From contig OY760142.1 in assembly GCA_963663225.1 (NCBI GenBank), positions 1,280,001-1,344,000 of the forward strand: a stretch of 64,000 bases of DNA. The letters run 5' to 3'. Source of the stretch: Nitrospirota bacterium (GTDB lineage Bacteria > Nitrospirota > UBA9217). Each line of letters opens with the position of its first letter. Position 1 is the stretch's first letter. Both the position numbers and the translations under genes were made by a program. Of the stretch, positions 1 through 64,000 are shown one piece after another. The notes beneath the pieces were generated by a model. That model did not search any database. It saw only the letters and a list, made by a program, of their open reading frames with translations, and was not told the origin of the DNA.

Positions 1-807
1 CGCACGCCGAATCCGTGCATCCGGTGCAACGAAATCATAAAATTTCGGCTGCTCCTGGAATATGCGCGATTGCAGTCGTTCGACTTTCTTGCAACGGGGC
101 ATTACGCGCAAATAGAACCGGCGCCGCAGGAGCCGTTGTTTCAGCTTAAGAAAGGCGTTGATTCCGGGAAGGATCAAAGCTATTTTTTGTATCGTCTTTC
201 CCAGGCGCAGATGCCGAACATTCTCTTTCCTCTCGGCGGGATGCGGAAAGAGGAGGTGCGTTCCCTCGCACGAGAACTCCGCCTTCCTGCTGCGGAACGT
301 CCGGAAAGCCAGGAAATATGCTTTGTGCCGGGAAATGACTACCGGGGTTTTTTAAAAAAGCACGCACCCGAAACGCTCCAGGCGGGCGACTTGGTTTTAA
401 GCGACGGAAAAATCATCGGCCGCCATACGGGCATCGCCTTCTTTACCGTCGGACAGCGGAGAAAGCTGGGGTACGCTGCCGGAGAACGAATGTACGTAGT
501 CAGAATCGAACCGTCCTCACAGCGGGTGGTGCTCGGACCGTTGTCTGAATTGCGAACCCGGAGCATTGTCGTGTCAAACGCGCATTTCATTCCCTTTACC
601 TCCCTCCGCACCGGCATGAACGTTTCCGTCAAAATACGGTATCGCTCGCGATCCGTTCCCGCCGTGATAGAACCCCGGGGGCAGAACGAAGTTCTTGTGG
701 AGTTGCAGGACGCGGCGGCGGGGGTCTGCCCCGGCCAGGCAGCCGTTTTTTATACAGACGATATCGTACTGGGTGGCGGCATTATAGAAGCGCCCCGGCA
801 ACAATAG
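1..807 (+). CDS. mnmA: tRNA-specific 2-thiouridylase MnmA (5' truncated by window)
   Basis: Frame is open from base 1 (RTPNPCIRCNEIIKF); ATGHYA, KDQSYFL, ESQEICF and PGQAAVFY motifs. Confidence 0.95.
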   Translation, partial: RTPNPCIRCNEIIKFRLLLEYARLQSFDFLATGHYAQIEPAPQEPLFQLKKGVDSGKDQSYFLYRLSQAQMPNILFPLGGMRKEEVRSLARELRLPAAERPESQEICFVPGNDYRGFLKKHAPETLQAGDLVLSDGKIIGRHTGIAFFTVGQRRKLGYAAGERMYVVRIEPSSQRVVLGPLSELRTRSIVVSNAHFIPFTSLRTGMNVSVKIRYRSRSVPAVIEPRGQNEVLVELQDAAAGVCPGQAAVFYTDDIVLGGGIIEAPRQQ

Positions 808-910
808 CTCCGGCTGCCTGTATTCACCTGGCCTGTCTGCCGCATACGGCTGCGTTCCGTGATGCAACGAAGAAGCGCAGCGGGCTTTTTCCAAATGCAT
901 ATATAAGCAG

Positions 911-940
911 TTGACAATGACTTTTTTATCATGCTAATAT
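911..940 (+). promoter_or_regulatory. sigma70-type promoter for the chemosensory cluster
   Basis: TTGACA (911-916), 18 nt spacer, TG-n-TAATAT (935-940). Confidence 0.6.
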
Positions 941-976
941 TCTAAAATTTTTGGAAACAGCACTCCGGGGGCATAC

Positions 977-2275
977 ATGGCAGGGGAAAAAATACTTGAC
1001 ATAGATGATAGTCCGACAGTCCAACGACTGATCGAGATGATTCTGACGACGCAAGGCTATCAGGTCGTTCTAGCGTCCGACGGCGATGAAGGCATTGCGA
1101 AAGCCCGGTCCGAACGTCCCGCCGTGATTCTTGTTGACTTTGTCATGCCGAAGATGAACGGATTCCAGGTTTGCAAGATCCTGAAAGAAGACCCGGAGTT
1201 CAAAGACACGCCCATTATTCTGGTAACGTCCAAGGGCGACAAAGTCGGCAGCAAATTCGTCGATGTTCTCGGCATTACCGAATATTTTACCAAGCCGTTT
1301 CAGCCCGAAGAACTTCTTGCCAAAATCCGGGAAGTAATCGACAAGAACAAGCAGGCGGTGCAGCCCGCGGCCCCGCCTCCGGTCAGAGAACCGGCCGGCC
1401 GGCCCGCACCGGTCCCGGGGCCGGGTGTGCAGGCAGCGCAAGGCGTTATTGAATCCATGGTGAAAAATATCGTCGAACAACTGCTCGACGATTTCGTAAA
1501 GAACACTCTTCCGCAGAAAATACAGCAGGAGTTGGCGAAGGCGCGGCCGGGCGGCGGCAGCACCGGCATCCAGGGGAATCTTGCTAGCGTGCCGATCGTG
1601 GAAGTGATACAGATGCTCGGGCTGCAGCGCCAGACCGGAAAATTAGTCGTCAACAAACCAGGCAGCAGCGTAGCGATTTGCTTTAAAGACGGACAGGTTG
1701 TTTTTGCGTCACCCAACAGCAACGGCAGTGACAGTGCCGCCATGGAAGGGTTTCTCAGGAAAGCGTGCAGGCTTGAAGAGGACAGCCTGCACCATGTTTT
1801 GCGTATTGCAAAAATGACGCAGCAGTCTCTTGACAGCATTCTTATCCAGGAGAAACTGCTTGGTGCCGCGGCTTTTTGCGAGGCCCTGAAACGCTATACC
1901 GAGGCCGCAGTCTACAGGGTCATGACCTGGAAGCAGGGCGCTTTTTTCTTTGAAAAAGTTGCACCGCCGGTGTTTACCAACCACGTGCAATTGAAAGTGG
2001 ACGACCTGCTTCTGGAGGGCGCCCGGCGGGCGGATGAATGGAGCCTGATCCAGCAAAAAATGCCGGATTTCGACATTGTGTTTGAACCGATAATCGGCGA
2101 TGCAGAAGAACTCACGACACGCGGCATGAGCGATATCGATATGAAAGTTTTTTCCCTGGTCGACGGTCGGAAAACCGTCCAGAAAATTATTGACCAGGCT
2201 GATTTGAGCGAGTTTGATGTGGCCAAAAGCCTGTTTATCCTGCTTTCGGTCAATCTTATCAGGAAGCGGCGCTGA
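977..2275 (+). CDS. Response regulator: N-terminal receiver plus DUF4388 (PatA-N-like) domain; PilG/PatA-like position
   Basis: DD...VDFVMP...TS...KPF receiver; Pro-rich linker; IQGNLASVPIVEVIQMLGLQRQTGKL and WKQGAFFF, LLLEGARRADE typical of DUF4388. Confidence 0.85.
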   Translation: MAGEKILDIDDSPTVQRLIEMILTTQGYQVVLASDGDEGIAKARSERPAVILVDFVMPKMNGFQVCKILKEDPEFKDTPIILVTSKGDKVGSKFVDVLGITEYFTKPFQPEELLAKIREVIDKNKQAVQPAAPPPVREPAGRPAPVPGPGVQAAQGVIESMVKNIVEQLLDDFVKNTLPQKIQQELAKARPGGGSTGIQGNLASVPIVEVIQMLGLQRQTGKLVVNKPGSSVAICFKDGQVVFASPNSNGSDSAAMEGFLRKACRLEEDSLHHVLRIAKMTQQSLDSILIQEKLLGAAAFCEALKRYTEAAVYRVMTWKQGAFFFEKVAPPVFTNHVQLKVDDLLLEGARRADEWSLIQQKMPDFDIVFEPIIGDAEELTTRGMSDIDMKVFSLVDGRKTVQKIIDQADLSEFDVAKSLFILLSVNLIRKRR

Positions 2276-2341
2276 ACTTTTTTGCCGGCACGAAAACACC
2301 CTGTTTTTCTTCACTGATCACGTGCCGAATAAAACGAAAAC

Positions 2342-2370
2342 TTGACAGAACCAAAGAAATGTGTTAATTT
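2342..2370 (+). promoter_or_regulatory. Internal sigma70-type promoter upstream of cheY/pilH
   Basis: TTGACA-N17-TAATTT with extended TG. Confidence 0.6.
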
Positions 2371-2406
2371 TTAGTAACCTGTAATCAGGAGAAAAAGGAG
2401 ACTGGC

Positions 2407-2766
2407 ATGGCCAAAATACTCATTGCGGATGATAGCGTGGCTGAGCTTCAAATCCTCCAGCAAACCCTTCAATCTACGGGCCATTCGATCATAACCGTCC
2501 TCGATGGAGAAGCGGCAGAGGAGAAGATCAAATCGGAAAAAATCGACTTGATCATTTTAGATGTCATCATGCCTAAAAAAAATGGTTTTCAGGTCTGCAG
2601 AGACATCAAGAGCAATGACCAATACAAAAAAATACCTATTATCATGGTAACCTCCAAAGACCAGGAAAGCGATAAATTCTGGGGGATGAAGCAGGGTGCT
2701 GATGAGTATTTGACCAAACCGTTCAAACCTGAAGATCTGCTGAAGGCAGTTAAAAAGTATATCTAA
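2407..2766 (+). CDS. Single-domain CheY/PilH-like response regulator
   Basis: 119 aa receiver; TSKDQESDKFWGMKQGADEYLTKPF closely resembles PilH; AGGAG RBS. Confidence 0.9.
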   Translation: MAKILIADDSVAELQILQQTLQSTGHSIITVLDGEAAEEKIKSEKIDLIILDVIMPKKNGFQVCRDIKSNDQYKKIPIIMVTSKDQESDKFWGMKQGADEYLTKPFKPEDLLKAVKKYI

Positions 2767-2788
2767 ATCCCTACAAAAGGGGGCCCGT

Positions 2789-3283
2789 TTGGCCGAGACT
2801 GACAGCGACGTCACCGTCGAGGTAAACAGTACACAACCGGAAGAGGAAATTCGAGTTTGCCTCTTCACTATTGGCGAGGACACGTATGCCATACCGGTCG
2901 AATTGCTGACGGAAATCATCATTCCTCAGAATATTTTTCCTGTCCCGACCACCCCGCCTCATGTGCTCGGCGTTATTAATCTTCGTGGAAACATTGTTCC
3001 CATTGTTGATATACGAGAAACACTTTCGCTTTCACAAAACCCCGCGACCACGAACCAGATTGCCATTATAAAACAGGGCACCATCACGCTGGGCATTGTT
3101 GTTGATAATGTCTCCGAAGTTATTTCAGTTCCCGTAAGCAGTATGCTGGCCATCCCCGCAGATTATGGAGCGAAAGCCAGCAGAAGCCGCAGCCGTTTTT
3201 TTAAAGGAATTTTACAGCGAGAGACCGGTTTGGCCGCAGTTTTGAATATCGAGCGCCTTATAGAAGAGATAAAACTGACTTGA
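2789..3283 (+). CDS. cheW: CheW (PilI-like) adaptor
   Basis: VPTTPPHVLGVINLRGNIVPIVD CheW motif; TTG start. Confidence 0.9.
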   Translation: MAETDSDVTVEVNSTQPEEEIRVCLFTIGEDTYAIPVELLTEIIIPQNIFPVPTTPPHVLGVINLRGNIVPIVDIRETLSLSQNPATTNQIAIIKQGTITLGIVVDNVSEVISVPVSSMLAIPADYGAKASRSRSRFFKGILQRETGLAAVLNIERLIEEIKLT

Positions 3284-3378
3284 ACCGTCTGTAATGTAAA
3301 GCATCCCGACAATGAATCGCACGGCTAAAGCAAAGCCACCGAATTCACGAAACCAGAACGCTACGAAGGAGTAATTTT

Positions 3379-5235
3379 ATGAACAAGAAAACACTGAATC
3401 CTTTTTATGGGTGGAGCATCCGAGCCAAAATAGTGGCCCATATTGTTTTCCTCTCAGTCGTTTTTGGTGGTTTCATGCTCTTTTACATATACAACCAGAT
3501 ACAGGCTTCCCAGCGGGATGATGTGATCAATAGAACCATCATCATGGCCGATGGTCTGAGTTCAAAGGTTGTGGAGGCGGTGCAGGTTGAGGACATCAAC
3601 GCGCTTCAGACGTTCAGAAACGAAGCTGCGTCGCAGCCGGAAGTGGCCTACTCCTTTATTCGAGACGCCAGAGGAAGGGTGCTCTCGTCCTCCTTTGAAG
3701 GGAACGCCGTCCCCGCAGATCTTCAGCAGATAAACAAACTGATGCCGGGTGTCGCGTATGGAACGCAGCCGGCAGACATTGTTTTAAAAGGAAACCCGCT
3801 CAGCGTAATCGATATTGCCACGCCGATATCCGGAGGAACCCTCGGCACGGTGCATATAGGCCTGAACATGACGGCAATCAATTATCATATCAGGTCCATT
3901 CTTATGAATATCATGGGACTTGGCGCAGTATCGCTGATCGTTTTGACCATTCTCAGTCTGTACCTGTCGTCACGCACCGTCGCGCCGACCAAAGAGCTTA
4001 TCCGGGTGGCGGAAGCCGTGGGGCGCGGAGACCTTTCAAACAAGGCCGTCGTTGACACCGGCGATGAACTCGGCCAGCTGGCAATCACCCTGAACCAGAC
4101 CATCGAACGCCTGCAGGGCCTTGTGCAATCAGAGACCGACCGCGATAAGATGCAGAGCCAGGTCATCGGACTTCTTTCAGTCGTGAGTACGGCCGCGGAA
4201 GGCGACCTTACCGCGAAAGCAGAAGTTACCGCCGACGCACTCGGATCGGTGGCTGACGCGTTCAACCTCATGATCACCGGTCTTACATCGCTGATCACGC
4301 AGGCCAGTACCGTGGCGGTCGAGGTGCAGCGCTCTACCTCGGAAATTTTGCAGTCGTCCGAACGCATGCGGTCCGGCGCTTCACAGCAGACGGCCCAGAT
4401 CAGAAACGCGGCAGAGGCGGTCAACGCCATGTCGCTTACTACCCAGCACATGGCCGAGAACGCCGAAGCGGCCACGCAGACATCAGTGAAGGCGACCCAG
4501 GCGGCGGTCAAGGGCGGAACGGCCGTGTCGGAAACGATCAAAGGTATGCAGCGCATCCGGGCCACCGTGCAATCCACCGGAAAGAAAATCAAGGGACTGG
4601 GCGAGCGGTCGCTCGAAATCGGCGCTATTATCGAGGTGATCAGCGAAATCGCCACGCAGACGAACCTGCTTGCATTGAATGCCGCAATCGAAGCTGCCCG
4701 CGCCGGCGAGCAGGGCAGGGGTTTTGCCGTCGTTGCGGACGAAGTGCGAAAACTGGCTGAACGGGCTGCCCGCTCAACGAAAGACATTACCGGCCTCATT
4801 AAAGGCATTCAGGTTGAAACAAGCGAAGCTGTGGCGGTCATGGAGGAAGGCACGCGGGAAGTGGAGGAGGGAACCAAGCTCGCCGACCAGGCAGGCGCCG
4901 CGCTGCGTGAAATTGAACAAATCGTGAAACAGACCGCAAGTCTCATGACGGACATCACCAGGGCCGCCGGAGATCAGGTGAAATCAACAGAAGGCGTTGT
5001 GCACACGATGGACAGTATCTCGAAACTGACACAGGAAACCACCCAGGGCGTGCAGGACACGGTGACGACGATCAGCAAGCTGGCAGACCTGACCACACGC
5101 CTGACAGAAGCAATCGGCAGATTCAAGACCAGCAAAGAGCAGGAGGCACCGCTTCCTGAACTTGAGCGGTACCCGTCTGCTACGGAAAATGTTACTACAA
5201 GCGACGAAGAAATCAAGCTCGGACTGATTAAATAA
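3379..5235 (+). CDS. Methyl-accepting chemotaxis protein (PilJ-like)
   Basis: Two TM segments, HAMP regions, signalling hairpin [36 protein letters not shown]. Confidence 0.95.
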
Positions 5236-5243
5236 ACGACCGT

Positions 5244-7910
5244 ATGGCTGGGCCATCAGATAAAGCAGGCATTATTGAATTTTTTCTCGTAGAAGCTGGT
5301 GATCACCTCCAGAACCTGAATAAGGGACTGTTGTCTATTGAGAAGGATCCATCTGATACCGCCCAGATCGATGAACTTTTCCGCGCAGCACATACGCTGA
5401 AGGGCTCGGCTGCCATGATGGGGTTCCAGGGCATCAGCGATGTGGCGCATAAGGCCGAAGACATGCTCGGCCAATTCCGTTCAGGAACCATTCCTATCTG
5501 CAAAGAATCCCTCAATTTTCTTTTTGACAGTGTAGACGCAATAAAACTGATGGTCGACAGTGTCGCGGTCAACGATCCTGAAGACATGCTGGTAGTGGAC
5601 AGCATCGCCAGGGCATACAAAGACGTTACCGAGAGCCTGCAAAAGACCGTTTCTCCCTCCCCCGCCGTTTCGGATCTCGATGTTGCACCCATCCTGACCG
5701 AGGATCTTAATTTGCCTTGGGAGCAAGCCTTTAGTCTCGAGGAAGAGCCGATTGTCGCTGAACCTGCCCTCGAACCTGTCGGAGGGCCTCAGACGGAGCT
5801 GGAACCAGAGGCTGAACTTCAAGTCCTTGATGAGGTTGAAAAGCCGGAAGAACTTGAGGAAATCGAAGCAATTGAAACAGCCGTTGAGGAACTTGAAGAA
5901 CAGGATGTCTTGCCAGAGACTCCCGAAGTCCGTGCAAATTTGCTTTCGACTGCGCACAAATCGCCGCTTCAGCAGGAAATAGACGAGACAAAGAAATCGG
6001 GCGTTCCTGAAAAGCGAGGATTCAGCCGCCGCGCTACAGACGTTGCCGATCTGGAAAAACAGTTTATTCGGGTCAACATTGACCGCCTCGACAATCTGAT
6101 GAATCTGGTTGGGGAAATGATTGTAAGCCGGAACCGTCTGGCGCACCAGGTCGATTTTATAAAAGTGCTGCGGGAGGAGCTTGCATTCAGCCAGAACCGG
6201 TTGCTGCACGAGATCAAAAAATTCGAGGAGAAATACGAATATACGCTGAGCATAGAGGCGCCCGGAACCAGTGAAAAACCGGCGGAACAGACCGGCGATT
6301 TTCTCGAACTGGAATTCGACCGCTATGATGATTTCAACCTGCTTTCCCGAAAACTCACGGAAATTACGAATGACACGAATGAAATCATGACTGATCTTGC
6401 CGGATTCTTCGACTCGTTTGAGGTTGATACGGCGAGAATTTCCACCATCACGACAAACCTGCAGGACGAAATTACCCTGGCCCGCATGGTTGAGATGGAC
6501 AAGCTCTATCAGCTGTTTCCCAGGCTGGTGCGCGATCTTGCGCAGGCAGAACGGAAACAGGTAAACATCGTGCTTTCGGGCGGAGAAACGAAGATCGATA
6601 AAACGGTCTTCGAAATCATATCTGATCCGCTCATGCACATGATCAGAAATGCGGTGTCGCATGGAATCGAGCCGGCTGCGGAACGCACGGCACTCGGAAA
6701 AGACCCGACCGGACTTCTCGTCCTGAAGGCTCGGCATGAGGGAAACAGCATCATAATTGAAATTGAAGATGACGGACGCGGTATGGATCCGGCCGTACTC
6801 CGGAGCACGGCCGTTGAGAAGGGTTTCATTACTCCGGGGGCGGCCCAGGCTCTCACGGACCCTGAAGCCATTAATCTTATTTTTCAGCCCGGGTTTTCCA
6901 CGGCTGCAACCATAGGCAAGATTTCCGGAAGAGGCGTGGGCATGGACGTGGTGGCGAACCAGCTGGTCCGCATTCACGGCCGGATAGAAATAAAAACGGA
7001 AAAAAATATCGGCACGAAGTTCACGATCAGGCTTCCTCTCACGCTGGCCATTGCACAAGCGCTCATTGTAAAGCTTAAAGACCAGGAAATAGCCGTCCCC
7101 ATGAACCTGGTCGAAGAAACCACACGGTTCTCCTCGAAAGATATTCAGCATGCCGCAGGGGAGGAAATGGTAAACCTGCGCGGATCCCTGGTAAAACTTC
7201 TGAAGCTGAATGAACTGCTCGGCCTCGGGAAATTGCCGAAAAAAGAGGAGACATTCCGGCAGCCGACGCTGATTCTCGGCTCGGCGGAAAAACGTCTCGC
7301 GCTTATGGTGGAAGACATTATCGGCCGGGAAGAAATCGTGGTCAAAACGCTGGGAGACTACCTCAAGGAAATAAAGATGTTTTCCGGTGCGACTATTTCC
7401 GGGGACGGCAATGTGCGGCTTATTCTTAATATTGCGTCGCTGTTCGGTGATGAGGCTGCGATGGCATCCCGAACGACGGTAGGATCGGCAAAACCGGAAT
7501 CAACGCCTGAGATTTCTACCAGAAAGCCGCGAGTGCTTGTTGTTGACGACTCCATAAGCATCCGGAAATATGTGCAGCGGTTTCTTGACCGGACCGGCTA
7601 TGAAGTTCACGTGGCGCCAGACGGCATGGAAGCCCTGAACGTCATGGGACGGGTGAAATTTGATGCCGTTATTACCGACCTGGAAATGCCTGTCATGCAT
7701 GGGTATGACCTGATGGTCGAGATGAAAAAGAATCCGGAACTCGCGAATATTCCAATCATCGTGCTTACGTCTCGGGCCGGTGATAAACACCGCCAGAAGG
7801 CTCAGGACATGGGAGCGCAGGATTATCTGGTAAAACCGTTTGAAGAGCAGGAAATGCTCGATGCGCTCAAAAAACTTCTCAGCGGAGCCGTCCTTACAAG
7901 TCGGACATAA
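5244..7910 (+). CDS. cheA: Hybrid CheA-receiver kinase (ChpA/PilL-like)
   Basis: Hpt FRAAHTLKGSA; ChpA-type LEFDRYDD; NAVSHGIE; SGRGVGMDVV; CheW domain; C-terminal receiver. Confidence 0.95.
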   Translation: MAGPSDKAGIIEFFLVEAGDHLQNLNKGLLSIEKDPSDTAQIDELFRAAHTLKGSAAMMGFQGISDVAHKAEDMLGQFRSGTIPICKESLNFLFDSVDAIKLMVDSVAVNDPEDMLVVDSIARAYKDVTESLQKTVSPSPAVSDLDVAPILTEDLNLPWEQAFSLEEEPIVAEPALEPVGGPQTELEPEAELQVLDEVEKPEELEEIEAIETAVEELEEQDVLPETPEVRANLLSTAHKSPLQQEIDETKKSGVPEKRGFSRRATDVADLEKQFIRVNIDRLDNLMNLVGEMIVSRNRLAHQVDFIKVLREELAFSQNRLLHEIKKFEEKYEYTLSIEAPGTSEKPAEQTGDFLELEFDRYDDFNLLSRKLTEITNDTNEIMTDLAGFFDSFEVDTARISTITTNLQDEITLARMVEMDKLYQLFPRLVRDLAQAERKQVNIVLSGGETKIDKTVFEIISDPLMHMIRNAVSHGIEPAAERTALGKDPTGLLVLKARHEGNSIIIEIEDDGRGMDPAVLRSTAVEKGFITPGAAQALTDPEAINLIFQPGFSTAATIGKISGRGVGMDVVANQLVRIHGRIEIKTEKNIGTKFTIRLPLTLAIAQALIVKLKDQEIAVPMNLVEETTRFSSKDIQHAAGEEMVNLRGSLVKLLKLNELLGLGKLPKKEETFRQPTLILGSAEKRLALMVEDIIGREEIVVKTLGDYLKEIKMFSGATISGDGNVRLILNIASLFGDEAAMASRTTVGSAKPESTPEISTRKPRVLVVDDSISIRKYVQRFLDRTGYEVHVAPDGMEALNVMGRVKFDAVITDLEMPVMHGYDLMVEMKKNPELANIPIIVLTSRAGDKHRQKAQDMGAQDYLVKPFEEQEMLDALKKLLSGAVLTSRT

Positions 7911-7914
7911 CGTT

Positions 7915-8325
7915 ATGGCTGAAAACAAACGGTTTTTGATATTGTCTTTGGAACACGAACAGTACGCCATTCCCATCACGAGGCTTCTGGAGATTACGGT
8001 TGCACGCAATATTCAGAACGATCCGAGCCTCGATGATTTTTTTGAAGGAAAGTTTGAATATCGCGGGTCGCCTATTCCGGTTTTGAACATTAAAAAATTA
8101 TTCAAGCTTTCCAGCAGCCCGCTGGAGACGCTTCTGGTCGTCAAAAACAAAAAGCGGACCTTCGGCATCCTCGTCGATGCAGTAACCGATATCCTGGACT
8201 CTGTCCAAAACGTAATTCCGATGCCGAAAGGGGTTGTCGCACCGGGGCTCCACTGCTACAATGGCGTTCTGCGGCACGGAGAAAACCTTGTTCTGCTGCT
8301 GAACGAGGACGGTTTGCTGCCATGA
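7915..8325 (+). CDS. Divergent CheW-domain protein (RomA-like half 1)
   Basis: GKFEYRGSPIPVLNI and FGILVDAV; ATG at 7915 just after the cheA stop. Confidence 0.8.
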   Translation: MAENKRFLILSLEHEQYAIPITRLLEITVARNIQNDPSLDDFFEGKFEYRGSPIPVLNIKKLFKLSSSPLETLLVVKNKKRTFGILVDAVTDILDSVQNVIPMPKGVVAPGLHCYNGVLRHGENLVLLLNEDGLLP

Positions 8326-8774
8326 TCAGCAGCTTTCTGGTGTTCCATCTGGCCGGCAGGCTTTTTGGTGCAAAGCTGCACGGTGCTATTGAGATCTTTC
8401 CGTGGCGCGCGTCTCGTTCTGTTCCGCTGTCGTATCCTTATGTGGAGGGACTGATCGATTATCGGGGGACCGTATACCCGATTTTTAGTCTGATAAAAAG
8501 GCTGGCCCTGAACAGATCGGCGCCGATCGGCTTTGCGGCGGAAACAAACGAGAGTACCGGTGCCGGGCAAAGCATTATTCTACTTGAAGAAAAAAAAATA
8601 CCGTTCGGAATTGTTGTGGACGACGTAGCACGAATGGCCCTGCTGGAAGAAAGCACATCCTCCCCCGCAGAAGCGGCGCCTGATGTCGATCCACACTATG
8701 TAAAAGGGGTCGTTTTTGAAAACGACCTGTCGATCATGATCCTCGATTTTGAAAGGTTGTTCCATGCCGGTTAA
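8322..8774 (+). CDS. Divergent CheW-domain protein (RomA-like half 2)
   Basis: VPLSYPYVEGLIDYRGTVYPIF, FGIVVDDV; ATGA overlap with the previous gene. Confidence 0.8.
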   Translation: MISSFLVFHLAGRLFGAKLHGAIEIFPWRASRSVPLSYPYVEGLIDYRGTVYPIFSLIKRLALNRSAPIGFAAETNESTGAGQSIILLEEKKIPFGIVVDDVARMALLEESTSSPAEAAPDVDPHYVKGVVFENDLSIMILDFERLFHAG

Positions 8775-10035
8775 ATTACTATTGGCAGATAAAAGCATCA
8801 CCATCCAGAAGGTCGTGGAGATGTTGTTTTCCGGAAGAGAGTATGAAGTCATCTGTGTGAGCGACGGAGAGGCTGCTCTGCACGAGGTGGAGAGGACCAT
8901 TCCGGGCGCTGTGCTGGTTGATATAGATCTGCCGCGGGTAGATGGCTACGCGGTTGCCACGCAGCTCAAAAACAATCCGAAACTTTCCCACATTCCGGTT
9001 ATTCTGATGATGAGCAGAGACGATGTATATGATACCGCGAAAGGCAAGCAGGCCGGAATCACCGATAAAATCGTCAAACCGTTCGAATCTCAAGAGCTCA
9101 TCGGCAAGGTGAAAAAAGTGCTTGCATCAGCGCCGCCGCGCAGAGAAGCGCCTGCCGCTCCGAAGCCGCAGGCGGCAAAGCAGGAGAGTCGTACCGTCCG
9201 TCCTCCCGTTACCGCAAGCGAACCAAAGCAGACGCCGACGTCTATTTTCGACATCATCAGCAACGCGCCTACGCACGCGGACCTCAAACAGGGTGCAGCC
9301 TCCGTTGAAGAGGACTCGGTTTTCGAGGTTGAGCCTGTTGTCGAGGAAATAGAAGCGCCATCTCTTCAGGAAGAACAGGCATTGCCGACCGGTGCAAAAG
9401 CAGTGGAAGAGATGCGGGCCAATTTAGGCCTGACGGAAATAACCGACGAAATCAAGCCGGAGATTGTCACGTTCGAATCGTTCGATACAACGTTCGAAAC
9501 AGCACAGCCTGCCGCGCCTATCACGCCGCAGGAACACGCACCCGCCTTACAACCAGCCATGCCGCCGACTTCGCAGCCGGTATTGTTGATGGACGATATG
9601 CGCAAACTGGTGTCGGAGACCGTATCAAAACAGGTAGCAGACGCCCTGAAAAACGTGCCCCCCCCGCCGGTGCAACAGCCGTCATTCTCGCTGGACGACG
9701 TACGCAAACTGGTGTCGGAGACCGTATCAAAGCAGGTAGCGGATGGCCTGAAAAGCATGCCGCCTCCGCAACCGGTATTGCCGATGGATGATATGCGCAA
9801 ACTGGTGGTGGAAACAGCATCAAAGCTGACCATGAATGCTTTGAAGGAGCTGCCGCCTCCCCCCATTCCTAAAATATCCGACGAAACAATCAAGCGAGGC
9901 ATCCAGGAAGCGGTTATGACTGTGGCCCGGGAGCTCGCGCGGGGCATAATTGAACAAGTGGCATGGGAAGTAATTCCGCAGTTGGCAGAGCACCTGATAA
10001 AAGAAGAGATTGAGCGTTTAAAGAAAACACCGTAG
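8764..10035 (+). CDS. romR: RomR-like response regulator (receiver, Pro-rich linker, conserved C-terminal helix)
   Basis: LLLADKSITIQKVVE N-terminus; C-terminal IIEQVAWEVIPQLAEHLIKEEIERL matches the RomR-C signature; lies upstream of valS. Confidence 0.75.
   Translation: MPVKLLLADKSITIQKVVEMLFSGREYEVICVSDGEAALHEVERTIPGAVLVDIDLPRVDGYAVATQLKNNPKLSHIPVILMMSRDDVYDTAKGKQAGITDKIVKPFESQELIGKVKKVLASAPPRREAPAAPKPQAAKQESRTVRPPVTASEPKQTPTSIFDIISNAPTHADLKQGAASVEEDSVFEVEPVVEEIEAPSLQEEQALPTGAKAVEEMRANLGLTEITDEIKPEIVTFESFDTTFETAQPAAPITPQEHAPALQPAMPPTSQPVLLMDDMRKLVSETVSKQVADALKNVPPPPVQQPSFSLDDVRKLVSETVSKQVADGLKSMPPPQPVLPMDDMRKLVVETASKLTMNALKELPPPPIPKISDETIKRGIQEAVMTVARELARGIIEQVAWEVIPQLAEHLIKEEIERLKKTP
9574..9870 (+). 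repeat. Three tandem in-frame repeats (102, 93 and ~100 nt) within romR
   Basis: Units start at 9574, 9676 and 9769; the core cgcaaactggtgtcggagaccgtatcaaa is identical in units 1-2; protein unit DD(M/V)RKLVxETxSK...LKxxPPP. Confidence 0.9.
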
Positions 10036-10070
10036 AACCAAATAACGAAAATAACTGACTGCCGGCGGAC

Positions 10071-10097
10071 GAGGGGACTAGTTCCCCTCTTTTATTT
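10071..10097 (+). terminator. Intrinsic terminator after romR
   Basis: GAGGGGA-ctagt-TCCCCTC hairpin followed by TTTTATTT. Confidence 0.7.
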
Positions 10098-10132
10098 GAA
10101 GGCGATGTGTGCAGTAAAGGAGATAGTATTTC

Positions 10133-12865
10133 ATGTCGGGAAAAGAACTGCCTAAAACATATGATCCTCAACAGGTCGAACAGAAATGGTACCATGACTG
10201 GCAATCAAAAAACTATTTTCATGCTGATAAAAACGCAGACGGCACGCCGTTCTCCATTGTAATCCCCCCGCCGAATGTGACCGGGTCGCTGCACATCGGC
10301 CACGCGCTGAACTCCACACTGCAGGATATTTTGACGCGGTGGATGCGCATGAGCGGTAGGAACGCGCTCTGGCTGCCCGGTACGGACCATGCGGGGATAG
10401 CCACTCAGAACGTAGTGGAACGCCAACTTGCCAAGGACCATATTGACCGCCAAAGTCTTGGGCGGGAGAAATTCATCGAAAAAGTCTGGGAGTGGAAAAA
10501 GGAATATGGCGGCAAGATCATCGGCCAGTTGCAGCGCCTGGGTGCCTCCTGCGACTGGGAACGCGAACGTTTTACCATGGATGAAGGTCTGTCGCGGGCC
10601 GTGCGGGAAGTTTTTGTCACGCTTTATGAAGAAGGTCTGATTTACCGCGGTGAACGGCTGATCAACTGGTGCCCGCGCTGCCATACTGCATTGTCCGATA
10701 TTGAAGTTGAGCACGAAGATGAAAAAGGCAAGCTGTATCATATTGCCTACCCGTTGAGCCATGACCCGAACATCCGGCTGACGGTGGCGACCACCAGACC
10801 GGAGACCATGCTGGGAGACACCGCCGTTGCCGTGCACCCGCTGGACCCGCGGTATAAAAGTCTCATCGGCAAGACCGTAGATCTTCCGCTCACCCGGCGC
10901 AAAATTCCGATTATCGGCGATTCAATCCTTGTTGATCTCGAATTCGGGACCGGTGCCGTCAAGGTGACGCCGGCGCATGATTTCAACGATTACGAAGCAG
11001 GCCAGCGCCAAAAACCGGAGTTGCTGCGGATAAAGATGCTTAATGAAAAGGCGGAAATTCTTTCCGATATTCCGGATGTGCTTCCTGATGTGTTGAAGCA
11101 TCTTGCCGGCAAACCAGCCAAAAAAGCGCGCGGCATGGTTGTAGAGCTTCTTCAGGAACGGGGTTTTCTTATTACAACTGAGGACCACGCCCATTCCATC
11201 GGCAAATGCTACCGCTGCAAAGCAGTGGTTGAGCCCTACCTCTCACCGCAATGGTTTGTGAAGACAACGCCGCTGGCAGAACCTGCAATCAAAGCCGTTG
11301 AGGACGGGGCGGTGAGAATCATCCCCAAGGGCTGGGAAAATACCTATTTTGACTGGATGCGGAATATAAAAGACTGGTGCATCTCGCGCCAGATCTGGTG
11401 GGGACATCGCATTCCTGCCTGGTATTGCGACGACTGCGGCGAACTTATGGTAACGCGGACGGACGCAGCTGCCTGCAAAAAATGCGGAAGTAAGAACATA
11501 CGACAGGAAACCGACGTTCTCGATACCTGGTTCTCCTCCGCGTTATGGCCGTTCTCGACGCTGGGATGGCCCGATAAAACCGGAGAGCTGAAGGTTTATT
11601 ATCCGACCTCAGTGCTTGTCACAAGCTTTGATATCATCTTCTTCTGGGTGGCCCGGATGATCATGATGGGCCTTCATTTCATGAAAGAAGTCCCCTTCCG
11701 GGACGTGTATATTCATGCGCTGGTACGCGATGCGGAAGGCCAGAAAATGAGCAAGTCCAGGGGAAATGTCATCGATCCGCTGGTGATGATAGACCAGTAT
11801 GGGACCGATGCTTTCCGTTTCACTCTTTCCGCTTTTGCGGCGCAGGGGCGCGATATTAAACTTTCGCCCGAACGAATAGAAGGCTATAGAAACTTTGCAA
11901 ACAAGATCTGGAATGCCAGCAGGTTCGTGCTCATGAATCTCGATCAGGATTTTGCTCCGGCTCCTGCGTCCGCAACAGCATCACTGTCTCTTGCAGACCG
12001 CTGGATTCTGTCGCGGCTGAATTCCGTTACGAAAGACATACAATGCGCCCTCTCCGAATATCGGTTTAATGATGTTGCTTCTTCGCTCTACCAGTTCATC
12101 TGGCACGAATACTGCGACTGGTACCTCGAATTGTCAAAACCGGCCCTGAACCAGGAGAAAGATTCTCCCAGCCGCACGGCGACCCAGGCGGTGCTTGCCC
12201 GGGTACTGGAAACCGCACTTCGGCTGCTGCATCCCCTTATGCCGTTCATCACGGAAGAAATATGGCAGACCCTGCCCGAACAGGCCAGGAACCGGCAGTC
12301 CTGCGGGGAACATGCAAAGGCGGGAAAACAGTATGATTCCATCATGGTCTCGCCGTATCCTGTTGCAGACGAGAAGCTGATCAATCCCGGGATCGAGCAG
12401 GACATGCAGATGGTCATGGACCTGATTTTGGCGATCAGGAATATTCGCGGCGAAATGAATATTGCGCCCTCGCTGCAGATAACGGCAATTGTGAAGGTAG
12501 ATCACGCGAAGCTTGGGGAGCACCTCGAACAAAGCGCACTCTATGTGAAAACGCTTGCGCGCGTGAGTGATCTTCGTATCGGCACGGAGGAACGCAAGCC
12601 GAAAATAACCGCTACGGCCGTCATTAAGGGCGCGGAGGTGTATGTCCCGCTGGAAGGTCTTCTTGACTTGGACCAGGAGCGCGAGCGTTTACAGAAGGAC
12701 ATGACGAAGATATCGCAAGAGATTGAAGTCCTGTCAAAAAAACTCCTGAACAGAAACTTTGTAGACAAAGCGCCGCAGGACGTCGTGGCAAAAAACCGGG
12801 AAAAGCTCGCCGAGCTGAAGTCAAAATATGAAAAGCTGACAACAAGCCTGAAGATTCTGAACTAG
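10133..12865 (+). CDS. valS: Valine--tRNA ligase
   Basis: PPPNVTGSLHIGH, KMSKS, WCISRQIWWGH, C-terminal coiled coil. Confidence 0.98.
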   Translation: MSGKELPKTYDPQQVEQKWYHDWQSKNYFHADKNADGTPFSIVIPPPNVTGSLHIGHALNSTLQDILTRWMRMSGRNALWLPGTDHAGIATQNVVERQLAKDHIDRQSLGREKFIEKVWEWKKEYGGKIIGQLQRLGASCDWERERFTMDEGLSRAVREVFVTLYEEGLIYRGERLINWCPRCHTALSDIEVEHEDEKGKLYHIAYPLSHDPNIRLTVATTRPETMLGDTAVAVHPLDPRYKSLIGKTVDLPLTRRKIPIIGDSILVDLEFGTGAVKVTPAHDFNDYEAGQRQKPELLRIKMLNEKAEILSDIPDVLPDVLKHLAGKPAKKARGMVVELLQERGFLITTEDHAHSIGKCYRCKAVVEPYLSPQWFVKTTPLAEPAIKAVEDGAVRIIPKGWENTYFDWMRNIKDWCISRQIWWGHRIPAWYCDDCGELMVTRTDAAACKKCGSKNIRQETDVLDTWFSSALWPFSTLGWPDKTGELKVYYPTSVLVTSFDIIFFWVARMIMMGLHFMKEVPFRDVYIHALVRDAEGQKMSKSRGNVIDPLVMIDQYGTDAFRFTLSAFAAQGRDIKLSPERIEGYRNFANKIWNASRFVLMNLDQDFAPAPASATASLSLADRWILSRLNSVTKDIQCALSEYRFNDVASSLYQFIWHEYCDWYLELSKPALNQEKDSPSRTATQAVLARVLETALRLLHPLMPFITEEIWQTLPEQARNRQSCGEHAKAGKQYDSIMVSPYPVADEKLINPGIEQDMQMVMDLILAIRNIRGEMNIAPSLQITAIVKVDHAKLGEHLEQSALYVKTLARVSDLRIGTEERKPKITATAVIKGAEVYVPLEGLLDLDQERERLQKDMTKISQEIEVLSKKLLNRNFVDKAPQDVVAKNREKLAELKSKYEKLTTSLKILN

Positions 12866-12915
12866 ATAAAAACGCGCGCTGCATGCTGCAGCGAACCGGC
12901 AAGAATGGCTAGGAT

Positions 12916-13752
12916 TTGATGATCAATTTAGCGCTCAAAAAACTGATCGAGCAGGCCCTGCTCGAAGACATCGGCCCCGGAGACGTTACCACGGAGGCAA
13001 CGATATTGCCCGAAGCAGAAGCCGTTGCGGCAATAACCGCCAAACAGTCTCTTGTTCTCGCCGGTATTTCCGTAAGCCGGGAAGTGTTTCACGTCCTTGA
13101 CTCTTCAATAGAGTTTGAGCCTCTTGCCCGGGACGGAGACTGTCTGAACGCCGGTGCAGAGATCGCCCGCCTGTCAGGCAAGACCCGGGCGCTGCTGATG
13201 GGAGAACGCGTTGCTTTGAATCTGCTCCAGCACCTGTCCGGCATTGCGACCCTGACGGCCCGGTATCTCGACAGCATTAAGGGGCTGAAGGTGGCGGTGC
13301 TTGACACAAGAAAAACCCACCCCGGTTTGCGCCAGCTTGAGAAATATGCCGTCCGGCTGGGAGGGGGCAGGAACCACCGCTATTGTCTGAACGACGGCGT
13401 GCTGATTAAAGACAATCATATTGCGGCAGCGGGGGGCATTACAAACGCTGTAAACCTGGTAAGAAAAAAATCCCACCATCTGCTTAAAATCGAAGTGGAA
13501 GCAAGGACCCTTGAGGATGTGCGGGAAGCGCTGTCCGCAAAGGCTGACGTAATCATGCTTGACAACATGGCGGTTGCTATGATGCGCGAGGCGGTGGCGC
13601 TGATCAACCATCAGGCGCTGGTGGAGGCATCAGGCAATGTGACCCTTGATACGATTCGAACCATCGCGGAAACAGGCGTTGATTTTATATCCTGCGGAAG
13701 CCTGACTCATTCGGCGCCCGCCGCCGATATCAGCATGAAAATCATCAATTAA
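12916..13752 (+). CDS. nadC: Nicotinate-nucleotide pyrophosphorylase (carboxylating)
   Basis: EDIGPGDVTT, DTRKT, LIKDNH, IMLDN, EASG motifs. Confidence 0.95.
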   Translation: MMINLALKKLIEQALLEDIGPGDVTTEATILPEAEAVAAITAKQSLVLAGISVSREVFHVLDSSIEFEPLARDGDCLNAGAEIARLSGKTRALLMGERVALNLLQHLSGIATLTARYLDSIKGLKVAVLDTRKTHPGLRQLEKYAVRLGGGRNHRYCLNDGVLIKDNHIAAAGGITNAVNLVRKKSHHLLKIEVEARTLEDVREALSAKADVIMLDNMAVAMMREAVALINHQALVEASGNVTLDTIRTIAETGVDFISCGSLTHSAPAADISMKIIN

Positions 13753-13848
13753 AACCGCAGGACAATCGGTAGCAACACCGGCACCATAGTTGCTCACTCC
13801 ACAGCGGGCAAAGCACGCATGAGGTGATGCCGCCCCGGTTTTCAAAGA

Positions 13849-14823
13849 ATGTATAAAGACAAAATACTGCGCCTCCTCAGATCATCACCTGCCGATTTCC
13901 TTTCCGGAGAAGAATTAGCCAGGAAAACAGGGATTTCACGCACCATGGTCTGGAAGCATATCAAGTCGCTCGAACAGGAAGGCTTCGGAATCGAGGCCGT
14001 CCCGTCTCAGGGATACCGAATCCTGAGCGAGCCTGATACCCTCCGGAAAAGCGACATACTCCAAGGGCTCAGGACCAAATTCATGGGCCGAACACTCCAC
14101 CTGCATCCCGCGGTCGCATCCACCAACACGCTTGCCATGGAGATGGCGTCGCTCTCATCGCCTGAAGGTTCTGTGGTCATTGCGGAAACGCAAACCGCCG
14201 GCAAGGGCAGAATCGGCAGGACATGGATTTCGCCGAAAGGAAATCTCTATTTCAGCGTGGTTCTGAAACCGAACATGCAGCTGCAGAAGGCCCCTCTTCT
14301 TACTCTCATGGGGGCGGTTGCAGTTGCTTCCACAGTCCGAACCATGCTCGCCCAGCAAGCCGTCATTAAATGGCCCAATGATGTTCTTATCGGCCAAAAG
14401 AAAATCAGCGGACTGCTTACCGAAATGAGCGCGGAGCAGGACCGCATCAAATATATCGTGCTGGGTATCGGTTTGAATGTAAACATGGATCTTGTGGCAC
14501 TTCCGTCCGACGTCCGCAGAAATATAACGACAGTGGCGGCGGAAACCGGGAAGAACATCCGGCGCACACCGCTGCTGTGCCAATTGCTGCTGGACCTTGA
14601 ACACTGGTACCGGGTGTTTCTCGAAGATGAAGAACTCGTTTTATCGGAGTGGAAAAAACTTAATGTGACGATCGGCAATCGGGTCACGGTACGCGGTCTG
14701 AACGATACTCTCGAAGGATTGGCGCAGGGAATCGACCGCGAAGGCAGGCTTATCATCACGCTTGATGACGGCAGTGTGGTCCACGTGGCTTCCGGGGATG
14801 TAACGCTGAAGCCGGTTTCATAG
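13849..14823 (+). CDS. birA: Bifunctional biotin ligase/repressor
   Basis: N-terminal HTH (SGEELA...SRTMVWKHI), QTAGKGR, KWPND, GIGLNVN. Confidence 0.95.
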   Translation: MYKDKILRLLRSSPADFLSGEELARKTGISRTMVWKHIKSLEQEGFGIEAVPSQGYRILSEPDTLRKSDILQGLRTKFMGRTLHLHPAVASTNTLAMEMASLSSPEGSVVIAETQTAGKGRIGRTWISPKGNLYFSVVLKPNMQLQKAPLLTLMGAVAVASTVRTMLAQQAVIKWPNDVLIGQKKISGLLTEMSAEQDRIKYIVLGIGLNVNMDLVALPSDVRRNITTVAAETGKNIRRTPLLCQLLLDLEHWYRVFLEDEELVLSEWKKLNVTIGNRVTVRGLNDTLEGLAQGIDREGRLIITLDDGSVVHVASGDVTLKPVS

Positions 14824-14874
14824 CGCTCTGGGCTGATAGTTCGAACCGATGACGCAGGCGAACTGAGGTCATCG

Positions 14875-15330
14875 TTAGAGTTTGTCTCCAATATAGTTGA
14901 TAATGTCCGTAAGAGTCACGATGCCCACCAGCCTGCCGTTATCCACGACCGGCAGCTGTTTTACTTTTTGGCGTATCATGAGTGAACCCGCCTTGATGAT
15001 CGGCATGCTGCTGTCGATCGTGATGAGACATTTGCTGGCAAAATTGCTTACTTTTATATCATACAGTTTATATGCTCGCTCCTCGATATACTCAAAGCTT
15101 GCAATGTTGTGTTCATTTTCCATAATATCGGCATAGCTGGGAAGAAGCGCCTTGAAGAGATCGGCCTTGGTGATTATCCCAACAGGCGTCGAGCCGTCCA
15201 GAACGACAAGGCCGTTCACATCACGCTGCTTGAGAATCTGTATGCACTCCCTGAGTGTTTTGTCCGGAGTGCTGGTGTAAACTCTTTTTGTCATAATATC
15301 GGCAATTTTCATTTTTCCCTCCTCCGCCAC
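14875..15330 (-). CDS. CBS-domain pair protein (start may be 15312)
   Basis: Two CBS motifs (VGIITKADL; LPVVDNGRLVGIVTLTDI). Confidence 0.85.
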   Translation of the reverse strand: MAEEGKMKIADIMTKRVYTSTPDKTLRECIQILKQRDVNGLVVLDGSTPVGIITKADLFKALLPSYADIMENEHNIASFEYIEERAYKLYDIKVSNFASKCLITIDSSMPIIKAGSLMIRQKVKQLPVVDNGRLVGIVTLTDIINYIGDKL

Positions 15331-15434
15331 ACCGGGTTGTGCGTTCCAGCGCCTCTGTTTTTAGTGTAACATAAAAAATGAACGTGTGGGAACGGCAGGG
15401 AAAAGCGGTTTGCACGGGGAAAATATATTCCTAA

Positions 15435-15464
15435 TTGACAGATATCAGCATCCTGATGTAATAT
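15435..15464 (+). promoter_or_regulatory. sigma70-type promoter for guaA
   Basis: TTGACA-N18-TAATAT; the spacer contains an ATCAG/CTGAT inverted repeat. Confidence 0.5.
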
Positions 15465-15491
15465 CGCCTAAAATGCAAAAAGGAGCTCTCT

Positions 15492-17042
15492 GTGTCCGAC
15501 ATTCATAGTGAAAGAATACTGATTCTTGATTTCGGGTCTCAATATACCCAGCTTATCGCCCGACGCGTGCGTGAGGCCAAGGTCTATTGTGAAATATTTC
15601 CCTTCAATGCGGGATTAGACAAGGTCAAAATGTTCCGTCCCAAAGGGCTGATTCTGTCCGGCAGCCCGTCCAGCGTGTATGATGCCGGGGCGCCGCTTGT
15701 CGATAAATTGCATCTGGAGCTTGGAGTGCCGATTCTCGGCATCTGTTATGGCATGCAGCTTCTGACGCATGTTTTCGGCGGGACCGTTGCAAAATCCCTC
15801 AAGCGGGAATATGGAAGGGCCGAATTGAACATTCACAAAAAAGAGGGCCTTTTCTATGGATTCGGCGAAGGTGAAAAGGCGGTAGTCTGGATGAGCCATG
15901 GAGACCGGATTGAGAAGATGCCCGCTGGCTTTTCCTCCATTGCGCATACCGACAACTCTCCCACGGCCGCTATGGCCGACGAGCAAAGAAAATTTTACGG
16001 CGTTCAGTTCCACCCGGAGGTCGTGCATACCCCCCAGGGAGCGCAGATCCTCAGAAATTTTGTGTACGAAATCTGCGGATGCAAACCGTCGTGGAACATG
16101 GCGTCCTTTGTAGAATACTCGGTGGCTGAGATTCGCAAGACTGTGGGCGGCAAAAAAGTTATTTGCGGACTTTCCGGCGGCGTCGATTCCTCTGTTGCTG
16201 CGGTGCTGGTAAACAAGGCGGTAGGCAGACAGCTGACATGCATTTTTGTGAATAATGGAGTGCTCCGGAAGGATGAGGCGGAGAAGGTACAACAAACGTT
16301 CAAAGATATGGGTTTGAATCTTGTGTATGTAGATGCGTCTTCGCAATTTCTGCGAAAACTCGAAGGTGTCGAGGACCCGGAAAAAAAACGGAAGATCATC
16401 GGCAATACATTCATTGAAGTCTTCGACCAGGCGGCCCACGATGTCGGCGGCGCCGAGTTTCTTGTTCAAGGCACGCTGTATCCGGATGTCATCGAAAGCG
16501 TGTCATTCAAAGGGCCCTCGGCAGTCATCAAATCGCACCACAATGTGGGAGGGCTTCCGGAGAAAATGAAGCTGAAGCTCGTGGAGCCGCTCCGGGAACT
16601 GTTTAAGGACGAGGTTCGCGCTATCGGCAGGGAGCTTGGCATGCCTGCCGATATTATCGATCGGCAGCCCTTCCCGGGGCCGGGTCTGGCAATCCGGATT
16701 CTGGGAGAAGTGACCGCCCAGCGGCTTTCCATCCTGCGCGAGGCCGACGTCATTGTGATCGAGGAAATCAAGAAGGCAAATTTATACCGGGAAATCTGGC
16801 AATCCTTTGCCGTTCTGCTGCCGATCAAAACAGTAGGCGTAATGGGAGATGAACGGACCTATGAAAATGTCATTGCCATCCGGGCGGTAACAAGCCAGGA
16901 CGGCATGACAGCAGATTGGGCCAAGCTCCCCTATGACCTTATGGGCGTCCTGTCCAACAGGATTATCAATGAAGTAAAAGGCGTCAATCGTGTGGTTCTT
17001 GATATTTCTTCCAAGCCGCCAAGCACGATTGAGTGGGAGTAA
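15492..17042 (+). CDS. guaA: GMP synthase (glutamine-hydrolysing)
   Basis: [41 protein letters not shown]; GTG start after AGGAG. Confidence 0.98.
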
Positions 17043-17113
17043 GTGCTCATACTGCCGTTATTGGACGTGGCAGGCAAAGACAGGATAGTATTCGACCGGC
17101 AAGCAGTTGCACA

Positions 17114-17896
17114 CTATGCCGATGGGCTCGAACTCTCTGGTTTTAGCGCTGGCCGCTTCGCTCTGAGGTACCGCACCCCGATCCAGATCAATACAACCGA
17201 AAACACAACCCGTAATATATCTTCCCTCAGAAATTGGGCGGTCGTTCCTCCCAGATAGGTGCCCACTAAAACACCGGGAATCATTCCCCACAGCGCCGTC
17301 GTCTTGACGTTTCCGAGCTTCCAGTGGGAGTATGCTCCCACGCTGCTGGCGGGAACCATGGCCAGCAAAGAACTCCCCTGCGCAATGTGTTGTGAAAAAC
17401 CGGTAAGAAGCACCATGGCCGGCACCAGGATTGTTCCACCGCCGACACCCATCATGCCGGAAAGAAATCCGGTAAAAGCGCCGGTCACCAGCAGGACTGC
17501 AACTTTAAGCCAACCGGTTTCTAATCCCTGCATCATGGGCAGATACGGCTTCAAAGGAAGCAAAAGAGAGACAAAGACGAGAAAAGCGCCGAATGAGCGC
17601 TTTAACTTCCATTCAGGAAGCGCATGCGCATAATGGACACCCATGCGGGCGGTGAGCATGGCGGTTGCCGCAAGCAGAACTGCGGCCATTACATCAACGT
17701 TGCCTTTCGATGAGTAAACAATAGCTCCCGACAGTCCGGTGAAAACCACCGCTACAAGACTGGTGCCGTGCGCACTGTGCTGGTTCAGCTTGAGCAGGCT
17801 GACCATAAGCGGAATCATGATTACGCCTCCGCCGAGGCCCACGAGCCCTCCGAAAAGACTTCCCAGAAATCCGACGAGAAAACTCAAGGTAAACAC
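17114..17896 (-). CDS. TauE/SafE (TSUP) sulfite exporter family membrane protein
   Basis: Duplicated GLGGG/GVGGG...P motifs, AHGTSL/AQGSSL, ~8 TM segments. Confidence 0.85.
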   Translation of the reverse strand: MFTLSFLVGFLGSLFGGLVGLGGGVIMIPLMVSLLKLNQHSAHGTSLVAVVFTGLSGAIVYSSKGNVDVMAAVLLAATAMLTARMGVHYAHALPEWKLKRSFGAFLVFVSLLLPLKPYLPMMQGLETGWLKVAVLLVTGAFTGFLSGMMGVGGGTILVPAMVLLTGFSQHIAQGSSLLAMVPASSVGAYSHWKLGNVKTTALWGMIPGVLVGTYLGGTTAQFLREDILRVVFSVVLIWIGVRYLRAKRPALKPESSSPSA

Positions 17897-18026
17897 CTCC
17901 AGACGAAATTCTTATCGTGAACGTGAGCAAAAACCGTTCAGCTTGCGCTGTAGTGGAAAATTCAGCAGAAGCCATCCTGAGTGTTAGAGCGGAATCCGCT
18001 TCACTGCTTGTAACAGACAAGCGGTT

Positions 18027-18368
18027 TTAAAATGTCTGACGCTCTTTTGGCCTGCGCTCGGGGACTTGCCGGTGTTCTTTCATGCCAGCGTTCCAGTCCA
18101 AAGACACATACAGCCCGCAGTAGCAGCTTCCATATTCCTTGATGTCCGGGTCGCGGTAAGCACAGGGGCAGACGATATCTGAATCTTTTTCCTTTATACC
18201 CGATGCCAGGCGGCAGGGGCAGGACCGGTAGCCATAGCGGGTTTCATTGGTAAGCAAGCCCTGGAGAATATCAAGGACAAACGGTGTGTCTTTGTTCAGA
18301 GAAATTCCCTGAGAAGCAGCGTATTTCGACAGGATGTCGAACAGTTTATCCGGCGTCACTGCAGACAT
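18027..18368 (-). CDS. Ferredoxin:thioredoxin reductase catalytic subunit-like protein
   Basis: CPCR...CPC...CYC motif set. Confidence 0.9.
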   Translation of the reverse strand: MSAVTPDKLFDILSKYAASQGISLNKDTPFVLDILQGLLTNETRYGYRSCPCRLASGIKEKDSDIVCPCAYRDPDIKEYGSCYCGLYVSLDWNAGMKEHRQVPERRPKERQTF

Positions 18369-18619
18369 AACGCCTCACGCAGCTGGTCTTCATGAAAGCC
18401 GACAATTATTCTGTCGCCGATGCAGATTGTGGGGAAAGTACAATTGGGGTTTAGTTTCCGCACTTCATCTAAAGCATTCTCCCGTTCAGCGCCGGAGAGC
18501 AGGTCCACATCCAGAAACTCAACGGCGATGTTGTTGTCTTTAAAGAATCTTTTGGTGCGATTACAGTGCGAGCAGGTGCTGAGGGTATATAGCATTATTT
18601 TTTTGTCAGCAGTGTGCAT
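18356..18619 (-). CDS. Glutaredoxin (NrdH-like)
   Basis: CSHC active site, TFPTI cis-Pro motif, IVGF; overlaps the FTR start. Confidence 0.9.
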   Translation of the reverse strand: MHTADKKIMLYTLSTCSHCNRTKRFFKDNNIAVEFLDVDLLSGAERENALDEVRKLNPNCTFPTICIGDRIIVGFHEDQLREALCLQ

Positions 18620-18770
18620 AACGCCCCCTTCTCAAGTGTGGTGCAGTATAGCACGGTGGATATCGATATGCAAACGCATTTGGCAATTGAGCAAAGGTCG
18701 AAAAATATGGTATGATATGGCGGTTTAAAAAGCACCATATCTCGGTGGCGAAAAAAGGGGCGTACCGAGC

Positions 18771-19487
18771 ATGAAAAAAATACTATTCGCAGACGATGTT
18801 AAAAATTTTTGCATAGAACAAAGCAGTTTTTTAACGCGGTCTGGCATTACGGTTTTTACGGCCTCCTCGAATGATGACATACTCAGTATCCATACGAGAG
18901 AAAAACTGGACCTCATTGTGTCAAAACTCGACATGCCGGGGCTTTCGAGTGAGGAGTTATTCCATAGTATAAAACAACGCGGGGATTTACAGAAGGTTTC
19001 GACCATTCTTCTCTGCAAGGACACTCCGATGCACAGGGCTCGATGCAACGAATGCAGAGCCAGCGCAGTCCTTAGTTTGCCGGTCGATTTTGAGCAGCTT
19101 CAGGCAACAATGCTGCACCTTTTGAACATTGCGCCGAGACAATCATACCGGGCCGCGCTCAAAGTCACTGTTGAGGGGAAATTCAAAAACAAGCCTTTTC
19201 TATACCGGATGGACAATATTAGTACCACCGGGATGCTTATTACGGCAGAAGTAAAACCAGAGGAAAGGCTTGCCCAGGGCGACCAGCTGGCACTTTCATT
19301 CTGCCTTCCCGAAGGAACTCATATCTATGCCCGGGGAAAAGTGGAACGGATTATTCCGCAGTCGCTTGCAGCAAATGTCTGCCTATATGGACTTAAATTT
19401 GACGAGCTTACCTCAAACGTCCAGTCGGAAATTGCAGCTTTTATCAGCAAAGAGCAGGACAATAAACGTACGTTCAACAGGGACTAG
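18771..19487 (+). CDS. Pseudo-receiver plus PilZ domain protein
   Basis: Receiver fold with phospho-Asp replaced (LIVSKLDMPG); PilZ RQSYR and NISTTG motifs, YGLKF. Confidence 0.8.
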   Translation: MKKILFADDVKNFCIEQSSFLTRSGITVFTASSNDDILSIHTREKLDLIVSKLDMPGLSSEELFHSIKQRGDLQKVSTILLCKDTPMHRARCNECRASAVLSLPVDFEQLQATMLHLLNIAPRQSYRAALKVTVEGKFKNKPFLYRMDNISTTGMLITAEVKPEERLAQGDQLALSFCLPEGTHIYARGKVERIIPQSLAANVCLYGLKFDELTSNVQSEIAAFISKEQDNKRTFNRD

Positions 19488-19622
19488 AATCTTTTCCGGA
19501 ACGTGGACGTCCGCTTCCGGCAGATTTTGAATACTTGCAAGGACGGATGCCAATACGGCAGGGAACATATGTTGCAGCAGTCAAGATAACACAAAATAAT
19601 TAATATAACAAAGGAGAGTTGC

Positions 19623-19880
19623 ATGGAAAAACGATGTGTCATTGGTATCCGGATAAAAAACCGGGAAGAAAATGCTTCTGAGTTGCAGAAGGTGCTGACG
19701 GAATGCGGTTGTTACATTAAAACAAGACTGGGGCTTCACGATGGGGATGGCCAGACCTGCTCACCGTCCGGTCTCATTCTTCTGGAAATTGTCGGGGATG
19801 AAAAAGTCTACGACCAAGTCGAAAAAAAGTTGAAAGCAGTCAAAAACGCGCAGGTTCAGAAGATGGTTTTTGAGGCGTAA
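19623..19880 (+). CDS. Small ACT-like protein (TM1266 / iron-only hydrogenase regulator-like family)
   Basis: LQKVLTECGCYIKTRLGLHD...CSPSGLILLE; strong AAGGAG RBS. Confidence 0.6.
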   Translation: MEKRCVIGIRIKNREENASELQKVLTECGCYIKTRLGLHDGDGQTCSPSGLILLEIVGDEKVYDQVEKKLKAVKNAQVQKMVFEA

Positions 19881-19918
19881 CCAGGTATCTCCGGCAACGC
19901 AACGGTCCAGCCAAAGGG

Positions 19919-21493
19919 TTATTTCCGCACCACCGTCCTTTTTTTCCAGTTTTTTCCTTTCCGCGGAAAATCGCTGCGGAAATGCGCACCCACGCTCCCT
20001 TCGCGGAGCAGAGCGGAGCGGGTAATCAGTTGCGCGGTGCAGACCATGTTCTTGAGTTCGAAAAGCCTTCTTTCGGGCGAACAGTTGCGCAGAACCAGGT
20101 CCCATTCACGAAGCTGTTTTAATGCACTTTGCAAATCCTTCTTGGTGCGGATAATACCTGCATTGCTCCACATGAGTTTTTGCAGTGCCGTGCGAATCGA
20201 AGGGATATTCAGGTTCGAGGCAGAAACGCATGTACCGTGAGCGCGGCGGGGGGGGGTGCGCAAGGCCGGGCCTTTTTGGCCGCTCTTGGCCCGCGCATAC
20301 CGTGCGGCAGCCTGGCCGGCGCGGGCTCCGAAGACCAGTCCTTCAAGCAAAGAATTGCTTGCCAGTCGGTTTGCGCCATGCACACCCGTGCAAGCGGCCT
20401 CTCCGGCCGCAAAAAGTCCCGGAACATTCGTGGCACCCCAAAGATCGGTTTTTATGCCGCCCATAATAAAGTGTGAAGCAGGAGAGACCGGGATGGGATC
20501 GCTGGCAATGTCGATGCCGAACTCTTTGCAGGTTGAATAAATCCGGGGGAAACGGCGGACAAGAAACTGCGTAGGCAACTGTGTCATATCAAGAAAAACA
20601 TGGTTGGATTGTGTTGAAACCAGTTCCGATTGGATAGCCCGGGCAACGACATCACGCGGGGCGAGTTCCCGGAGCGGATGGTAGCGGTCCATGAATTTTT
20701 TGCCGTAAATGTTTCTCAGTATGCCGCCTTCCCCGCGCATGGCCTCCGACAAAAGAAACGGCGGGGCGCCTTTGCAATACAGCGCCGTCGGGTGGAACTG
20801 GACAAACTCCATGTCCATAAGCATTGCGCCGGCACGATACGCCATTGCCATGCCGTCTCCGGTCGCCACCTCCGGATTTGTGGTGCGTTCATACAGATGG
20901 CCTGCTCCTCCGGTAGCGAGCAGAACGGCCCGGGCAGAAATATTAAGAAGCGTTTTCGATGGTTGCCGGCAGACGACGGCGCCGATACAGGTGCCGTTTT
21001 TTACAAAAAGGTCCCGGGTAAATGCAAAATCGATTTCCGAAATGGTGACCGCGGAGCGTATATGTTCGCTTAATGTCCGGACGATCTCGCGTCCTGTTGA
21101 GTCCCCCTGCGCGTGCAGCACCCTGTTTCTGGAATGAGCCGCCTCCCGGGTAAAGGAAAGTTTTGTGCCCTCCCGGTCAAAACCTGCTCCCCAGCGAATG
21201 AGCTCCCGAATCCGTGCCGGTCCTTCCTCCACGAGTGTGTGCACGGCCTTGTGCAGACAAAGGCCGTCACCTGCCTTGATAGTATCTTCAAAATGAATAG
21301 AAATTCGATCCTCGTCCGAGAGCGCGACAGCCACGCCGCCCTGGGCATATTGCGAACTGCTTTCTGACGGCGCGTCTTTGGTCACAATCAGAACCTCGCC
21401 GTGCTGTGCAAGTTCGATAGCAGCACGAAGGCCCGCCACCCCGCCGCCGATGATCAGAAAGTCGGTTGATATATATTCGGTAGTAAAACTCAT
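19919..21493 (-). CDS. nadB: L-aspartate oxidase
   Basis: GGGVAGL FAD motif, AQGGVA, QFHPT, SEAMRGEG, TGVHGANRLASNSLLEG. Confidence 0.95.
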   Translation of the reverse strand: MSFTTEYISTDFLIIGGGVAGLRAAIELAQHGEVLIVTKDAPSESSSQYAQGGVAVALSDEDRISIHFEDTIKAGDGLCLHKAVHTLVEEGPARIRELIRWGAGFDREGTKLSFTREAAHSRNRVLHAQGDSTGREIVRTLSEHIRSAVTISEIDFAFTRDLFVKNGTCIGAVVCRQPSKTLLNISARAVLLATGGAGHLYERTTNPEVATGDGMAMAYRAGAMLMDMEFVQFHPTALYCKGAPPFLLSEAMRGEGGILRNIYGKKFMDRYHPLRELAPRDVVARAIQSELVSTQSNHVFLDMTQLPTQFLVRRFPRIYSTCKEFGIDIASDPIPVSPASHFIMGGIKTDLWGATNVPGLFAAGEAACTGVHGANRLASNSLLEGLVFGARAGQAAARYARAKSGQKGPALRTPPRRAHGTCVSASNLNIPSIRTALQKLMWSNAGIIRTKKDLQSALKQLREWDLVLRNCSPERRLFELKNMVCTAQLITRSALLREGSVGAHFRSDFPRKGKNWKKRTVVRK

Positions 21494-21532
21494 ATCTGCA
21501 GTATCATAAGGGTCATGGAATTTGCACCGGCA

Positions 21533-22000
21533 CTATTGCTTAACGGGATTTTCGACCGGGATAAACGGGTTTTTTCCGTCAATGGCAACCAGTTTGAACG
21601 CGTCAGGGTTGAACGAGAACGTAACGCGGCCTCCGCCTTTGCTCGTTATTCCTGTCGAGGTGGTCCATTCTGCGTCCCAGTTGGACAACACTTTGATCTG
21701 CCCTTTGTCCTGGATCATGATAAGCATTTTTGTGTACTGAATGTTAAATCGAATGGACTCATACTTTGCAAACACGTCAGCGAGCGATTGTGAGAATTTA
21801 TTGCGCTCCGGATAATCTTGAGAAATATTTGACAGAAAGGAATCAAGGTTCTTGGTCTCGTATGCATGGGTCATGTCCTTGAGAACCGAGAGAACATTCT
21901 TGCTTTGGACTGCCGACCGCTCCAATGTTTTTTTACCGCTACAAGCTGCAGCTGCAATGAGAAGTATAAGAATGAGAATAGCTGACAGGAAACGGTTCAT
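21533..22000 (-). CDS. Hypothetical lipoprotein (possible NTF2-like fold)
   Basis: Hydrophobic signal ending AAAC; GGAGG RBS before ATG at 22000. Confidence 0.65.
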   Translation of the reverse strand: MNRFLSAILILILLIAAAACSGKKTLERSAVQSKNVLSVLKDMTHAYETKNLDSFLSNISQDYPERNKFSQSLADVFAKYESIRFNIQYTKMLIMIQDKGQIKVLSNWDAEWTTSTGITSKGGGRVTFSFNPDAFKLVAIDGKNPFIPVENPVKQ

Positions 22001-22052
22001 ACAACCCTCCACACAAATTCGTTAAGGTATGGTGCCACCGGGGAAATACCTG

Positions 22053-24899
22053 TTAACGTTCAGCCAGAATATAGGGATTCTCCGGGCGTTGATAGGTATT
22101 GCCCGAGATGAGCTGTTTCAAAAACTGTCCGGTATACGATGCTTTTACTCGTGCAACGTCTTCGGGTGTTCCTTCGGCCACGATAAGACCTCCCTGGTCC
22201 CCGCCTTCAGGGCCGAGATCGATAATCCAGTCGGCCGTTTTAATCACATCGAGATTGTGCTCGATCACTACAACGGAATTCCCCGATACTACCAGCTGGT
22301 TCAGCATGTCCAGTAATTTTTGGGTATCGGCAAAATGAAGGCCTGTTGTCGGCTCATCCAAAATATAAAGCGTCCGTCCCGTAGCCCGACGGGAAAGTTC
22401 TTTTGAAAGTTTAACGCGCTGTGATTCTCCTCCTGAGAGGGTGGTGGCGGACTGCCCTAATGTTATATAACCGAGGCCCACATCGAGAAGCGTTTGCAGT
22501 TTAGAGCGGACCGGCGGGACGTTTTGAAAAAACTCAAAGGCCTGTTCCACGGTCATGGCAAGGACTTCGGCAATATTTTTGCCTTTATAACGGATATCCA
22601 GGGTTTCACGGTTGTACCGGCTGCCGTGGCAAGCGTCGCAGGTAACGTACACATCCGGAAGAAAGTGCATTTCAATTTTAATGAGTCCGTCGCCTTCGCA
22701 GGCCTCACATCTGCCGCCCTTGACATTAAAGCTATAACGGCCCGGTTTGTATCCCCGCACCCTCGATTCCGGAAGCTGAGCGAAAAGGTCGCGGATCGGA
22801 CCGAACACGCCGGTGTAGGTCGCCGGGTTTGAACGCGGTGTCCGGCCAATGGGGGACTGGTCGATGTCGATTACTTTGTCGATGTGCTCAAGTCCTGTTA
22901 TGTCTTTGTGTTTTCCAGCACGCTGCGTGGACCGGTAAAGCCTTTGCGCGAGAGCGCGGAACAGGATATCCACGACCAGCGTGCTCTTCCCGGAACCCGA
23001 CACGCCGGTCACACAGGTAAAAACACCGATCGGGAACTTCACGCTGATATTTCTCAGATTATTTTCGGTTGCGCCAATGACATTGATGCATTTCTCGAAC
23101 TTTCTGCGCATTGCTGGCGGCGTGATGAATGCCTTGCCCGAAAGATACTGTCCGGTGAGTGATTGCTCGGTGTTTTGAATTTCTTCTGGTGAGCCTTGTG
23201 CCACAATTCTTCCGCCGTGCACTCCGGCGCCCGGGCCCATATCGATAACATGGTCGGCGGAGCGGATGGTTTCCTCATCGTGCTCCACTACTAAAACGGT
23301 GTTTCCGAGATTGCGAAGGCGCATTAATGTGTCGAGAAGACGGCGGTTATCGCGCTGATGCAATCCGATGCTCGGCTCATCGAGGATATACAGTACGCCC
23401 ACAAGAGACGAGCCGATCTGGGTGGCAAGCCTGATGCGCTGGCCCTCGCCGCCGGAGAGTGTTGCCGAACCGCGGTCTAGGGTCAGATAATTCAGGCCGA
23501 CATGCACCATGAAGCCAAGACGTTCCCGGATCTCTTTTAATATGCGCTGGGCGATGGCGGTTTCTTTTTCCGTAAGTGCGAGATTGGTAAAAAAAGCAAG
23601 AGCCTGCGTGATGCTCATTCGAGTCACGTCGTGGATATTTTTGCCTGCGACCTTGATCGCCAGAGATTCTTTGCGCAGCCTGCTGCCGTTGCAGTCGGGA
23701 CATGTCTGGTAGCTCATGTACTGCTCCAGCTCCCATTGGGTGGCGAAAGAATCGGTTTCATCATAGCGGCGTTTCAGGAGCGGCAAAATGCCTTCGAACG
23801 ATTTGCAGGACGATGAACGTGCGGATACCGGTTTGGCGGAGTCCTCCCTGTTTCCATGTAGAAGTACCTTTTGGTGGTAGGGCTTCAGGTTTTTGAATGG
23901 TGTATTTACGTCAAAACCGCAACTGCTGGCAATGGATTCGAGCATCTGAAAATACTGAAACGAAGTGCGTTTGGCCCAGGGTTTGACGGCGCCCTCACGA
24001 AGTGAAAGATTCGCATTCGGTACGATCAAGTCCGGATCGAATTCGAGCAAACCGCCGAGTCCGTCACAGGTGGGGCAAGCGCCCTGAGGGTTGTTGAAAG
24101 AAAAAACCTGGGGCGTCAGTTCCGGATAGCTGATGCCGTCGGTAATGCAGGCAAGTTTTTCACTGTATAAAAGGTCCTTTTTCTGATCAACCAGGTTGAT
24201 GAGGACGATGCCGTCCGCCAGGCGAAGTGCCGTTTCAACAGACTCGGCAAGGCGGCGCTCTATGCCGGCTTTGACAACGAGGCGGTCTATCATGATCTCG
24301 ATGTTGTGCTTCTTTTTTTTATCCACGGCAATGTATTCGCCGAGCTCATGGACAATACCATCTATGCGCGCACGCACATAGCCGGAGGCCGCAGCGGCCA
24401 TGAGTTCCTTCTTGTATTCGCCTTTTCTGCCGCGCACAATGGGAGCTAAAATCTGAATGCGCGTATCACCCGGCAGCGACATGACCGCGTCGGTAATCTG
24501 CTGGACCGTTTGCGCCGCGATTTCCTTGCCGCATTTATAGCAGTAGGGTTTGCCGATGCGTGCGAAAAGCAGACGGAGGTAATCGTAGATTTCGGTCACC
24601 GTTCCGACTGTGGAGCGGGGGTTTTTGCTCGTTGTTTTCTGTTCAATGGCAATGGCAGGAGAGAGCCCGTCAATGGAGTCAACATCGGGCTTGTCCATCT
24701 GGCCGAGAAACTGCCGGGCATAGGCGGAAAGGCTTTCCACGTAGCGGCGTTGCCCTTCGGCGTAAATGGTATCGAAGGCGAGAGACGACTTGCCTGACCC
24801 GGACAGGCCGGTGATCACGACGAGCTTGTCCCGCGGAATTTCGAGATCGATATTTTTCAGATTATGCTGGCGGCAGCCTTTTATAATGATTTTATCCAT
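22053..24899 (-). CDS. uvrA: Excinuclease ABC subunit A
   Basis: Two GxSGSGKS Walker A motifs, LSGGE signatures, zinc fingers. Confidence 0.98.
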
Positions 24900-25039
24900 A
24901 TAATTTGCAGAAGCGGTAAAACGCTATTGTACCACCGCGATATTCCGGAGTAAAGCTGTTTATACAGGCAGGCGTACTGCAGTATTCGGGGTGGTGTGCA
25001 TACTCGTCTTTCCAGCTGAAGCAAACGTCACCGGTCCGT

Positions 25040-26662
25040 TTAGCAGATTTGCTTGTAGAAATCATTACCTTTATCATCAACCAGCATAAATGCGGGGAAA
25101 TCAACAACATCGATTTTCCATACAGCCTCCATCCCCAGCTCCGGGTAATCTATACATTCGACGCTTTTGATATTTTCTTCCGCAAGAAGCGCCGCGGGCC
25201 CCCCGATTGAGCCAAGATAAAAACCGCCGTATTTTTTGCAGGCATCAGCCACCTGCTGGCTCCGGTTTCCTTTTGCAATCATGATCAGCGAACCACCAAG
25301 AGATTGGAGCTGTTCGACATAGGAATCCATACGGCCGGCCGTTGTCGGTCCGAAAGAGCCGGAAGCTCTTCCCGGCGGTGTTTTTGCCGGACCCGCATAA
25401 TAAATGGGATGGTGCTTCAGATATTCAGGGATTCCCTTTCCCTGGTCGATGCGTTCTTTGAATTTGGCATGAGCAATGTCGCGGCCCACAATAATCGTGC
25501 CGCTCAGTGAAAGCTCGGTTGTAACAGGATATTTGGACAGGTCTGACAGCACTTCCCGTATGGGACGGTTCAGATTGATCTTTACCCCTCTGTTGTGCGC
25601 GCCGCGATACGTATCCGGAATCAGCCGACCGGGGTTGCGCTCCAATTCTTCGAGCCAGATTCCGTCTTTGTCGATTTTTGCTTTAATGTTTCGATCCGCC
25701 GAGCAGGAAACGGCCATTCCCACCGGACACGAAGCTCCGTGCCGGGGCAAACGGACGACACGCACATCGAGTGCGAAATATTTGCCGCCAAACTGGGCGC
25801 CGAAGCCGATTTTGTATGCCGCATCAATCAGCTTTTTTTCGAGCGTTATATCGCGAAAAGCCTGTCCTGAGCGATTTCCCGCGGTTGGAAGGCCATCCAG
25901 GTATTTGGTTGATGCGAGTTTTGCCGTCTTAAGACAAGCATCCGCCGAAGTGCCTCCAATGACAAAAGCAATATGGTAAGGCGGGCAGGCGGCGGTACCG
26001 AGACCCTTCATCTTTTCCACAAGAAAAGCTTCTAGTGATGACGGGTTCAGGAGTGCCTTGGTTTCCTGATACAGCATGGTTTTGTTGGCCGAACCGCCAC
26101 CCTTTGCCAGAAATAAAAAATTATAGGACATGCCGTCAACGGCCTGGATGTCGATTTGCGGCGGCATGTTGTTTCCGGAGTTGATTTCTTCATACATGCT
26201 GAGTGCAACGGTTTGGGAATAGCGCAAACTCTCTTCTGCATATGTTTTCAGGATACCCCGGGCAAGAAACCCCTCATCGTTTGCACCGGTCCAGACCTGT
26301 TGCCCTTTTTTGGCGATCACCGTTGCCGTGCCGGTGTCCTGACAAAAGGGAAGCTCAAACTTTGCCGCCACCTCGGCGTTGCGCAGCAGGGCAATTGCTA
26401 CGCCACGATCGTTCGGTGAAGCTTCCGCGTCAGAAAGTATCGCGGCTATTTGTTCGAGATGATCGCGCCGAAGAAGGAAAGATACGTCCCGCATGGCCTG
26501 ATTTGCAAGGAACACAAGCCCTTCAGGGTCAAGCTTCAGCATTTCCCTTCCCTCAAAGGACACCACAGAAACATAATCCTTGGAAAGAAGACGGTACTTG
26601 GTTTTATCCGGTCCGAGAGGACATGGATCAGGGTATGTAAATTCAGAATTCTTTGCTGGCAT
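25040..26662 (-). CDS. Class I (Fe-S) fumarate hydratase
   Basis: [38 protein letters not shown]. Confidence 0.95.
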
Positions 26663-26974
26663 GGTAATCCTCTCTTTTTTTCACGAAGAGACAATACGTT
26701 TCGTTAACGACAGCTATTCTTCGGCATCTAAGTTTATACTCTTTTCTTGATGCTGCTACAAGATGTTTATAAATCAGTTCAAACAGAGATGAATTTTCAA
26801 TCAGGTTTATTACCTTGATTATAAATCATAATTAAACTTATAACACATTAATCTTATTGGAAATAAAGAAGAAAAAAAGTACTTTAAAAGTTCTCATAAT
26901 TTTTGTTATATGACATCCTGTGCAGAGCTCTCTCCAAATTGCGTGTATTAAAAAGGAATATAAAATAACCGGTT

Positions 26975-26990
26975 TGGCATGCTCCTTGCT
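26975..26990 (+). promoter_or_regulatory. Putative sigma54 -24/-12 promoter
   Basis: TGGCAT-GCTCC-TTGCT fits TGGCAC-N5-TTGCW; AT-rich DNA upstream. Confidence 0.6.
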
Positions 26991-27089
26991 CTATATAGAA
27001 AAATTAACCGAAGCAAATATGCATATATCGTCAGCGTGTTTCAGTGCGCCTCATAAACACGCAGAAGCGCATGCGTACGGACAAAAATC

Positions 27090-27118
27090 TTGACAATAGT
27101 TTTTTGTTGTGTTAGGTT
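27090..27118 (+). promoter_or_regulatory. sigma70-type promoter of the atp operon
   Basis: TTGACA-N17-TAGGTT with extended TG. Confidence 0.6.
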
Positions 27119-27190
27119 GCATAAATTTCGAGTTTTTTAGCTTGATTGTCGCAAAACGTTGTTTTACCCCTGCCAAAGGCGGTTGCAACC

Positions 27191-27616
27191 ATGTTGGACA
27201 TTGACAGCACATTTATTATACAGCTCGTAAATTTTCTTGTCGTACTAGTTGCACTTCATTATATTCTCTTTAAGCCCATCAGGCAAATCATCAGGGAGCG
27301 TGGGGAAAAGATCAGCACCGCGCTCGGCGATGCAAAGACTGCACAAGACCGCATGCAGTCCCTCCTTGAACAATACAATTCCTTACTCGACGGCTCAAAA
27401 CAGAAAGCGACCGCAGCGTATAATGCGCTGTATCAGCAGGGGCTGGACATCCAGAGAGAGCTTATTGCCGCGGAACGTGCAAAAGCCGCTGAGTTGCTGG
27501 ACAAGGCACGGACGGAAATTGCGACGCTGTCTTCCTCTGCCAGGGCCGATCTGAAAAAGGAAGCAGAAAAGCTGTCGCAGGACATTACCTCCAAACTGCT
27601 CGGAAGGGCGGTATAG
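27191..27616 (+). CDS. ATP synthase Fo subunit b'
   Basis: FIIQLVNFLVV...LFKPI...ER; TM plus coiled coil; precedes atpF. Confidence 0.85.
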   Translation: MLDIDSTFIIQLVNFLVVLVALHYILFKPIRQIIRERGEKISTALGDAKTAQDRMQSLLEQYNSLLDGSKQKATAAYNALYQQGLDIQRELIAAERAKAAELLDKARTEIATLSSSARADLKKEAEKLSQDITSKLLGRAV

Positions 27617-27619
27617 TAA

Positions 27620-28204
27620 ATGAGACGCACAATAACAACAGGAATTTTACCGCTGGTTTCCGGATTCCTGGTGACGCTGATCGCTTTCGCAGGGGAGGCA
27701 AGCAGCGGCGCCCATGAGCAAGCGAGCTTCATGACGGACTGGTTTCCGAGAATCGTCAATTTTGCCATCCTTGCGGCCGTTGTCGTCTATTTTTTAAAAA
27801 AACCGATTCGGCAGTTCTTTAAAAACAGGTCAGCGGAAATTGCCAAGGCCATGCAGGAATCGCAGGCAGCCAGAGAGCGCACCCTTGCAGAACTTGCCGA
27901 GATGGAACAAAAGATGAAGGCTCTGGAGATTGAGACCGAAAGAATGATCTCGGAAGCCAAGGCGCGCGGAGAAAAGGACAAAGTGGAGCTTGTTGAAGAA
28001 GGTAAAAAGCTGGTCCGCGACATTCAGGGCCAGGTGCAGCAAGGAATAGACATAGAAGTTCGCAAGGCAAAGAACGCATTGGCGGTGGAGGCATCGCTTC
28101 TTTCCATCGATCTTGCGGAAGGCAGAATTAGGGATAAAATCAGCAGCAAGGACCATGACCGCATTGTAAAGGAATACATCTCCGAAGTGGGAGGCAAGGA
28201 TTGA
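27620..28204 (+). CDS. atpF: ATP synthase Fo subunit b
   Basis: RIVNFAIL...KKPIRQFFKNRS, with an N-terminal extension. Confidence 0.9.
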   Translation: MRRTITTGILPLVSGFLVTLIAFAGEASSGAHEQASFMTDWFPRIVNFAILAAVVVYFLKKPIRQFFKNRSAEIAKAMQESQAARERTLAELAEMEQKMKALEIETERMISEAKARGEKDKVELVEEGKKLVRDIQGQVQQGIDIEVRKAKNALAVEASLLSIDLAEGRIRDKISSKDHDRIVKEYISEVGGKD

Positions 28205-28737
28205 TCCGGACCATTGCAAAGAGATATGCGAAGGCGCTCATGGAGCTTGCTGAGGAGAGCAAGGCCGTTGAAAAAACCAAGGCAGACCTCGGGGTGTTCA
28301 TTGAGGCGGTTGACGCGCAGCCTGCAATGCGCAAACTTTTTGCGAGCCCGGTCTTTACTCCGGAAAATAAAAAGGCCGTTATCAATGAACTGGCAAAAAA
28401 GCTGAAACTGCAGCAGACCACGAAGCGTTTCATGGAATACCTGGCGGAATCGGGCAGAATAAGATATGTTGGGCATGTCTATGACGCTTTTTTGGAGCTG
28501 CTTGCCGAACGCCAGAACAGGGCGGCCGTGCAATTGACCACGGCGGCAGCCATAACCAAGCGCGATCTGACGGAGATTAGAAAGAAGCTTGAGGACTTGA
28601 CGGGAAAACAGGTTGATATCGACGTGCAGGTGGATGCTGAGCTGATCGGCGGTGCGAAGGCAAAAATCGGCAGCCTCATCTACGACGGGACGATCAAAAA
28701 TCAGATTGACAAGATGCGAAATCGTCTTTTGAATTAA
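28201..28737 (+). CDS. atpH: ATP synthase F1 delta
   Basis: IAKRYAKAL, LIGG...IGSLIYDGTI. Confidence 0.93.
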   Translation: MIRTIAKRYAKALMELAEESKAVEKTKADLGVFIEAVDAQPAMRKLFASPVFTPENKKAVINELAKKLKLQQTTKRFMEYLAESGRIRYVGHVYDAFLELLAERQNRAAVQLTTAAAITKRDLTEIRKKLEDLTGKQVDIDVQVDAELIGGAKAKIGSLIYDGTIKNQIDKMRNRLLN

Positions 28738-28780
28738 ACGTATTTTTCTGACTTCGGGATACTGACTTCAAAGGAGTTGA

Positions 28781-30292
28781 ATGATGCAGATCAAGGCACA
28801 GGAAATCAGTGAGATCATAAAAAAGAAGATAACCGATTTCGAAAAGACCGTTGAGGTCGCCGAAATCGGCACCGTGATCACCGTCGGCGACGGTATTGCC
28901 AAGGTCTTCGGGCTCGACAATGTTATGTCGGGAGAACTTCTGGAGTTCCCGGGCGGGATCATGGGCATGGCGCTCAACCTTGAAGAAGAGAGTGTTGGCG
29001 TGGTGCTCATGGGCGACGATTCGCAGATCCGTGAAGGTGATGTCGTAAAACGCACCAAAAGAATTGCCGAGGTTCCTGTCGGCGACGCTATCGTCGGTCG
29101 CGTGGTAAACGGCATCGGGCAGCCTATTGACGGCAAGGGCCCCATTGCTTCGAAGGAATTCCGGAAAATTGAAGTTATTGCTCCGGGCATTGTTAAGCGT
29201 CAGTCGGTTCGTGAGCCGCTTCAGACCGGCCTGAAAGCTATCGATGCCATGATCCCGATCGGCCGGGGACAGCGCGAACTCATTATCGGCGACCGGCAGA
29301 CCGGAAAAACGGCTGTTGCTATTGATACCATCATCAACCAAAAAGGCCAAAACGTTATTTGCATCTACGTGGCCATCGGCCAGAAACGGTCCACCGTTGC
29401 CCAGGTGATCAAGACACTCGAAGAACATGGGGCGATGGAGTACACACTCATTGTGTCAGCGACGGCATCCGACCCGGCACCGCTTCAGTTTATTGCTCCC
29501 TATACGGGCTGCACCATCGGCGAATATTATCGCGACAGCGGCAAACACGCCCTGATTGTGTATGATGACCTTTCAAAACAAGCCACGGCCTATCGCCAGC
29601 TCTCGCTGCTGCTCCGCCGTCCTCCGGGACGCGAAGCGTACCCGGGCGATGTGTTTTATCTCCACTCCCGGCTGCTGGAGCGCGCGGCAAAACTGTCCGA
29701 CAAACTGGGAGGCGGCTCGCTGACGGCCCTTCCGATCATTGAAACGCAGGCGGGTGACGTTTCAGCATATATTCCGACAAACGTTATTTCGATCACGGAC
29801 GGCCAGATATTCCTGGAAACCGACCTTTTCTACTCAGGCGTGCGGCCTGCAATCAACGTCGGCATCTCCGTGTCCCGCGTGGGCGGCAGTGCCCAGGTCA
29901 AAGCCATGAAACAGGTGGCCGGTACGCTTCGTCTTGACCTTGCCCAGTACCGTGAGCTTGCCGCTTTTGCCCAGTTCGGCAGTGATCTGGACAAGGCAAC
30001 GCTGGCCCAGCTGAACCGCGGCCAACGCATGGTTGAGCTTCTGAAGCAGGACCAGTATTCTCCGCTGCCGGTTGAGCAGCAAATCTTTATTATTTTTGCC
30101 GGTACCAACGGCTATGTAGATGATGTCCCGGCGCATGCGGTAAAAAAATTCGAACAGGAACTGCTCCGGTTCGCGACCAGCACGCATCAGTCTTTGCTGA
30201 ATGAGATAGCAGCCAAGAAGCAAATTGATGAGGATATCAAGGCCCGTACGAAAGCGGCTATTGAAGAATTCAAAAAAACCTTTACGGCATAA
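28781..30292 (+). CDS. atpA: ATP synthase F1 alpha
   Basis: [29 protein letters not shown]. Confidence 0.98.
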
Positions 30293-30379
30293 AACCTTGC
30301 ACCACGGAGAACGGGCAGAGACGTGTTTTTCCTGCGCGGCGCTCTCAGCGGTACTGCAGGTCTGGAAAAGGGATTTTTC

Positions 30380-31252
30380 ATGCCCAGCTTAAGAGACATT
30401 AAAAGAAAGATAACAAGCGTCAAGAAGACCCAGCAAATCACGAAAGCCATGAAAATGGTTGCTGCGGCCAAACTTCGCCGCGCTCAGGACCGCGTAATTT
30501 CTGCTCGGCCATATGCACGCAAGATGCTGCAGGTTATCGCCAATCTTGCCGCCGGGGCCCCGCGGACACAGCACCCCCTCCTGGCAAAACGGGAACCCAA
30601 GAAAGTCAAACTTATTGTGCTCACTTCAGATCGCGGACTCTGCGGGGCGTATAATACCAACATTGTGCGTAAGGCGGCGGAAGCGGTCAGACAGTTTTCA
30701 GAGGAAGGAAAGCAAGTGCTGGTTGATGTCGTGGGCAGAAAAGGACGCGATTTCTTCCGCAAACGGCCGGCATATACCGTGGGTACCGTCTGGTCCGATT
30801 TGGGCACGATTACCTACGAAAAATCCGCTGATATCGGCAAACATGTTGTCGACCGATTTACTTCCGACGAAGCTGATGAGGTATATTTGCTCTATAACGA
30901 ATTTAAAAGCGTAATGCAGCAAAAAGTGACGCTTGAAAAACTCCTGCCGATCGAGCCGCCTGCTGAAGCCGATCCCTTTATGGCCGGAGCGGCTTTTAAC
31001 TACAATTATGAACCGTCGGAAGAGGAAATGCTCAGCTCCTTTCTTCCCAAGCACGTTGAAGTTCAGGTCTTTCGAGCGCTTCTTGAGAGCCAGGCGAGTG
31101 AGATGGGCGCCCGTATGACGGCAATGGATTCGGCCACGAGAAACGCCAAAGACATGATCGATAGGCTTACCCTGAAATTTAACAAGCAGCGTCAGGCCGC
31201 CATCACAAAGGAAATTTCTGAAATCGTCGGCGGAGCAGAAGCATTAAAATAA
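30380..31252 (+). CDS. atpG: ATP synthase F1 gamma
   Basis: MPSLRDIKRKI, SDRGLCG, RQAAITKEISEIVGGA. Confidence 0.97.
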   Translation: MPSLRDIKRKITSVKKTQQITKAMKMVAAAKLRRAQDRVISARPYARKMLQVIANLAAGAPRTQHPLLAKREPKKVKLIVLTSDRGLCGAYNTNIVRKAAEAVRQFSEEGKQVLVDVVGRKGRDFFRKRPAYTVGTVWSDLGTITYEKSADIGKHVVDRFTSDEADEVYLLYNEFKSVMQQKVTLEKLLPIEPPAEADPFMAGAAFNYNYEPSEEEMLSSFLPKHVEVQVFRALLESQASEMGARMTAMDSATRNAKDMIDRLTLKFNKQRQAAITKEISEIVGGAEALK

Positions 31253-31281
31253 CAGCTAATTTCATTATACGGAAAGCATGA

Positions 31282-32769
<1,488 letters not shown>

Positions 32770-32853
32770 TGAATCAGGACGACTAGTAAAGCATCCTGCA
32801 TCATGAAAGCTATCGGCTGAATAAAATTGAGCGCAGAGGATTTAAAGAATAAC

Positions 32854-33282
32854 ATGGTCGCCGAAAAAGGAAAAATGCTTCTTGAGATTGTTGCGCCGAG
32901 CCGTCAAGTGGTGCGATCGGAGCGTGTGGATGAAGTCATCGCTCCAGGCAGCGAGGGAGAATTTGGCGTTTTGCCGGGCCACATGCTCTTTCTGACTACC
33001 CTCAAGATCGGGATGCTCTCATACCGCGAAGGAACTCAGTGGCACCATCTTGCGATTGATTGGGGTTATGCCGAGGTAGGTCCGGACCGGGTTGTTATTC
33101 TGGCTGAAGGTGCTGATCGCGCATCCGAGATTGATCTTGCGGAAGCCAAACTCATGAAAGAACGGGCTGAAAAGGCCCTTGCGGAAAAACATGACCAGCA
33201 GGATTTGGAAAAGGCACGCATCGAACTTCTTCGGGCTTTGATCAGAATACAGGTAGCGGAGAAGCATGAAGCGGTAAAATAG
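32854..33282 (+). CDS. atpC: ATP synthase F1 epsilon
   Basis: GEFGVLPGH; last gene of the operon; exact start uncertain. Confidence 0.92.
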   Translation: MVAEKGKMLLEIVAPSRQVVRSERVDEVIAPGSEGEFGVLPGHMLFLTTLKIGMLSYREGTQWHHLAIDWGYAEVGPDRVVILAEGADRASEIDLAEAKLMKERAEKALAEKHDQQDLEKARIELLRALIRIQVAEKHEAVK

Positions 33283-33321
33283 CGCAGATACAAATAAATA
33301 GATTGCACCAGATATATTGCT

Positions 33322-33363
33322 AAAGGGCTGATTTGATTTTGAATCAGCCCTTTTTATTTTTTT
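33322..33363 (+). terminator. Intrinsic terminator of the atp operon
   Basis: AAAGGGCTGATT / AATCAGCCCTTT stem followed by a T tract. Confidence 0.85.
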
Positions 33364-33718
33364 AAATAGCGAATTGCAGCAAAGTGCATCAAACTGCAAT
33401 TTTCAGAAAATCTGCATTAAACACGCTAATGCCCTTGTAATTGTCAGTCATTTATGGTATTTAAGTTACGGTTCATTTCTTATACGTATATTTACCATCG
33501 CAAATAAGTTCCCTTACTGTGAAAATACAAATAGCTGCATGGACGCAATAAACACATGCGGCCCTTCAGTCGGCTAAAATGACTGATGATGGCGCGATGC
33601 ATGCGTAGCCCTGTCCGAGGTTTGCAGTGGTTCCCGATGTTTCGTTGAGTTCCTGCGTGGTATTGCCGAAACTGCATCCTTATCACGTTGCGGAGAAAAA
33701 ATATAGGAGTGTCATCAA

Positions 33719-34264
33719 ATGATCTTCAAATGTCCATTTAGTCGGTACTCCGTATTTACAATCTCGCTAAGCGCACTGTATATTCTTGCAGCCTTCGTTC
33801 TCGGTTGCAGATCCTCCTCCCCCGGAATTGATACAGCAGATAATCCTTCGCAGTCAAAAAATGGAAAAATATATTCATCACCAGCAGTGAATGAAGGCGT
33901 TTCTCTACGGGTTTTGTGGACAGTCAGCGAATATAAGCTGGGAGCGGCGGCTGTTTTGACTAAAAAAGAAGCGGATGCACTGCTTTTTAAACCCTTAAAC
34001 ATGGATGCAAACTCAATTATTTTTGCAGGGAAAAACTGTAGTAAAGTAACTTTTAAAAAAGAAACAGTAGCTGCGAGAGAATATTTCGAAACTACATTTC
34101 ATATCACACCGGAAGCGCTGGGCATTACGCATAAAACAGTAGAGCTGATTAAAACCGACTGTGATCTCCCTGGTTTCGCCGAATTCGTTCGCTTAAGTGA
34201 TAGACAATTGGTGTTGTATATAAAAGGCGTTTTTTTCTTCCTTAAGCCTGCCGTCGCTTACTAA
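33719..34264 (+). CDS. Hypothetical lipoprotein
   Basis: Lipobox VLGC; AGGAG RBS; no recognised family. Confidence 0.6.
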   Translation: MIFKCPFSRYSVFTISLSALYILAAFVLGCRSSSPGIDTADNPSQSKNGKIYSSPAVNEGVSLRVLWTVSEYKLGAAAVLTKKEADALLFKPLNMDANSIIFAGKNCSKVTFKKETVAAREYFETTFHITPEALGITHKTVELIKTDCDLPGFAEFVRLSDRQLVLYIKGVFFFLKPAVAY

Positions 34265-34457
34265 TGGCAGGTTGAAGTTGCATGTTTCGGCTTTTTCTTA
34301 TGCCAAATCTTTATAGACTATGAAATAAATTATCGTAACCTGTTGAACCGTATTCAAGTCCGGATTTTCTCAGCTGTCGGTGCGAGGTAACCATCCTATC
34401 GACAATATAAACACATACAGCATGTAGTGAAAAGCTGCTTAAAACTAGGGGGGGAGT

Positions 34458-36515
34458 ATGGTTAAAAAAAGTTTTAAGGCGTTTTACATCGTCGCGGTTT
34501 TTGGCATATTATTCACACTTACTATTTGGATAGCCTCTGCCAATGAATATTCCGGGCCGAGAAAACTGGTACCGCAACTTTCCAGTGACGGCAATACGCT
34601 ATTCAACGGTCTCCCCCCCGTAGTTTACCACACAGACCCTAATCCATCGGCAGCCAAAATGCGCATTCCTTCACCCTCAAGCCTGACCACGCTGCCAGAA
34701 AAGGCCACAGCAACTTTTTCCATCACGTATGTTGCTAATGGTGGGACAGATCCTTGGAGCGCAAGTTGCACAACATTTCCTGAAGAAGCGAAAGCGGCTT
34801 TTAACGCAGCAGCAGCCATTTGGGGAGGGCTTTTGAATTCCTCTGTACCGATAACGATAAGCGCATGCTGGTCGAACTTGGGTTCCAGCAGCATATTAGG
34901 TTATTCTGGCGGCGCCCCTCTTCGTCGGGATTTCAGCGGTGCTCCTCTTGCAAATACCTGGTACGCAGGGTCACTGGCTAATGCGCTTGCTGGCACCGAT
35001 CTCGACCCGACTGAGTACGATATGCACATTACGTATAATAGCAATTTTACCTGGTATTACGGAACAGACGGTCTGACACCTACAGGTCAATATGACTTAA
35101 TGTCAGTGGTTCTGCATGAAATAGCACACGGTCTTAACTTTAGTGGTTCAATGGACTACAGCGGAGGAAGTGGTTCCTGGGGTTTATTAGGATCTCCTAG
35201 TATATATGATACGTTTGCGAGAGATGGAACCGCTAATCCAGGCAGCCTACTGATCGACACAACTGTCTATAGCAATCCATCTACTGCATTAGGAAACGCT
35301 TTGACCTCTGATAACATCTGGTTTCACGGTACGAACGCCATGGCTGCTAATAGTGGCCAGCGCATCAAATTATATGCTCCTTCCACATGGTCGTCCGGCT
35401 CCAGCTACTCTCACTTGGATTATGCAACCTTCAGCGGTACAGTGAACAGATTAATGGTGTATGCCATTTCAGATGGCGTATCAATACACAACCCCGGCCC
35501 GATTGTGCTGGCCATGCTGCAGGACTTGGGCTGGCCTACAAGTGCCGATGTTAGTCTTACCATGACGGGTACACCTTCCACCCTGAATGTTGGAAATATC
35601 ATCTTATACAGAATCACTATTTTGAATAATGGACCTCAGAGTGCAGCAAATGTTACAGTAACAGATATCCTACCAGCCGGCGTAACTTATGTAGGTGCGG
35701 TAACCGCCAGGGGATCCTGCAGCGAAGCCGGGGGTACAGTCTCGTGCAATATTGGAGCAATAAGCAATGGTTCGACTGCAACAATAACCGTAACAGTGAG
35801 AACAACCGCAGCAAATGCAACCCTTTCCAATACAGCCACGGTTACAACTTCCGTGACGGATTCGAATTCTGCAAATAACACCGCAACAGTCAATACAGTA
35901 GTAAATAATCCAACACCGATCATCAGCAGGCTGAGCCCAATCTGGTCAGCTCCTACCTACTCGGGAGGAACGGCATTTACTTTAACGGTTACCGGGAGCG
36001 GTTTTGTGAATGGGTCACAGGTACAGTGGGGCAGAGGAACCCCCGGCTATCGCACGACGCATTTTATTTCCCAAAATCAGGTCACCGCTGATATCTTGGC
36101 TTCGGATATTACAACGACTGGTACCGCCATCGTCAACGTTGTAAATCCGACCCCCGGCGGAGGGAGCTCAAATAATGCAACTTTTACAATCAGCACAACT
36201 GCACCATCTTCCGGTGGTGGCAGCTCAGGGAGTGGAAGCGGAGGCTGTTTCATTGCCACGGCGGCCTATGGTTCTTCAATGGCTGAAGATGTGCAATATT
36301 TACGGGGATTTCGAAATGAATATCTCCTTACCAATTCAGTAGGTCGTAAATTTGTAGAGCTGTACTATCGATATAGTCCTCCCATAGCAGAATACATTCG
36401 CCAACATGATAATCTTCGTACGGCAGTGCGGTGGATGCTATCACCCTTGGTTAAGCTCAGCAAGCTTTTGGTGAGTGACGAGGCTGCAAAAAAACAGACA
36501 GAAGACAACCCGTAA
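34458..36515 (+). CDS. Exported zinc metalloprotease-like protein with DUF11 and IPT/TIG domains and a CFI-box-CTERM tail
   Basis: Signal peptide; HEIAHG at 35115; [14 protein letters not shown]...DSNSANN (DUF11); Gly/Ser linker then [11 protein letters not shown]. Confidence 0.8.
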
Positions 36516-36634
36516 TTGTTTTCGCAAGTTGTGTTTTTTTAATCTATTTAAATGACTACGGTTTAACCGAAAATTTTGTCCGGATTTAACCAGCTGCATT
36601 TGTTCACAACCATTTTACGAATACGGGGGGTAGC

Positions 36635-37534
36635 ATGAAACGCATTATGCTTGCGGGTACGTTGGTTTTTGCGGCAGTGGTTTTACTCACCGGGTGCGGT
36701 GGCAGCGGTAGCGGGAACAATGTGACAGGAGAGTCATGGAGCGGCACCGACAGCTATGGAGTGATAGCGTTTACGGTGTATACAGATGGTACTATGTCGG
36801 CAAATGGTACGATAACAGGAGGAAGCAGCCGCTCGGGATATGGCACCTATACGAAAAACAACGGAACAATAACAGGTACTTTCAGTACCAGCGGAAGCTG
36901 CACTGGCCCGTTTTCAGCCACGGTTTCTGGAAATACAATGTCCGGAAGTTATAGTGATAATTGCGGGCACACAAGTAGCTTTTCGACAACCTTGGCGACT
37001 GTCCGTGACCGTTCCTGGCAGTCTGATGGAAATGGGTTTCTGCAGTTTATCACAAGCAATCCAGATTATTACAACTACGGGCTATGGTATCCTTTGAATG
37101 CAACATACCAAGCTCAAATGTCAACTGTGACAGCGACAATAAAAAAGCGGTCAGGTTCTCAAACAAGCGGATACGGGATAGTCTTTTGCTACCAAGACAC
37201 CAATAACTTTTACAATCTTCTCCTTGATACGCGGGGACATTTCCTAGTCAGGGAAAAAGTTGCAGGAAATTATAGTACGATTATTCCCTGGACAACATCC
37301 GGGTCTTTGAATACTGGCTATGATATTACAAACGAAATAAGTGTTGTTCAGCAAAGCCTGCATACTTTTACGATATATTTCAACGGGATACAGGGCGTAT
37401 CATTCAGTGATAGTCACTTCACAGGAGGAAGTGGAGGTTTTTATGCGACTGTCCACGACCAAACTGATGAATATTTCCCAGGGTTGCCGGTGGATATTCG
37501 ATTTAAAATGAACGCACCCATAATATATCCTTGA
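36635..37534 (+). CDS. Hypothetical lipoprotein (beta-rich, two domains)
   Basis: Lipobox LTGC followed by GGSGSG; Thr/Ser/Gly-rich; C-terminal YGIVF...YNLLLD..G.F beta-sandwich-like segment. Confidence 0.7.
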   Translation: MKRIMLAGTLVFAAVVLLTGCGGSGSGNNVTGESWSGTDSYGVIAFTVYTDGTMSANGTITGGSSRSGYGTYTKNNGTITGTFSTSGSCTGPFSATVSGNTMSGSYSDNCGHTSSFSTTLATVRDRSWQSDGNGFLQFITSNPDYYNYGLWYPLNATYQAQMSTVTATIKKRSGSQTSGYGIVFCYQDTNNFYNLLLDTRGHFLVREKVAGNYSTIIPWTTSGSLNTGYDITNEISVVQQSLHTFTIYFNGIQGVSFSDSHFTGGSGGFYATVHDQTDEYFPGLPVDIRFKMNAPIIYP

Positions 37535-37616
37535 CTGCGGCAGTCAGGACAAGAGCGTAGTTGGAAACTCATCGCGGTACTGATTCCCCCTGCCCATAAT
37601 CAAGGGCATAATGCTC

Positions 37617-37648
37617 ATGGCGGCCACAAACGGCTGCCATTTTTGTTT
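37617..37648 (+). terminator. Intrinsic terminator closing the exported-protein island
   Basis: ATGGCGGCC-acaaac-GGCTGCCAT followed by TTTTGTTT. Confidence 0.7.
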
Positions 37649-37671
37649 GAACGAGCAATGTGCTAAAATTC

Positions 37672-37700
37672 TTGCTAAATTCGTGAAATTAGAGTACATT
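37672..37700 (+). promoter_or_regulatory. sigma70-type promoter for skp-rdgB
   Basis: TTGCTA-N17-TACATT. Confidence 0.45.
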
Positions 37701-37789
37701 AGACGTTCTTACGCGCTTGAAGTTCGATTGAAAAACGTCCTAAATTCGGAAATAACGATCAAACCATGATCTGACAAACGGAGGAAAAA

Positions 37790-38302
37790 ATGAGGAAGGT
37801 TCTGGTATCAATAATTGTTTTTATGTTCATGACAGCCGGTCTTGCCTTTGCGCAAGAAAGCGTTAAGATCGGATATGTTGATATGAAAAAAGTGATGAAC
37901 GACTGCAAGGCTGGAAAGGCAGCGTTAGACAAACTGGAGAAGAACGCTAAGGAAAAGCAGACAAAGATCGACAAGGAAAAAAAGAAGCTTGAAACAATGC
38001 AGGCAGATTTTGAGAAGAAGGCGGCAGGACTTACGGACAAGGAACGCCAAAGCAAGCAGAAGGATTTCCAAGACAAAGTCCAGGCGTTTCAGAAGATGGT
38101 CAGCCAGTCCCAGCAGGAGTTCAATGAAATGCAGGCTGAATACACAAAAAAAGTTTTTAACGATATGAAAGCAGCAATCGCGGGCATAGCTAAGGCAGAC
38201 AATTACACCATTATTATGGAAAAAACCGACACGTCAGTTTTGTATGCAAAAGACGGCATTGATTTGACTGAAAAAGTAATGGAAAAAATGAACGCAGAGT
38301 AG
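37790..38302 (+). CDS. skp: Skp/OmpH periplasmic chaperone
   Basis: Signal peptide, KIGYVDMKKV, coiled coil, VLYA...IDLTEKV. Confidence 0.9.
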   Translation: MRKVLVSIIVFMFMTAGLAFAQESVKIGYVDMKKVMNDCKAGKAALDKLEKNAKEKQTKIDKEKKKLETMQADFEKKAAGLTDKERQSKQKDFQDKVQAFQKMVSQSQQEFNEMQAEYTKKVFNDMKAAIAGIAKADNYTIIMEKTDTSVLYAKDGIDLTEKVMEKMNAE

Positions 38303-38315
38303 TTTTGTTTCTGCA

Positions 38316-38951
38316 ATGAATATTGAAATAGTTCTCGCAACCCGAAATAAAAACAAAGTAGCTGAAATCAAACAGATAACAAGCGGTCTGCCGATTATTC
38401 TGCAGTCTCTCGATGACTTCCCCCGATGTCCGGAGGTGGTAGAAGACAAAGACACCTTTGAGGGAAACGCCTTGAAAAAAGCTATCGAGGTTTGCCAATA
38501 CACCGGCAGACCAGCACTGGCAGACGATTCGGGGCTTGAAGTAGATTGTCTGAACGGCAGCCCTGGAGTCTATTCATCGCGATATGCCGGTGGTCCAGGC
38601 CCAGGCAGTGATGCAAAAAACAACGAAAAGCTTCTTGCAGAATTGAAAGAAGTTCCTGATGCCCGGCGAGGAGCACGGTTTATATGCTGCCTTGCTTTGG
38701 CGGTTCCCGGTGGCCCCGTCAAAACGTTTTCTGGGTATGCTCCGGGAAGTATAAGCCGTGAACCAAGAGGGACGAACGGTTTTGGCTATGATCCGGTGTT
38801 TATCCCGGAAGGTCATTCCAGGACTTTTGCTGAAATGTCCAGGGAGGAAAAAGACACCCTCAGCCACCGGGGGCAGGCACTAAAAAAGATGAGAGATTTT
38901 CTTGCTGCAAAGGTTTTGGAGCAGGGGAAAAAGCAGGCAGATTTGTCATAA
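38316..38951 (+). CDS. rdgB: XTP/dITP diphosphatase (Ham1 family)
   Basis: LATRNKNKV, ADDSGL, GFGYDPVF, SHRGQA. Confidence 0.95.
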   Translation: MNIEIVLATRNKNKVAEIKQITSGLPIILQSLDDFPRCPEVVEDKDTFEGNALKKAIEVCQYTGRPALADDSGLEVDCLNGSPGVYSSRYAGGPGPGSDAKNNEKLLAELKEVPDARRGARFICCLALAVPGGPVKTFSGYAPGSISREPRGTNGFGYDPVFIPEGHSRTFAEMSREEKDTLSHRGQALKKMRDFLAAKVLEQGKKQADLS

Positions 38952-38969
38952 AAAATTTAAAATTCACGG

Positions 38970-38998
38970 TTGTCATCTTCAAGAAAATAGTGTATGAT
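38970..38998 (+). promoter_or_regulatory. sigma70-type promoter for hppA
   Basis: TTGTCA-N17-TATGAT. Confidence 0.55.
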
Positions 38999-39057
38999 GC
39001 GCCGTTTTCGAGCACTAGTTTTACACATCACTACTATAAACGATCAGGAGGAAATCA

Positions 39058-41127
39058 ATGAGCAGTATACTTCTTTTTGCTTTGCTTTGCGGACTGGCCG
39101 GCGTCGCGTACGCCATAGGGACCGCGAGCTGGGTAAACAAGCAGGATGCGGGAAACGCCCGTATGAAGGAAATTTCGGACGCTGTAAAGGAAGGTGCGTA
39201 TGCGTTCCTTTCACGTGAATACAAAACCGTTGCCATTGTTGCCATTATACTGGTGATTCTTTTGGCCGTTGTCCCGGGTCTCGGCATATGGGCGGCGATC
39301 GGTTTTATCATCGGTACCGTGGGATCGGCTCTTGCCGGTTTTATCGGTATGTGGGTGACGGTGCGTGCCAATGTACGCACGGCCCAGGCTGCAAATAAAG
39401 GTTTGCAGGCAGCCCTCACTCTCGCATTTAAGGGCGGTTCCGTCACGGGTATCATGGTCGTGGGACTCGGCATCATCGGTCTCGCTGGTTTCTATTTTAT
39501 AGCCAAAACAGCAGCGCCGGCGGAAGCATTTCACGCGCTTGTTGGACTCGGCTTTGGGTGCTCGCTGATGAGCGTGTTCGCCCGTATCGCCGGCGGCATT
39601 TATACAAAAGCCGCTGACGTCGGAGCAGATCTTGTGGGAAAAGTCGAGGCCGGCATTCCGGAGGATGATCCCCGGAATCCTGCCGTGATCGCGGACAACG
39701 TAGGAGACAATGTGGGCGACTGTGCGGGCATGGCAGCCGATCTTTATGAAACCTATACCGTGACGCTTGTGGCAGCAATGCTGCTTGCAAAAACGATCTT
39801 TGGCGAGTCGAGCAGGTGGATTGAATTTCCGTTGCTGCTGGGTGGAATTTCAATACTGGCTTCCATCATCGGGACCTATGCGGTGAAGCTGGGCAAAAAC
39901 AACTATATTATGGGTGCCTTGTATAAAGGACTTGCCGTTGCCGGCGTGCTGGCGGCGGGCGCATTTTTATATGCATCCGGGGTATTTATTGAGAGCCTGA
40001 CAGGAGCGGATGCCGGAGTATTTACCAAATGGACAGTATTTTTCACGGCAGTGATCGGACTTGCTTTGACTGGTTTAATCGTCTGGATAACCGAATACTT
40101 TACTTCACAGACCTTCGGACCGGTTAAACACATTGCCGAAGCAAGCCAGACAGGACATGCAACGAACATTATAGCCGGGCTCGCTGTCAGCATGAAGTCC
40201 ACCGGCATGCCGGTGATTGTCATTGTTGCCTCCATCCTTGGCGCGTTTGCCCTGGGCGGCGGTTTTTGCGGAAATCCCGGCGGTGGATTGTTCGCTATTG
40301 CACTTGCCGCTGTTTCGATGCTTTCCATGACCGGCATCGTAGTTGCCATTGATTCCTATGGACCGATTACGGACAATGCCGGCGGAATTGCAGAAATGTC
40401 AGAGCTTCCGAAAAACGTGCGTGAAATTACCGACCCTCTCGACGCAGTGGGGAATACGACCAAGGCCGTGACGAAAGGGTATGCGATCGGTTCAGCCGCG
40501 CTCGCCGCGCTCGTGCTTTTTGCCGAATATTCCCGCTCATTTGGCACGGATGTGAAGGTTCTTTTTGATCTGTCGAACCCCATGGTTCTTGCCGGATTGT
40601 TCATCGGCGGTTTGCTGCCATACTATTTCGGATCGCTGCTTATGGAGGCTGTCGGAAAGGCGGCGGGTGGCGTTGTTGAGGAAGTGCGCAGACAGTTCCG
40701 CGAAATTAAGGGCATTATGGAAGGCAAGGCCAAGCCTGAATACGGAAAATGTGTTGATATTGTGACGAAAGGCGCCATCAAACAAATGATGGTTCCCGCC
40801 CTCATTCCCGTAGTCATTCCGGTGGTGGTCGGGCTGACTCTGGGCCGCGAAGCGCTCGGCGGCGTCCTTATTGGAAGCATTATTACCGGTTTGTTCCAGG
40901 CCATAGCCATGACGAGCGGCGGCGGAGCATGGGACAATGCAAAGAAGTATATTGAAGACGGCATGTACGGAGGAAAGAAAAGTCCAGCGCACCAAGCGGC
41001 AGTGACCGGGGACACGGTTGGCGATCCCTACAAGGATACTGCCGGTCCTGCCATCAATCCGATGATCAAGGTCATCAATATTGTTGCTCTGTTGATCGTT
41101 CCGATTATGATCAGTTTAATGAAATAA
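39058..41127 (+). CDS. hppA: Membrane-bound H+-translocating pyrophosphatase (K+-independent signature)
   Basis: [36 protein letters not shown]. Confidence 0.96.
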
Positions 41128-41154
41128 CAAACCACTAAAACCACACATCTCACA

Positions 41155-41190
41155 AAGGGCCGTCCGGGGCATGGACGGCTCTTCTTATTT
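41155..41190 (+). terminator. Intrinsic terminator after hppA
   Basis: AAGGGCCGTCC-N7-GGACGGCTCTT followed by CTTATTT. Confidence 0.65.
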
Positions 41191-41218
41191 CCAGGGGTTG
41201 TTAAAAACTCATTACAAT

Positions 41219-41746
41219 ATGGAAAAGAATTTACTTGCCAGCGCCGGTTGCTCGCCCGAAATCATTGCCCACAGCATACTCGTATCGGAAAAGGCGTGCG
41301 CTATTGCCCGGCGCGTAAACATAAATTATGATTATGCATTGATACGGCGTGGAGGTTTATTGCATGATATCGGCAGATCAAAAACGCATGGAATAGAACA
41401 TGCGCTTGTAGGCGCCGGCATTGCGAGGAGCTACGGCCTCTCTGAGGAACTAATTCGTATTATAGCACGTCATATTGGGGCCGGCATCACCGCCCACGAA
41501 GCGGAACGGCTTGGGCTGCCGAAAAAAGATTATCTGCCGCTGACACCGGAAGAAAAAATTGTTTCCTACGCCGACAATCTCACGTGCGGCGTAAGAGAGC
41601 TTTCATTTGCGGAAGCATTGGAACGCTTCAAAGCAATGCTTGGGCCTGCCCATGAGGGTATTGCCCTCTTTCTCAAACAGCATCATGAAATACGGTCCTG
41701 GATGCAGGAAGCGCCAGACGGAATGTCAGGTGAAAATTCACCTTGA
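41219..41746 (+). CDS. HD-domain phosphohydrolase (TIGR00295-like)
   Basis: H...LLHDIGR...H...RHIGAGI...EEKIVSYADNL. Confidence 0.8.
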   Translation: MEKNLLASAGCSPEIIAHSILVSEKACAIARRVNINYDYALIRRGGLLHDIGRSKTHGIEHALVGAGIARSYGLSEELIRIIARHIGAGITAHEAERLGLPKKDYLPLTPEEKIVSYADNLTCGVRELSFAEALERFKAMLGPAHEGIALFLKQHHEIRSWMQEAPDGMSGENSP

Positions 41747-41782
41747 AAAAAGCACTATTTTTTTTACGCAGGCACATCTTTA

Positions 41783-41811
41783 TTGTCTGCCTACAGTGCT
41801 TATGGTATAAT
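41783..41811 (+). promoter_or_regulatory. sigma70-type promoter for the NHL protein operon
   Basis: TTGTCT-N17-TATAAT with extended TG. Confidence 0.6.
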
Positions 41812-41913
41812 AAAAACACTCTTTTTCGAAACTATTCATCGGTTCCAATACTACACAAGTATGCCGGATGTTGATGCATTACGGTCGCTTGTTGTAGCCG
41901 GAGGTACTGTTCT

Positions 41914-44900
41914 ATGGCAATTTTGTGGCGCATATGTCTCTTTATTCTTCTGATTGCACCCGCGGCCTCTGCATACCAACAGATAGATTTCCTGCGTGAA
42001 ATCGGTGTGACTGATAAGCAAACAGGACAAGCAGGCAGATTAGACGCACCCCGTGCGATGGCCGTGGGAGGGGAACTATTATACGTAGCCGATACTGATG
42101 CGCACCGTATTGCCGTTTTTGACCAGAGTGGAAAGATGGTGCGTACCTGGGGCCTGAAGGGGAGCAAATCCGGTCAATTCAGACGACCCGCCGGCATAGC
42201 ACTTGATGAGCAGGGGAAAATTTATGTTTCCGATACAGGGAACCATCGCATTCAGGTATTTACCGCCGAAGGAAAACTGATACGCAGTTTCGGAGTCAAA
42301 GGAAGCAGCCCGCGTGAGTTCAACAATCCGCATGGAATTGCTAGTGTAAAGGGGCTTCTGTATGTTGCGGACACCGGCAACAGCCGCGTTCAGGTGATGA
42401 CCAATGATGGCATCTTTCTTCATCAAATTACCGTAAAGACAAAAAAAGAAGAAATGGAAGCACCGATCAGTGTTGCCGTTGATACGCAAAACACGCTGTA
42501 TGTCCTCGACGCAGATGCATGCAATATTCGTATCTTTGATGCTCTTGGAAATCAACTCCGTGTTTTCGGTGCACGCGGAAGCGGACAGGAAGGATTCGAA
42601 AAGCCACAGGGTATTGCGGTGGACAACCGGGGAATAATTTATATTGCAGATACGGGAAATTTCAAAGCAAAAAAATTCAACCCCGGAGGAAAGCTGATCG
42701 CCTCCATAGGAGCCGAGGGCGATGGCCGCGGACAATTTCGTGAAATTGCAGGGATAGCTGTTGACCCGGAATACCGGATATGGACGCTTGATGCAGGAAA
42801 AAATACGATCCAGCTTTTCACCAGCGAGCGGGATGATTCCCCATTGCTTGCTCCTTCATCTCCGTTGCCGATTCCGGAGATATCAAAAGACCTGCCCGGC
42901 GAGGCAACTGCCGTTGCGTTCAATAAACGGTTGTGGGGGCTGACCGGAGACTCGCTTGTTGCGATAGGCGATTCTGGCGGGGGCCGCTCGATCGGTTCCA
43001 GCGGCAGCGACCCCGGTCTTCTAAAAAAACCCCGGGGGATGACAGTCGACAGTCAAGGAAACTTCTGGATAGCCGATACAGGCAATGATCGCTTGCAGAA
43101 GTTCAGTTTGGAGGGCAGCCTGCTGCAGGTACTGGGTAAATCCGGGGGTGGTGAGGGAGAGTTTAATTCACCAGCCAGCATGGCAGTAAGCCCGAAAGGT
43201 AACATTTATGTTGCAGATACCGGAAACCGGCGGATACAGGTTTTTAGTCCAAAAGGCGTGTTTCTCGGTGCTTTTGGCAAAGAAGGGAGCCAGTCCGGCC
43301 AGTTTAAGGAGATCGTTGACATCACGGTTGATGCAGCTGAAAATATCTATATTGTCGACCGGGGAAACGACCGGGTAAGCAAGACAGACAGCAACGGCAC
43401 GCTTCTCTGGGAAGCCGGAAAAACCGGCAAGCAGGAGGGAGAACTGCAGAGCCCCGAAAATATACTTGTTACTGCGGACGGTGAAGTTTTCGTGCTTGAT
43501 GCGGGGAACGCACGCATCCAGGTTTTCAACAGCAGCGGAAAATTTCTGAGGAAGTTCGGCAGTGAAGGGTCGGAACCCGGCACGTTCAGCAATCCTCAAG
43601 GAATGGCCCTTGAAGAGGGGCGCCGGCTTTTTGTCGGCGACCCTGGCAATAAACGGATTCAGACTTTTTTGCTGAAATTTACCCCGGAGACGCCGAAAGA
43701 AGTTACTGCTCAGGCGAAAATTAACGAAATTCAGCTGAGCTGGAAGCCAAACGCAGAGACCTATTTCCAGCACTACAATATTTATCGCGCCGCTTCTCCC
43801 GCGGATGCATTCAACCTTATCGGGACGGCAACAGCACCGTTTTATGTGGACAAGAACCTGCCGAGCAACCATACGTATCAATACCGCGTGACCAGCCAGG
43901 CCTGGGACGGAAATGAGACCGCCTCTTCAGCTGTGGTGCACGCCACGACACCGAAGCTGGTTCCAGCGCAACCTAAAAAAATACGCATCGAGGCAACCGA
44001 AAAGCATATAACGCTTTCCTGGCTTCCCAATACAGAGCCTTTTGTTATGCAGTATCGCGTCTACCGCTCGAAACAACCAACAGCCGGTTTTGAGCTTGCA
44101 GCAAAAAGCGAAAAGACCATTTTGCTGGATGGACCGCTTGCCGATGAGACGCTTTATTACTATCAGATCACAGCGGTGGGAAAGGAAGGGGATGAAAGCC
44201 AACCAAGCGAAGTTGTGTTCGCGGCAACCCCTAAAGCCCCTCTTACCGCGCCTCCGGTTGAAATCAGCTCGATTGAGCTGGGAGAAATTTTTGCTTCCGC
44301 ATATAAGTACTATGAATCACATCCGCTCGGAAAAGTTGTGATTGCAAACCAGACCGACCGGACCTATACGAAAGTTAAAGTAAGCTTTTCCGTAAAAGAC
44401 TACATGGATTTTCCTACAGAACTGGAAATAGCTACTCTGGCCCCGAAGCAAAAAGTTGAACTGCTGTTGAAACCGGTTTTCAGCAATGCCATTCTGGACG
44501 TGAGCGAAAACACTCCGCTTCAGAGTGAAATTGCCCTTACCTACCATGTGGGAGGAGAAGCAAAAACCATTACCCGGAGCTTCCCGGTAATGCTGTACGA
44601 GAAGCATGCAATTCGGTGGGATCAGAAGGAGAAAATCGGAGCGTTTGTCACGTCAAAAGATCCGGTCATCAATGACTTTACCAGGGCCGTTGTACAGCCG
44701 TATGTGGACGCCTACCCGAATTTGGACAAGTCAATTGTATATGCGCGGGCGATCTACGCAGCCCTTGGAGTCATGGGAATTTCGTATCTCGTGGATCCGA
44801 CGCCGTTCCAGGAGTTTTCCGAAAATACCACGATCGTGGATTACACGCTGTATCCCCGTGATGTCTTAATCAGAAAAAGCGGCGACTGCGATGGTCTCTC

Positions 44901-45705
44901 TATAATGTTTGCCGCTGCTTTGGAAAATATCAGCATAGAAACGGCTGTTGTCGATGTGCCGGGCCATGTCTTTGTGATGTTTAATACGGGAATACCGGAG
45001 CAGGAACGAAAAACGCTCGGTTTTCCGGATGAATTGCTGGTCGTATACCGCGGCACCGTCTGGTTGCCGCTGGAGATGACAATGGTAGGGTCGTCGTTTA
45101 CGCAGGCCTGGCAGAAAGGTGCAGAAGAATTCCGGGACTGGTCTGCAAAAGGAAAGGCGGATATTATCAGCATTCATAAGGCGTGGGAGCTTTTTAGACC
45201 GGTCACGCAGCCTTATACAGATTTTAGTCCTGAAAAAATCAAGCGCGAAGCGATTGAAGAAAAATACAAAGATGAGCTTGAAAAGCTTGCACGGCAGCGT
45301 CTTGCCAATCTGTCCGCGGGGTACCGTGCAACACTGAAAAAAAATCCTGGTGATCTGGAGTCCCTGGGACAGCTCGGCATTCTCTACGGAGAAAACGGCA
45401 TGACATCCGAGGCGATGGAGCAGTTCCAGAAAATGCTGGCCCACGACAAAACCAACGCCTTAGCGTTGAATAATATCGGAAACATCAGTTATTTACAGGG
45501 CAGGTTCGACGACGCCCGCCAGGCTTATGAGGCCGCGCTCAAGTCAATGCCGGACGATCCCGGGGTCATGGTAAACCTCGCCCGCGTTCTGCACCATTCG
45601 GGCAAAAAAGATGCTGCCAAGAAGTTGTTCCAAAGAGCAGCCGCACTTGATCCGCGCGTAGTACGGCAATACGCCGACCTTGCCGGAAGCCTGGGTATAA
45701 AGTAA
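41914..45705 (+). CDS. Exported protein: NHL beta-propellers, two FN3 domains, transglutaminase-like domain, TPR
   Basis: Signal peptide; about 11 P.GIA...YVADTGN.RIQ.F repeats; LSW...YR...Y.Y.V FN3 pairs; SGDCD...VPGH...WLPLE; C-terminal TPRs. Confidence 0.85.
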   Translation: MAILWRICLFILLIAPAASAYQQIDFLREIGVTDKQTGQAGRLDAPRAMAVGGELLYVADTDAHRIAVFDQSGKMVRTWGLKGSKSGQFRRPAGIALDEQGKIYVSDTGNHRIQVFTAEGKLIRSFGVKGSSPREFNNPHGIASVKGLLYVADTGNSRVQVMTNDGIFLHQITVKTKKEEMEAPISVAVDTQNTLYVLDADACNIRIFDALGNQLRVFGARGSGQEGFEKPQGIAVDNRGIIYIADTGNFKAKKFNPGGKLIASIGAEGDGRGQFREIAGIAVDPEYRIWTLDAGKNTIQLFTSERDDSPLLAPSSPLPIPEISKDLPGEATAVAFNKRLWGLTGDSLVAIGDSGGGRSIGSSGSDPGLLKKPRGMTVDSQGNFWIADTGNDRLQKFSLEGSLLQVLGKSGGGEGEFNSPASMAVSPKGNIYVADTGNRRIQVFSPKGVFLGAFGKEGSQSGQFKEIVDITVDAAENIYIVDRGNDRVSKTDSNGTLLWEAGKTGKQEGELQSPENILVTADGEVFVLDAGNARIQVFNSSGKFLRKFGSEGSEPGTFSNPQGMALEEGRRLFVGDPGNKRIQTFLLKFTPETPKEVTAQAKINEIQLSWKPNAETYFQHYNIYRAASPADAFNLIGTATAPFYVDKNLPSNHTYQYRVTSQAWDGNETASSAVVHATTPKLVPAQPKKIRIEATEKHITLSWLPNTEPFVMQYRVYRSKQPTAGFELAAKSEKTILLDGPLADETLYYYQITAVGKEGDESQPSEVVFAATPKAPLTAPPVEISSIELGEIFASAYKYYESHPLGKVVIANQTDRTYTKVKVSFSVKDYMDFPTELEIATLAPKQKVELLLKPVFSNAILDVSENTPLQSEIALTYHVGGEAKTITRSFPVMLYEKHAIRWDQKEKIGAFVTSKDPVINDFTRAVVQPYVDAYPNLDKSIVYARAIYAALGVMGISYLVDPTPFQEFSENTTIVDYTLYPRDVLIRKSGDCDGLSIMFAAALENISIETAVVDVPGHVFVMFNTGIPEQERKTLGFPDELLVVYRGTVWLPLEMTMVGSSFTQAWQKGAEEFRDWSAKGKADIISIHKAWELFRPVTQPYTDFSPEKIKREAIEEKYKDELEKLARQRLANLSAGYRATLKKNPGDLESLGQLGILYGENGMTSEAMEQFQKMLAHDKTNALALNNIGNISYLQGRFDDARQAYEAALKSMPDDPGVMVNLARVLHHSGKKDAAKKLFQRAAALDPRVVRQYADLAGSLGIK

Positions 45706-45780
45706 AGTTCTTGCCAATGCCGACAGCAATACTAAAATTACACGATCCCACATTTGCAGCCATGACCAAGGAGGTCTGAA

Positions 45781-46299
45781 ATGATGAAAAAAACAGTTTC
45801 TTTCCTAGCGGCTTTTGTTCTCTGCTGCACGACGGTGCTTTTGGCGCAGGACAAAACCGAATCAACTCTGTCTGCTTGGCTAAAAAGCATTCAACAGAAA
45901 CTCGAGCAAATCGTCCCTAAAAAATCACTTCCCATGGCTACAGGCGTGGCGGGGACGCGCGGCGCAAAGGATGACACCTCGGTCAAGCTGTACTGGAAAG
46001 GCAAAAAAGGCGATGAATCGGTGACCGAAGAAGAGCTGCTCAAATTCAAGGCAGGCGTGGATTTGGCCGGGAAAGGCGACCGTGAGGGGTCGGTCAAGGC
46101 ATTGGATGATTTTATGAAACAATATCCTGACAGCGCATTGATACCCGATGCTAAAAAAACGTTTGATCTGGTGAAGGCAGAGAGCACACCCGAAGGGAAA
46201 ATTGAGAAAAAAGCGGAAACAGACGAAGTAAAAAAAGAAACCAAAAAAGAAGTAAAGAAGAAGGCTAAAAAAGCGAAAAAACAAGATGAAGGGAATTAA
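45781..46299 (+). CDS. Exported TPR-like protein with GVAGTRG motif and Lys-rich tail
   Basis: Signal peptide, AGGAGG RBS, FMKQYPDSALIPDA TPR-like turn, KKETKKEVKKKAKKAKK. Confidence 0.75.
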   Translation: MMKKTVSFLAAFVLCCTTVLLAQDKTESTLSAWLKSIQQKLEQIVPKKSLPMATGVAGTRGAKDDTSVKLYWKGKKGDESVTEEELLKFKAGVDLAGKGDREGSVKALDDFMKQYPDSALIPDAKKTFDLVKAESTPEGKIEKKAETDEVKKETKKEVKKKAKKAKKQDEGN

Positions 46300-46357
46300 C
46301 AATACTGCAACTGTTCTCTAGGCGCACGGAGCGGTGCTCTGTGCCATTTCCTATTTC

Positions 46358-46385
46358 AAGGCAGGGAATTTTCCCTGCCTTTTTG
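46358..46385 (+). terminator. Intrinsic terminator after the NHL/TPR gene pair
   Basis: AAGGCAGGGAA/TTCCCTGCCTT stem followed by T run. Confidence 0.8.
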
Positions 46386-46455
46386 CTTGCAATCGGCAGT
46401 GGGTGCAGCCATTTTTTTCTGGATGTTTCCCTGCTGATTTGATAGTCTAGTCCGC

Positions 46456-47715
46456 ATGCCACATCGAAGAACTTCAAGAACACCCTGGGCTTTTATCCCG
46501 TCGCTTTACTTCGCAGAAGGACTGCCTTACGTACTGATCAATACGGTTTCGGTCATTCTCTACAAACGCATGGGCGTTGATAATGCGAGCATTGCTTTCT
46601 GGACCAGCTGGCTTTACCTGCCCTGGGTCATTAAAATGTTCTGGGGGCCGGTTGTAGACATTTACTCCTCCAAGCGCGTCTGGATACTGAGCACGCAGGC
46701 AGCCATGAGTATATGCCTGTTTGGCATCGCGTTTTCGCTCAGGAGCGAGTCGTTTTTCTTTCTTTCGCTTGCTGCGTTCAGCGCCGGCGCTTTTATTTCC
46801 GCAACTTATGACATTGCCACAGATGGTTTTTACATGCTGGCACTCAGTGAAAAAGAGCAGGCCTTTTTCGTAGGCATCCGGTCCGCTTGTTACCGGTTGG
46901 CCATGATTTTCGGGTCGGGGCTTCTGGTCTATCTCGCGGGGCTGCTCGAAACAGCAAGCGGCGACATTGCCCGGAGCTGGTCTTTTGTGATGGCTGCTTC
47001 CGGCCTGCTTCTTGGAGCCGCCCTGATTTACCACAAGTTCATGCTTCCGGTTCCCGCGGTTGACGGTGTGCGCGCGCTCAGAAACAATGCAGACAGCGTA
47101 TCATTTGCAGAAGTCATCCGCGCATATTTCAACCAGAAGAAAATCGGAATTATTCTGGCATTCATCCTTCTTTATCGGCTTGGCGAGGCTATGCTGCTGA
47201 AGCTTGTTTCGCCGTTTTTTCTTGATTCACCTGCCGGGGGAGGATTGGGGCTTTCAACGCAGGACGTTGGTCTTGTGTACGGTACCGTAGGGGTGCTGTG
47301 TCTCGTTTTGGGCGGCGTACTTGGTGGGGGGCTCATATCCCGCTTTGGCTTTAAACGCTGTGTCTGGCCCATGGTGATAGCCATGCACCTTCCTGATCTT
47401 TTCTTCGTTTATATGGCCTATTCACAGCCGGCGATTTGGCTCGTTTACCCGCTTGTAGCAATGGAACAGTTCGGCTATGGTCTTGGATTCACGGTTTTTA
47501 CCGTGTATCTTATGTATGTAACGCAGGGAAAGTACAAGACGTCTCACTATGCCATTTCAACCGGAATTATGGCTTTAGGCATGATGCTGCCCGGGTTTGT
47601 AAGCGGCTGGATCCAGGAAGCGGTAGGGTACAGAGTGTTTTTTGTCCTTGTTTGTTTTCTGACAATTCCGGGCGTATTGACCATCCCATTTATTCCAAAA
47701 GACAACATAGAATAA
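46456..47715 (+). CDS. ampG: AmpG-like MFS muropeptide permease
   Basis: SLYFAEGLPY, LPWVIKMFWGPVVD, SATYDIATDGFY, YRLGEA. Confidence 0.8.
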   Translation: MPHRRTSRTPWAFIPSLYFAEGLPYVLINTVSVILYKRMGVDNASIAFWTSWLYLPWVIKMFWGPVVDIYSSKRVWILSTQAAMSICLFGIAFSLRSESFFFLSLAAFSAGAFISATYDIATDGFYMLALSEKEQAFFVGIRSACYRLAMIFGSGLLVYLAGLLETASGDIARSWSFVMAASGLLLGAALIYHKFMLPVPAVDGVRALRNNADSVSFAEVIRAYFNQKKIGIILAFILLYRLGEAMLLKLVSPFFLDSPAGGGLGLSTQDVGLVYGTVGVLCLVLGGVLGGGLISRFGFKRCVWPMVIAMHLPDLFFVYMAYSQPAIWLVYPLVAMEQFGYGLGFTVFTVYLMYVTQGKYKTSHYAISTGIMALGMMLPGFVSGWIQEAVGYRVFFVLVCFLTIPGVLTIPFIPKDNIE

Positions 47716-47790
47716 ACCTTTCATGCGAAGGAAGGATCGTCATGTGGAGAAAAAGCGAAAGCCGGGTTAAATGCCAGCGGGGTTCCTCAG

Positions 47791-48039
47791 CTATTCTTTC
47801 CAGTTGCCGGATAACACATAGCCGATAATGATGCCCAGAACAATGTTGGTCGTTCCTCTGTCGAGTTTATCGTTGATGCCGAGAATGATCAGAAGCGGCA
47901 GTAAAAAAACAACTGCCAGGAATTGGATTGCCCGTATTCCCAGCGTCGCGTTCTGTTTAGTTACCAGATAAAAAACACCGTACAGGCCACCTGCCATAAT
48001 AAGTGCCACTATTATGCTTATCCACAGCTGCTGATACAT
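47791..48039 (-). CDS. Small 3-TM hypothetical membrane protein (82 aa)
   Basis: AAGGAGG RBS before ATG at 48039; three hydrophobic segments. Confidence 0.7.
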   Translation of the reverse strand: MYQQLWISIIVALIMAGGLYGVFYLVTKQNATLGIRAIQFLAVVFLLPLLIILGINDKLDRGTTNIVLGIIIGYVLSGNWKE

Positions 48040-48257
48040 GGTTTTACCTCCCTTAACGGACTTTTTTGCACGCGCAGATAAAGAAGCGTGTTGCATTATA
48101 ATGAACAAAAGGCGTTTTGTCAAAGGGGTAATAACGTTGGAATCTGGATTATCGAAACTTACACTAGTTTCTTCGTTAAAAAGCGGGTAAAATGTCGAAA
48201 AATGCTGCCTTCTTCCGGGAGCAGGTGGTACAATGGGAAAACGCAACGGGGTGATAT

Positions 48258-49184
48258 ATTAACAAGGTTCTCTGTCTATTCGGACTGATTATAGCAGCAG
48301 GGTATGCGTGGAGGTATTTCAACCCGGGAGGCATTGACCGGCACCGGGTGCGGCATGTGTTAAGCGTGGCCGTCCTGAATTTCTTTCTGGTGGCATTGGC
48401 GTTTAACCTTGTTGCTTCTGCACGGTTCGACCGGACTTTTCTCCTTATACCTTTGACGGGAGTCGTCGCCATTGTTGCTAGCATGACTGTCGGGTTCGGT
48501 GTTTACGCGTTGCTTGCCCGCTTCGTTCATATCCCACGGCCGGTATTCGGCGTAATGATCTTTGCCGCGGCATTCGGCAATGTGATTGTTCTTGGCCTCC
48601 CGGTTATTGTCGAACTGCTTGGTCCTGAACAGGCATACGTATCAATCCTGTACGACCAATTGGCGGCGACGCCGATATTGCTGACCATCGGAGTATTCAT
48701 AGCCGCCCGGTATGGAAGCGGAAAAAGTGTCTCCCTTGCATCGTCGCTGAAGCGGGTAGGCATGCTTCCGCCGCTTTGGGGCGTTGCAGCAGGGATTGCT
48801 GCCCATCTCGCGGGAATAACGGTTCCTCAATTCGTGATGGACGCCACTGCACTTATGGGCGGTGTGGTGGTTCCGGTCATGATCTTTATGGTTGGGCTTG
48901 CCCTTGATTTTCAGGACCTGAGGCGGCTGCCGATAGCAATTCCTGCCATCGCAATCAAGCTGCTGGTGGCGCCAGTGCTGGTCTTGGGTATCGGCTCGTG
49001 GTTTGGCCTTACGGGTAGTTCACTCAAAGCGGTGGCGATTGCAGGGGCCATGCCGGTGATGGTGACGTCGCTGGTACTGGCAGATGAGTTTAATCTGGAT
49101 GTGCCGCTTACCGCGCTGTGTATTGCGATATCGACGGTTGGACTTTTTTTTACCATGCCGCTTATGCAGAGAATGCTTTTTTGA
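48258..49184 (+). CDS. AEC (auxin efflux carrier) family transporter; start uncertain
   Basis: FGNVIVLGLP, PPLWG, KLLVAP, AMP motifs; the frame stays open and hydrophobic upstream of GTG 48348 back to 48255. Confidence 0.8.
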   Translation: MNKVLCLFGLIIAAGYAWRYFNPGGIDRHRVRHVLSVAVLNFFLVALAFNLVASARFDRTFLLIPLTGVVAIVASMTVGFGVYALLARFVHIPRPVFGVMIFAAAFGNVIVLGLPVIVELLGPEQAYVSILYDQLAATPILLTIGVFIAARYGSGKSVSLASSLKRVGMLPPLWGVAAGIAAHLAGITVPQFVMDATALMGGVVVPVMIFMVGLALDFQDLRRLPIAIPAIAIKLLVAPVLVLGIGSWFGLTGSSLKAVAIAGAMPVMVTSLVLADEFNLDVPLTALCIAISTVGLFFTMPLMQRMLF

Positions 49185-49243
49185 AAAAAAAGCACGGGAC
49201 ACACAATGCCTAAAAGGGCGCGGTTGTTTTTTGGGGATATTTC

Positions 49244-50146
49244 ATGGCATATGCCGGTGAAGGCAAAAGATTTCTCGTCGATATCCACGTTCATGGCGCG
49301 GAACAGTACGATACCCGCACGCGGCGGGAAGAAGATATCCTTCGCATGGCCAGGATTCATGGAGAACGCGGAACCGGACTTGTTCTGCCAACCATATACC
49401 CGGGCTCTCTTGTGGACATGCGAGAGAATATAAGCGCTGTAAGGCGCGCGATGCAGGCACAACGGGAGGGGGCAAAAATTTTCGGGGTGCATTTGGAAGG
49501 CCCGTTTCTGAACAGCAACTGCGCCGGCGCCTTGGACAAGAGCAGTTTTGCAGAACCCTCCCTCGACATGCTTTCGCGCCTGGTTTCCGGCTTTGAGGAC
49601 ATTATAAAAATCATCACGATTGCGCCTGAGCTGCCGGGAGCGCTCCGTATCATTGAAGTGTGCAGGGGAAAAGGTTTTCTCGTCCAGATGGGCCACAGCA
49701 ATGCAACCTATGAACAGGCGGAAGAGGGAAAACGTGCCGGTGCTACGGGTATTACCCATGTGTTTAATGCCATGCGGGGTTTCCACCACCGAGAACCGGG
49801 TCTTACGGGGTTCGGGCTCATGGATGAGGACCTGTACGTGGAAGTGATCGCAGATATGGTTCACGTCCATCCGCAAAGCCTCAAGATGTTGTTTGACATG
49901 AAATCAGCGGAAAAAATTCTGCTTATTTCCGATTCAGTAAAAGGTCCGGGCTGGGGAAACGGCCCTCTGCGGGGAGCCGGCGGCATGCTGTTGGGAAGTG
50001 GAATAGCTTTGGCAGATGCGGTAACAAATCTGATTGAGCACGGGATACCTCCGGAACGGGCCTATCAGTTTGCCTCGGATAATCCTTTGGCATATTTGGG
50101 CATATCGGATCTTGACCGCGTGGCGCCCAGCTTGCCGAATGCCTGA
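49244..50146 (+). CDS. nagA: N-acetylglucosamine-6-phosphate deacetylase (short form)
   Basis: DIHVHG, GVHLEGPFL, TIAPE, GHSNA, THVFNAM, IADMVHVHP, ISD. Confidence 0.88.
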   Translation: MAYAGEGKRFLVDIHVHGAEQYDTRTRREEDILRMARIHGERGTGLVLPTIYPGSLVDMRENISAVRRAMQAQREGAKIFGVHLEGPFLNSNCAGALDKSSFAEPSLDMLSRLVSGFEDIIKIITIAPELPGALRIIEVCRGKGFLVQMGHSNATYEQAEEGKRAGATGITHVFNAMRGFHHREPGLTGFGLMDEDLYVEVIADMVHVHPQSLKMLFDMKSAEKILLISDSVKGPGWGNGPLRGAGGMLLGSGIALADAVTNLIEHGIPPERAYQFASDNPLAYLGISDLDRVAPSLPNA

Positions 50147-50229
50147 TTGTGCAACACGATGAACAGCATATGCGCGGTTTTTCCGTTCGTGTCTCTGTGC
50201 TGTCGGAATCTCATGAGGGGTGTTTTTTT

Positions 50230-50883
50230 ATGAAGCCAGTCAGTCTTCTTATCTTTGATCTGGACGGAACGCTCGTCGATACGCTCGGCGACATAACCGC
50301 GTCGACCAATTTCGTGCTCGGCCGCTTCGGCAGGCAACCGCTCGAAATGCAGACTGTTCGCCGTTACGTGGGAGACGGGATCGGCAAGCTCGTCGAACGC
50401 TCCTTCGGCGGCAGAGCCGAAAACCTTGCAGAGGCAGTTGCGCTGTACAAGGAACACCACCGTCAAAACTTCACGACCCACTCTGCGCTGTACCCGTCGG
50501 TCAGGGCAACACTGGAATGTTTCAGTCAGATTCCGAAGGCGGTTATTACGAACAAAAGCATGGAGTTCTGCAAGCCATTGCTTGAGCACCTCGGGATTGT
50601 GCAGCATTTTGACATGATTATCGGCGCGGATTCCGGCCTGCCGCTCAAACCTGCTCCGGATGCTATTTTCAGGATCATTGAAAAGCACGCTATTTCCAAG
50701 GAACATGCGGCAATTATTGGGGACGGCACGACGGATATTCAGGCAGGCAAAGCGGCGGGTATTATTACTTGCGCGGTCACATACGGATTTCGTTCTGAGG
50801 AAGAGCTGAAAAAAGCAGGGCCGGATTATACGATTCATACCATGGCGGACTTAAAGAATATTTTTGTTCCGGTATCCGTCTGA
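50230..50883 (+). CDS. HAD-superfamily phosphatase (Gph/MupP-like)
   Basis: FDLDGTLVDT, TNK, KPAP, IGDGTTDI. Confidence 0.88.
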   Translation: MKPVSLLIFDLDGTLVDTLGDITASTNFVLGRFGRQPLEMQTVRRYVGDGIGKLVERSFGGRAENLAEAVALYKEHHRQNFTTHSALYPSVRATLECFSQIPKAVITNKSMEFCKPLLEHLGIVQHFDMIIGADSGLPLKPAPDAIFRIIEKHAISKEHAAIIGDGTTDIQAGKAAGIITCAVTYGFRSEEELKKAGPDYTIHTMADLKNIFVPVSV

Positions 50884-50952
50884 TTTTTTTGTGTATGCCG
50901 GGCTGGACCGCTGCCGTCCCAAAAAACTGCATAGCCTAAACTGAGGAAAGAC

Positions 50953-52065
50953 ATGCCCTCTTATCCGACATCAGAGCCTTCCCGCGGTTCATTCGCAGGA
51001 GGGCACTCTGCAATGAATTATCTGCCGCGGTTAATTGCCTGGGAAGTGACCAGAAGCTGCCTCCTCAACTGTATTCACTGTAGAGCTGCAGCGCGATACG
51101 GCCCCTACGAAGGAGAACTGACAACGGAGGAATGCTGCCGTTTTCTGGATGATGTCAAGTCGTTCAGCGATCCGATCATGATTCTTACCGGCGGCGAGCC
51201 TATGATGCGCACCGACATTTATGACATTGCTGCGTACGGTTCTCAGCTGGGGCTCCGCATGGTGATGGCTCCCTGCGGTCTGCTCGTGACCGAGGAGCAT
51301 GCCAAAAAAATCAAAAGGTCCGGCATTATGCGGGTATCACTCTCCCTCGACGGATTAACCGCAGAGAGCCACAATGCGTTTCGGCGTGTGGAAGGGGCGT
51401 TTGAAGGCGTGATGCAGGCAATCGAAAACCTCAAAAAGGCCGGCGTGGAATTTCAGATCAATACCACGGTTACAAAGCACAATGTGGGAGATTTGCCGCA
51501 GCTTCTCGAAATGATAGTCAAGCTCGGCGCCGTAGCGTACCATCCATTCCTTCTGGTGCCGACCGGCCGCGGCAAGGCCCTTGCTGATATGGAAGTGTCT
51601 CCTGCCGACTACGAGAAAACACTAAAATGGTTTTATGACATGAGAGACAAGGTGCCGATACAATTCAAACCCACCTGTGCTCCGCATTATTATCGGATCT
51701 TCCGGCAGGAAGAACAGCGCAAGGGCAAAACCGTCACTCCTGCTTCGCACGGGCTTGACGCCATGACCAAAGGCTGCATGGGAGGGCAAAGCTTTGCCTT
51801 CGTATCCCACGTGGGAAAGGTGCAAATTTGCGGCTTTCTCGAGGAAGAGGCCGGCGACATCAAGAGCGAGCCTTTCTCGAAAATATGGAACACGTCGCAA
51901 TTGTTTCGTGAAATGCGGGACCTTGACCGATACCACGGTAAATGCGGCATCTGTGAGTACCGCAGGATTTGCGGCGGCTGCCGTGCGAGGGCTTTTGCCG
52001 TTTCCGGCGATTACCTTGCCGCGGAGCCCTTCTGCACCTATGAACCGAAACGAGTGAAACCATGA
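50953..52065 (+). CDS. ahbD: Radical SAM/SPASM protein, AhbD-like heme b synthase (start may be 51013)
   Basis: RLIAWEVTRSCLLNCIHCRA (CxxxCxxC), FLLVPTGRG, KPTCAPHYYR, SPASM CGICEYRRICGGCRARA. Confidence 0.75.
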   Translation: MPSYPTSEPSRGSFAGGHSAMNYLPRLIAWEVTRSCLLNCIHCRAAARYGPYEGELTTEECCRFLDDVKSFSDPIMILTGGEPMMRTDIYDIAAYGSQLGLRMVMAPCGLLVTEEHAKKIKRSGIMRVSLSLDGLTAESHNAFRRVEGAFEGVMQAIENLKKAGVEFQINTTVTKHNVGDLPQLLEMIVKLGAVAYHPFLLVPTGRGKALADMEVSPADYEKTLKWFYDMRDKVPIQFKPTCAPHYYRIFRQEEQRKGKTVTPASHGLDAMTKGCMGGQSFAFVSHVGKVQICGFLEEEAGDIKSEPFSKIWNTSQLFREMRDLDRYHGKCGICEYRRICGGCRARAFAVSGDYLAAEPFCTYEPKRVKP

Positions 52066-52982
52066 CCGACGAACGATTGAAAACCGGAACAATGAGCACG
52101 ATTCTTGATTTATTTCTAGAAAAGAAGGAGAAGAAAGGCAAGATGGAAGACCAGAATTTGGGACGCATACTTGTTAAACTCGACAAACTGCTTGACCGAT
52201 ATGTTAACGAGGGCTCGGACAAACCCGCGTTTGAGGACTACCAGGCTTTTATCTGGGACGGCACGAAAAAAATCATGAAACCGATCAAACGACCGGTGCA
52301 GATGTGCCAGGAAGACCTTATCGGCATTGAGATGATAAAGCAGGAAGTATTCCGCAACACCCAGCATTTTATCGACGGTAAAAAATCAAACAATGTACTG
52401 CTGTGGGGTGAACGGGGCACCGGAAAATCGTCCTTGCTGAAGTCGCTGCTGACGACGTTTAAAAACACACCGCTTCGCATGATCCAGATTTATAAACACG
52501 ATATTCTCACGCTTCAGGATATATATGATCTTCTGGCCCGAAACGCCTCCTACCGCTTCATTCTTTTTCTCGATGACCTGTCGTTCGAGGAAAACCAGAC
52601 GGACTACAAGCAGATGAAAACAATTATGGACGGCGGTCTCGAGCAAATTCCCTCGAATGTGGTCTTTTACGCCACGTCGAACCGCAAGCACCTTATCCCG
52701 ACCCGTTTTTCGGATAATGACGGCGATATTACGAGACCGTCGGACACCGTGGAAGAAAAGGTTTCCCTGGTGGACCGCTTCGGTCTGCGTTTCGGGTTTT
52801 ATCACTTTTCGCAGGAGACGTACCTTGATATTGTTGCCTCCTATGCGGCAAAGTACGGCGTTTGCATGGAAAAAAGCGAGCTTGAGCAAAAAGCCATTCA
52901 ATGGGCCCTCGGCGCTGGCGGCAGAAATGGACGGATTGCAGAACAGTTCGTCCGGGCCATGCAGGAGGGGGAAGTCCGCTAA
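52062..52982 (+). CDS. DUF815 family AAA+ ATP-binding protein
   Basis: NVLLWGERGTGKSS, FLDDLSFE, YATSNRKHL, EEKVSLVDRFGL. Confidence 0.9.
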   Translation: MTDERLKTGTMSTILDLFLEKKEKKGKMEDQNLGRILVKLDKLLDRYVNEGSDKPAFEDYQAFIWDGTKKIMKPIKRPVQMCQEDLIGIEMIKQEVFRNTQHFIDGKKSNNVLLWGERGTGKSSLLKSLLTTFKNTPLRMIQIYKHDILTLQDIYDLLARNASYRFILFLDDLSFEENQTDYKQMKTIMDGGLEQIPSNVVFYATSNRKHLIPTRFSDNDGDITRPSDTVEEKVSLVDRFGLRFGFYHFSQETYLDIVASYAAKYGVCMEKSELEQKAIQWALGAGGRNGRIAEQFVRAMQEGEVR

Positions 52983-52992
52983 AGAATAGACA

Positions 52993-54828
52993 GTGAAATC
53001 GGCGCTGAAGGAGCGTGTGGTGATAGGGGTTATTCAACGATATCTTTTGACAGTGATCGTGAGTTGCGTTGCCGTCCCCGGCATGCTTATCGCGGCGGCA
53101 ACGGAAGGCCGTGCCGACGTCGTGCTGCAAATCAACTATGATTCCGTCAAGGAGTCGGCAGCACAGTTTATTCGAAATGAAATGAAAAAAACCGATGCGA
53201 TCGGTTTGAGTATCGCGCTGGTGGACAACCAGCGGCTGGTATGGGCGCAGGGATTCGGATACGCCAATATCAGAAAAGACCAGGCTGCGACTCCGGATAC
53301 CGTGTACCGGATCGGCAGCCTTACCAAAATTTTTACTACGCTCGCAGCAATGCAGCTTTCAGAACAGGGAAAGCTGAATATCGATGCACCCATCAAATCA
53401 CTTCTTCCGGAATTTGCAATCCGGACGCGGTTTGAAACAAAAACGCCGATTACCGTTCGCGATCTCATTACCCATCATTCCGGCCTGCCGTCCGACTTCC
53501 AAAAAGGGATGTGGAGCAAAAATCCGGATTCCTTCTCAGCCATTACCAGGCTGATCAAGGACGAGTATGCGGCGTATCCTCCGGGATTTATTTTTTCATA
53601 CTCCAACATAGGTTATGACTTGCTCGGTCTCGTGATTGAGCGTGTAAGCGGACAGGACTACGCCCAGTTCGTCCAGGGTTCGCAGCTGAAGCCGCTGAAT
53701 ATGCGTCATTCCGGTTTCACCCCGCCGGCGGCACTATTGCTGCTGTCTGCCGGTTACTCCAGGGGAAAAGAGATGGATGATCCACCGTTGCGGGATGTTC
53801 CCGCCGCCGGCATGTACTCAACGGTCCTGGACATGAGCCGCTTCATGAAGATGCTGTTCGCAAACGGGGCGCTGGACAACCGGCAAATCATCAAGCCCGG
53901 AACGCTCGCGATGATGTTCAGGCCCCAAAATGAAAATGTCCCGCTGGATTTGGGGCTCCGCGTCGGGCTTGGCTGGATGCTGGGTGGGCTTGGTGAAGTT
54001 GAGATTCTGAATGCAGGCACGGTCGCGCATAAGGTCGGCGCCACCATGATGTTCCGCAGCGCCATGATTGTTCTGCCGAAACACAAGCTGGGCGTGATCG
54101 TGCTTTCAAACTCTTCCACAACGGGGCGGATGGTGAGCAAAGTCGCGGTGCAGGCACTTACCCTTGCGCTCGAAACAAAAACAGGCATCAAGCAGCCTGT
54201 TTCCGAAGCCCCGCAGGAGGCGGATCTTCGGCTGTCTCAGGACGTCCTGCGGACATACGCCGGAAACTATGCATCCATGGTGGGTCTTGCAGAGATAACG
54301 CCAAAGTCTGATCGATTTGATCTCGAAGCCCTGAACAGGACATTTCATCTCATACCGCATAGTAATGGAAAATTTGGAGCAAAATACGCCCTCCTGGGTC
54401 TGTTCCCCTTCAGTCTGGCGGAACTCGATGACTACGAAGTGTCCTACGCAAAGGTGGCAGGACGCGAAATACTCCGGGCAACAACCAAAGGCAGCGATTT
54501 GCTCGTAGCGGAAAAAATTCGGCCCATGCCGATTCCGAAAACATGGCAAATGCGGGCAGGAAACTATCGGATTGAAAATTTGGGAGACGATTTTCCCCTG
54601 CTGAGCAAAATTGCCGTTCGCTTTGAAAAAGATTTGCTCCTTGCAGAATGCAGTCTGCCGTTTTTTTTCAAAAGCACCTTTCGGTTTCCGCTAAAGCCGG
54701 TTTCAGATACCGAAGCTGTGCTGGCTGGATTGGGCGGACGGAGCATGGGGGAGACAATCAGGGTGATTACCGTCAACGGAAAAGAAAAATTGCTGTACTC
54801 CGGATATGTGCTCGGCAGGGAAGAATAG
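52993..54828 (+). CDS. Serine hydrolase, beta-lactamase/PBP (class C-like) family with C-terminal extension; start uncertain
   Basis: GSLTK (SxxK), LITHHSGL, YSN, HKVG. Confidence 0.88.
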   Translation: MKSALKERVVIGVIQRYLLTVIVSCVAVPGMLIAAATEGRADVVLQINYDSVKESAAQFIRNEMKKTDAIGLSIALVDNQRLVWAQGFGYANIRKDQAATPDTVYRIGSLTKIFTTLAAMQLSEQGKLNIDAPIKSLLPEFAIRTRFETKTPITVRDLITHHSGLPSDFQKGMWSKNPDSFSAITRLIKDEYAAYPPGFIFSYSNIGYDLLGLVIERVSGQDYAQFVQGSQLKPLNMRHSGFTPPAALLLLSAGYSRGKEMDDPPLRDVPAAGMYSTVLDMSRFMKMLFANGALDNRQIIKPGTLAMMFRPQNENVPLDLGLRVGLGWMLGGLGEVEILNAGTVAHKVGATMMFRSAMIVLPKHKLGVIVLSNSSTTGRMVSKVAVQALTLALETKTGIKQPVSEAPQEADLRLSQDVLRTYAGNYASMVGLAEITPKSDRFDLEALNRTFHLIPHSNGKFGAKYALLGLFPFSLAELDDYEVSYAKVAGREILRATTKGSDLLVAEKIRPMPIPKTWQMRAGNYRIENLGDDFPLLSKIAVRFEKDLLLAECSLPFFFKSTFRFPLKPVSDTEAVLAGLGGRSMGETIRVITVNGKEKLLYSGYVLGREE

Positions 54829-54876
54829 CAGAACTTCAGAAACCAGTTTTTAACGGCACTACGGAACCGTCTTTCC

Positions 54877-56007
54877 ATGAAAACCGACTTAAAAAGAATT
54901 GCTGCAAATGTATCACGCCTTTCCATGCTTCTGACGCGGGAGCGGAAAAACCTTCCTGCTTCCTATCTCACCGATCCCGGTTTGCGGGAAGCGTACACGG
55001 CGTATTTTCTCTCTACGAACAGGAAAAAGATACACCAGCCTCTGGACGAGCTTTCCCGTCACCCGGACGGATTGCTTGCAAAAAACAAACTGCGCATTCT
55101 TGACATAGGCTGCGGACCCGGCACCGCAGTGTTGGGCGCAATGGAGTTCTTTGCACGAAAAGACAGCATGCCGCAGCTGGAGTTCGTTGCGATTGATCAA
55201 GTGGAGGAAAATCTGAAGGAAGCAAAGGCGCAATTTTCTGAACATCGCGGCGCGCTGCAGGTTCCGGCCTCCTTGAAATCCGTACTCGCAGACGTTATTG
55301 AAGTGGAACATCTGCATGAGAATCGCTTCGACATAATCATTCTCTCGAATGTTCTGAACGAACTGTTTCTGCAAGCCGAGGAAAGGATCCCAAAGCGGAC
55401 AGAGATGCTCAGCAGAATTCTGAACCATCTTCTCCGTGATGACGGCAGCTGCATTGTTATCGAACCCGCCCTGAGGACGACTTCCCGTGAGATGATAGGG
55501 GTGCGGAACGCAATCGCGGACCATGGCTTCTCTGTTTATTCACCCTGCCTTTTCACCGGTGTTTGCCCGGCGCTTGCAATGCAGAAAGACTGGTGCCATG
55601 AAGATATTTCCTGGACAGCGCCTTCGTTTATACAGGAGATTGACAAACGGGCAGGACTTCGCAGAGATTCACTCAAATTTTCCTATTTCGTTCTTAGAAA
55701 CGACGGGCGTTCCCTGCGGGATTGCTACAGCCCGGGTGTATTTCGTGTCGTAAGCGATCCTCTTGTATCAAAAGGGAAACGAGAGTTCTACATTTGCGGA
55801 GAAGGCAGCAGGCGGTTGATTACAAGGCTTGATAAAGACGCTTCAACCGAGAATAAAGCGTTTGAGCGTTTGCAGAGAGGCAGCATAACTTCTTTTAATC
55901 GGTTGGTTGTGGAACATAAACGTTGCAAAGTAGAAAAAGACACGGTGGTGCACAGGATTGACGAACAGGGAGAGGATGCGCCCAGTCGCCCTTTCCTCAA
56001 GGCATGA
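54877..56007 (+). CDS. Rsm22/METTL17-like SAM methyltransferase-fold protein
   Basis: AYTAYF, ILDIGCGPGT, SNVLNE, IEPA, PCLFTGVCP...WCH, KFSY. Confidence 0.8.
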   Translation: MKTDLKRIAANVSRLSMLLTRERKNLPASYLTDPGLREAYTAYFLSTNRKKIHQPLDELSRHPDGLLAKNKLRILDIGCGPGTAVLGAMEFFARKDSMPQLEFVAIDQVEENLKEAKAQFSEHRGALQVPASLKSVLADVIEVEHLHENRFDIIILSNVLNELFLQAEERIPKRTEMLSRILNHLLRDDGSCIVIEPALRTTSREMIGVRNAIADHGFSVYSPCLFTGVCPALAMQKDWCHEDISWTAPSFIQEIDKRAGLRRDSLKFSYFVLRNDGRSLRDCYSPGVFRVVSDPLVSKGKREFYICGEGSRRLITRLDKDASTENKAFERLQRGSITSFNRLVVEHKRCKVEKDTVVHRIDEQGEDAPSRPFLKA

Positions 56008-56035
56008 GAAAATTACTTGCAGGGATCATGAACAA

Positions 56036-56542
56036 ATGAGCAGATACAGGCAACCGCTAAAGCCCGGGTCAAAATACATAACAGCAGAAGGGAAAAAACG
56101 GCTGAGTGATGAGTTTGAATTCCTTTGGAGGAGCAAGCGTCCGGAAGTGACCGCCGCGCTCGCAGCGGCAGCGGCGGAGGGGGACCGCTCAGAGAATGCG
56201 GAGTATATCTACCGTAAAAAACAGCTCCGCGAGATTGACAGCCGCATTCATCACCTGAAAGAACGGTTGGAACATATTGTGGTGGTCGATGGAAAACCGG
56301 ATGACGTGTCCCGCATATTTTTCGGCGCCTGGGTGCGCCTGGAAGATGAGAACGGCAGCATCTTCGATTACCGCATTGTCGGACCGGATGAGTTCGACCC
56401 GGCCAGAGGACTGATCAGCATGGATTCGCCCTTGGCGAGGGCCCTGATGAAAAAATCGGAAGGGGACGAAGTAATCGTGAAGCGGCCCAAAGGTGAAGCC
56501 TGTTTTGTCATCGCACGCGTCCAGTATGAACCGTTTTCATAA
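56036..56542 (+). CDS. greB: Transcription elongation factor GreB
   Basis: YITAEG, RPEVT, GDRSENAEYIYRKKQLREIDSR, ISMDSPLARAL. Confidence 0.93.
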   Translation: MSRYRQPLKPGSKYITAEGKKRLSDEFEFLWRSKRPEVTAALAAAAAEGDRSENAEYIYRKKQLREIDSRIHHLKERLEHIVVVDGKPDDVSRIFFGAWVRLEDENGSIFDYRIVGPDEFDPARGLISMDSPLARALMKKSEGDEVIVKRPKGEACFVIARVQYEPFS

Positions 56543-56589
56543 ACCGGACGGCAAAAGCAGACCGGGTAGCAAAACGGCAGCAGGAGGAA

Positions 56590-57303
56590 TTGTTGAACCT
56601 CATCCTTCTTTTTCCGGATGATTTTAACGGCGATAAAAACCACGTGCGGCTGCAAGGCCGTCGCTTACAACACGTTTTGACAGTGCATCGTGCCTCGGTC
56701 GGAGACAGTCTGTGCGTCGGCAAGGCCGGCGAAAGCATCGGCACCGGAACAATCACTCGTCTCAGCGAAACCGTTCTTGAAATGGCGGTGCAATTTGATC
56801 GGCAACCGCCGTTACCGCTTCCTCTGACCCTTCTGCTGGCACTCCCGAGGCCGAAAGTGTTGAAGCGGGTGCTCCGTTCCGTCAGTGCTCTGGGCGTGAA
56901 GCGGATTGTTCTGCTGAACAGCTTTCGTGTGGAAAAGAGCTACTGGCAGAGTCCGGTGCTGTGCAGGGAGTCCCTGCAAGAAGAATTGGTGGCGGGCCTT
57001 GAACAGGCCAAAGACACGGTGCTTCCTGAAATTCTGCTCCGGCCGTTTTTCAAGCCGTTCGTGGAAGACGAACTGCCCGGTCTTGCTGCCGGAACGCTCG
57101 CCTTTGTGGCCCATCCCACAGCAGTGAGGGATTGTCCGCGCGGCATACAAAAAGCAGCAACACTCGCAATCGGTCCCGAAGGCGGCTTCATACCCTACGA
57201 AATCGAAAAGTTTATACAACAGGGATTTACGCCGGTTCAGACGGGGAACCGGATACTGAATGTTGAGACCGCAGTACCGGCCATTATTTCGCGGTTGTAT
57301 TAA
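56590..57303 (+). CDS. rsmE: 16S rRNA m3U1498 methyltransferase RsmE
   Basis: SPOUT motifs IGPEGGF and RILNVETA. Confidence 0.9.
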   Translation: MLNLILLFPDDFNGDKNHVRLQGRRLQHVLTVHRASVGDSLCVGKAGESIGTGTITRLSETVLEMAVQFDRQPPLPLPLTLLLALPRPKVLKRVLRSVSALGVKRIVLLNSFRVEKSYWQSPVLCRESLQEELVAGLEQAKDTVLPEILLRPFFKPFVEDELPGLAAGTLAFVAHPTAVRDCPRGIQKAATLAIGPEGGFIPYEIEKFIQQGFTPVQTGNRILNVETAVPAIISRLY

Positions 57304-57363
57304 TCAGCGTTCGCAATCAACAGTGCGCATCCCGTGCGCGGGATTTTTAAAGGAGACCAAGCC

Positions 57364-57786
57364 ATGATTCCGGTCAACAGCACGCTCTTTTTGGATGAAA
57401 ACGAAATTCAACTTTCTTATGTCAGAGCATCAGGTCCCGGCGGACAGAACGTAAATAAAGTCGCGACCGCTGCGCAGCTTAGGTTCGATGTGGGGAATTC
57501 CCCGTCCCTGCCGGGTGATGTCCGCACCCGTCTTATCCGGCTGGGAGGAAGGCGCATTACACAGGACGGTGTTCTTATTATCGACGCGCGCCGGTTTCGG
57601 ACTCAGGAGCAGAACCGTGAAGATGCCGTTACCCGGCTTGTTGAGCTGGTGTGCAAGGCTGCGGAAAAACCAAAACCTAGGAAAAAAACCAGACCTTCGA
57701 AAGCAGCGAAAGAAAACAGGATTGAGAGCAAAAAGAAGCGCGGAAGGTTAAAAAGAATGAGAAGCAGGCAGCCGGATATCGACTGA
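57364..57786 (+). CDS. arfB: Alternative ribosome rescue factor ArfB
   Basis: RASGPGGQNVNKV, RTQEQNR, basic C-terminal tail. Confidence 0.93.
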   Translation: MIPVNSTLFLDENEIQLSYVRASGPGGQNVNKVATAAQLRFDVGNSPSLPGDVRTRLIRLGGRRITQDGVLIIDARRFRTQEQNREDAVTRLVELVCKAAEKPKPRKKTRPSKAAKENRIESKKKRGRLKRMRSRQPDID

Positions 57787-57796
57787 CTCCGGAGTT

Positions 57797-58906
57797 CTAA
57801 AACACACTGATCTCGGCTGTTCCATCGGCTCTAAAAACGGCTTTTAATGAATTATGCGTTATCCCCACCGCTTCTGCCCGCACCCGTTGAACCTTTCCCG
57901 TGATGCTTACGTATTGATTCACTTTGCGGTTTAAGGCCTCCGTCAACCGGTCCTTTACCATTGCAATTTTATCGCCGATGAACCATTTTGCCTGGTCCGA
58001 CAAGGTTGCCTGCAAACCGCTGTGCAGCAGCCAGTCCGTGGTCTTGGCAAGAATATTTTTTGTTTCGAATGTATAGTCAAGATTTTGCAGGAACAGTGTT
58101 TCCGCAGATGCATCGTATGCAGGGGTACCGGATAGATACAGCGTCCCTGAGGCAGCTCCTGTGATTTTTACTTCCAGTACCACGGAGTCGCCGGACGCAT
58201 ATATTCTGATCCGATCAATGCGAAAACTTTTTCCACTCGAATGATAGAGCGCGCCGGCCGTTTTCCTCGTAAGCTCTTCGCCGATGAAATTGAATGACAG
58301 TTCGTTGTTTATTGCAATATGAAAACCATCCCGGGACAGCTCTTGCGTCCTGGAAAATTTCGGAGCGGGCTGGGACGAAGATTTTTGTATATCGCCGCTC
58401 ACCAGCGACGGCATGGCGACGAGACCGACCAGAACGGTTGAAGTATCTCTTTTCCGCACGGGACGAGCAACGAGGACCTCCTGAAGGTTCAGCAGCAGCG
58501 AGAGGTCATAATTCAGCCTGACAGGATTCTGCAAGGCGTCCCACGCCCTGGCCACTGCCATGCGCAGATAGATATTATTCAGCAGCTCATCGTCCGACAC
58601 CGCCGGACGGCCGTTGAGAAAATCCTGAAGTTTGCCGGAAATGTTGTTTTCCTGGTTCAATGCATTCAGCGCTCTGTTTCTGGACAACAGGAGATTGAGC
58701 TTGTCGGTAAGTGCGGTCATGGAGACGACAATAGGCACGGTTATTATGGAACGTTCGGCGGGCTGCGTTATCAGTGGTTTTGGAGGGGTCTTGGGCGGCG
58801 GGACCTTGAACGTCGCACACCCGGAGAGTGTTGAGGCCAGGAAAAGAATGGCAACTGCAGCGGCCGACTGCAGGATTTTACACACAGACATGGTTCCAGA
58901 GTTCAT
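57797..58906 (-). CDS. DUF4403-like lipoprotein (start may be 58891)
   Basis: Lipobox LSGC; GTLYLSGTPAYD...LDYTFETKNIL...WL. Confidence 0.65.
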   Translation of the reverse strand: MNSGTMSVCKILQSAAAVAILFLASTLSGCATFKVPPPKTPPKPLITQPAERSIITVPIVVSMTALTDKLNLLLSRNRALNALNQENNISGKLQDFLNGRPAVSDDELLNNIYLRMAVARAWDALQNPVRLNYDLSLLLNLQEVLVARPVRKRDTSTVLVGLVAMPSLVSGDIQKSSSQPAPKFSRTQELSRDGFHIAINNELSFNFIGEELTRKTAGALYHSSGKSFRIDRIRIYASGDSVVLEVKITGAASGTLYLSGTPAYDASAETLFLQNLDYTFETKNILAKTTDWLLHSGLQATLSDQAKWFIGDKIAMVKDRLTEALNRKVNQYVSITGKVQRVRAEAVGITHNSLKAVFRADGTAEISVF

Positions 58907-59017
58907 TATACTATTTTATGCGAATTGGACGAAAGTGTAAATCATTTTTTGCCGCTCTGTACCGTCGCACGGCAGCGACACCACCGGACCGTTTGCTTCC
59001 TTTCAGACACACAATGC

Positions 59018-59890
59018 CTATTGTTTTTTTTCACGTAAGAGTTTATATACAGCGGAAAGATCCTGCTCCCCGAGCCCGCTGCGCACTGCCAGGGCAAACA
59101 GCTCTTTTGCGGCATTCGTTGCAGGCATGGCAACACCGGCTTCATACGCCGTATCTGCAGCCAGCTGCAGGTCCTTGTACATCCACTTGAGATGAAAGTC
59201 CGGGTCAAATGTTTCCGTTTCAATTTTCGTTTTTCTGACAGCCAAAACCGGTGGAAATACTGGAGAGGTAGAGAGAGCATTCAGCAGCATGTCTTTCGGG
59301 ATGCCGAGGGACATGCCGAGGACGACGCTCTCCGAAAAAGCGACCATGGCTTGCGCGACCATGATGTTATTGACGATCTTCATGGCAGACCCCATGCCGC
59401 AGCCGCCCACCGGTACTACTGCCCTGCCCATCGCTTCAAAAAGAGGGCGCGCTGATTCAAGGTCGGTTTTTTCACCGCCGACAAAAAAAAGAAGCTGGCC
59501 CTGTTCCGCAGGGATTTTGGACCCCATGACCGGAGCGTCAAGAAAACGGACGGAACGCTTTTTTGCCTCCGCCGCCATGCGTTTGGTAAAGGACGGGTTC
59601 ACCGTGCTGCAATCGATCCACAAAGCATTTTTACCAAGTCGGTCAAGAAAGCCGTCTTCCTTGTGCAGCGCTGCGTGCTCGATGACGTCGGGTTTTGCGA
59701 GCATGGTGATGACCACTTCAGCCTGTTTAGCCGCCTCCGCGGGAGTGGCAGCCCACGCGGCCCCGCTTGCAATGAGGCCTTCGGCTTTTTTTCTGGTTCT
59801 GTTGTAAAGAACAAGTTCGTGTCCCTTTTTCTGCAGATTCATGGCCATGCGGCTTCCCATGATTCCCAGTCCGAGAAAAGCGATTTTCAT
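59018..59890 (-). CDS. NAD(P)-dependent beta-hydroxyacid dehydrogenase (3-hydroxyisobutyrate dehydrogenase family)
   Basis: IAFLGLGIMG, DCST, FLDAPVMG, MKIVNN, KDL; GGAGG RBS. Confidence 0.9.
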   Translation of the reverse strand: MKIAFLGLGIMGSRMAMNLQKKGHELVLYNRTRKKAEGLIASGAAWAATPAEAAKQAEVVITMLAKPDVIEHAALHKEDGFLDRLGKNALWIDCSTVNPSFTKRMAAEAKKRSVRFLDAPVMGSKIPAEQGQLLFFVGGEKTDLESARPLFEAMGRAVVPVGGCGMGSAMKIVNNIMVAQAMVAFSESVVLGMSLGIPKDMLLNALSTSPVFPPVLAVRKTKIETETFDPDFHLKWMYKDLQLAADTAYEAGVAMPATNAAKELFALAVRSGLGEQDLSAVYKLLREKKQ

Positions 59891-60008
59891 AGTAAAAACC
59901 TCCTCCAAATGTATGGTAATAACTATAGCACAAAAGCCGAATTGGCCGCGCGGGTAAAAAAATGATTTCAGTTGCAATTCCACGGTGCACAGGGTACAGT
60001 GCGGCGAA

Positions 60009-61919
60009 ATGGCGCTCGTCAGTTTACAAGACATAAAAGTCAGCTTTGGAGGGCCACTGCTGCTTGAAGGCGCGGACCTGTCCATCGACCGGGGGGAACG
60101 TGTTTGCCTTGTTGGCAGGAACGGCACCGGAAAATCCACCATTCTGAAGCTTGTCGCCGGAGAAGTAAAACCTGACAGCGGCAGGCTTGTCTTTCAGCAG
60201 GGAGTGCGCATTTCATTCCTGACGCAGGAAGTTCCTCAAGATATTCAGGGCAGCGTGTTTGACATTGTGGCAGGTGCTTTTGGCGAGCAGGGAAAGCTGC
60301 TCACCGACTACCATGCCGCAAGCCTCAGTCTTGCGCGCGTGCACAGCGTGAAACTGATGGCGGAGCTGGAGGATGTGCAGCATAAATTGGAAGCCGCCGG
60401 AGCGTGGCAGATGCAGCAACGCGTGGAGACGGTCCTGTCGCGTCTGGAGCTGGATGCCGATGCTGAGTTCTCAAGACTGTCGGGAGGCTTGAAGCGGCGC
60501 GCTCTGCTCGCGAAAGCGCTGGCAGGGGAGCCGGATCTGCTGCTTCTGGACGAACCCACAAACCATCTTGATATCGAGGCGATTGCGTGGCTCGAAGAAT
60601 TTCTGCTCGGATTCGGAGGGACGGTGCTCTTCGTGACCCATGATCGCGCGCTGCTTCAGAAGCTTGCGACGCGAATCCTTGACCTTGACCGCGGCAGGCT
60701 CACGAGCTGGCCCGGGAACTATGATCTCTATCTTGAACGAAAGCAGGCCGCCCTTGATGCGGAAGCCGTCGAGAATGCAAAATTCGACAAAAAGCTTGCG
60801 GCGGAGGAAGCCTGGATCCGGCAGGGCATCAAAGCGCGCCGGACGAGAAACGAAGGCCGCGTCCGGGCGCTGAAGGAGCTAAGGAGGATCAGGAATGAAC
60901 GGCGCGAAGCGGCCGGTGCGGCGCGCATGCAGGTGCAGGAAGCGGAGCGGACAGGCAGGCTTGTCATTGAGGCCCGCGAGGTGTGTTTTCGCTATGACGA
61001 CCGGCCTGTCGTAGATGGTTTTTCAACCACCATCCTTCGAGGAGACAAGGTGGGCATCATCGGTCCGAACGGGTCGGGCAAAACCACCCTGCTGAAACTG
61101 CTGCTGGGCGAGCTGAAACCGCAGCAAGGATCGGTCCGCTTCGGCACACGTGTTGAGGTGTCATACCTTGACCAGCACCGTGCGCAGCTTGACGAAGAAA
61201 AAACAGTTCAAGACAACGTGGCAAACGGCAGCGATCATGTGACGATCAACGGCAACAGACGCCACGTCATCGGTTATTTGCAGGATTTTTTGTTCGCGCC
61301 CGAGCGCGCACGCAGCCCGGTGAAGGTCCTTTCCGGCGGAGAGCGGAATCGTCTCCTGCTGGCAAAGCTCTTTACGTTGCCGTCGAATGTGCTGGTCCTG
61401 GACGAACCCACGAATGATCTGGACATCGAGACCCTGGATCTGCTCGAAGAGCTGCTGCTGGAGTATTCCGGAACCGTGCTGCTGGTCAGTCATGACCGCA
61501 CGTTTATCAACAATGTGGCGACCAGCACGCTGGTATTTGAAGGCGTCGGCAAAATAACCGAATACGTGGGCGGATATGATGACTGGCTGCGTCAGAGAAA
61601 ACCGGCCGGAGCGCAGATCGTGCAAACCGGACAGTTACCCAGAAAGGAACCGGTCCGCGTCCAGTCTGAAAGAAAACGGAAACTGACGTTCAAAGAACAA
61701 AAAGAGCTGGAGGCGCTGCCGGCGCGCATAGAAGACCTCGAACAAGAGCAGGAACGAATCATTCAAATGATGGCTGATCCGGCTTTTTACCGCGAGAGCG
61801 GTGCAAAAGTTACCGAATATACAGACCGCCTTGAGGTCCTGAAAAAAGAACTGGCAGAAGCATATGAGCGGTGGGAGCAGCTGGAGGCGATAAAAGGGGG
61901 AGCCTCTCTTCCTGAATAA
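60009..61919 (+). CDS. uup: ABC-F family ATPase Uup
   Basis: Two ABC cassettes, EEAWIRQGIKARRTRNEGRVRAL linker, KLTFKEQKELE C-terminal domain. Confidence 0.92.
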   Translation: MALVSLQDIKVSFGGPLLLEGADLSIDRGERVCLVGRNGTGKSTILKLVAGEVKPDSGRLVFQQGVRISFLTQEVPQDIQGSVFDIVAGAFGEQGKLLTDYHAASLSLARVHSVKLMAELEDVQHKLEAAGAWQMQQRVETVLSRLELDADAEFSRLSGGLKRRALLAKALAGEPDLLLLDEPTNHLDIEAIAWLEEFLLGFGGTVLFVTHDRALLQKLATRILDLDRGRLTSWPGNYDLYLERKQAALDAEAVENAKFDKKLAAEEAWIRQGIKARRTRNEGRVRALKELRRIRNERREAAGAARMQVQEAERTGRLVIEAREVCFRYDDRPVVDGFSTTILRGDKVGIIGPNGSGKTTLLKLLLGELKPQQGSVRFGTRVEVSYLDQHRAQLDEEKTVQDNVANGSDHVTINGNRRHVIGYLQDFLFAPERARSPVKVLSGGERNRLLLAKLFTLPSNVLVLDEPTNDLDIETLDLLEELLLEYSGTVLLVSHDRTFINNVATSTLVFEGVGKITEYVGGYDDWLRQRKPAGAQIVQTGQLPRKEPVRVQSERKRKLTFKEQKELEALPARIEDLEQEQERIIQMMADPAFYRESGAKVTEYTDRLEVLKKELAEAYERWEQLEAIKGGASLPE

Positions 61920-61935
61920 TGCCGAAGCAGTGTGT

Positions 61936-63999
61936 TTATTTTCTGCCGCTCGCAAACGAATTGCCTGCCTCGGGCTCGTGAGAAGGCTTCCCTTCCAGAA
62001 CATCCCGTATTTTTTTTGAAAGCGTATCCGGACGCAAGGGTTTTGAAATAAAATGCGTTTTTTCTTTTTCAATTCCCTTTCGCTCGAGTACATCCGCAGT
62101 GTATCCGCTGATAAACAATATTTTTATATCCGGCCGGATGTTCTGCAGCTCCTTATGAACATCACGGGCGCTCAGGCCCGGCATGATCATATCAGAAATA
62201 ACCAACTGGATCCGTTCTTTGTTTTCTCTGAAAAGTTCGAGGGCTTGCTCCCCCTTGGCAGCCTCAAGGACTTCATATCCCAATCCTTCCAGCATGGTTT
62301 TCGTTACGTTCCTGACCACGTCGTCATCTTCTATAAGAAGAAGCATTTCCGTTCCGCGCACGATTGCGGATGCCGGCATTTTCCCGGTTTGTTGAGCTCC
62401 GGTTTGACTAAGCGGCAGATAAATTTTGAAACATGTACCCTTGCCCGGATCGCTGCTGACGCCGATAAAACCGCCGTGTTGTTTGATGGTTCCGTATACC
62501 ATTGCCAGCCCCAGTCCTGGGCCTTTGCCGACTTCCTTGGTCGTAAAAAAAGGTTCAAAAAGATGCTGCTGCATGGCACGGTCCATTCCCACCCCGGTGT
62601 CCGTGATGGAAATGAGAGCAAATTTCCCGGGGCTGCCATACCGCTGCTCTTGAATGAACTGTTCGCTTATTTCGGTGTCCTGAGTCGTGATTGTTAACGT
62701 TCCTCCCTGAGGCATTGCGTCCCGCGCATTTGCGGCAAGATTCAAGAGCGCTTGTTCTATCTGACCCATGTCTGCTCTGATCATCAGGGGGAAATCCGTC
62801 GTTTTGACTTCCAACGCAATGTCTTCGCCAAGGACCCGCGACAGCAGTTTTTTTGTGCTGTTCACGGTTTCATTAACATCGATGAGGATGGGGTGCATCA
62901 CCTGCTTTCGGCTGAAAGCGAGCAGGCTTTGCGTAAGGTTTGCGGCTTTTTCCGATGAGGTGAGAATTTGTTCGACATAATGATGCAAGGGGTCCGCTGC
63001 GGGCAATTTCATCCTCAGAAGATTCCCGTATCCGATTATTGCGGTCAGAATATTGTTGAAATCGTGCGCTACACCGCCTGCCAGCAACCCGACGACCTCC
63101 ATTTTCTGCGCCTGAATGAATTTTTCCTCAAGTTCTTTCTGTCTGGTAATGTCCTTATTTATGCCGATCATCCGCATCGGTTTGGCTTGAGCATCCCTGA
63201 GAACGACCCCCTCTGCTTTGATAATCCGCAGGGTTCCGTCCTGCTGTAGAATGCGGAACTCGGTGTCGAAATTTTTTTCTCCCCGGAAGGCCATCTGTGT
63301 CTCTGCCACGACGCGGTCTGCGTCGCCGGAGTGGAGTGCTTTCCTCCATGTTTCGAAGCGCACTGGAGAGGAGTCGTTGGGGATGCCGTAGAGCAGGAAC
63401 ATGCGATCGTCCCAGATGAAGGTATTGGCATACAAATCCCAGTCCCAAATGGCCAGACCGGTGGAAGCTGCTGCCATCTGAAGCCGCTGGGTTGTTTCCC
63501 GCAGCCGCTCGTCGTTTTTTCGCTTTGCGACTGCGATTGCCACATAGTCGACCAATTTTTCCAAAAGAAGGATTTTTTCTTCGGTAAAAAGTCCTTTCCG
63601 TTTGTCATGAAATTGAATCAAGGCCAGGGTTTCTCCCTGCGAGCGGATCGGAATCAAGATAACCGACTCATAACGGAAGAGGGAACACTGGACGCGTTTT
63701 GCAGCCAGCCGGGCGGCATCATAACTGTCCGTCAGCAGTTCTGAAAGGGCGTTTGTCCAAAAACTGCCGTGCGAGGTAAAAAAGGGCTTTGTTGCATCAA
63801 AGCTGCCGCGGAGAATACTGCCGCATATGCATGCAAGCGTGCGCAGGTCCGCAGGATTCTGGTCTCCACTATTTGGAGCGATACCGTCTGAACAGAGCGT
63901 ATTCTCCACCAGAGCAAAATCCTTGAGAGTGCTGCTTATTTCATAATACGGGAAGCTTTCACCTTCCTTCCGCCGGAATCCGATAGTTTCGCAGCCCGT
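61936..63999 (-). CDS. Hybrid sensor histidine kinase (GAF-PAS-HisKA-HATPase-REC), 5' truncated by window
   Basis: Frame open to the window end (TGCETIGFRRKEGESFPYYE); AHDFNNILT H-box, NARDAM, FFTTKEVGKGPGLGL, receiver SDMIMP. Confidence 0.92.
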   Translation of the reverse strand, partial: TGCETIGFRRKEGESFPYYEISSTLKDFALVENTLCSDGIAPNSGDQNPADLRTLACICGSILRGSFDATKPFFTSHGSFWTNALSELLTDSYDAARLAAKRVQCSLFRYESVILIPIRSQGETLALIQFHDKRKGLFTEEKILLLEKLVDYVAIAVAKRKNDERLRETTQRLQMAAASTGLAIWDWDLYANTFIWDDRMFLLYGIPNDSSPVRFETWRKALHSGDADRVVAETQMAFRGEKNFDTEFRILQQDGTLRIIKAEGVVLRDAQAKPMRMIGINKDITRQKELEEKFIQAQKMEVVGLLAGGVAHDFNNILTAIIGYGNLLRMKLPAADPLHHYVEQILTSSEKAANLTQSLLAFSRKQVMHPILIDVNETVNSTKKLLSRVLGEDIALEVKTTDFPLMIRADMGQIEQALLNLAANARDAMPQGGTLTITTQDTEISEQFIQEQRYGSPGKFALISITDTGVGMDRAMQQHLFEPFFTTKEVGKGPGLGLAMVYGTIKQHGGFIGVSSDPGKGTCFKIYLPLSQTGAQQTGKMPASAIVRGTEMLLLIEDDDVVRNVTKTMLEGLGYEVLEAAKGEQALELFRENKERIQLVISDMIMPGLSARDVHKELQNIRPDIKILFISGYTADVLERKGIEKEKTHFISKPLRPDTLSKKIRDVLEGKPSHEPEAGNSFASGRK

Positions 64000-64000
64000 G

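Follow-up and report, generated by a model that had tools for sequence, protein, structure and literature searches.

CheW domains bind chemoreceptors and the P5 domain of CheA. Among the closest described systems, the Frz system of Myxococcus xanthus has a cytoplasmic receptor, FrzCD, ChpA of the Pseudomonas Pil-Chp system differs from CheA kinases with a single Hpt domain, and the cyanobacterial Tax/Pix clusters are not known to include CheB or CheR. A C-terminal CheA receiver is described as characteristic of the ACF class, which includes FrzE (Keilberg 2012). RomR serves in Myxococcus as an organizer of the cell pole. The romR locus of M. xanthus (MXAN4462-4460) carries, in that order, CheW domains, romR (MXAN4461), and valS (legend to Fig. 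1 of PMC2034494), and Trp394 of M. xanthus RomR is described as crucial for MglC binding (PMC12719032). In Synechocystis, the PATAN domain is reported to bind PilB1 and PilC (bioRxiv 2021.06.11.447907).

Organization of the locus

The window analyzed here, a 64 kb stretch of Nitrospirota DNA, carries eight codirectional genes on the plus strand at 977-10035 (Table 1). Pfam recovered REC-DUF4388 (PATAN), CheY, CheW, MCP, CheA-REC, CheW, CheW, and a REC protein, exactly the order given in an earlier, sequence-only reading of this DNA. That reading had also described overlaps or gaps of 4-8 nt from the MCP gene to romR, then a terminator and valS, and this arrangement is borne out at each junction: 8 nt between the MCP stop (5235) and the cheA start (5244), 4 nt between the cheA stop (7910) and the cheW2 ATG (7915), a 4 nt ATGA overlap of cheW2 and cheW3 (8322-8325), and an 11 nt overlap of the cheW3 end (8774) and the romR ATG (8764), with GAAAGG positioned 8 nt 5' of the latter. 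Spacing is wider at the first three junctions (131, 22, and 95 nt). The promoter scan as a whole was at chance level (7 found vs 6.5 expected), and the match at 911-940 is therefore a candidate only. In the 64 kb window, neither cheB nor cheR was found (Pfam; ORFs of at least 110 aa beyond 14 kb), and the Pfam scan of ORFs detected no mglA, mglB, mglC, romX, or pil genes there. For the "RomA" in the title of the earlier reading we found no counterpart.

Table 1. Features of the chemosensory and romR region, with positions in the window
Feature	Coordinates	Strand	Evidence and remarks
Sigma-70-like promoter candidate	911..940	+	TTGACA-18-TAATAT, 10/12 matches; 37 nt 5' of first gene
Response regulator, N-terminal receiver and C-terminal DUF4388/PATAN, 432 aa	977..2275	+	Response_reg residues 6-118, 85 bits; DUF4388 residues 199-356, 97 bits
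Single-domain CheY-like receiver, 119 aa	2407..2766	+	Response_reg 102 bits
CheW1 adaptor, 164 aa, TTG start	2789..3283	+	CheW 106 bits
Membrane chemoreceptor (MCP), 618 aa	3379..5235	+	MCPsignal 160 bits; HAMP 45 bits; sCache_3_2 23 bits (weak, under that model's cut-off)
Hybrid kinase CheA, 888 aa	5244..7910	+	Hpt, H-kinase_dim, HATPase_c, CheW-like P5, C-terminal Response_reg
CheW2, first of adaptor pair, 136 aa	7915..8325	+	CheW 64 bits
CheW3, second of adaptor pair, 150 aa	8322..8774	+	CheW 75 bits
RomR orthologue, 423 aa	8764..10035	+	Response_reg 65 bits, no other Pfam match; BLASTP to M. xanthus RomR; AlphaFold
romR internal tandem repeat	9564..9826	+	Period 102 nt (34 aa), 2.7 copies, 71% matches
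RomR-C, last 55 residues (369-423)	9868..10032	+	One long helix; invariant Trp401 and Pro405; Glu-rich tail
Intrinsic-terminator-like hairpin	10071..10097	+	7 pairs, 5 G-C, then T-run; hairpin 10071-10089 followed by TTTTATTT
valS	10133..12865	+	Pfam; conserved downstream neighbour anchoring the romR locus

The first five genes (977-7910, module A) constitute a chemosensory pathway without CheB and CheR, composed of a Cache-HAMP receptor, CheW1, a CheA-receiver kinase, CheY, and a receiver-PATAN protein. In the latter the acidic pair DD is intact, and CheY keeps DD, the phospho-Asp, and the conserved Lys. The receptor consists of a first transmembrane segment, a periplasmic Cache-like sensor, a second transmembrane segment, HAMP, and a signalling domain, the two hydrophobic segments spanning residues 14-41 and 171-202. 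It exceeds the E. coli-type MCP models by about 27 aa and equals the CtpM model in length, which points to heptad class 40H. CheA has one Hpt domain, with His50 in an HTLKG motif, and lacks a P2 domain, residues ~110-270 forming an acidic linker.

As the sequence-only reading had suggested, the order of two response regulators, CheW, MCP, and CheA-receiver fits the Pil-Chp and cyanobacterial Tax/Pix clusters of the Tfp class, one regulator carries PATAN, and the kinase is a candidate member of that CheA class; with Tax/Pix the locus further shares the lack of CheB and CheR. It differs in that PATAN is C-terminal to the receiver, whereas it is N-terminal in PatA-type regulators, in that CheA has a single Hpt domain, unlike ChpA, and in that two CheWs and RomR are added after CheA. 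Like the Frz system (ACF class), the locus has multiple CheWs and a hybrid CheA whose receiver is C-terminal, and it is tied genetically to RomR and polarity. In contrast to Frz, it lacks a FrzZ-type double receiver, CheR, and CheB, its receptor sits in the membrane and has its sensor in the periplasm, and its che genes and romR form one operon, whereas frz-romR linkage has not been reported in Myxococcus.

Identity of RomR

BLASTP of the last gene product, termed RomR-like in the earlier reading, against the M. xanthus RomR reference (P0212, "motility regulator RomR", 420 aa) gave 38% over 121 aa for the receiver (E 3e-25) and 52% over 42 aa for the C-terminus (E 3e-10), with D53 aligned on D53 and W401 on W394. 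The AlphaFold model consists of a receiver fold (1-122) and a helix at 373-421 (block pLDDT 79-92) with a disordered linker between them, and since this three-part build fits the published description of RomR, it was counted in favour of orthology. Sequence and predicted structure together identify the last gene as a true orthologue of RomR. Its disordered linker is rich in Pro, Ala, and Glu and is followed by three 34-aa helical repeats and the C-terminal RomR-C helix. The repeat encodes three amphipathic helices (residues 276-296, 310-330, and 341-362 in the model), each with a Pro run after it, and its copy number among homologues ranges from 0 to several.

The two proteins thus share a receiver with phospho-Asp53, a disordered Pro-rich linker, a Glu-rich C-terminal helix with the corresponding Trp, and a similar length (423 vs 420 aa), and both genes have CheW domains 5' and valS 3'. 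They differ in the acidic pocket, where the second Asp of M. xanthus RomR is replaced by Lys, and in the linker, where M. xanthus has a Pro/Gly-rich stretch in place of the helical repeats. In addition, M. xanthus has one protein with two CheW domains, whereas the window has two separate CheW genes, and a REC-GGDEF gene (MXAN4463) is described as flanking that side in M. xanthus (PMC2034494), where the window has a complete che cluster. RomR is likewise kept outside the Frz context in Bdellovibrio bacteriovorus (Bd2761), with reported values of 44% (receiver) and 38% (C-terminus) against M. xanthus RomR (PMC6428892), the same range as the 38% and 52% of the window's protein. Bd2761 differs in keeping the acidic pair D11 E12 (PMC6428892) and is not known to have a surrounding che operon.

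With the C-terminal 64 aa alone as query, 354 representatives were retrieved at E <= 1e-3; among the 104 that were scanned with Pfam, the receiver was the sole domain in 64 and a CheW domain was found in none. In the receiver tree, all 66 RomR rows fall on one side of a branch with a support of 0, and the window's clade is left unplaced inside the RomR receivers.

Conservation of the romR neighbourhood

Synteny was analyzed by an all-ORF HMM scan of 79 loci. These come from the top 80 of 619 confirmed stretches, ordered by how closely they resemble the window's RomR protein; the fractions below describe this best-ranked sample and are no census. A RomR-C ORF is present in 66 of the 79 loci. 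In this sample (best 80 of 619), valS lies directly 3' of romR in 49/66 loci from three phyla, and CheW genes lie on the same strand within 1.5 kb 5' of romR in 14/66 (eight Nitrospirota, four Acidobacteriota, and two "delta"), Pfam-confirmed at L027, L038, and L075. Elsewhere romR-valS is preceded by IscS/NifU, by methylmalonyl-CoA mutase, or by ArgJ and a beta-lactamase-like gene. None of the 79 loci yielded a P-loop small GTPase.

A new observation is that the window's order cheW-cheW-romR-valS is that of the M. xanthus romR locus (MXAN4462-4460). On this comparison the ancestral romR locus already included the pair of CheW genes and valS, a point that the earlier reading had missed, and the event would therefore have been the placement of a che cluster beside a pre-existing locus. 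CheW2 clusters with the first-of-pair CheWs of L013, L027, L025, and L040 (SH-aLRT 85), and CheW1 forms a separate clade with its orthologues from related loci. Matches of CheW2 and CheW3 to the Anaeromyxobacter-type fused double CheW are weak (E 3e-4 and 2e-3) and no better than that of CheW1 (3e-7), so the cross-phylum orthology rests on position and on the branch with 85% SH-aLRT.

The linkage described from a single genome in the sequence-only reading extends beyond it: a che cluster lies directly 5' of romR in nine Nitrospirota loci of the best 80 of 619 stretches (L001-L004, L008, L009, L013, and the cut contigs L005 and L007), whose proteins are 43-80% identical to those of the window. 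The join is clade-specific and not unique. In L006, which belongs to the same RomR clade, che genes are absent upstream.

Proposed coupling of the chemosensory pathway to RomR

In RomR receivers of the window's clade, the residue corresponding to CheY Asp13, the second Asp of the acidic pocket, is Lys. The substitution occurs in all 23 aligned members (one with Arg) and is confined to this clade (8/66 RomR-C loci and L007 in the best 80 of 619 stretches). A D13K mutant of CheY, another protein than RomR, is described as poorly phosphorylated and activating (PMC4671073; bioRxiv 781468). Because Lys replaces this Asp, we think that the main role of RomR here is that of a tethered scaffold or pseudo-receiver and that it is probably a poor phospho-acceptor.

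The explanation that we regard as the best, with confidence slightly above even, is an operon of two modules in which RomR is tethered to the array and the state of the receptor biases the polarity switch. The array of receptor, CheW1, and CheA would phosphorylate CheY and the receiver-PATAN protein, and, by analogy with Synechocystis, the target of the PATAN domain would be the type IV pilus motor. Module B (7915-10035, then valS) is the ancestral romR locus, and its two CheW paralogues, CheW2 and CheW3, would keep RomR on the array or close to it, as if a CheV had been divided into an adaptor and a receiver protein. As in CheV, a CheW-type adaptor is paired with an array receiver, here as adjacent overlapping genes; unlike in CheV, CheW and RomR are separate and the receiver has a long scaffold tail, and the comparison may indicate a likeness of working and not membership. 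RomR's C-terminal helix would bind Roadblock-type MglC/MglB partners and its receiver RomX/MglA, and in this way the state of the receptor would tilt the switch of front-rear polarity. For the output side of the pathway (Mgl and pili), we infer every step.

The earlier reading had the kinase signalling directly to RomR, with phosphate passing from CheA His50 to RomR Asp53 and RomR~P resetting the MglA/MglB switch. The shared operon behind that proposal stands, with translational coupling down to romR, and phosphorylation of RomR may still occur, as Asp53, Ser84, and Lys105 are invariant across 23 homologues. Moreover, the RomR receiver of L013, an early-branching che-linked locus, keeps the canonical DD, which suggests that RomR could be phosphorylated when the join arose. 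Bdellovibrio RomR reportedly matches CheA-dependent CheY at 5/7 specificity residues (PMC6428892), and direct phosphorylation of RomR by FrzE was proposed, without being shown, by Guzzo 2015 (PMC4546325). However, the clade-wide Lys, together with the poor phosphorylation of CheY D13K (PMC4671073), weakens the direct route, and in Bdellovibrio phosphorylation appears unimportant, the RomR phospho-site mutants being described as like wild type (PMC6428892). On balance we consider phosphotransfer to RomR rather unlikely.

It is also improbable that RomR serves as an anchor, placing the array at the cell pole together with the two CheWs, so that CheY and the receiver-PATAN protein are the only outputs and the behaviour controlled involves pili, flagella, or something else. 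Such a role would agree with the established binding of CheW domains to receptors and CheA P5, with a Lys substitution that suits a receiver no longer signalling, and with the addition of up to several helical repeats to the linker in this clade. The linker and RomR-C of M. xanthus are each described as sufficient for polar targeting (Keilberg 2012). However, the MCP has two transmembrane segments, and arrays of such receptors usually need no dedicated anchor, and retention of the MglC-binding Trp speaks for continued selection on the Mgl-side interface. A che cluster that merely landed beside the conserved romR-valS pair, leaving two modules that work independently, seems equally doubtful, for although romR stays beside valS whatever stands upstream, L006 lacks upstream che genes, and Myxococcus mglA is also described as unlinked to its partners (PMC4316618), the 4 nt cheA-cheW2 gap and the two start/stop overlaps speak for co-translation, nine loci retain the arrangement at just 43-80% protein identity, and CheW genes stand ahead of romR in three phyla, and likewise in M. 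xanthus, also where CheA is not nearby.

Module B is found across phyla, and its join to module A in one Nitrospirota clade. By joining a complete chemotaxis-type pathway to romR, the operon offers a tangible starting point for working out how sensing and cell polarity are connected.

Organization of the operon

A run of eight co-directional genes, from a receiver-DUF4388 protein to a RomR-like protein, had been proposed in the sequence-only reading, and it was recovered gene for gene on the forward strand in the ORF listing and Pfam searches summarized in the table below. The tight spacing from the MCP gene to romR, followed by a terminator and valS, was also borne out when the sequence was read: successive junctions between the MCP gene and romR consist of gaps of 8 nt and 4 nt, an ATGA overlap, and an 11-nt overlap. 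Upstream, the operon is preceded by mnmA, as identified by Pfam.

Features of the romR-containing chemosensory operon and its downstream boundary (window coordinates)
Feature	Position	Strand	Evidence or remark
Receiver + DUF4388/PATAN	977-2275	+	Pfam: receiver residues 6-118, DUF4388 199-356
CheY	2407-2766	+	ORF listing, Pfam
CheW1	2789-3283	+	ORF listing, Pfam
MCP	3379-5235	+	Pfam; two hydrophobic segments
CheA (Hpt, dimerisation, ATPase, P5, C-terminal receiver)	5244-7910	+	Pfam
CheW2	7915-8325	+	ORF listing, Pfam
CheW3	8322-8774	+	ORF listing, Pfam
RomR	8764-10035	+	Pfam Response_reg; ~300 further residues outside any Pfam/NCBIfam family
Hairpin + T-run	10071-10097		Between romR and valS
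valS	10133-12865		Downstream of hairpin

Besides an intact kinase and receptor, the operon encodes three CheWs and, in CheY and the receiver-PATAN protein, two canonical receivers. CheA contains the HTLKG histidine motif and a single Hpt domain. Since its two hydrophobic segments lie on either side of a weak Cache-like match, the MCP is regarded as a membrane receptor. None of the eight proteins could be assigned to a specific NCBIfam family, all matches being far below the cut-offs, and no mglA, mglB, or pil genes were found among the Pfam-scanned ORFs of the 64 kb window. Searches for RNA genes were negative (Rfam gathering thresholds for 1-14000, ARAGORN for the whole window), and a promoter scan gave matches at chance level only.

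About 9 kb downstream of the operon, window 18771-19487 (+) encodes a receiver-PilZ protein of 238 aa (PilZ 46 bits, Response_reg 37 bits), which is possibly a c-di-GMP-binding regulator. Its receiver is very divergent and forms the longest branch in the receiver tree. A 1263-aa NHL-repeat/fibronectin-III/TPR protein (41914-45705, +) and a 685-aa DUF11 protein (34458-36515, +) are probably surface or periplasmic proteins and appear unrelated to the operon finding.

Identity of the last gene

RomR has been defined by an N-terminal receiver, an unconserved and unstructured linker, and a C-terminal alpha-helical region (residues 369-420) that is enriched in Glu and contains an invariant Trp and Pro (Keilberg 2012; PMC3441718). 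The last gene of the operon had been called RomR-like, and BLASTP comparison with M. xanthus RomR showed that its C-terminus does match the C-terminal helix block of RomR (RomR-C). The M. xanthus sequence (P0212) is a 420-aa protein with the source name 'motility regulator RomR', reached via one RomR-C representative. Identity to this protein was 52% over 42 aa for the C-terminus (P0212 residues 377-414; E 3e-10) and 38% over 121 aa for the N-terminal receiver (E 3e-25), the latter also scoring 65.5 bits with Pfam Response_reg. The values reported for Bdellovibrio RomR against Myxococcus RomR are 44% for the receiver and 38% for the C-terminus (PMC6428892). In the alignment to P0212, Asp53 falls on Asp53 and Trp401 on Trp394, a residue of M. 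xanthus RomR reported to be crucial for MglC binding (PMC12719032). The 55-residue terminal block has the same features as the published RomR C-terminal region, and neither Trp401 nor Pro405 varies among 23 close homologues or in the wider set of 40 aligned sequences. The locus context was matched too, with CheW domains upstream and valS downstream as in M. xanthus. Judged by its sequence, the last gene is thus a RomR orthologue that keeps the MglC-binding Trp.

With the last 64 residues as query, 354 cluster representatives were retrieved from 1.84 billion proteins at E ≤ 1e-3. Pfam scans of 104 RomR-C representatives of at least 150 aa identified a receiver as the sole Pfam domain in 64, no Pfam domain in 38 (mostly short fragments), and odd matches in two; a CheW domain was detected in none of the 104. 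PDB sequence searches returned two chance-level matches alone for the C-terminal 154 aa (E 0.19 and 0.24) and only generic receivers for the whole protein.

The linker (residues 126-368) contains 14% Pro, 10.7% Ala, and 9.9% Glu. An AlphaFold model built on a 23-row alignment (mean pLDDT 65.5) comprises a receiver fold (1-122), disordered stretches with pLDDT <50 (127-155, 180-207, and 226-275), three medium-confidence helices (276-362), and one long C-terminal helix (373-421; block pLDDT 79-92). The three linker helices correspond to a tandem repeat with a unit of 102 nt (9564-9826) present in 2.7 copies, the copy number in close homologues varying from none to several. By holding three helical repeats, the window's linker differs from that of Myxococcus RomR. 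The 34-aa helical repeat encoded at 9564-9826 is similar to the opening half of RomR-C (alignment A1). Many of the more distant members of the family have, in its place, an additional Trp-containing motif like RomR-C, located directly ahead of the terminal motif.

Linkage of che clusters to romR in other genomes

Species-representative genomes were scanned with the 40-sequence alignment, and 619 of the 632 matched stretches were confirmed. The best 80 of these 619 correspond to 79 loci (L001-L079), 23 from Nitrospirota, 45 from Acidobacteriota and allies, and 11 from Geobacter/Desulfuromonadales/'delta', in which every ORF of at least 60 aa was analyzed with local HMMs and BLAST. Fractions of these 79 loci are no census because the loci are ranked by likeness to the window's protein. 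A same-strand RomR-C ORF was identified in 66 of the 79.

The synteny survey showed that the linkage proposed between the che cluster and romR is not unique to this genome, as it recurs in nine Nitrospirota loci whose proteins are 43-80% identical to those of the window. CheA, MCP, and receiver-PATAN genes lie upstream of cheW-cheW-romR in L001-L004, L008, L009, and L013, and the same che cluster is found upstream in L005 and L007, both of which are cut by contig ends. L013 forms the first branch in each CheW clade, and encodes a RomR with a canonical receiver and no valS downstream. L006 contains a RomR of the window's clade, namely the Nitrospirota RomRs with Lys for the second Asp of the acidic pocket, and lacks both che and cheW genes. 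A gene of the Iso_dh family (isocitrate/isopropylmalate dehydrogenase) is located just upstream of romR in L006, with a 134-aa opposite-strand ORF without Pfam match between the two, and a gene of the same family is found upstream of the che cluster in L001. The arrangement in L006 resembles a deletion of the whole che-cheW block and would represent a secondary loss.

The Lys-type RomR of L006 (8366-11872) is 628 aa long and has an expanded repeat region. A second, independent PATAN-romR neighbourhood was observed in L060, a Nitrospirota locus without a che cluster, where a stand-alone DUF4388/PATAN protein of 305 aa is encoded 1.1 kb upstream of romR (7965-8882). A single-domain receiver gene directly followed by a galactose-1-phosphate uridylyltransferase-like/HIT gene was observed in L001 (17631-19033), L003, L004, L006, and L009; this pair is located ~6-7 kb downstream of romR, beyond valS-nadC-birA, and recurs in che-linked Nitrospirota loci.

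A CheW pair and valS flank romR across phyla

Of the 66 loci that have a RomR-C ORF, 49 have valS directly downstream of romR (19 Nitrospirota, 23 Acidobacteriota, and seven 'delta'). One or two CheW genes occur on the same strand within 1.5 kb upstream in 14 of the 66 (eight Nitrospirota, four Acidobacteriota, and two 'delta'), and Pfam confirmed the CheW domains in two genes of L027, in L038, and in the single protein of L075, which has two CheW stretches. Other genes found upstream of romR encode IscS/NifU, methylmalonyl-CoA mutase, or ArgJ together with a beta-lactamase-like protein. In M. xanthus, the gene order is MXAN4462, which 'contains two CheW domains', MXAN4461, which is romR, and MXAN4460, which 'is similar to Val-tRNA synthetases' (Leonardy et al. 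2007, Fig. 1 legend; PMC2034494). The gene order of window 7915-12865 is the same as that of the Myxococcus romR locus, and CheW-CheW-RomR-valS is regarded as one ancestral unit. In the CheW tree, the first-of-pair genes from the window, L013, L027, L025, and L040 fall on one side of a branch with an SH-aLRT support of 85. In BLASTP against the fused double CheW of Anaeromyxobacter type, CheW2 and CheW3 gave weak matches, no better than that of CheW1.

In L075, romR and valS are preceded by one gene (9097-9876) whose 259-aa product contains two CheW domains and has Anaeromyxobacter CheW proteins as close relatives. L075 has the fused myxobacterial form, and the CheW pair is split in Nitrospirota, Desulfuromonadales (L027), and Acidobacteriota (L025 and L040). 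The pairing of romR, which encodes a polarity scaffold, with a tRNA synthetase gene (window 8764-12865) is stable, and the upstream neighbours vary. In 13 of the 79 loci (L021, L026, L029, L030, L045, L061, L067, and others), mostly of Vicinamibacterales type, a RomR-like receiver protein is encoded upstream of valS with a C-terminus that falls below the RomR-C model, the Glu-rich tail being kept and the Trp and Pro of RomR-C being absent. Should MglC binding depend on Trp394, the MglC interface of these proteins may have been lost or altered.

The RomR receiver carries Lys for Asp

The acidic pair of the window's RomR is Asp9-Lys10 and not Asp-Asp, while Asp53 and Lys105 are present. Asp-Asp is found at this position in every other aligned receiver, both in the RomRs (that of M. 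xanthus and three more) and in the remaining receivers of the window. The Lys is found in all 23 close homologues (one has Arg), in which Asp53, Ser84, and Lys105 are invariant. Lys is present in eight of the 66 RomR-C loci and Asp-Asp in 53, and five were unreadable; all eight Lys loci belong to the window's clade and seven of them are che-linked, the Lys being found also in L007. Lys10 aligns with Asp13 of CheY, in which the D13K substitution is reported to be activating and to leave the protein poorly phosphorylated (PMC4671073; bioRxiv 781468). The phospho-acceptor pocket of the window's RomR is incomplete, which bears on its working and not on its homology. In the receiver tree, the window's clade (nine rows, SH-aLRT 99) is placed on a long stem (0.93) attached in a polytomy, and the 66 RomR receivers lie on one side of a branch with support 0. 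We infer that RomR could still be phosphorylated when its gene was first joined to the che cluster, the state seen in L013, and that the crown clade later lost efficient phosphorylation.

Class of the chemosensory pathway

The gene order regulator-regulator-CheW-MCP-CheA fits Tfp-class clusters, although the single Hpt domain of the window's CheA makes this comparison less fitting. NCBIfam gave only generic CheA matches, below cut-offs. The length of the MCP compared with NCBIfam models suggests class 40H, which is not known to separate Tfp from ACF systems. The window's regulator is of REC-PATAN order, the reverse of the PATAN-REC described for the cyanobacterial PatA type.

The window's CheA has a C-terminal receiver, a feature described as characteristic of ACF-class CheAs such as FrzE (Keilberg 2012, methods; PMC3441718). 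The FrzZ-type double receiver, a criterion in the same source, is absent from the window's cluster, CheR and CheB (FrzF and FrzG) are absent both from the cluster and from the Pfam-scanned ORFs of the 64 kb window, and the receptor is a membrane protein. By the Keilberg 2012 criteria, the window's cluster is not Frz.

Possible coupling of RomR to the array

The array would phosphorylate CheY and the receiver-PATAN protein, while CheW2 and CheW3 would hold RomR at the array and RomR would connect to the Mgl module. PATAN domains of Synechocystis are reported to bind PilB1 and PilC and to suffice to switch the phototactic direction (bioRxiv 2021.06.11.447907), and PATAN genes sometimes have mglA and mglB homologues in their neighbourhood (PMC4316618). 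RomR-C is reported to bind MglC, which docks MglB, and the RomR receiver to bind RomX, which engages MglA-GTP (PMC12719032). A complex prediction of CheW2 and CheW3 with the RomR receiver (1-130), run without controls, gave a score of 0.00 against a mark of 0.32 and carries no weight either way on binding. When the 79 loci were scanned with a P-loop motif for MglA-like GTPases, seven ORFs were returned, none of them MglA-like. By our own reading of their N-termini, five of the seven are ABC-transporter-like, one is MinD/ParA-like, and one is DnaA/Hda-like.

A more far-reaching reading, which we consider rather improbable, is that the CheW pair and RomR constitute an ancient adaptor module, conserved between Nitrospirota and Myxococcota, through which RomR is connected directly to a chemosensory array. 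In that case, the state of the receptor would be relayed to the MglA switch through RomR bound at the array, with proximity or conformation taking the place of phosphotransfer; the clade with Lys for Asp would be a phosphorylation-free end state, and the unstudied MXAN4462 of M. xanthus would be the missing physical Frz-RomR link.

Novelty and significance

RomR and che pathways are both known already. As far as our literature searches reach, three features are new: a single operon that unites RomR with a che cluster, the CheW-RomR-valS unit shared between phyla, and the clade of receivers with Lys for Asp. No account of romR within a che operon or of a conserved CheW-RomR module was found among the titles, abstracts and passages that full-text searches of the open literature brought up. 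The CheW-RomR-valS arrangement is common to Myxococcus, where its mention is confined, in the literature covered, to the figure legend of Leonardy et al. (2007). Che-linked RomR is extended here to Nitrospirota, a phylum not named among RomR-bearing lineages in the accessible text of Keilberg 2012 (PMC3441718) and Guzzo 2015 (PMC4546325).

In M. xanthus, preliminary unpublished data cited by Keilberg 2012 suggested that FrzE does not phosphorylate RomR, the kinase being given there as unknown, and a step from FrzE to RomR was stated as not demonstrated in Guzzo 2015. The locus bears on the route from chemosensory signals to the RomR/MglA polarity switch, because its single operon combines RomR with a specific kinase, a receptor, and a pair of dedicated CheW adaptors.
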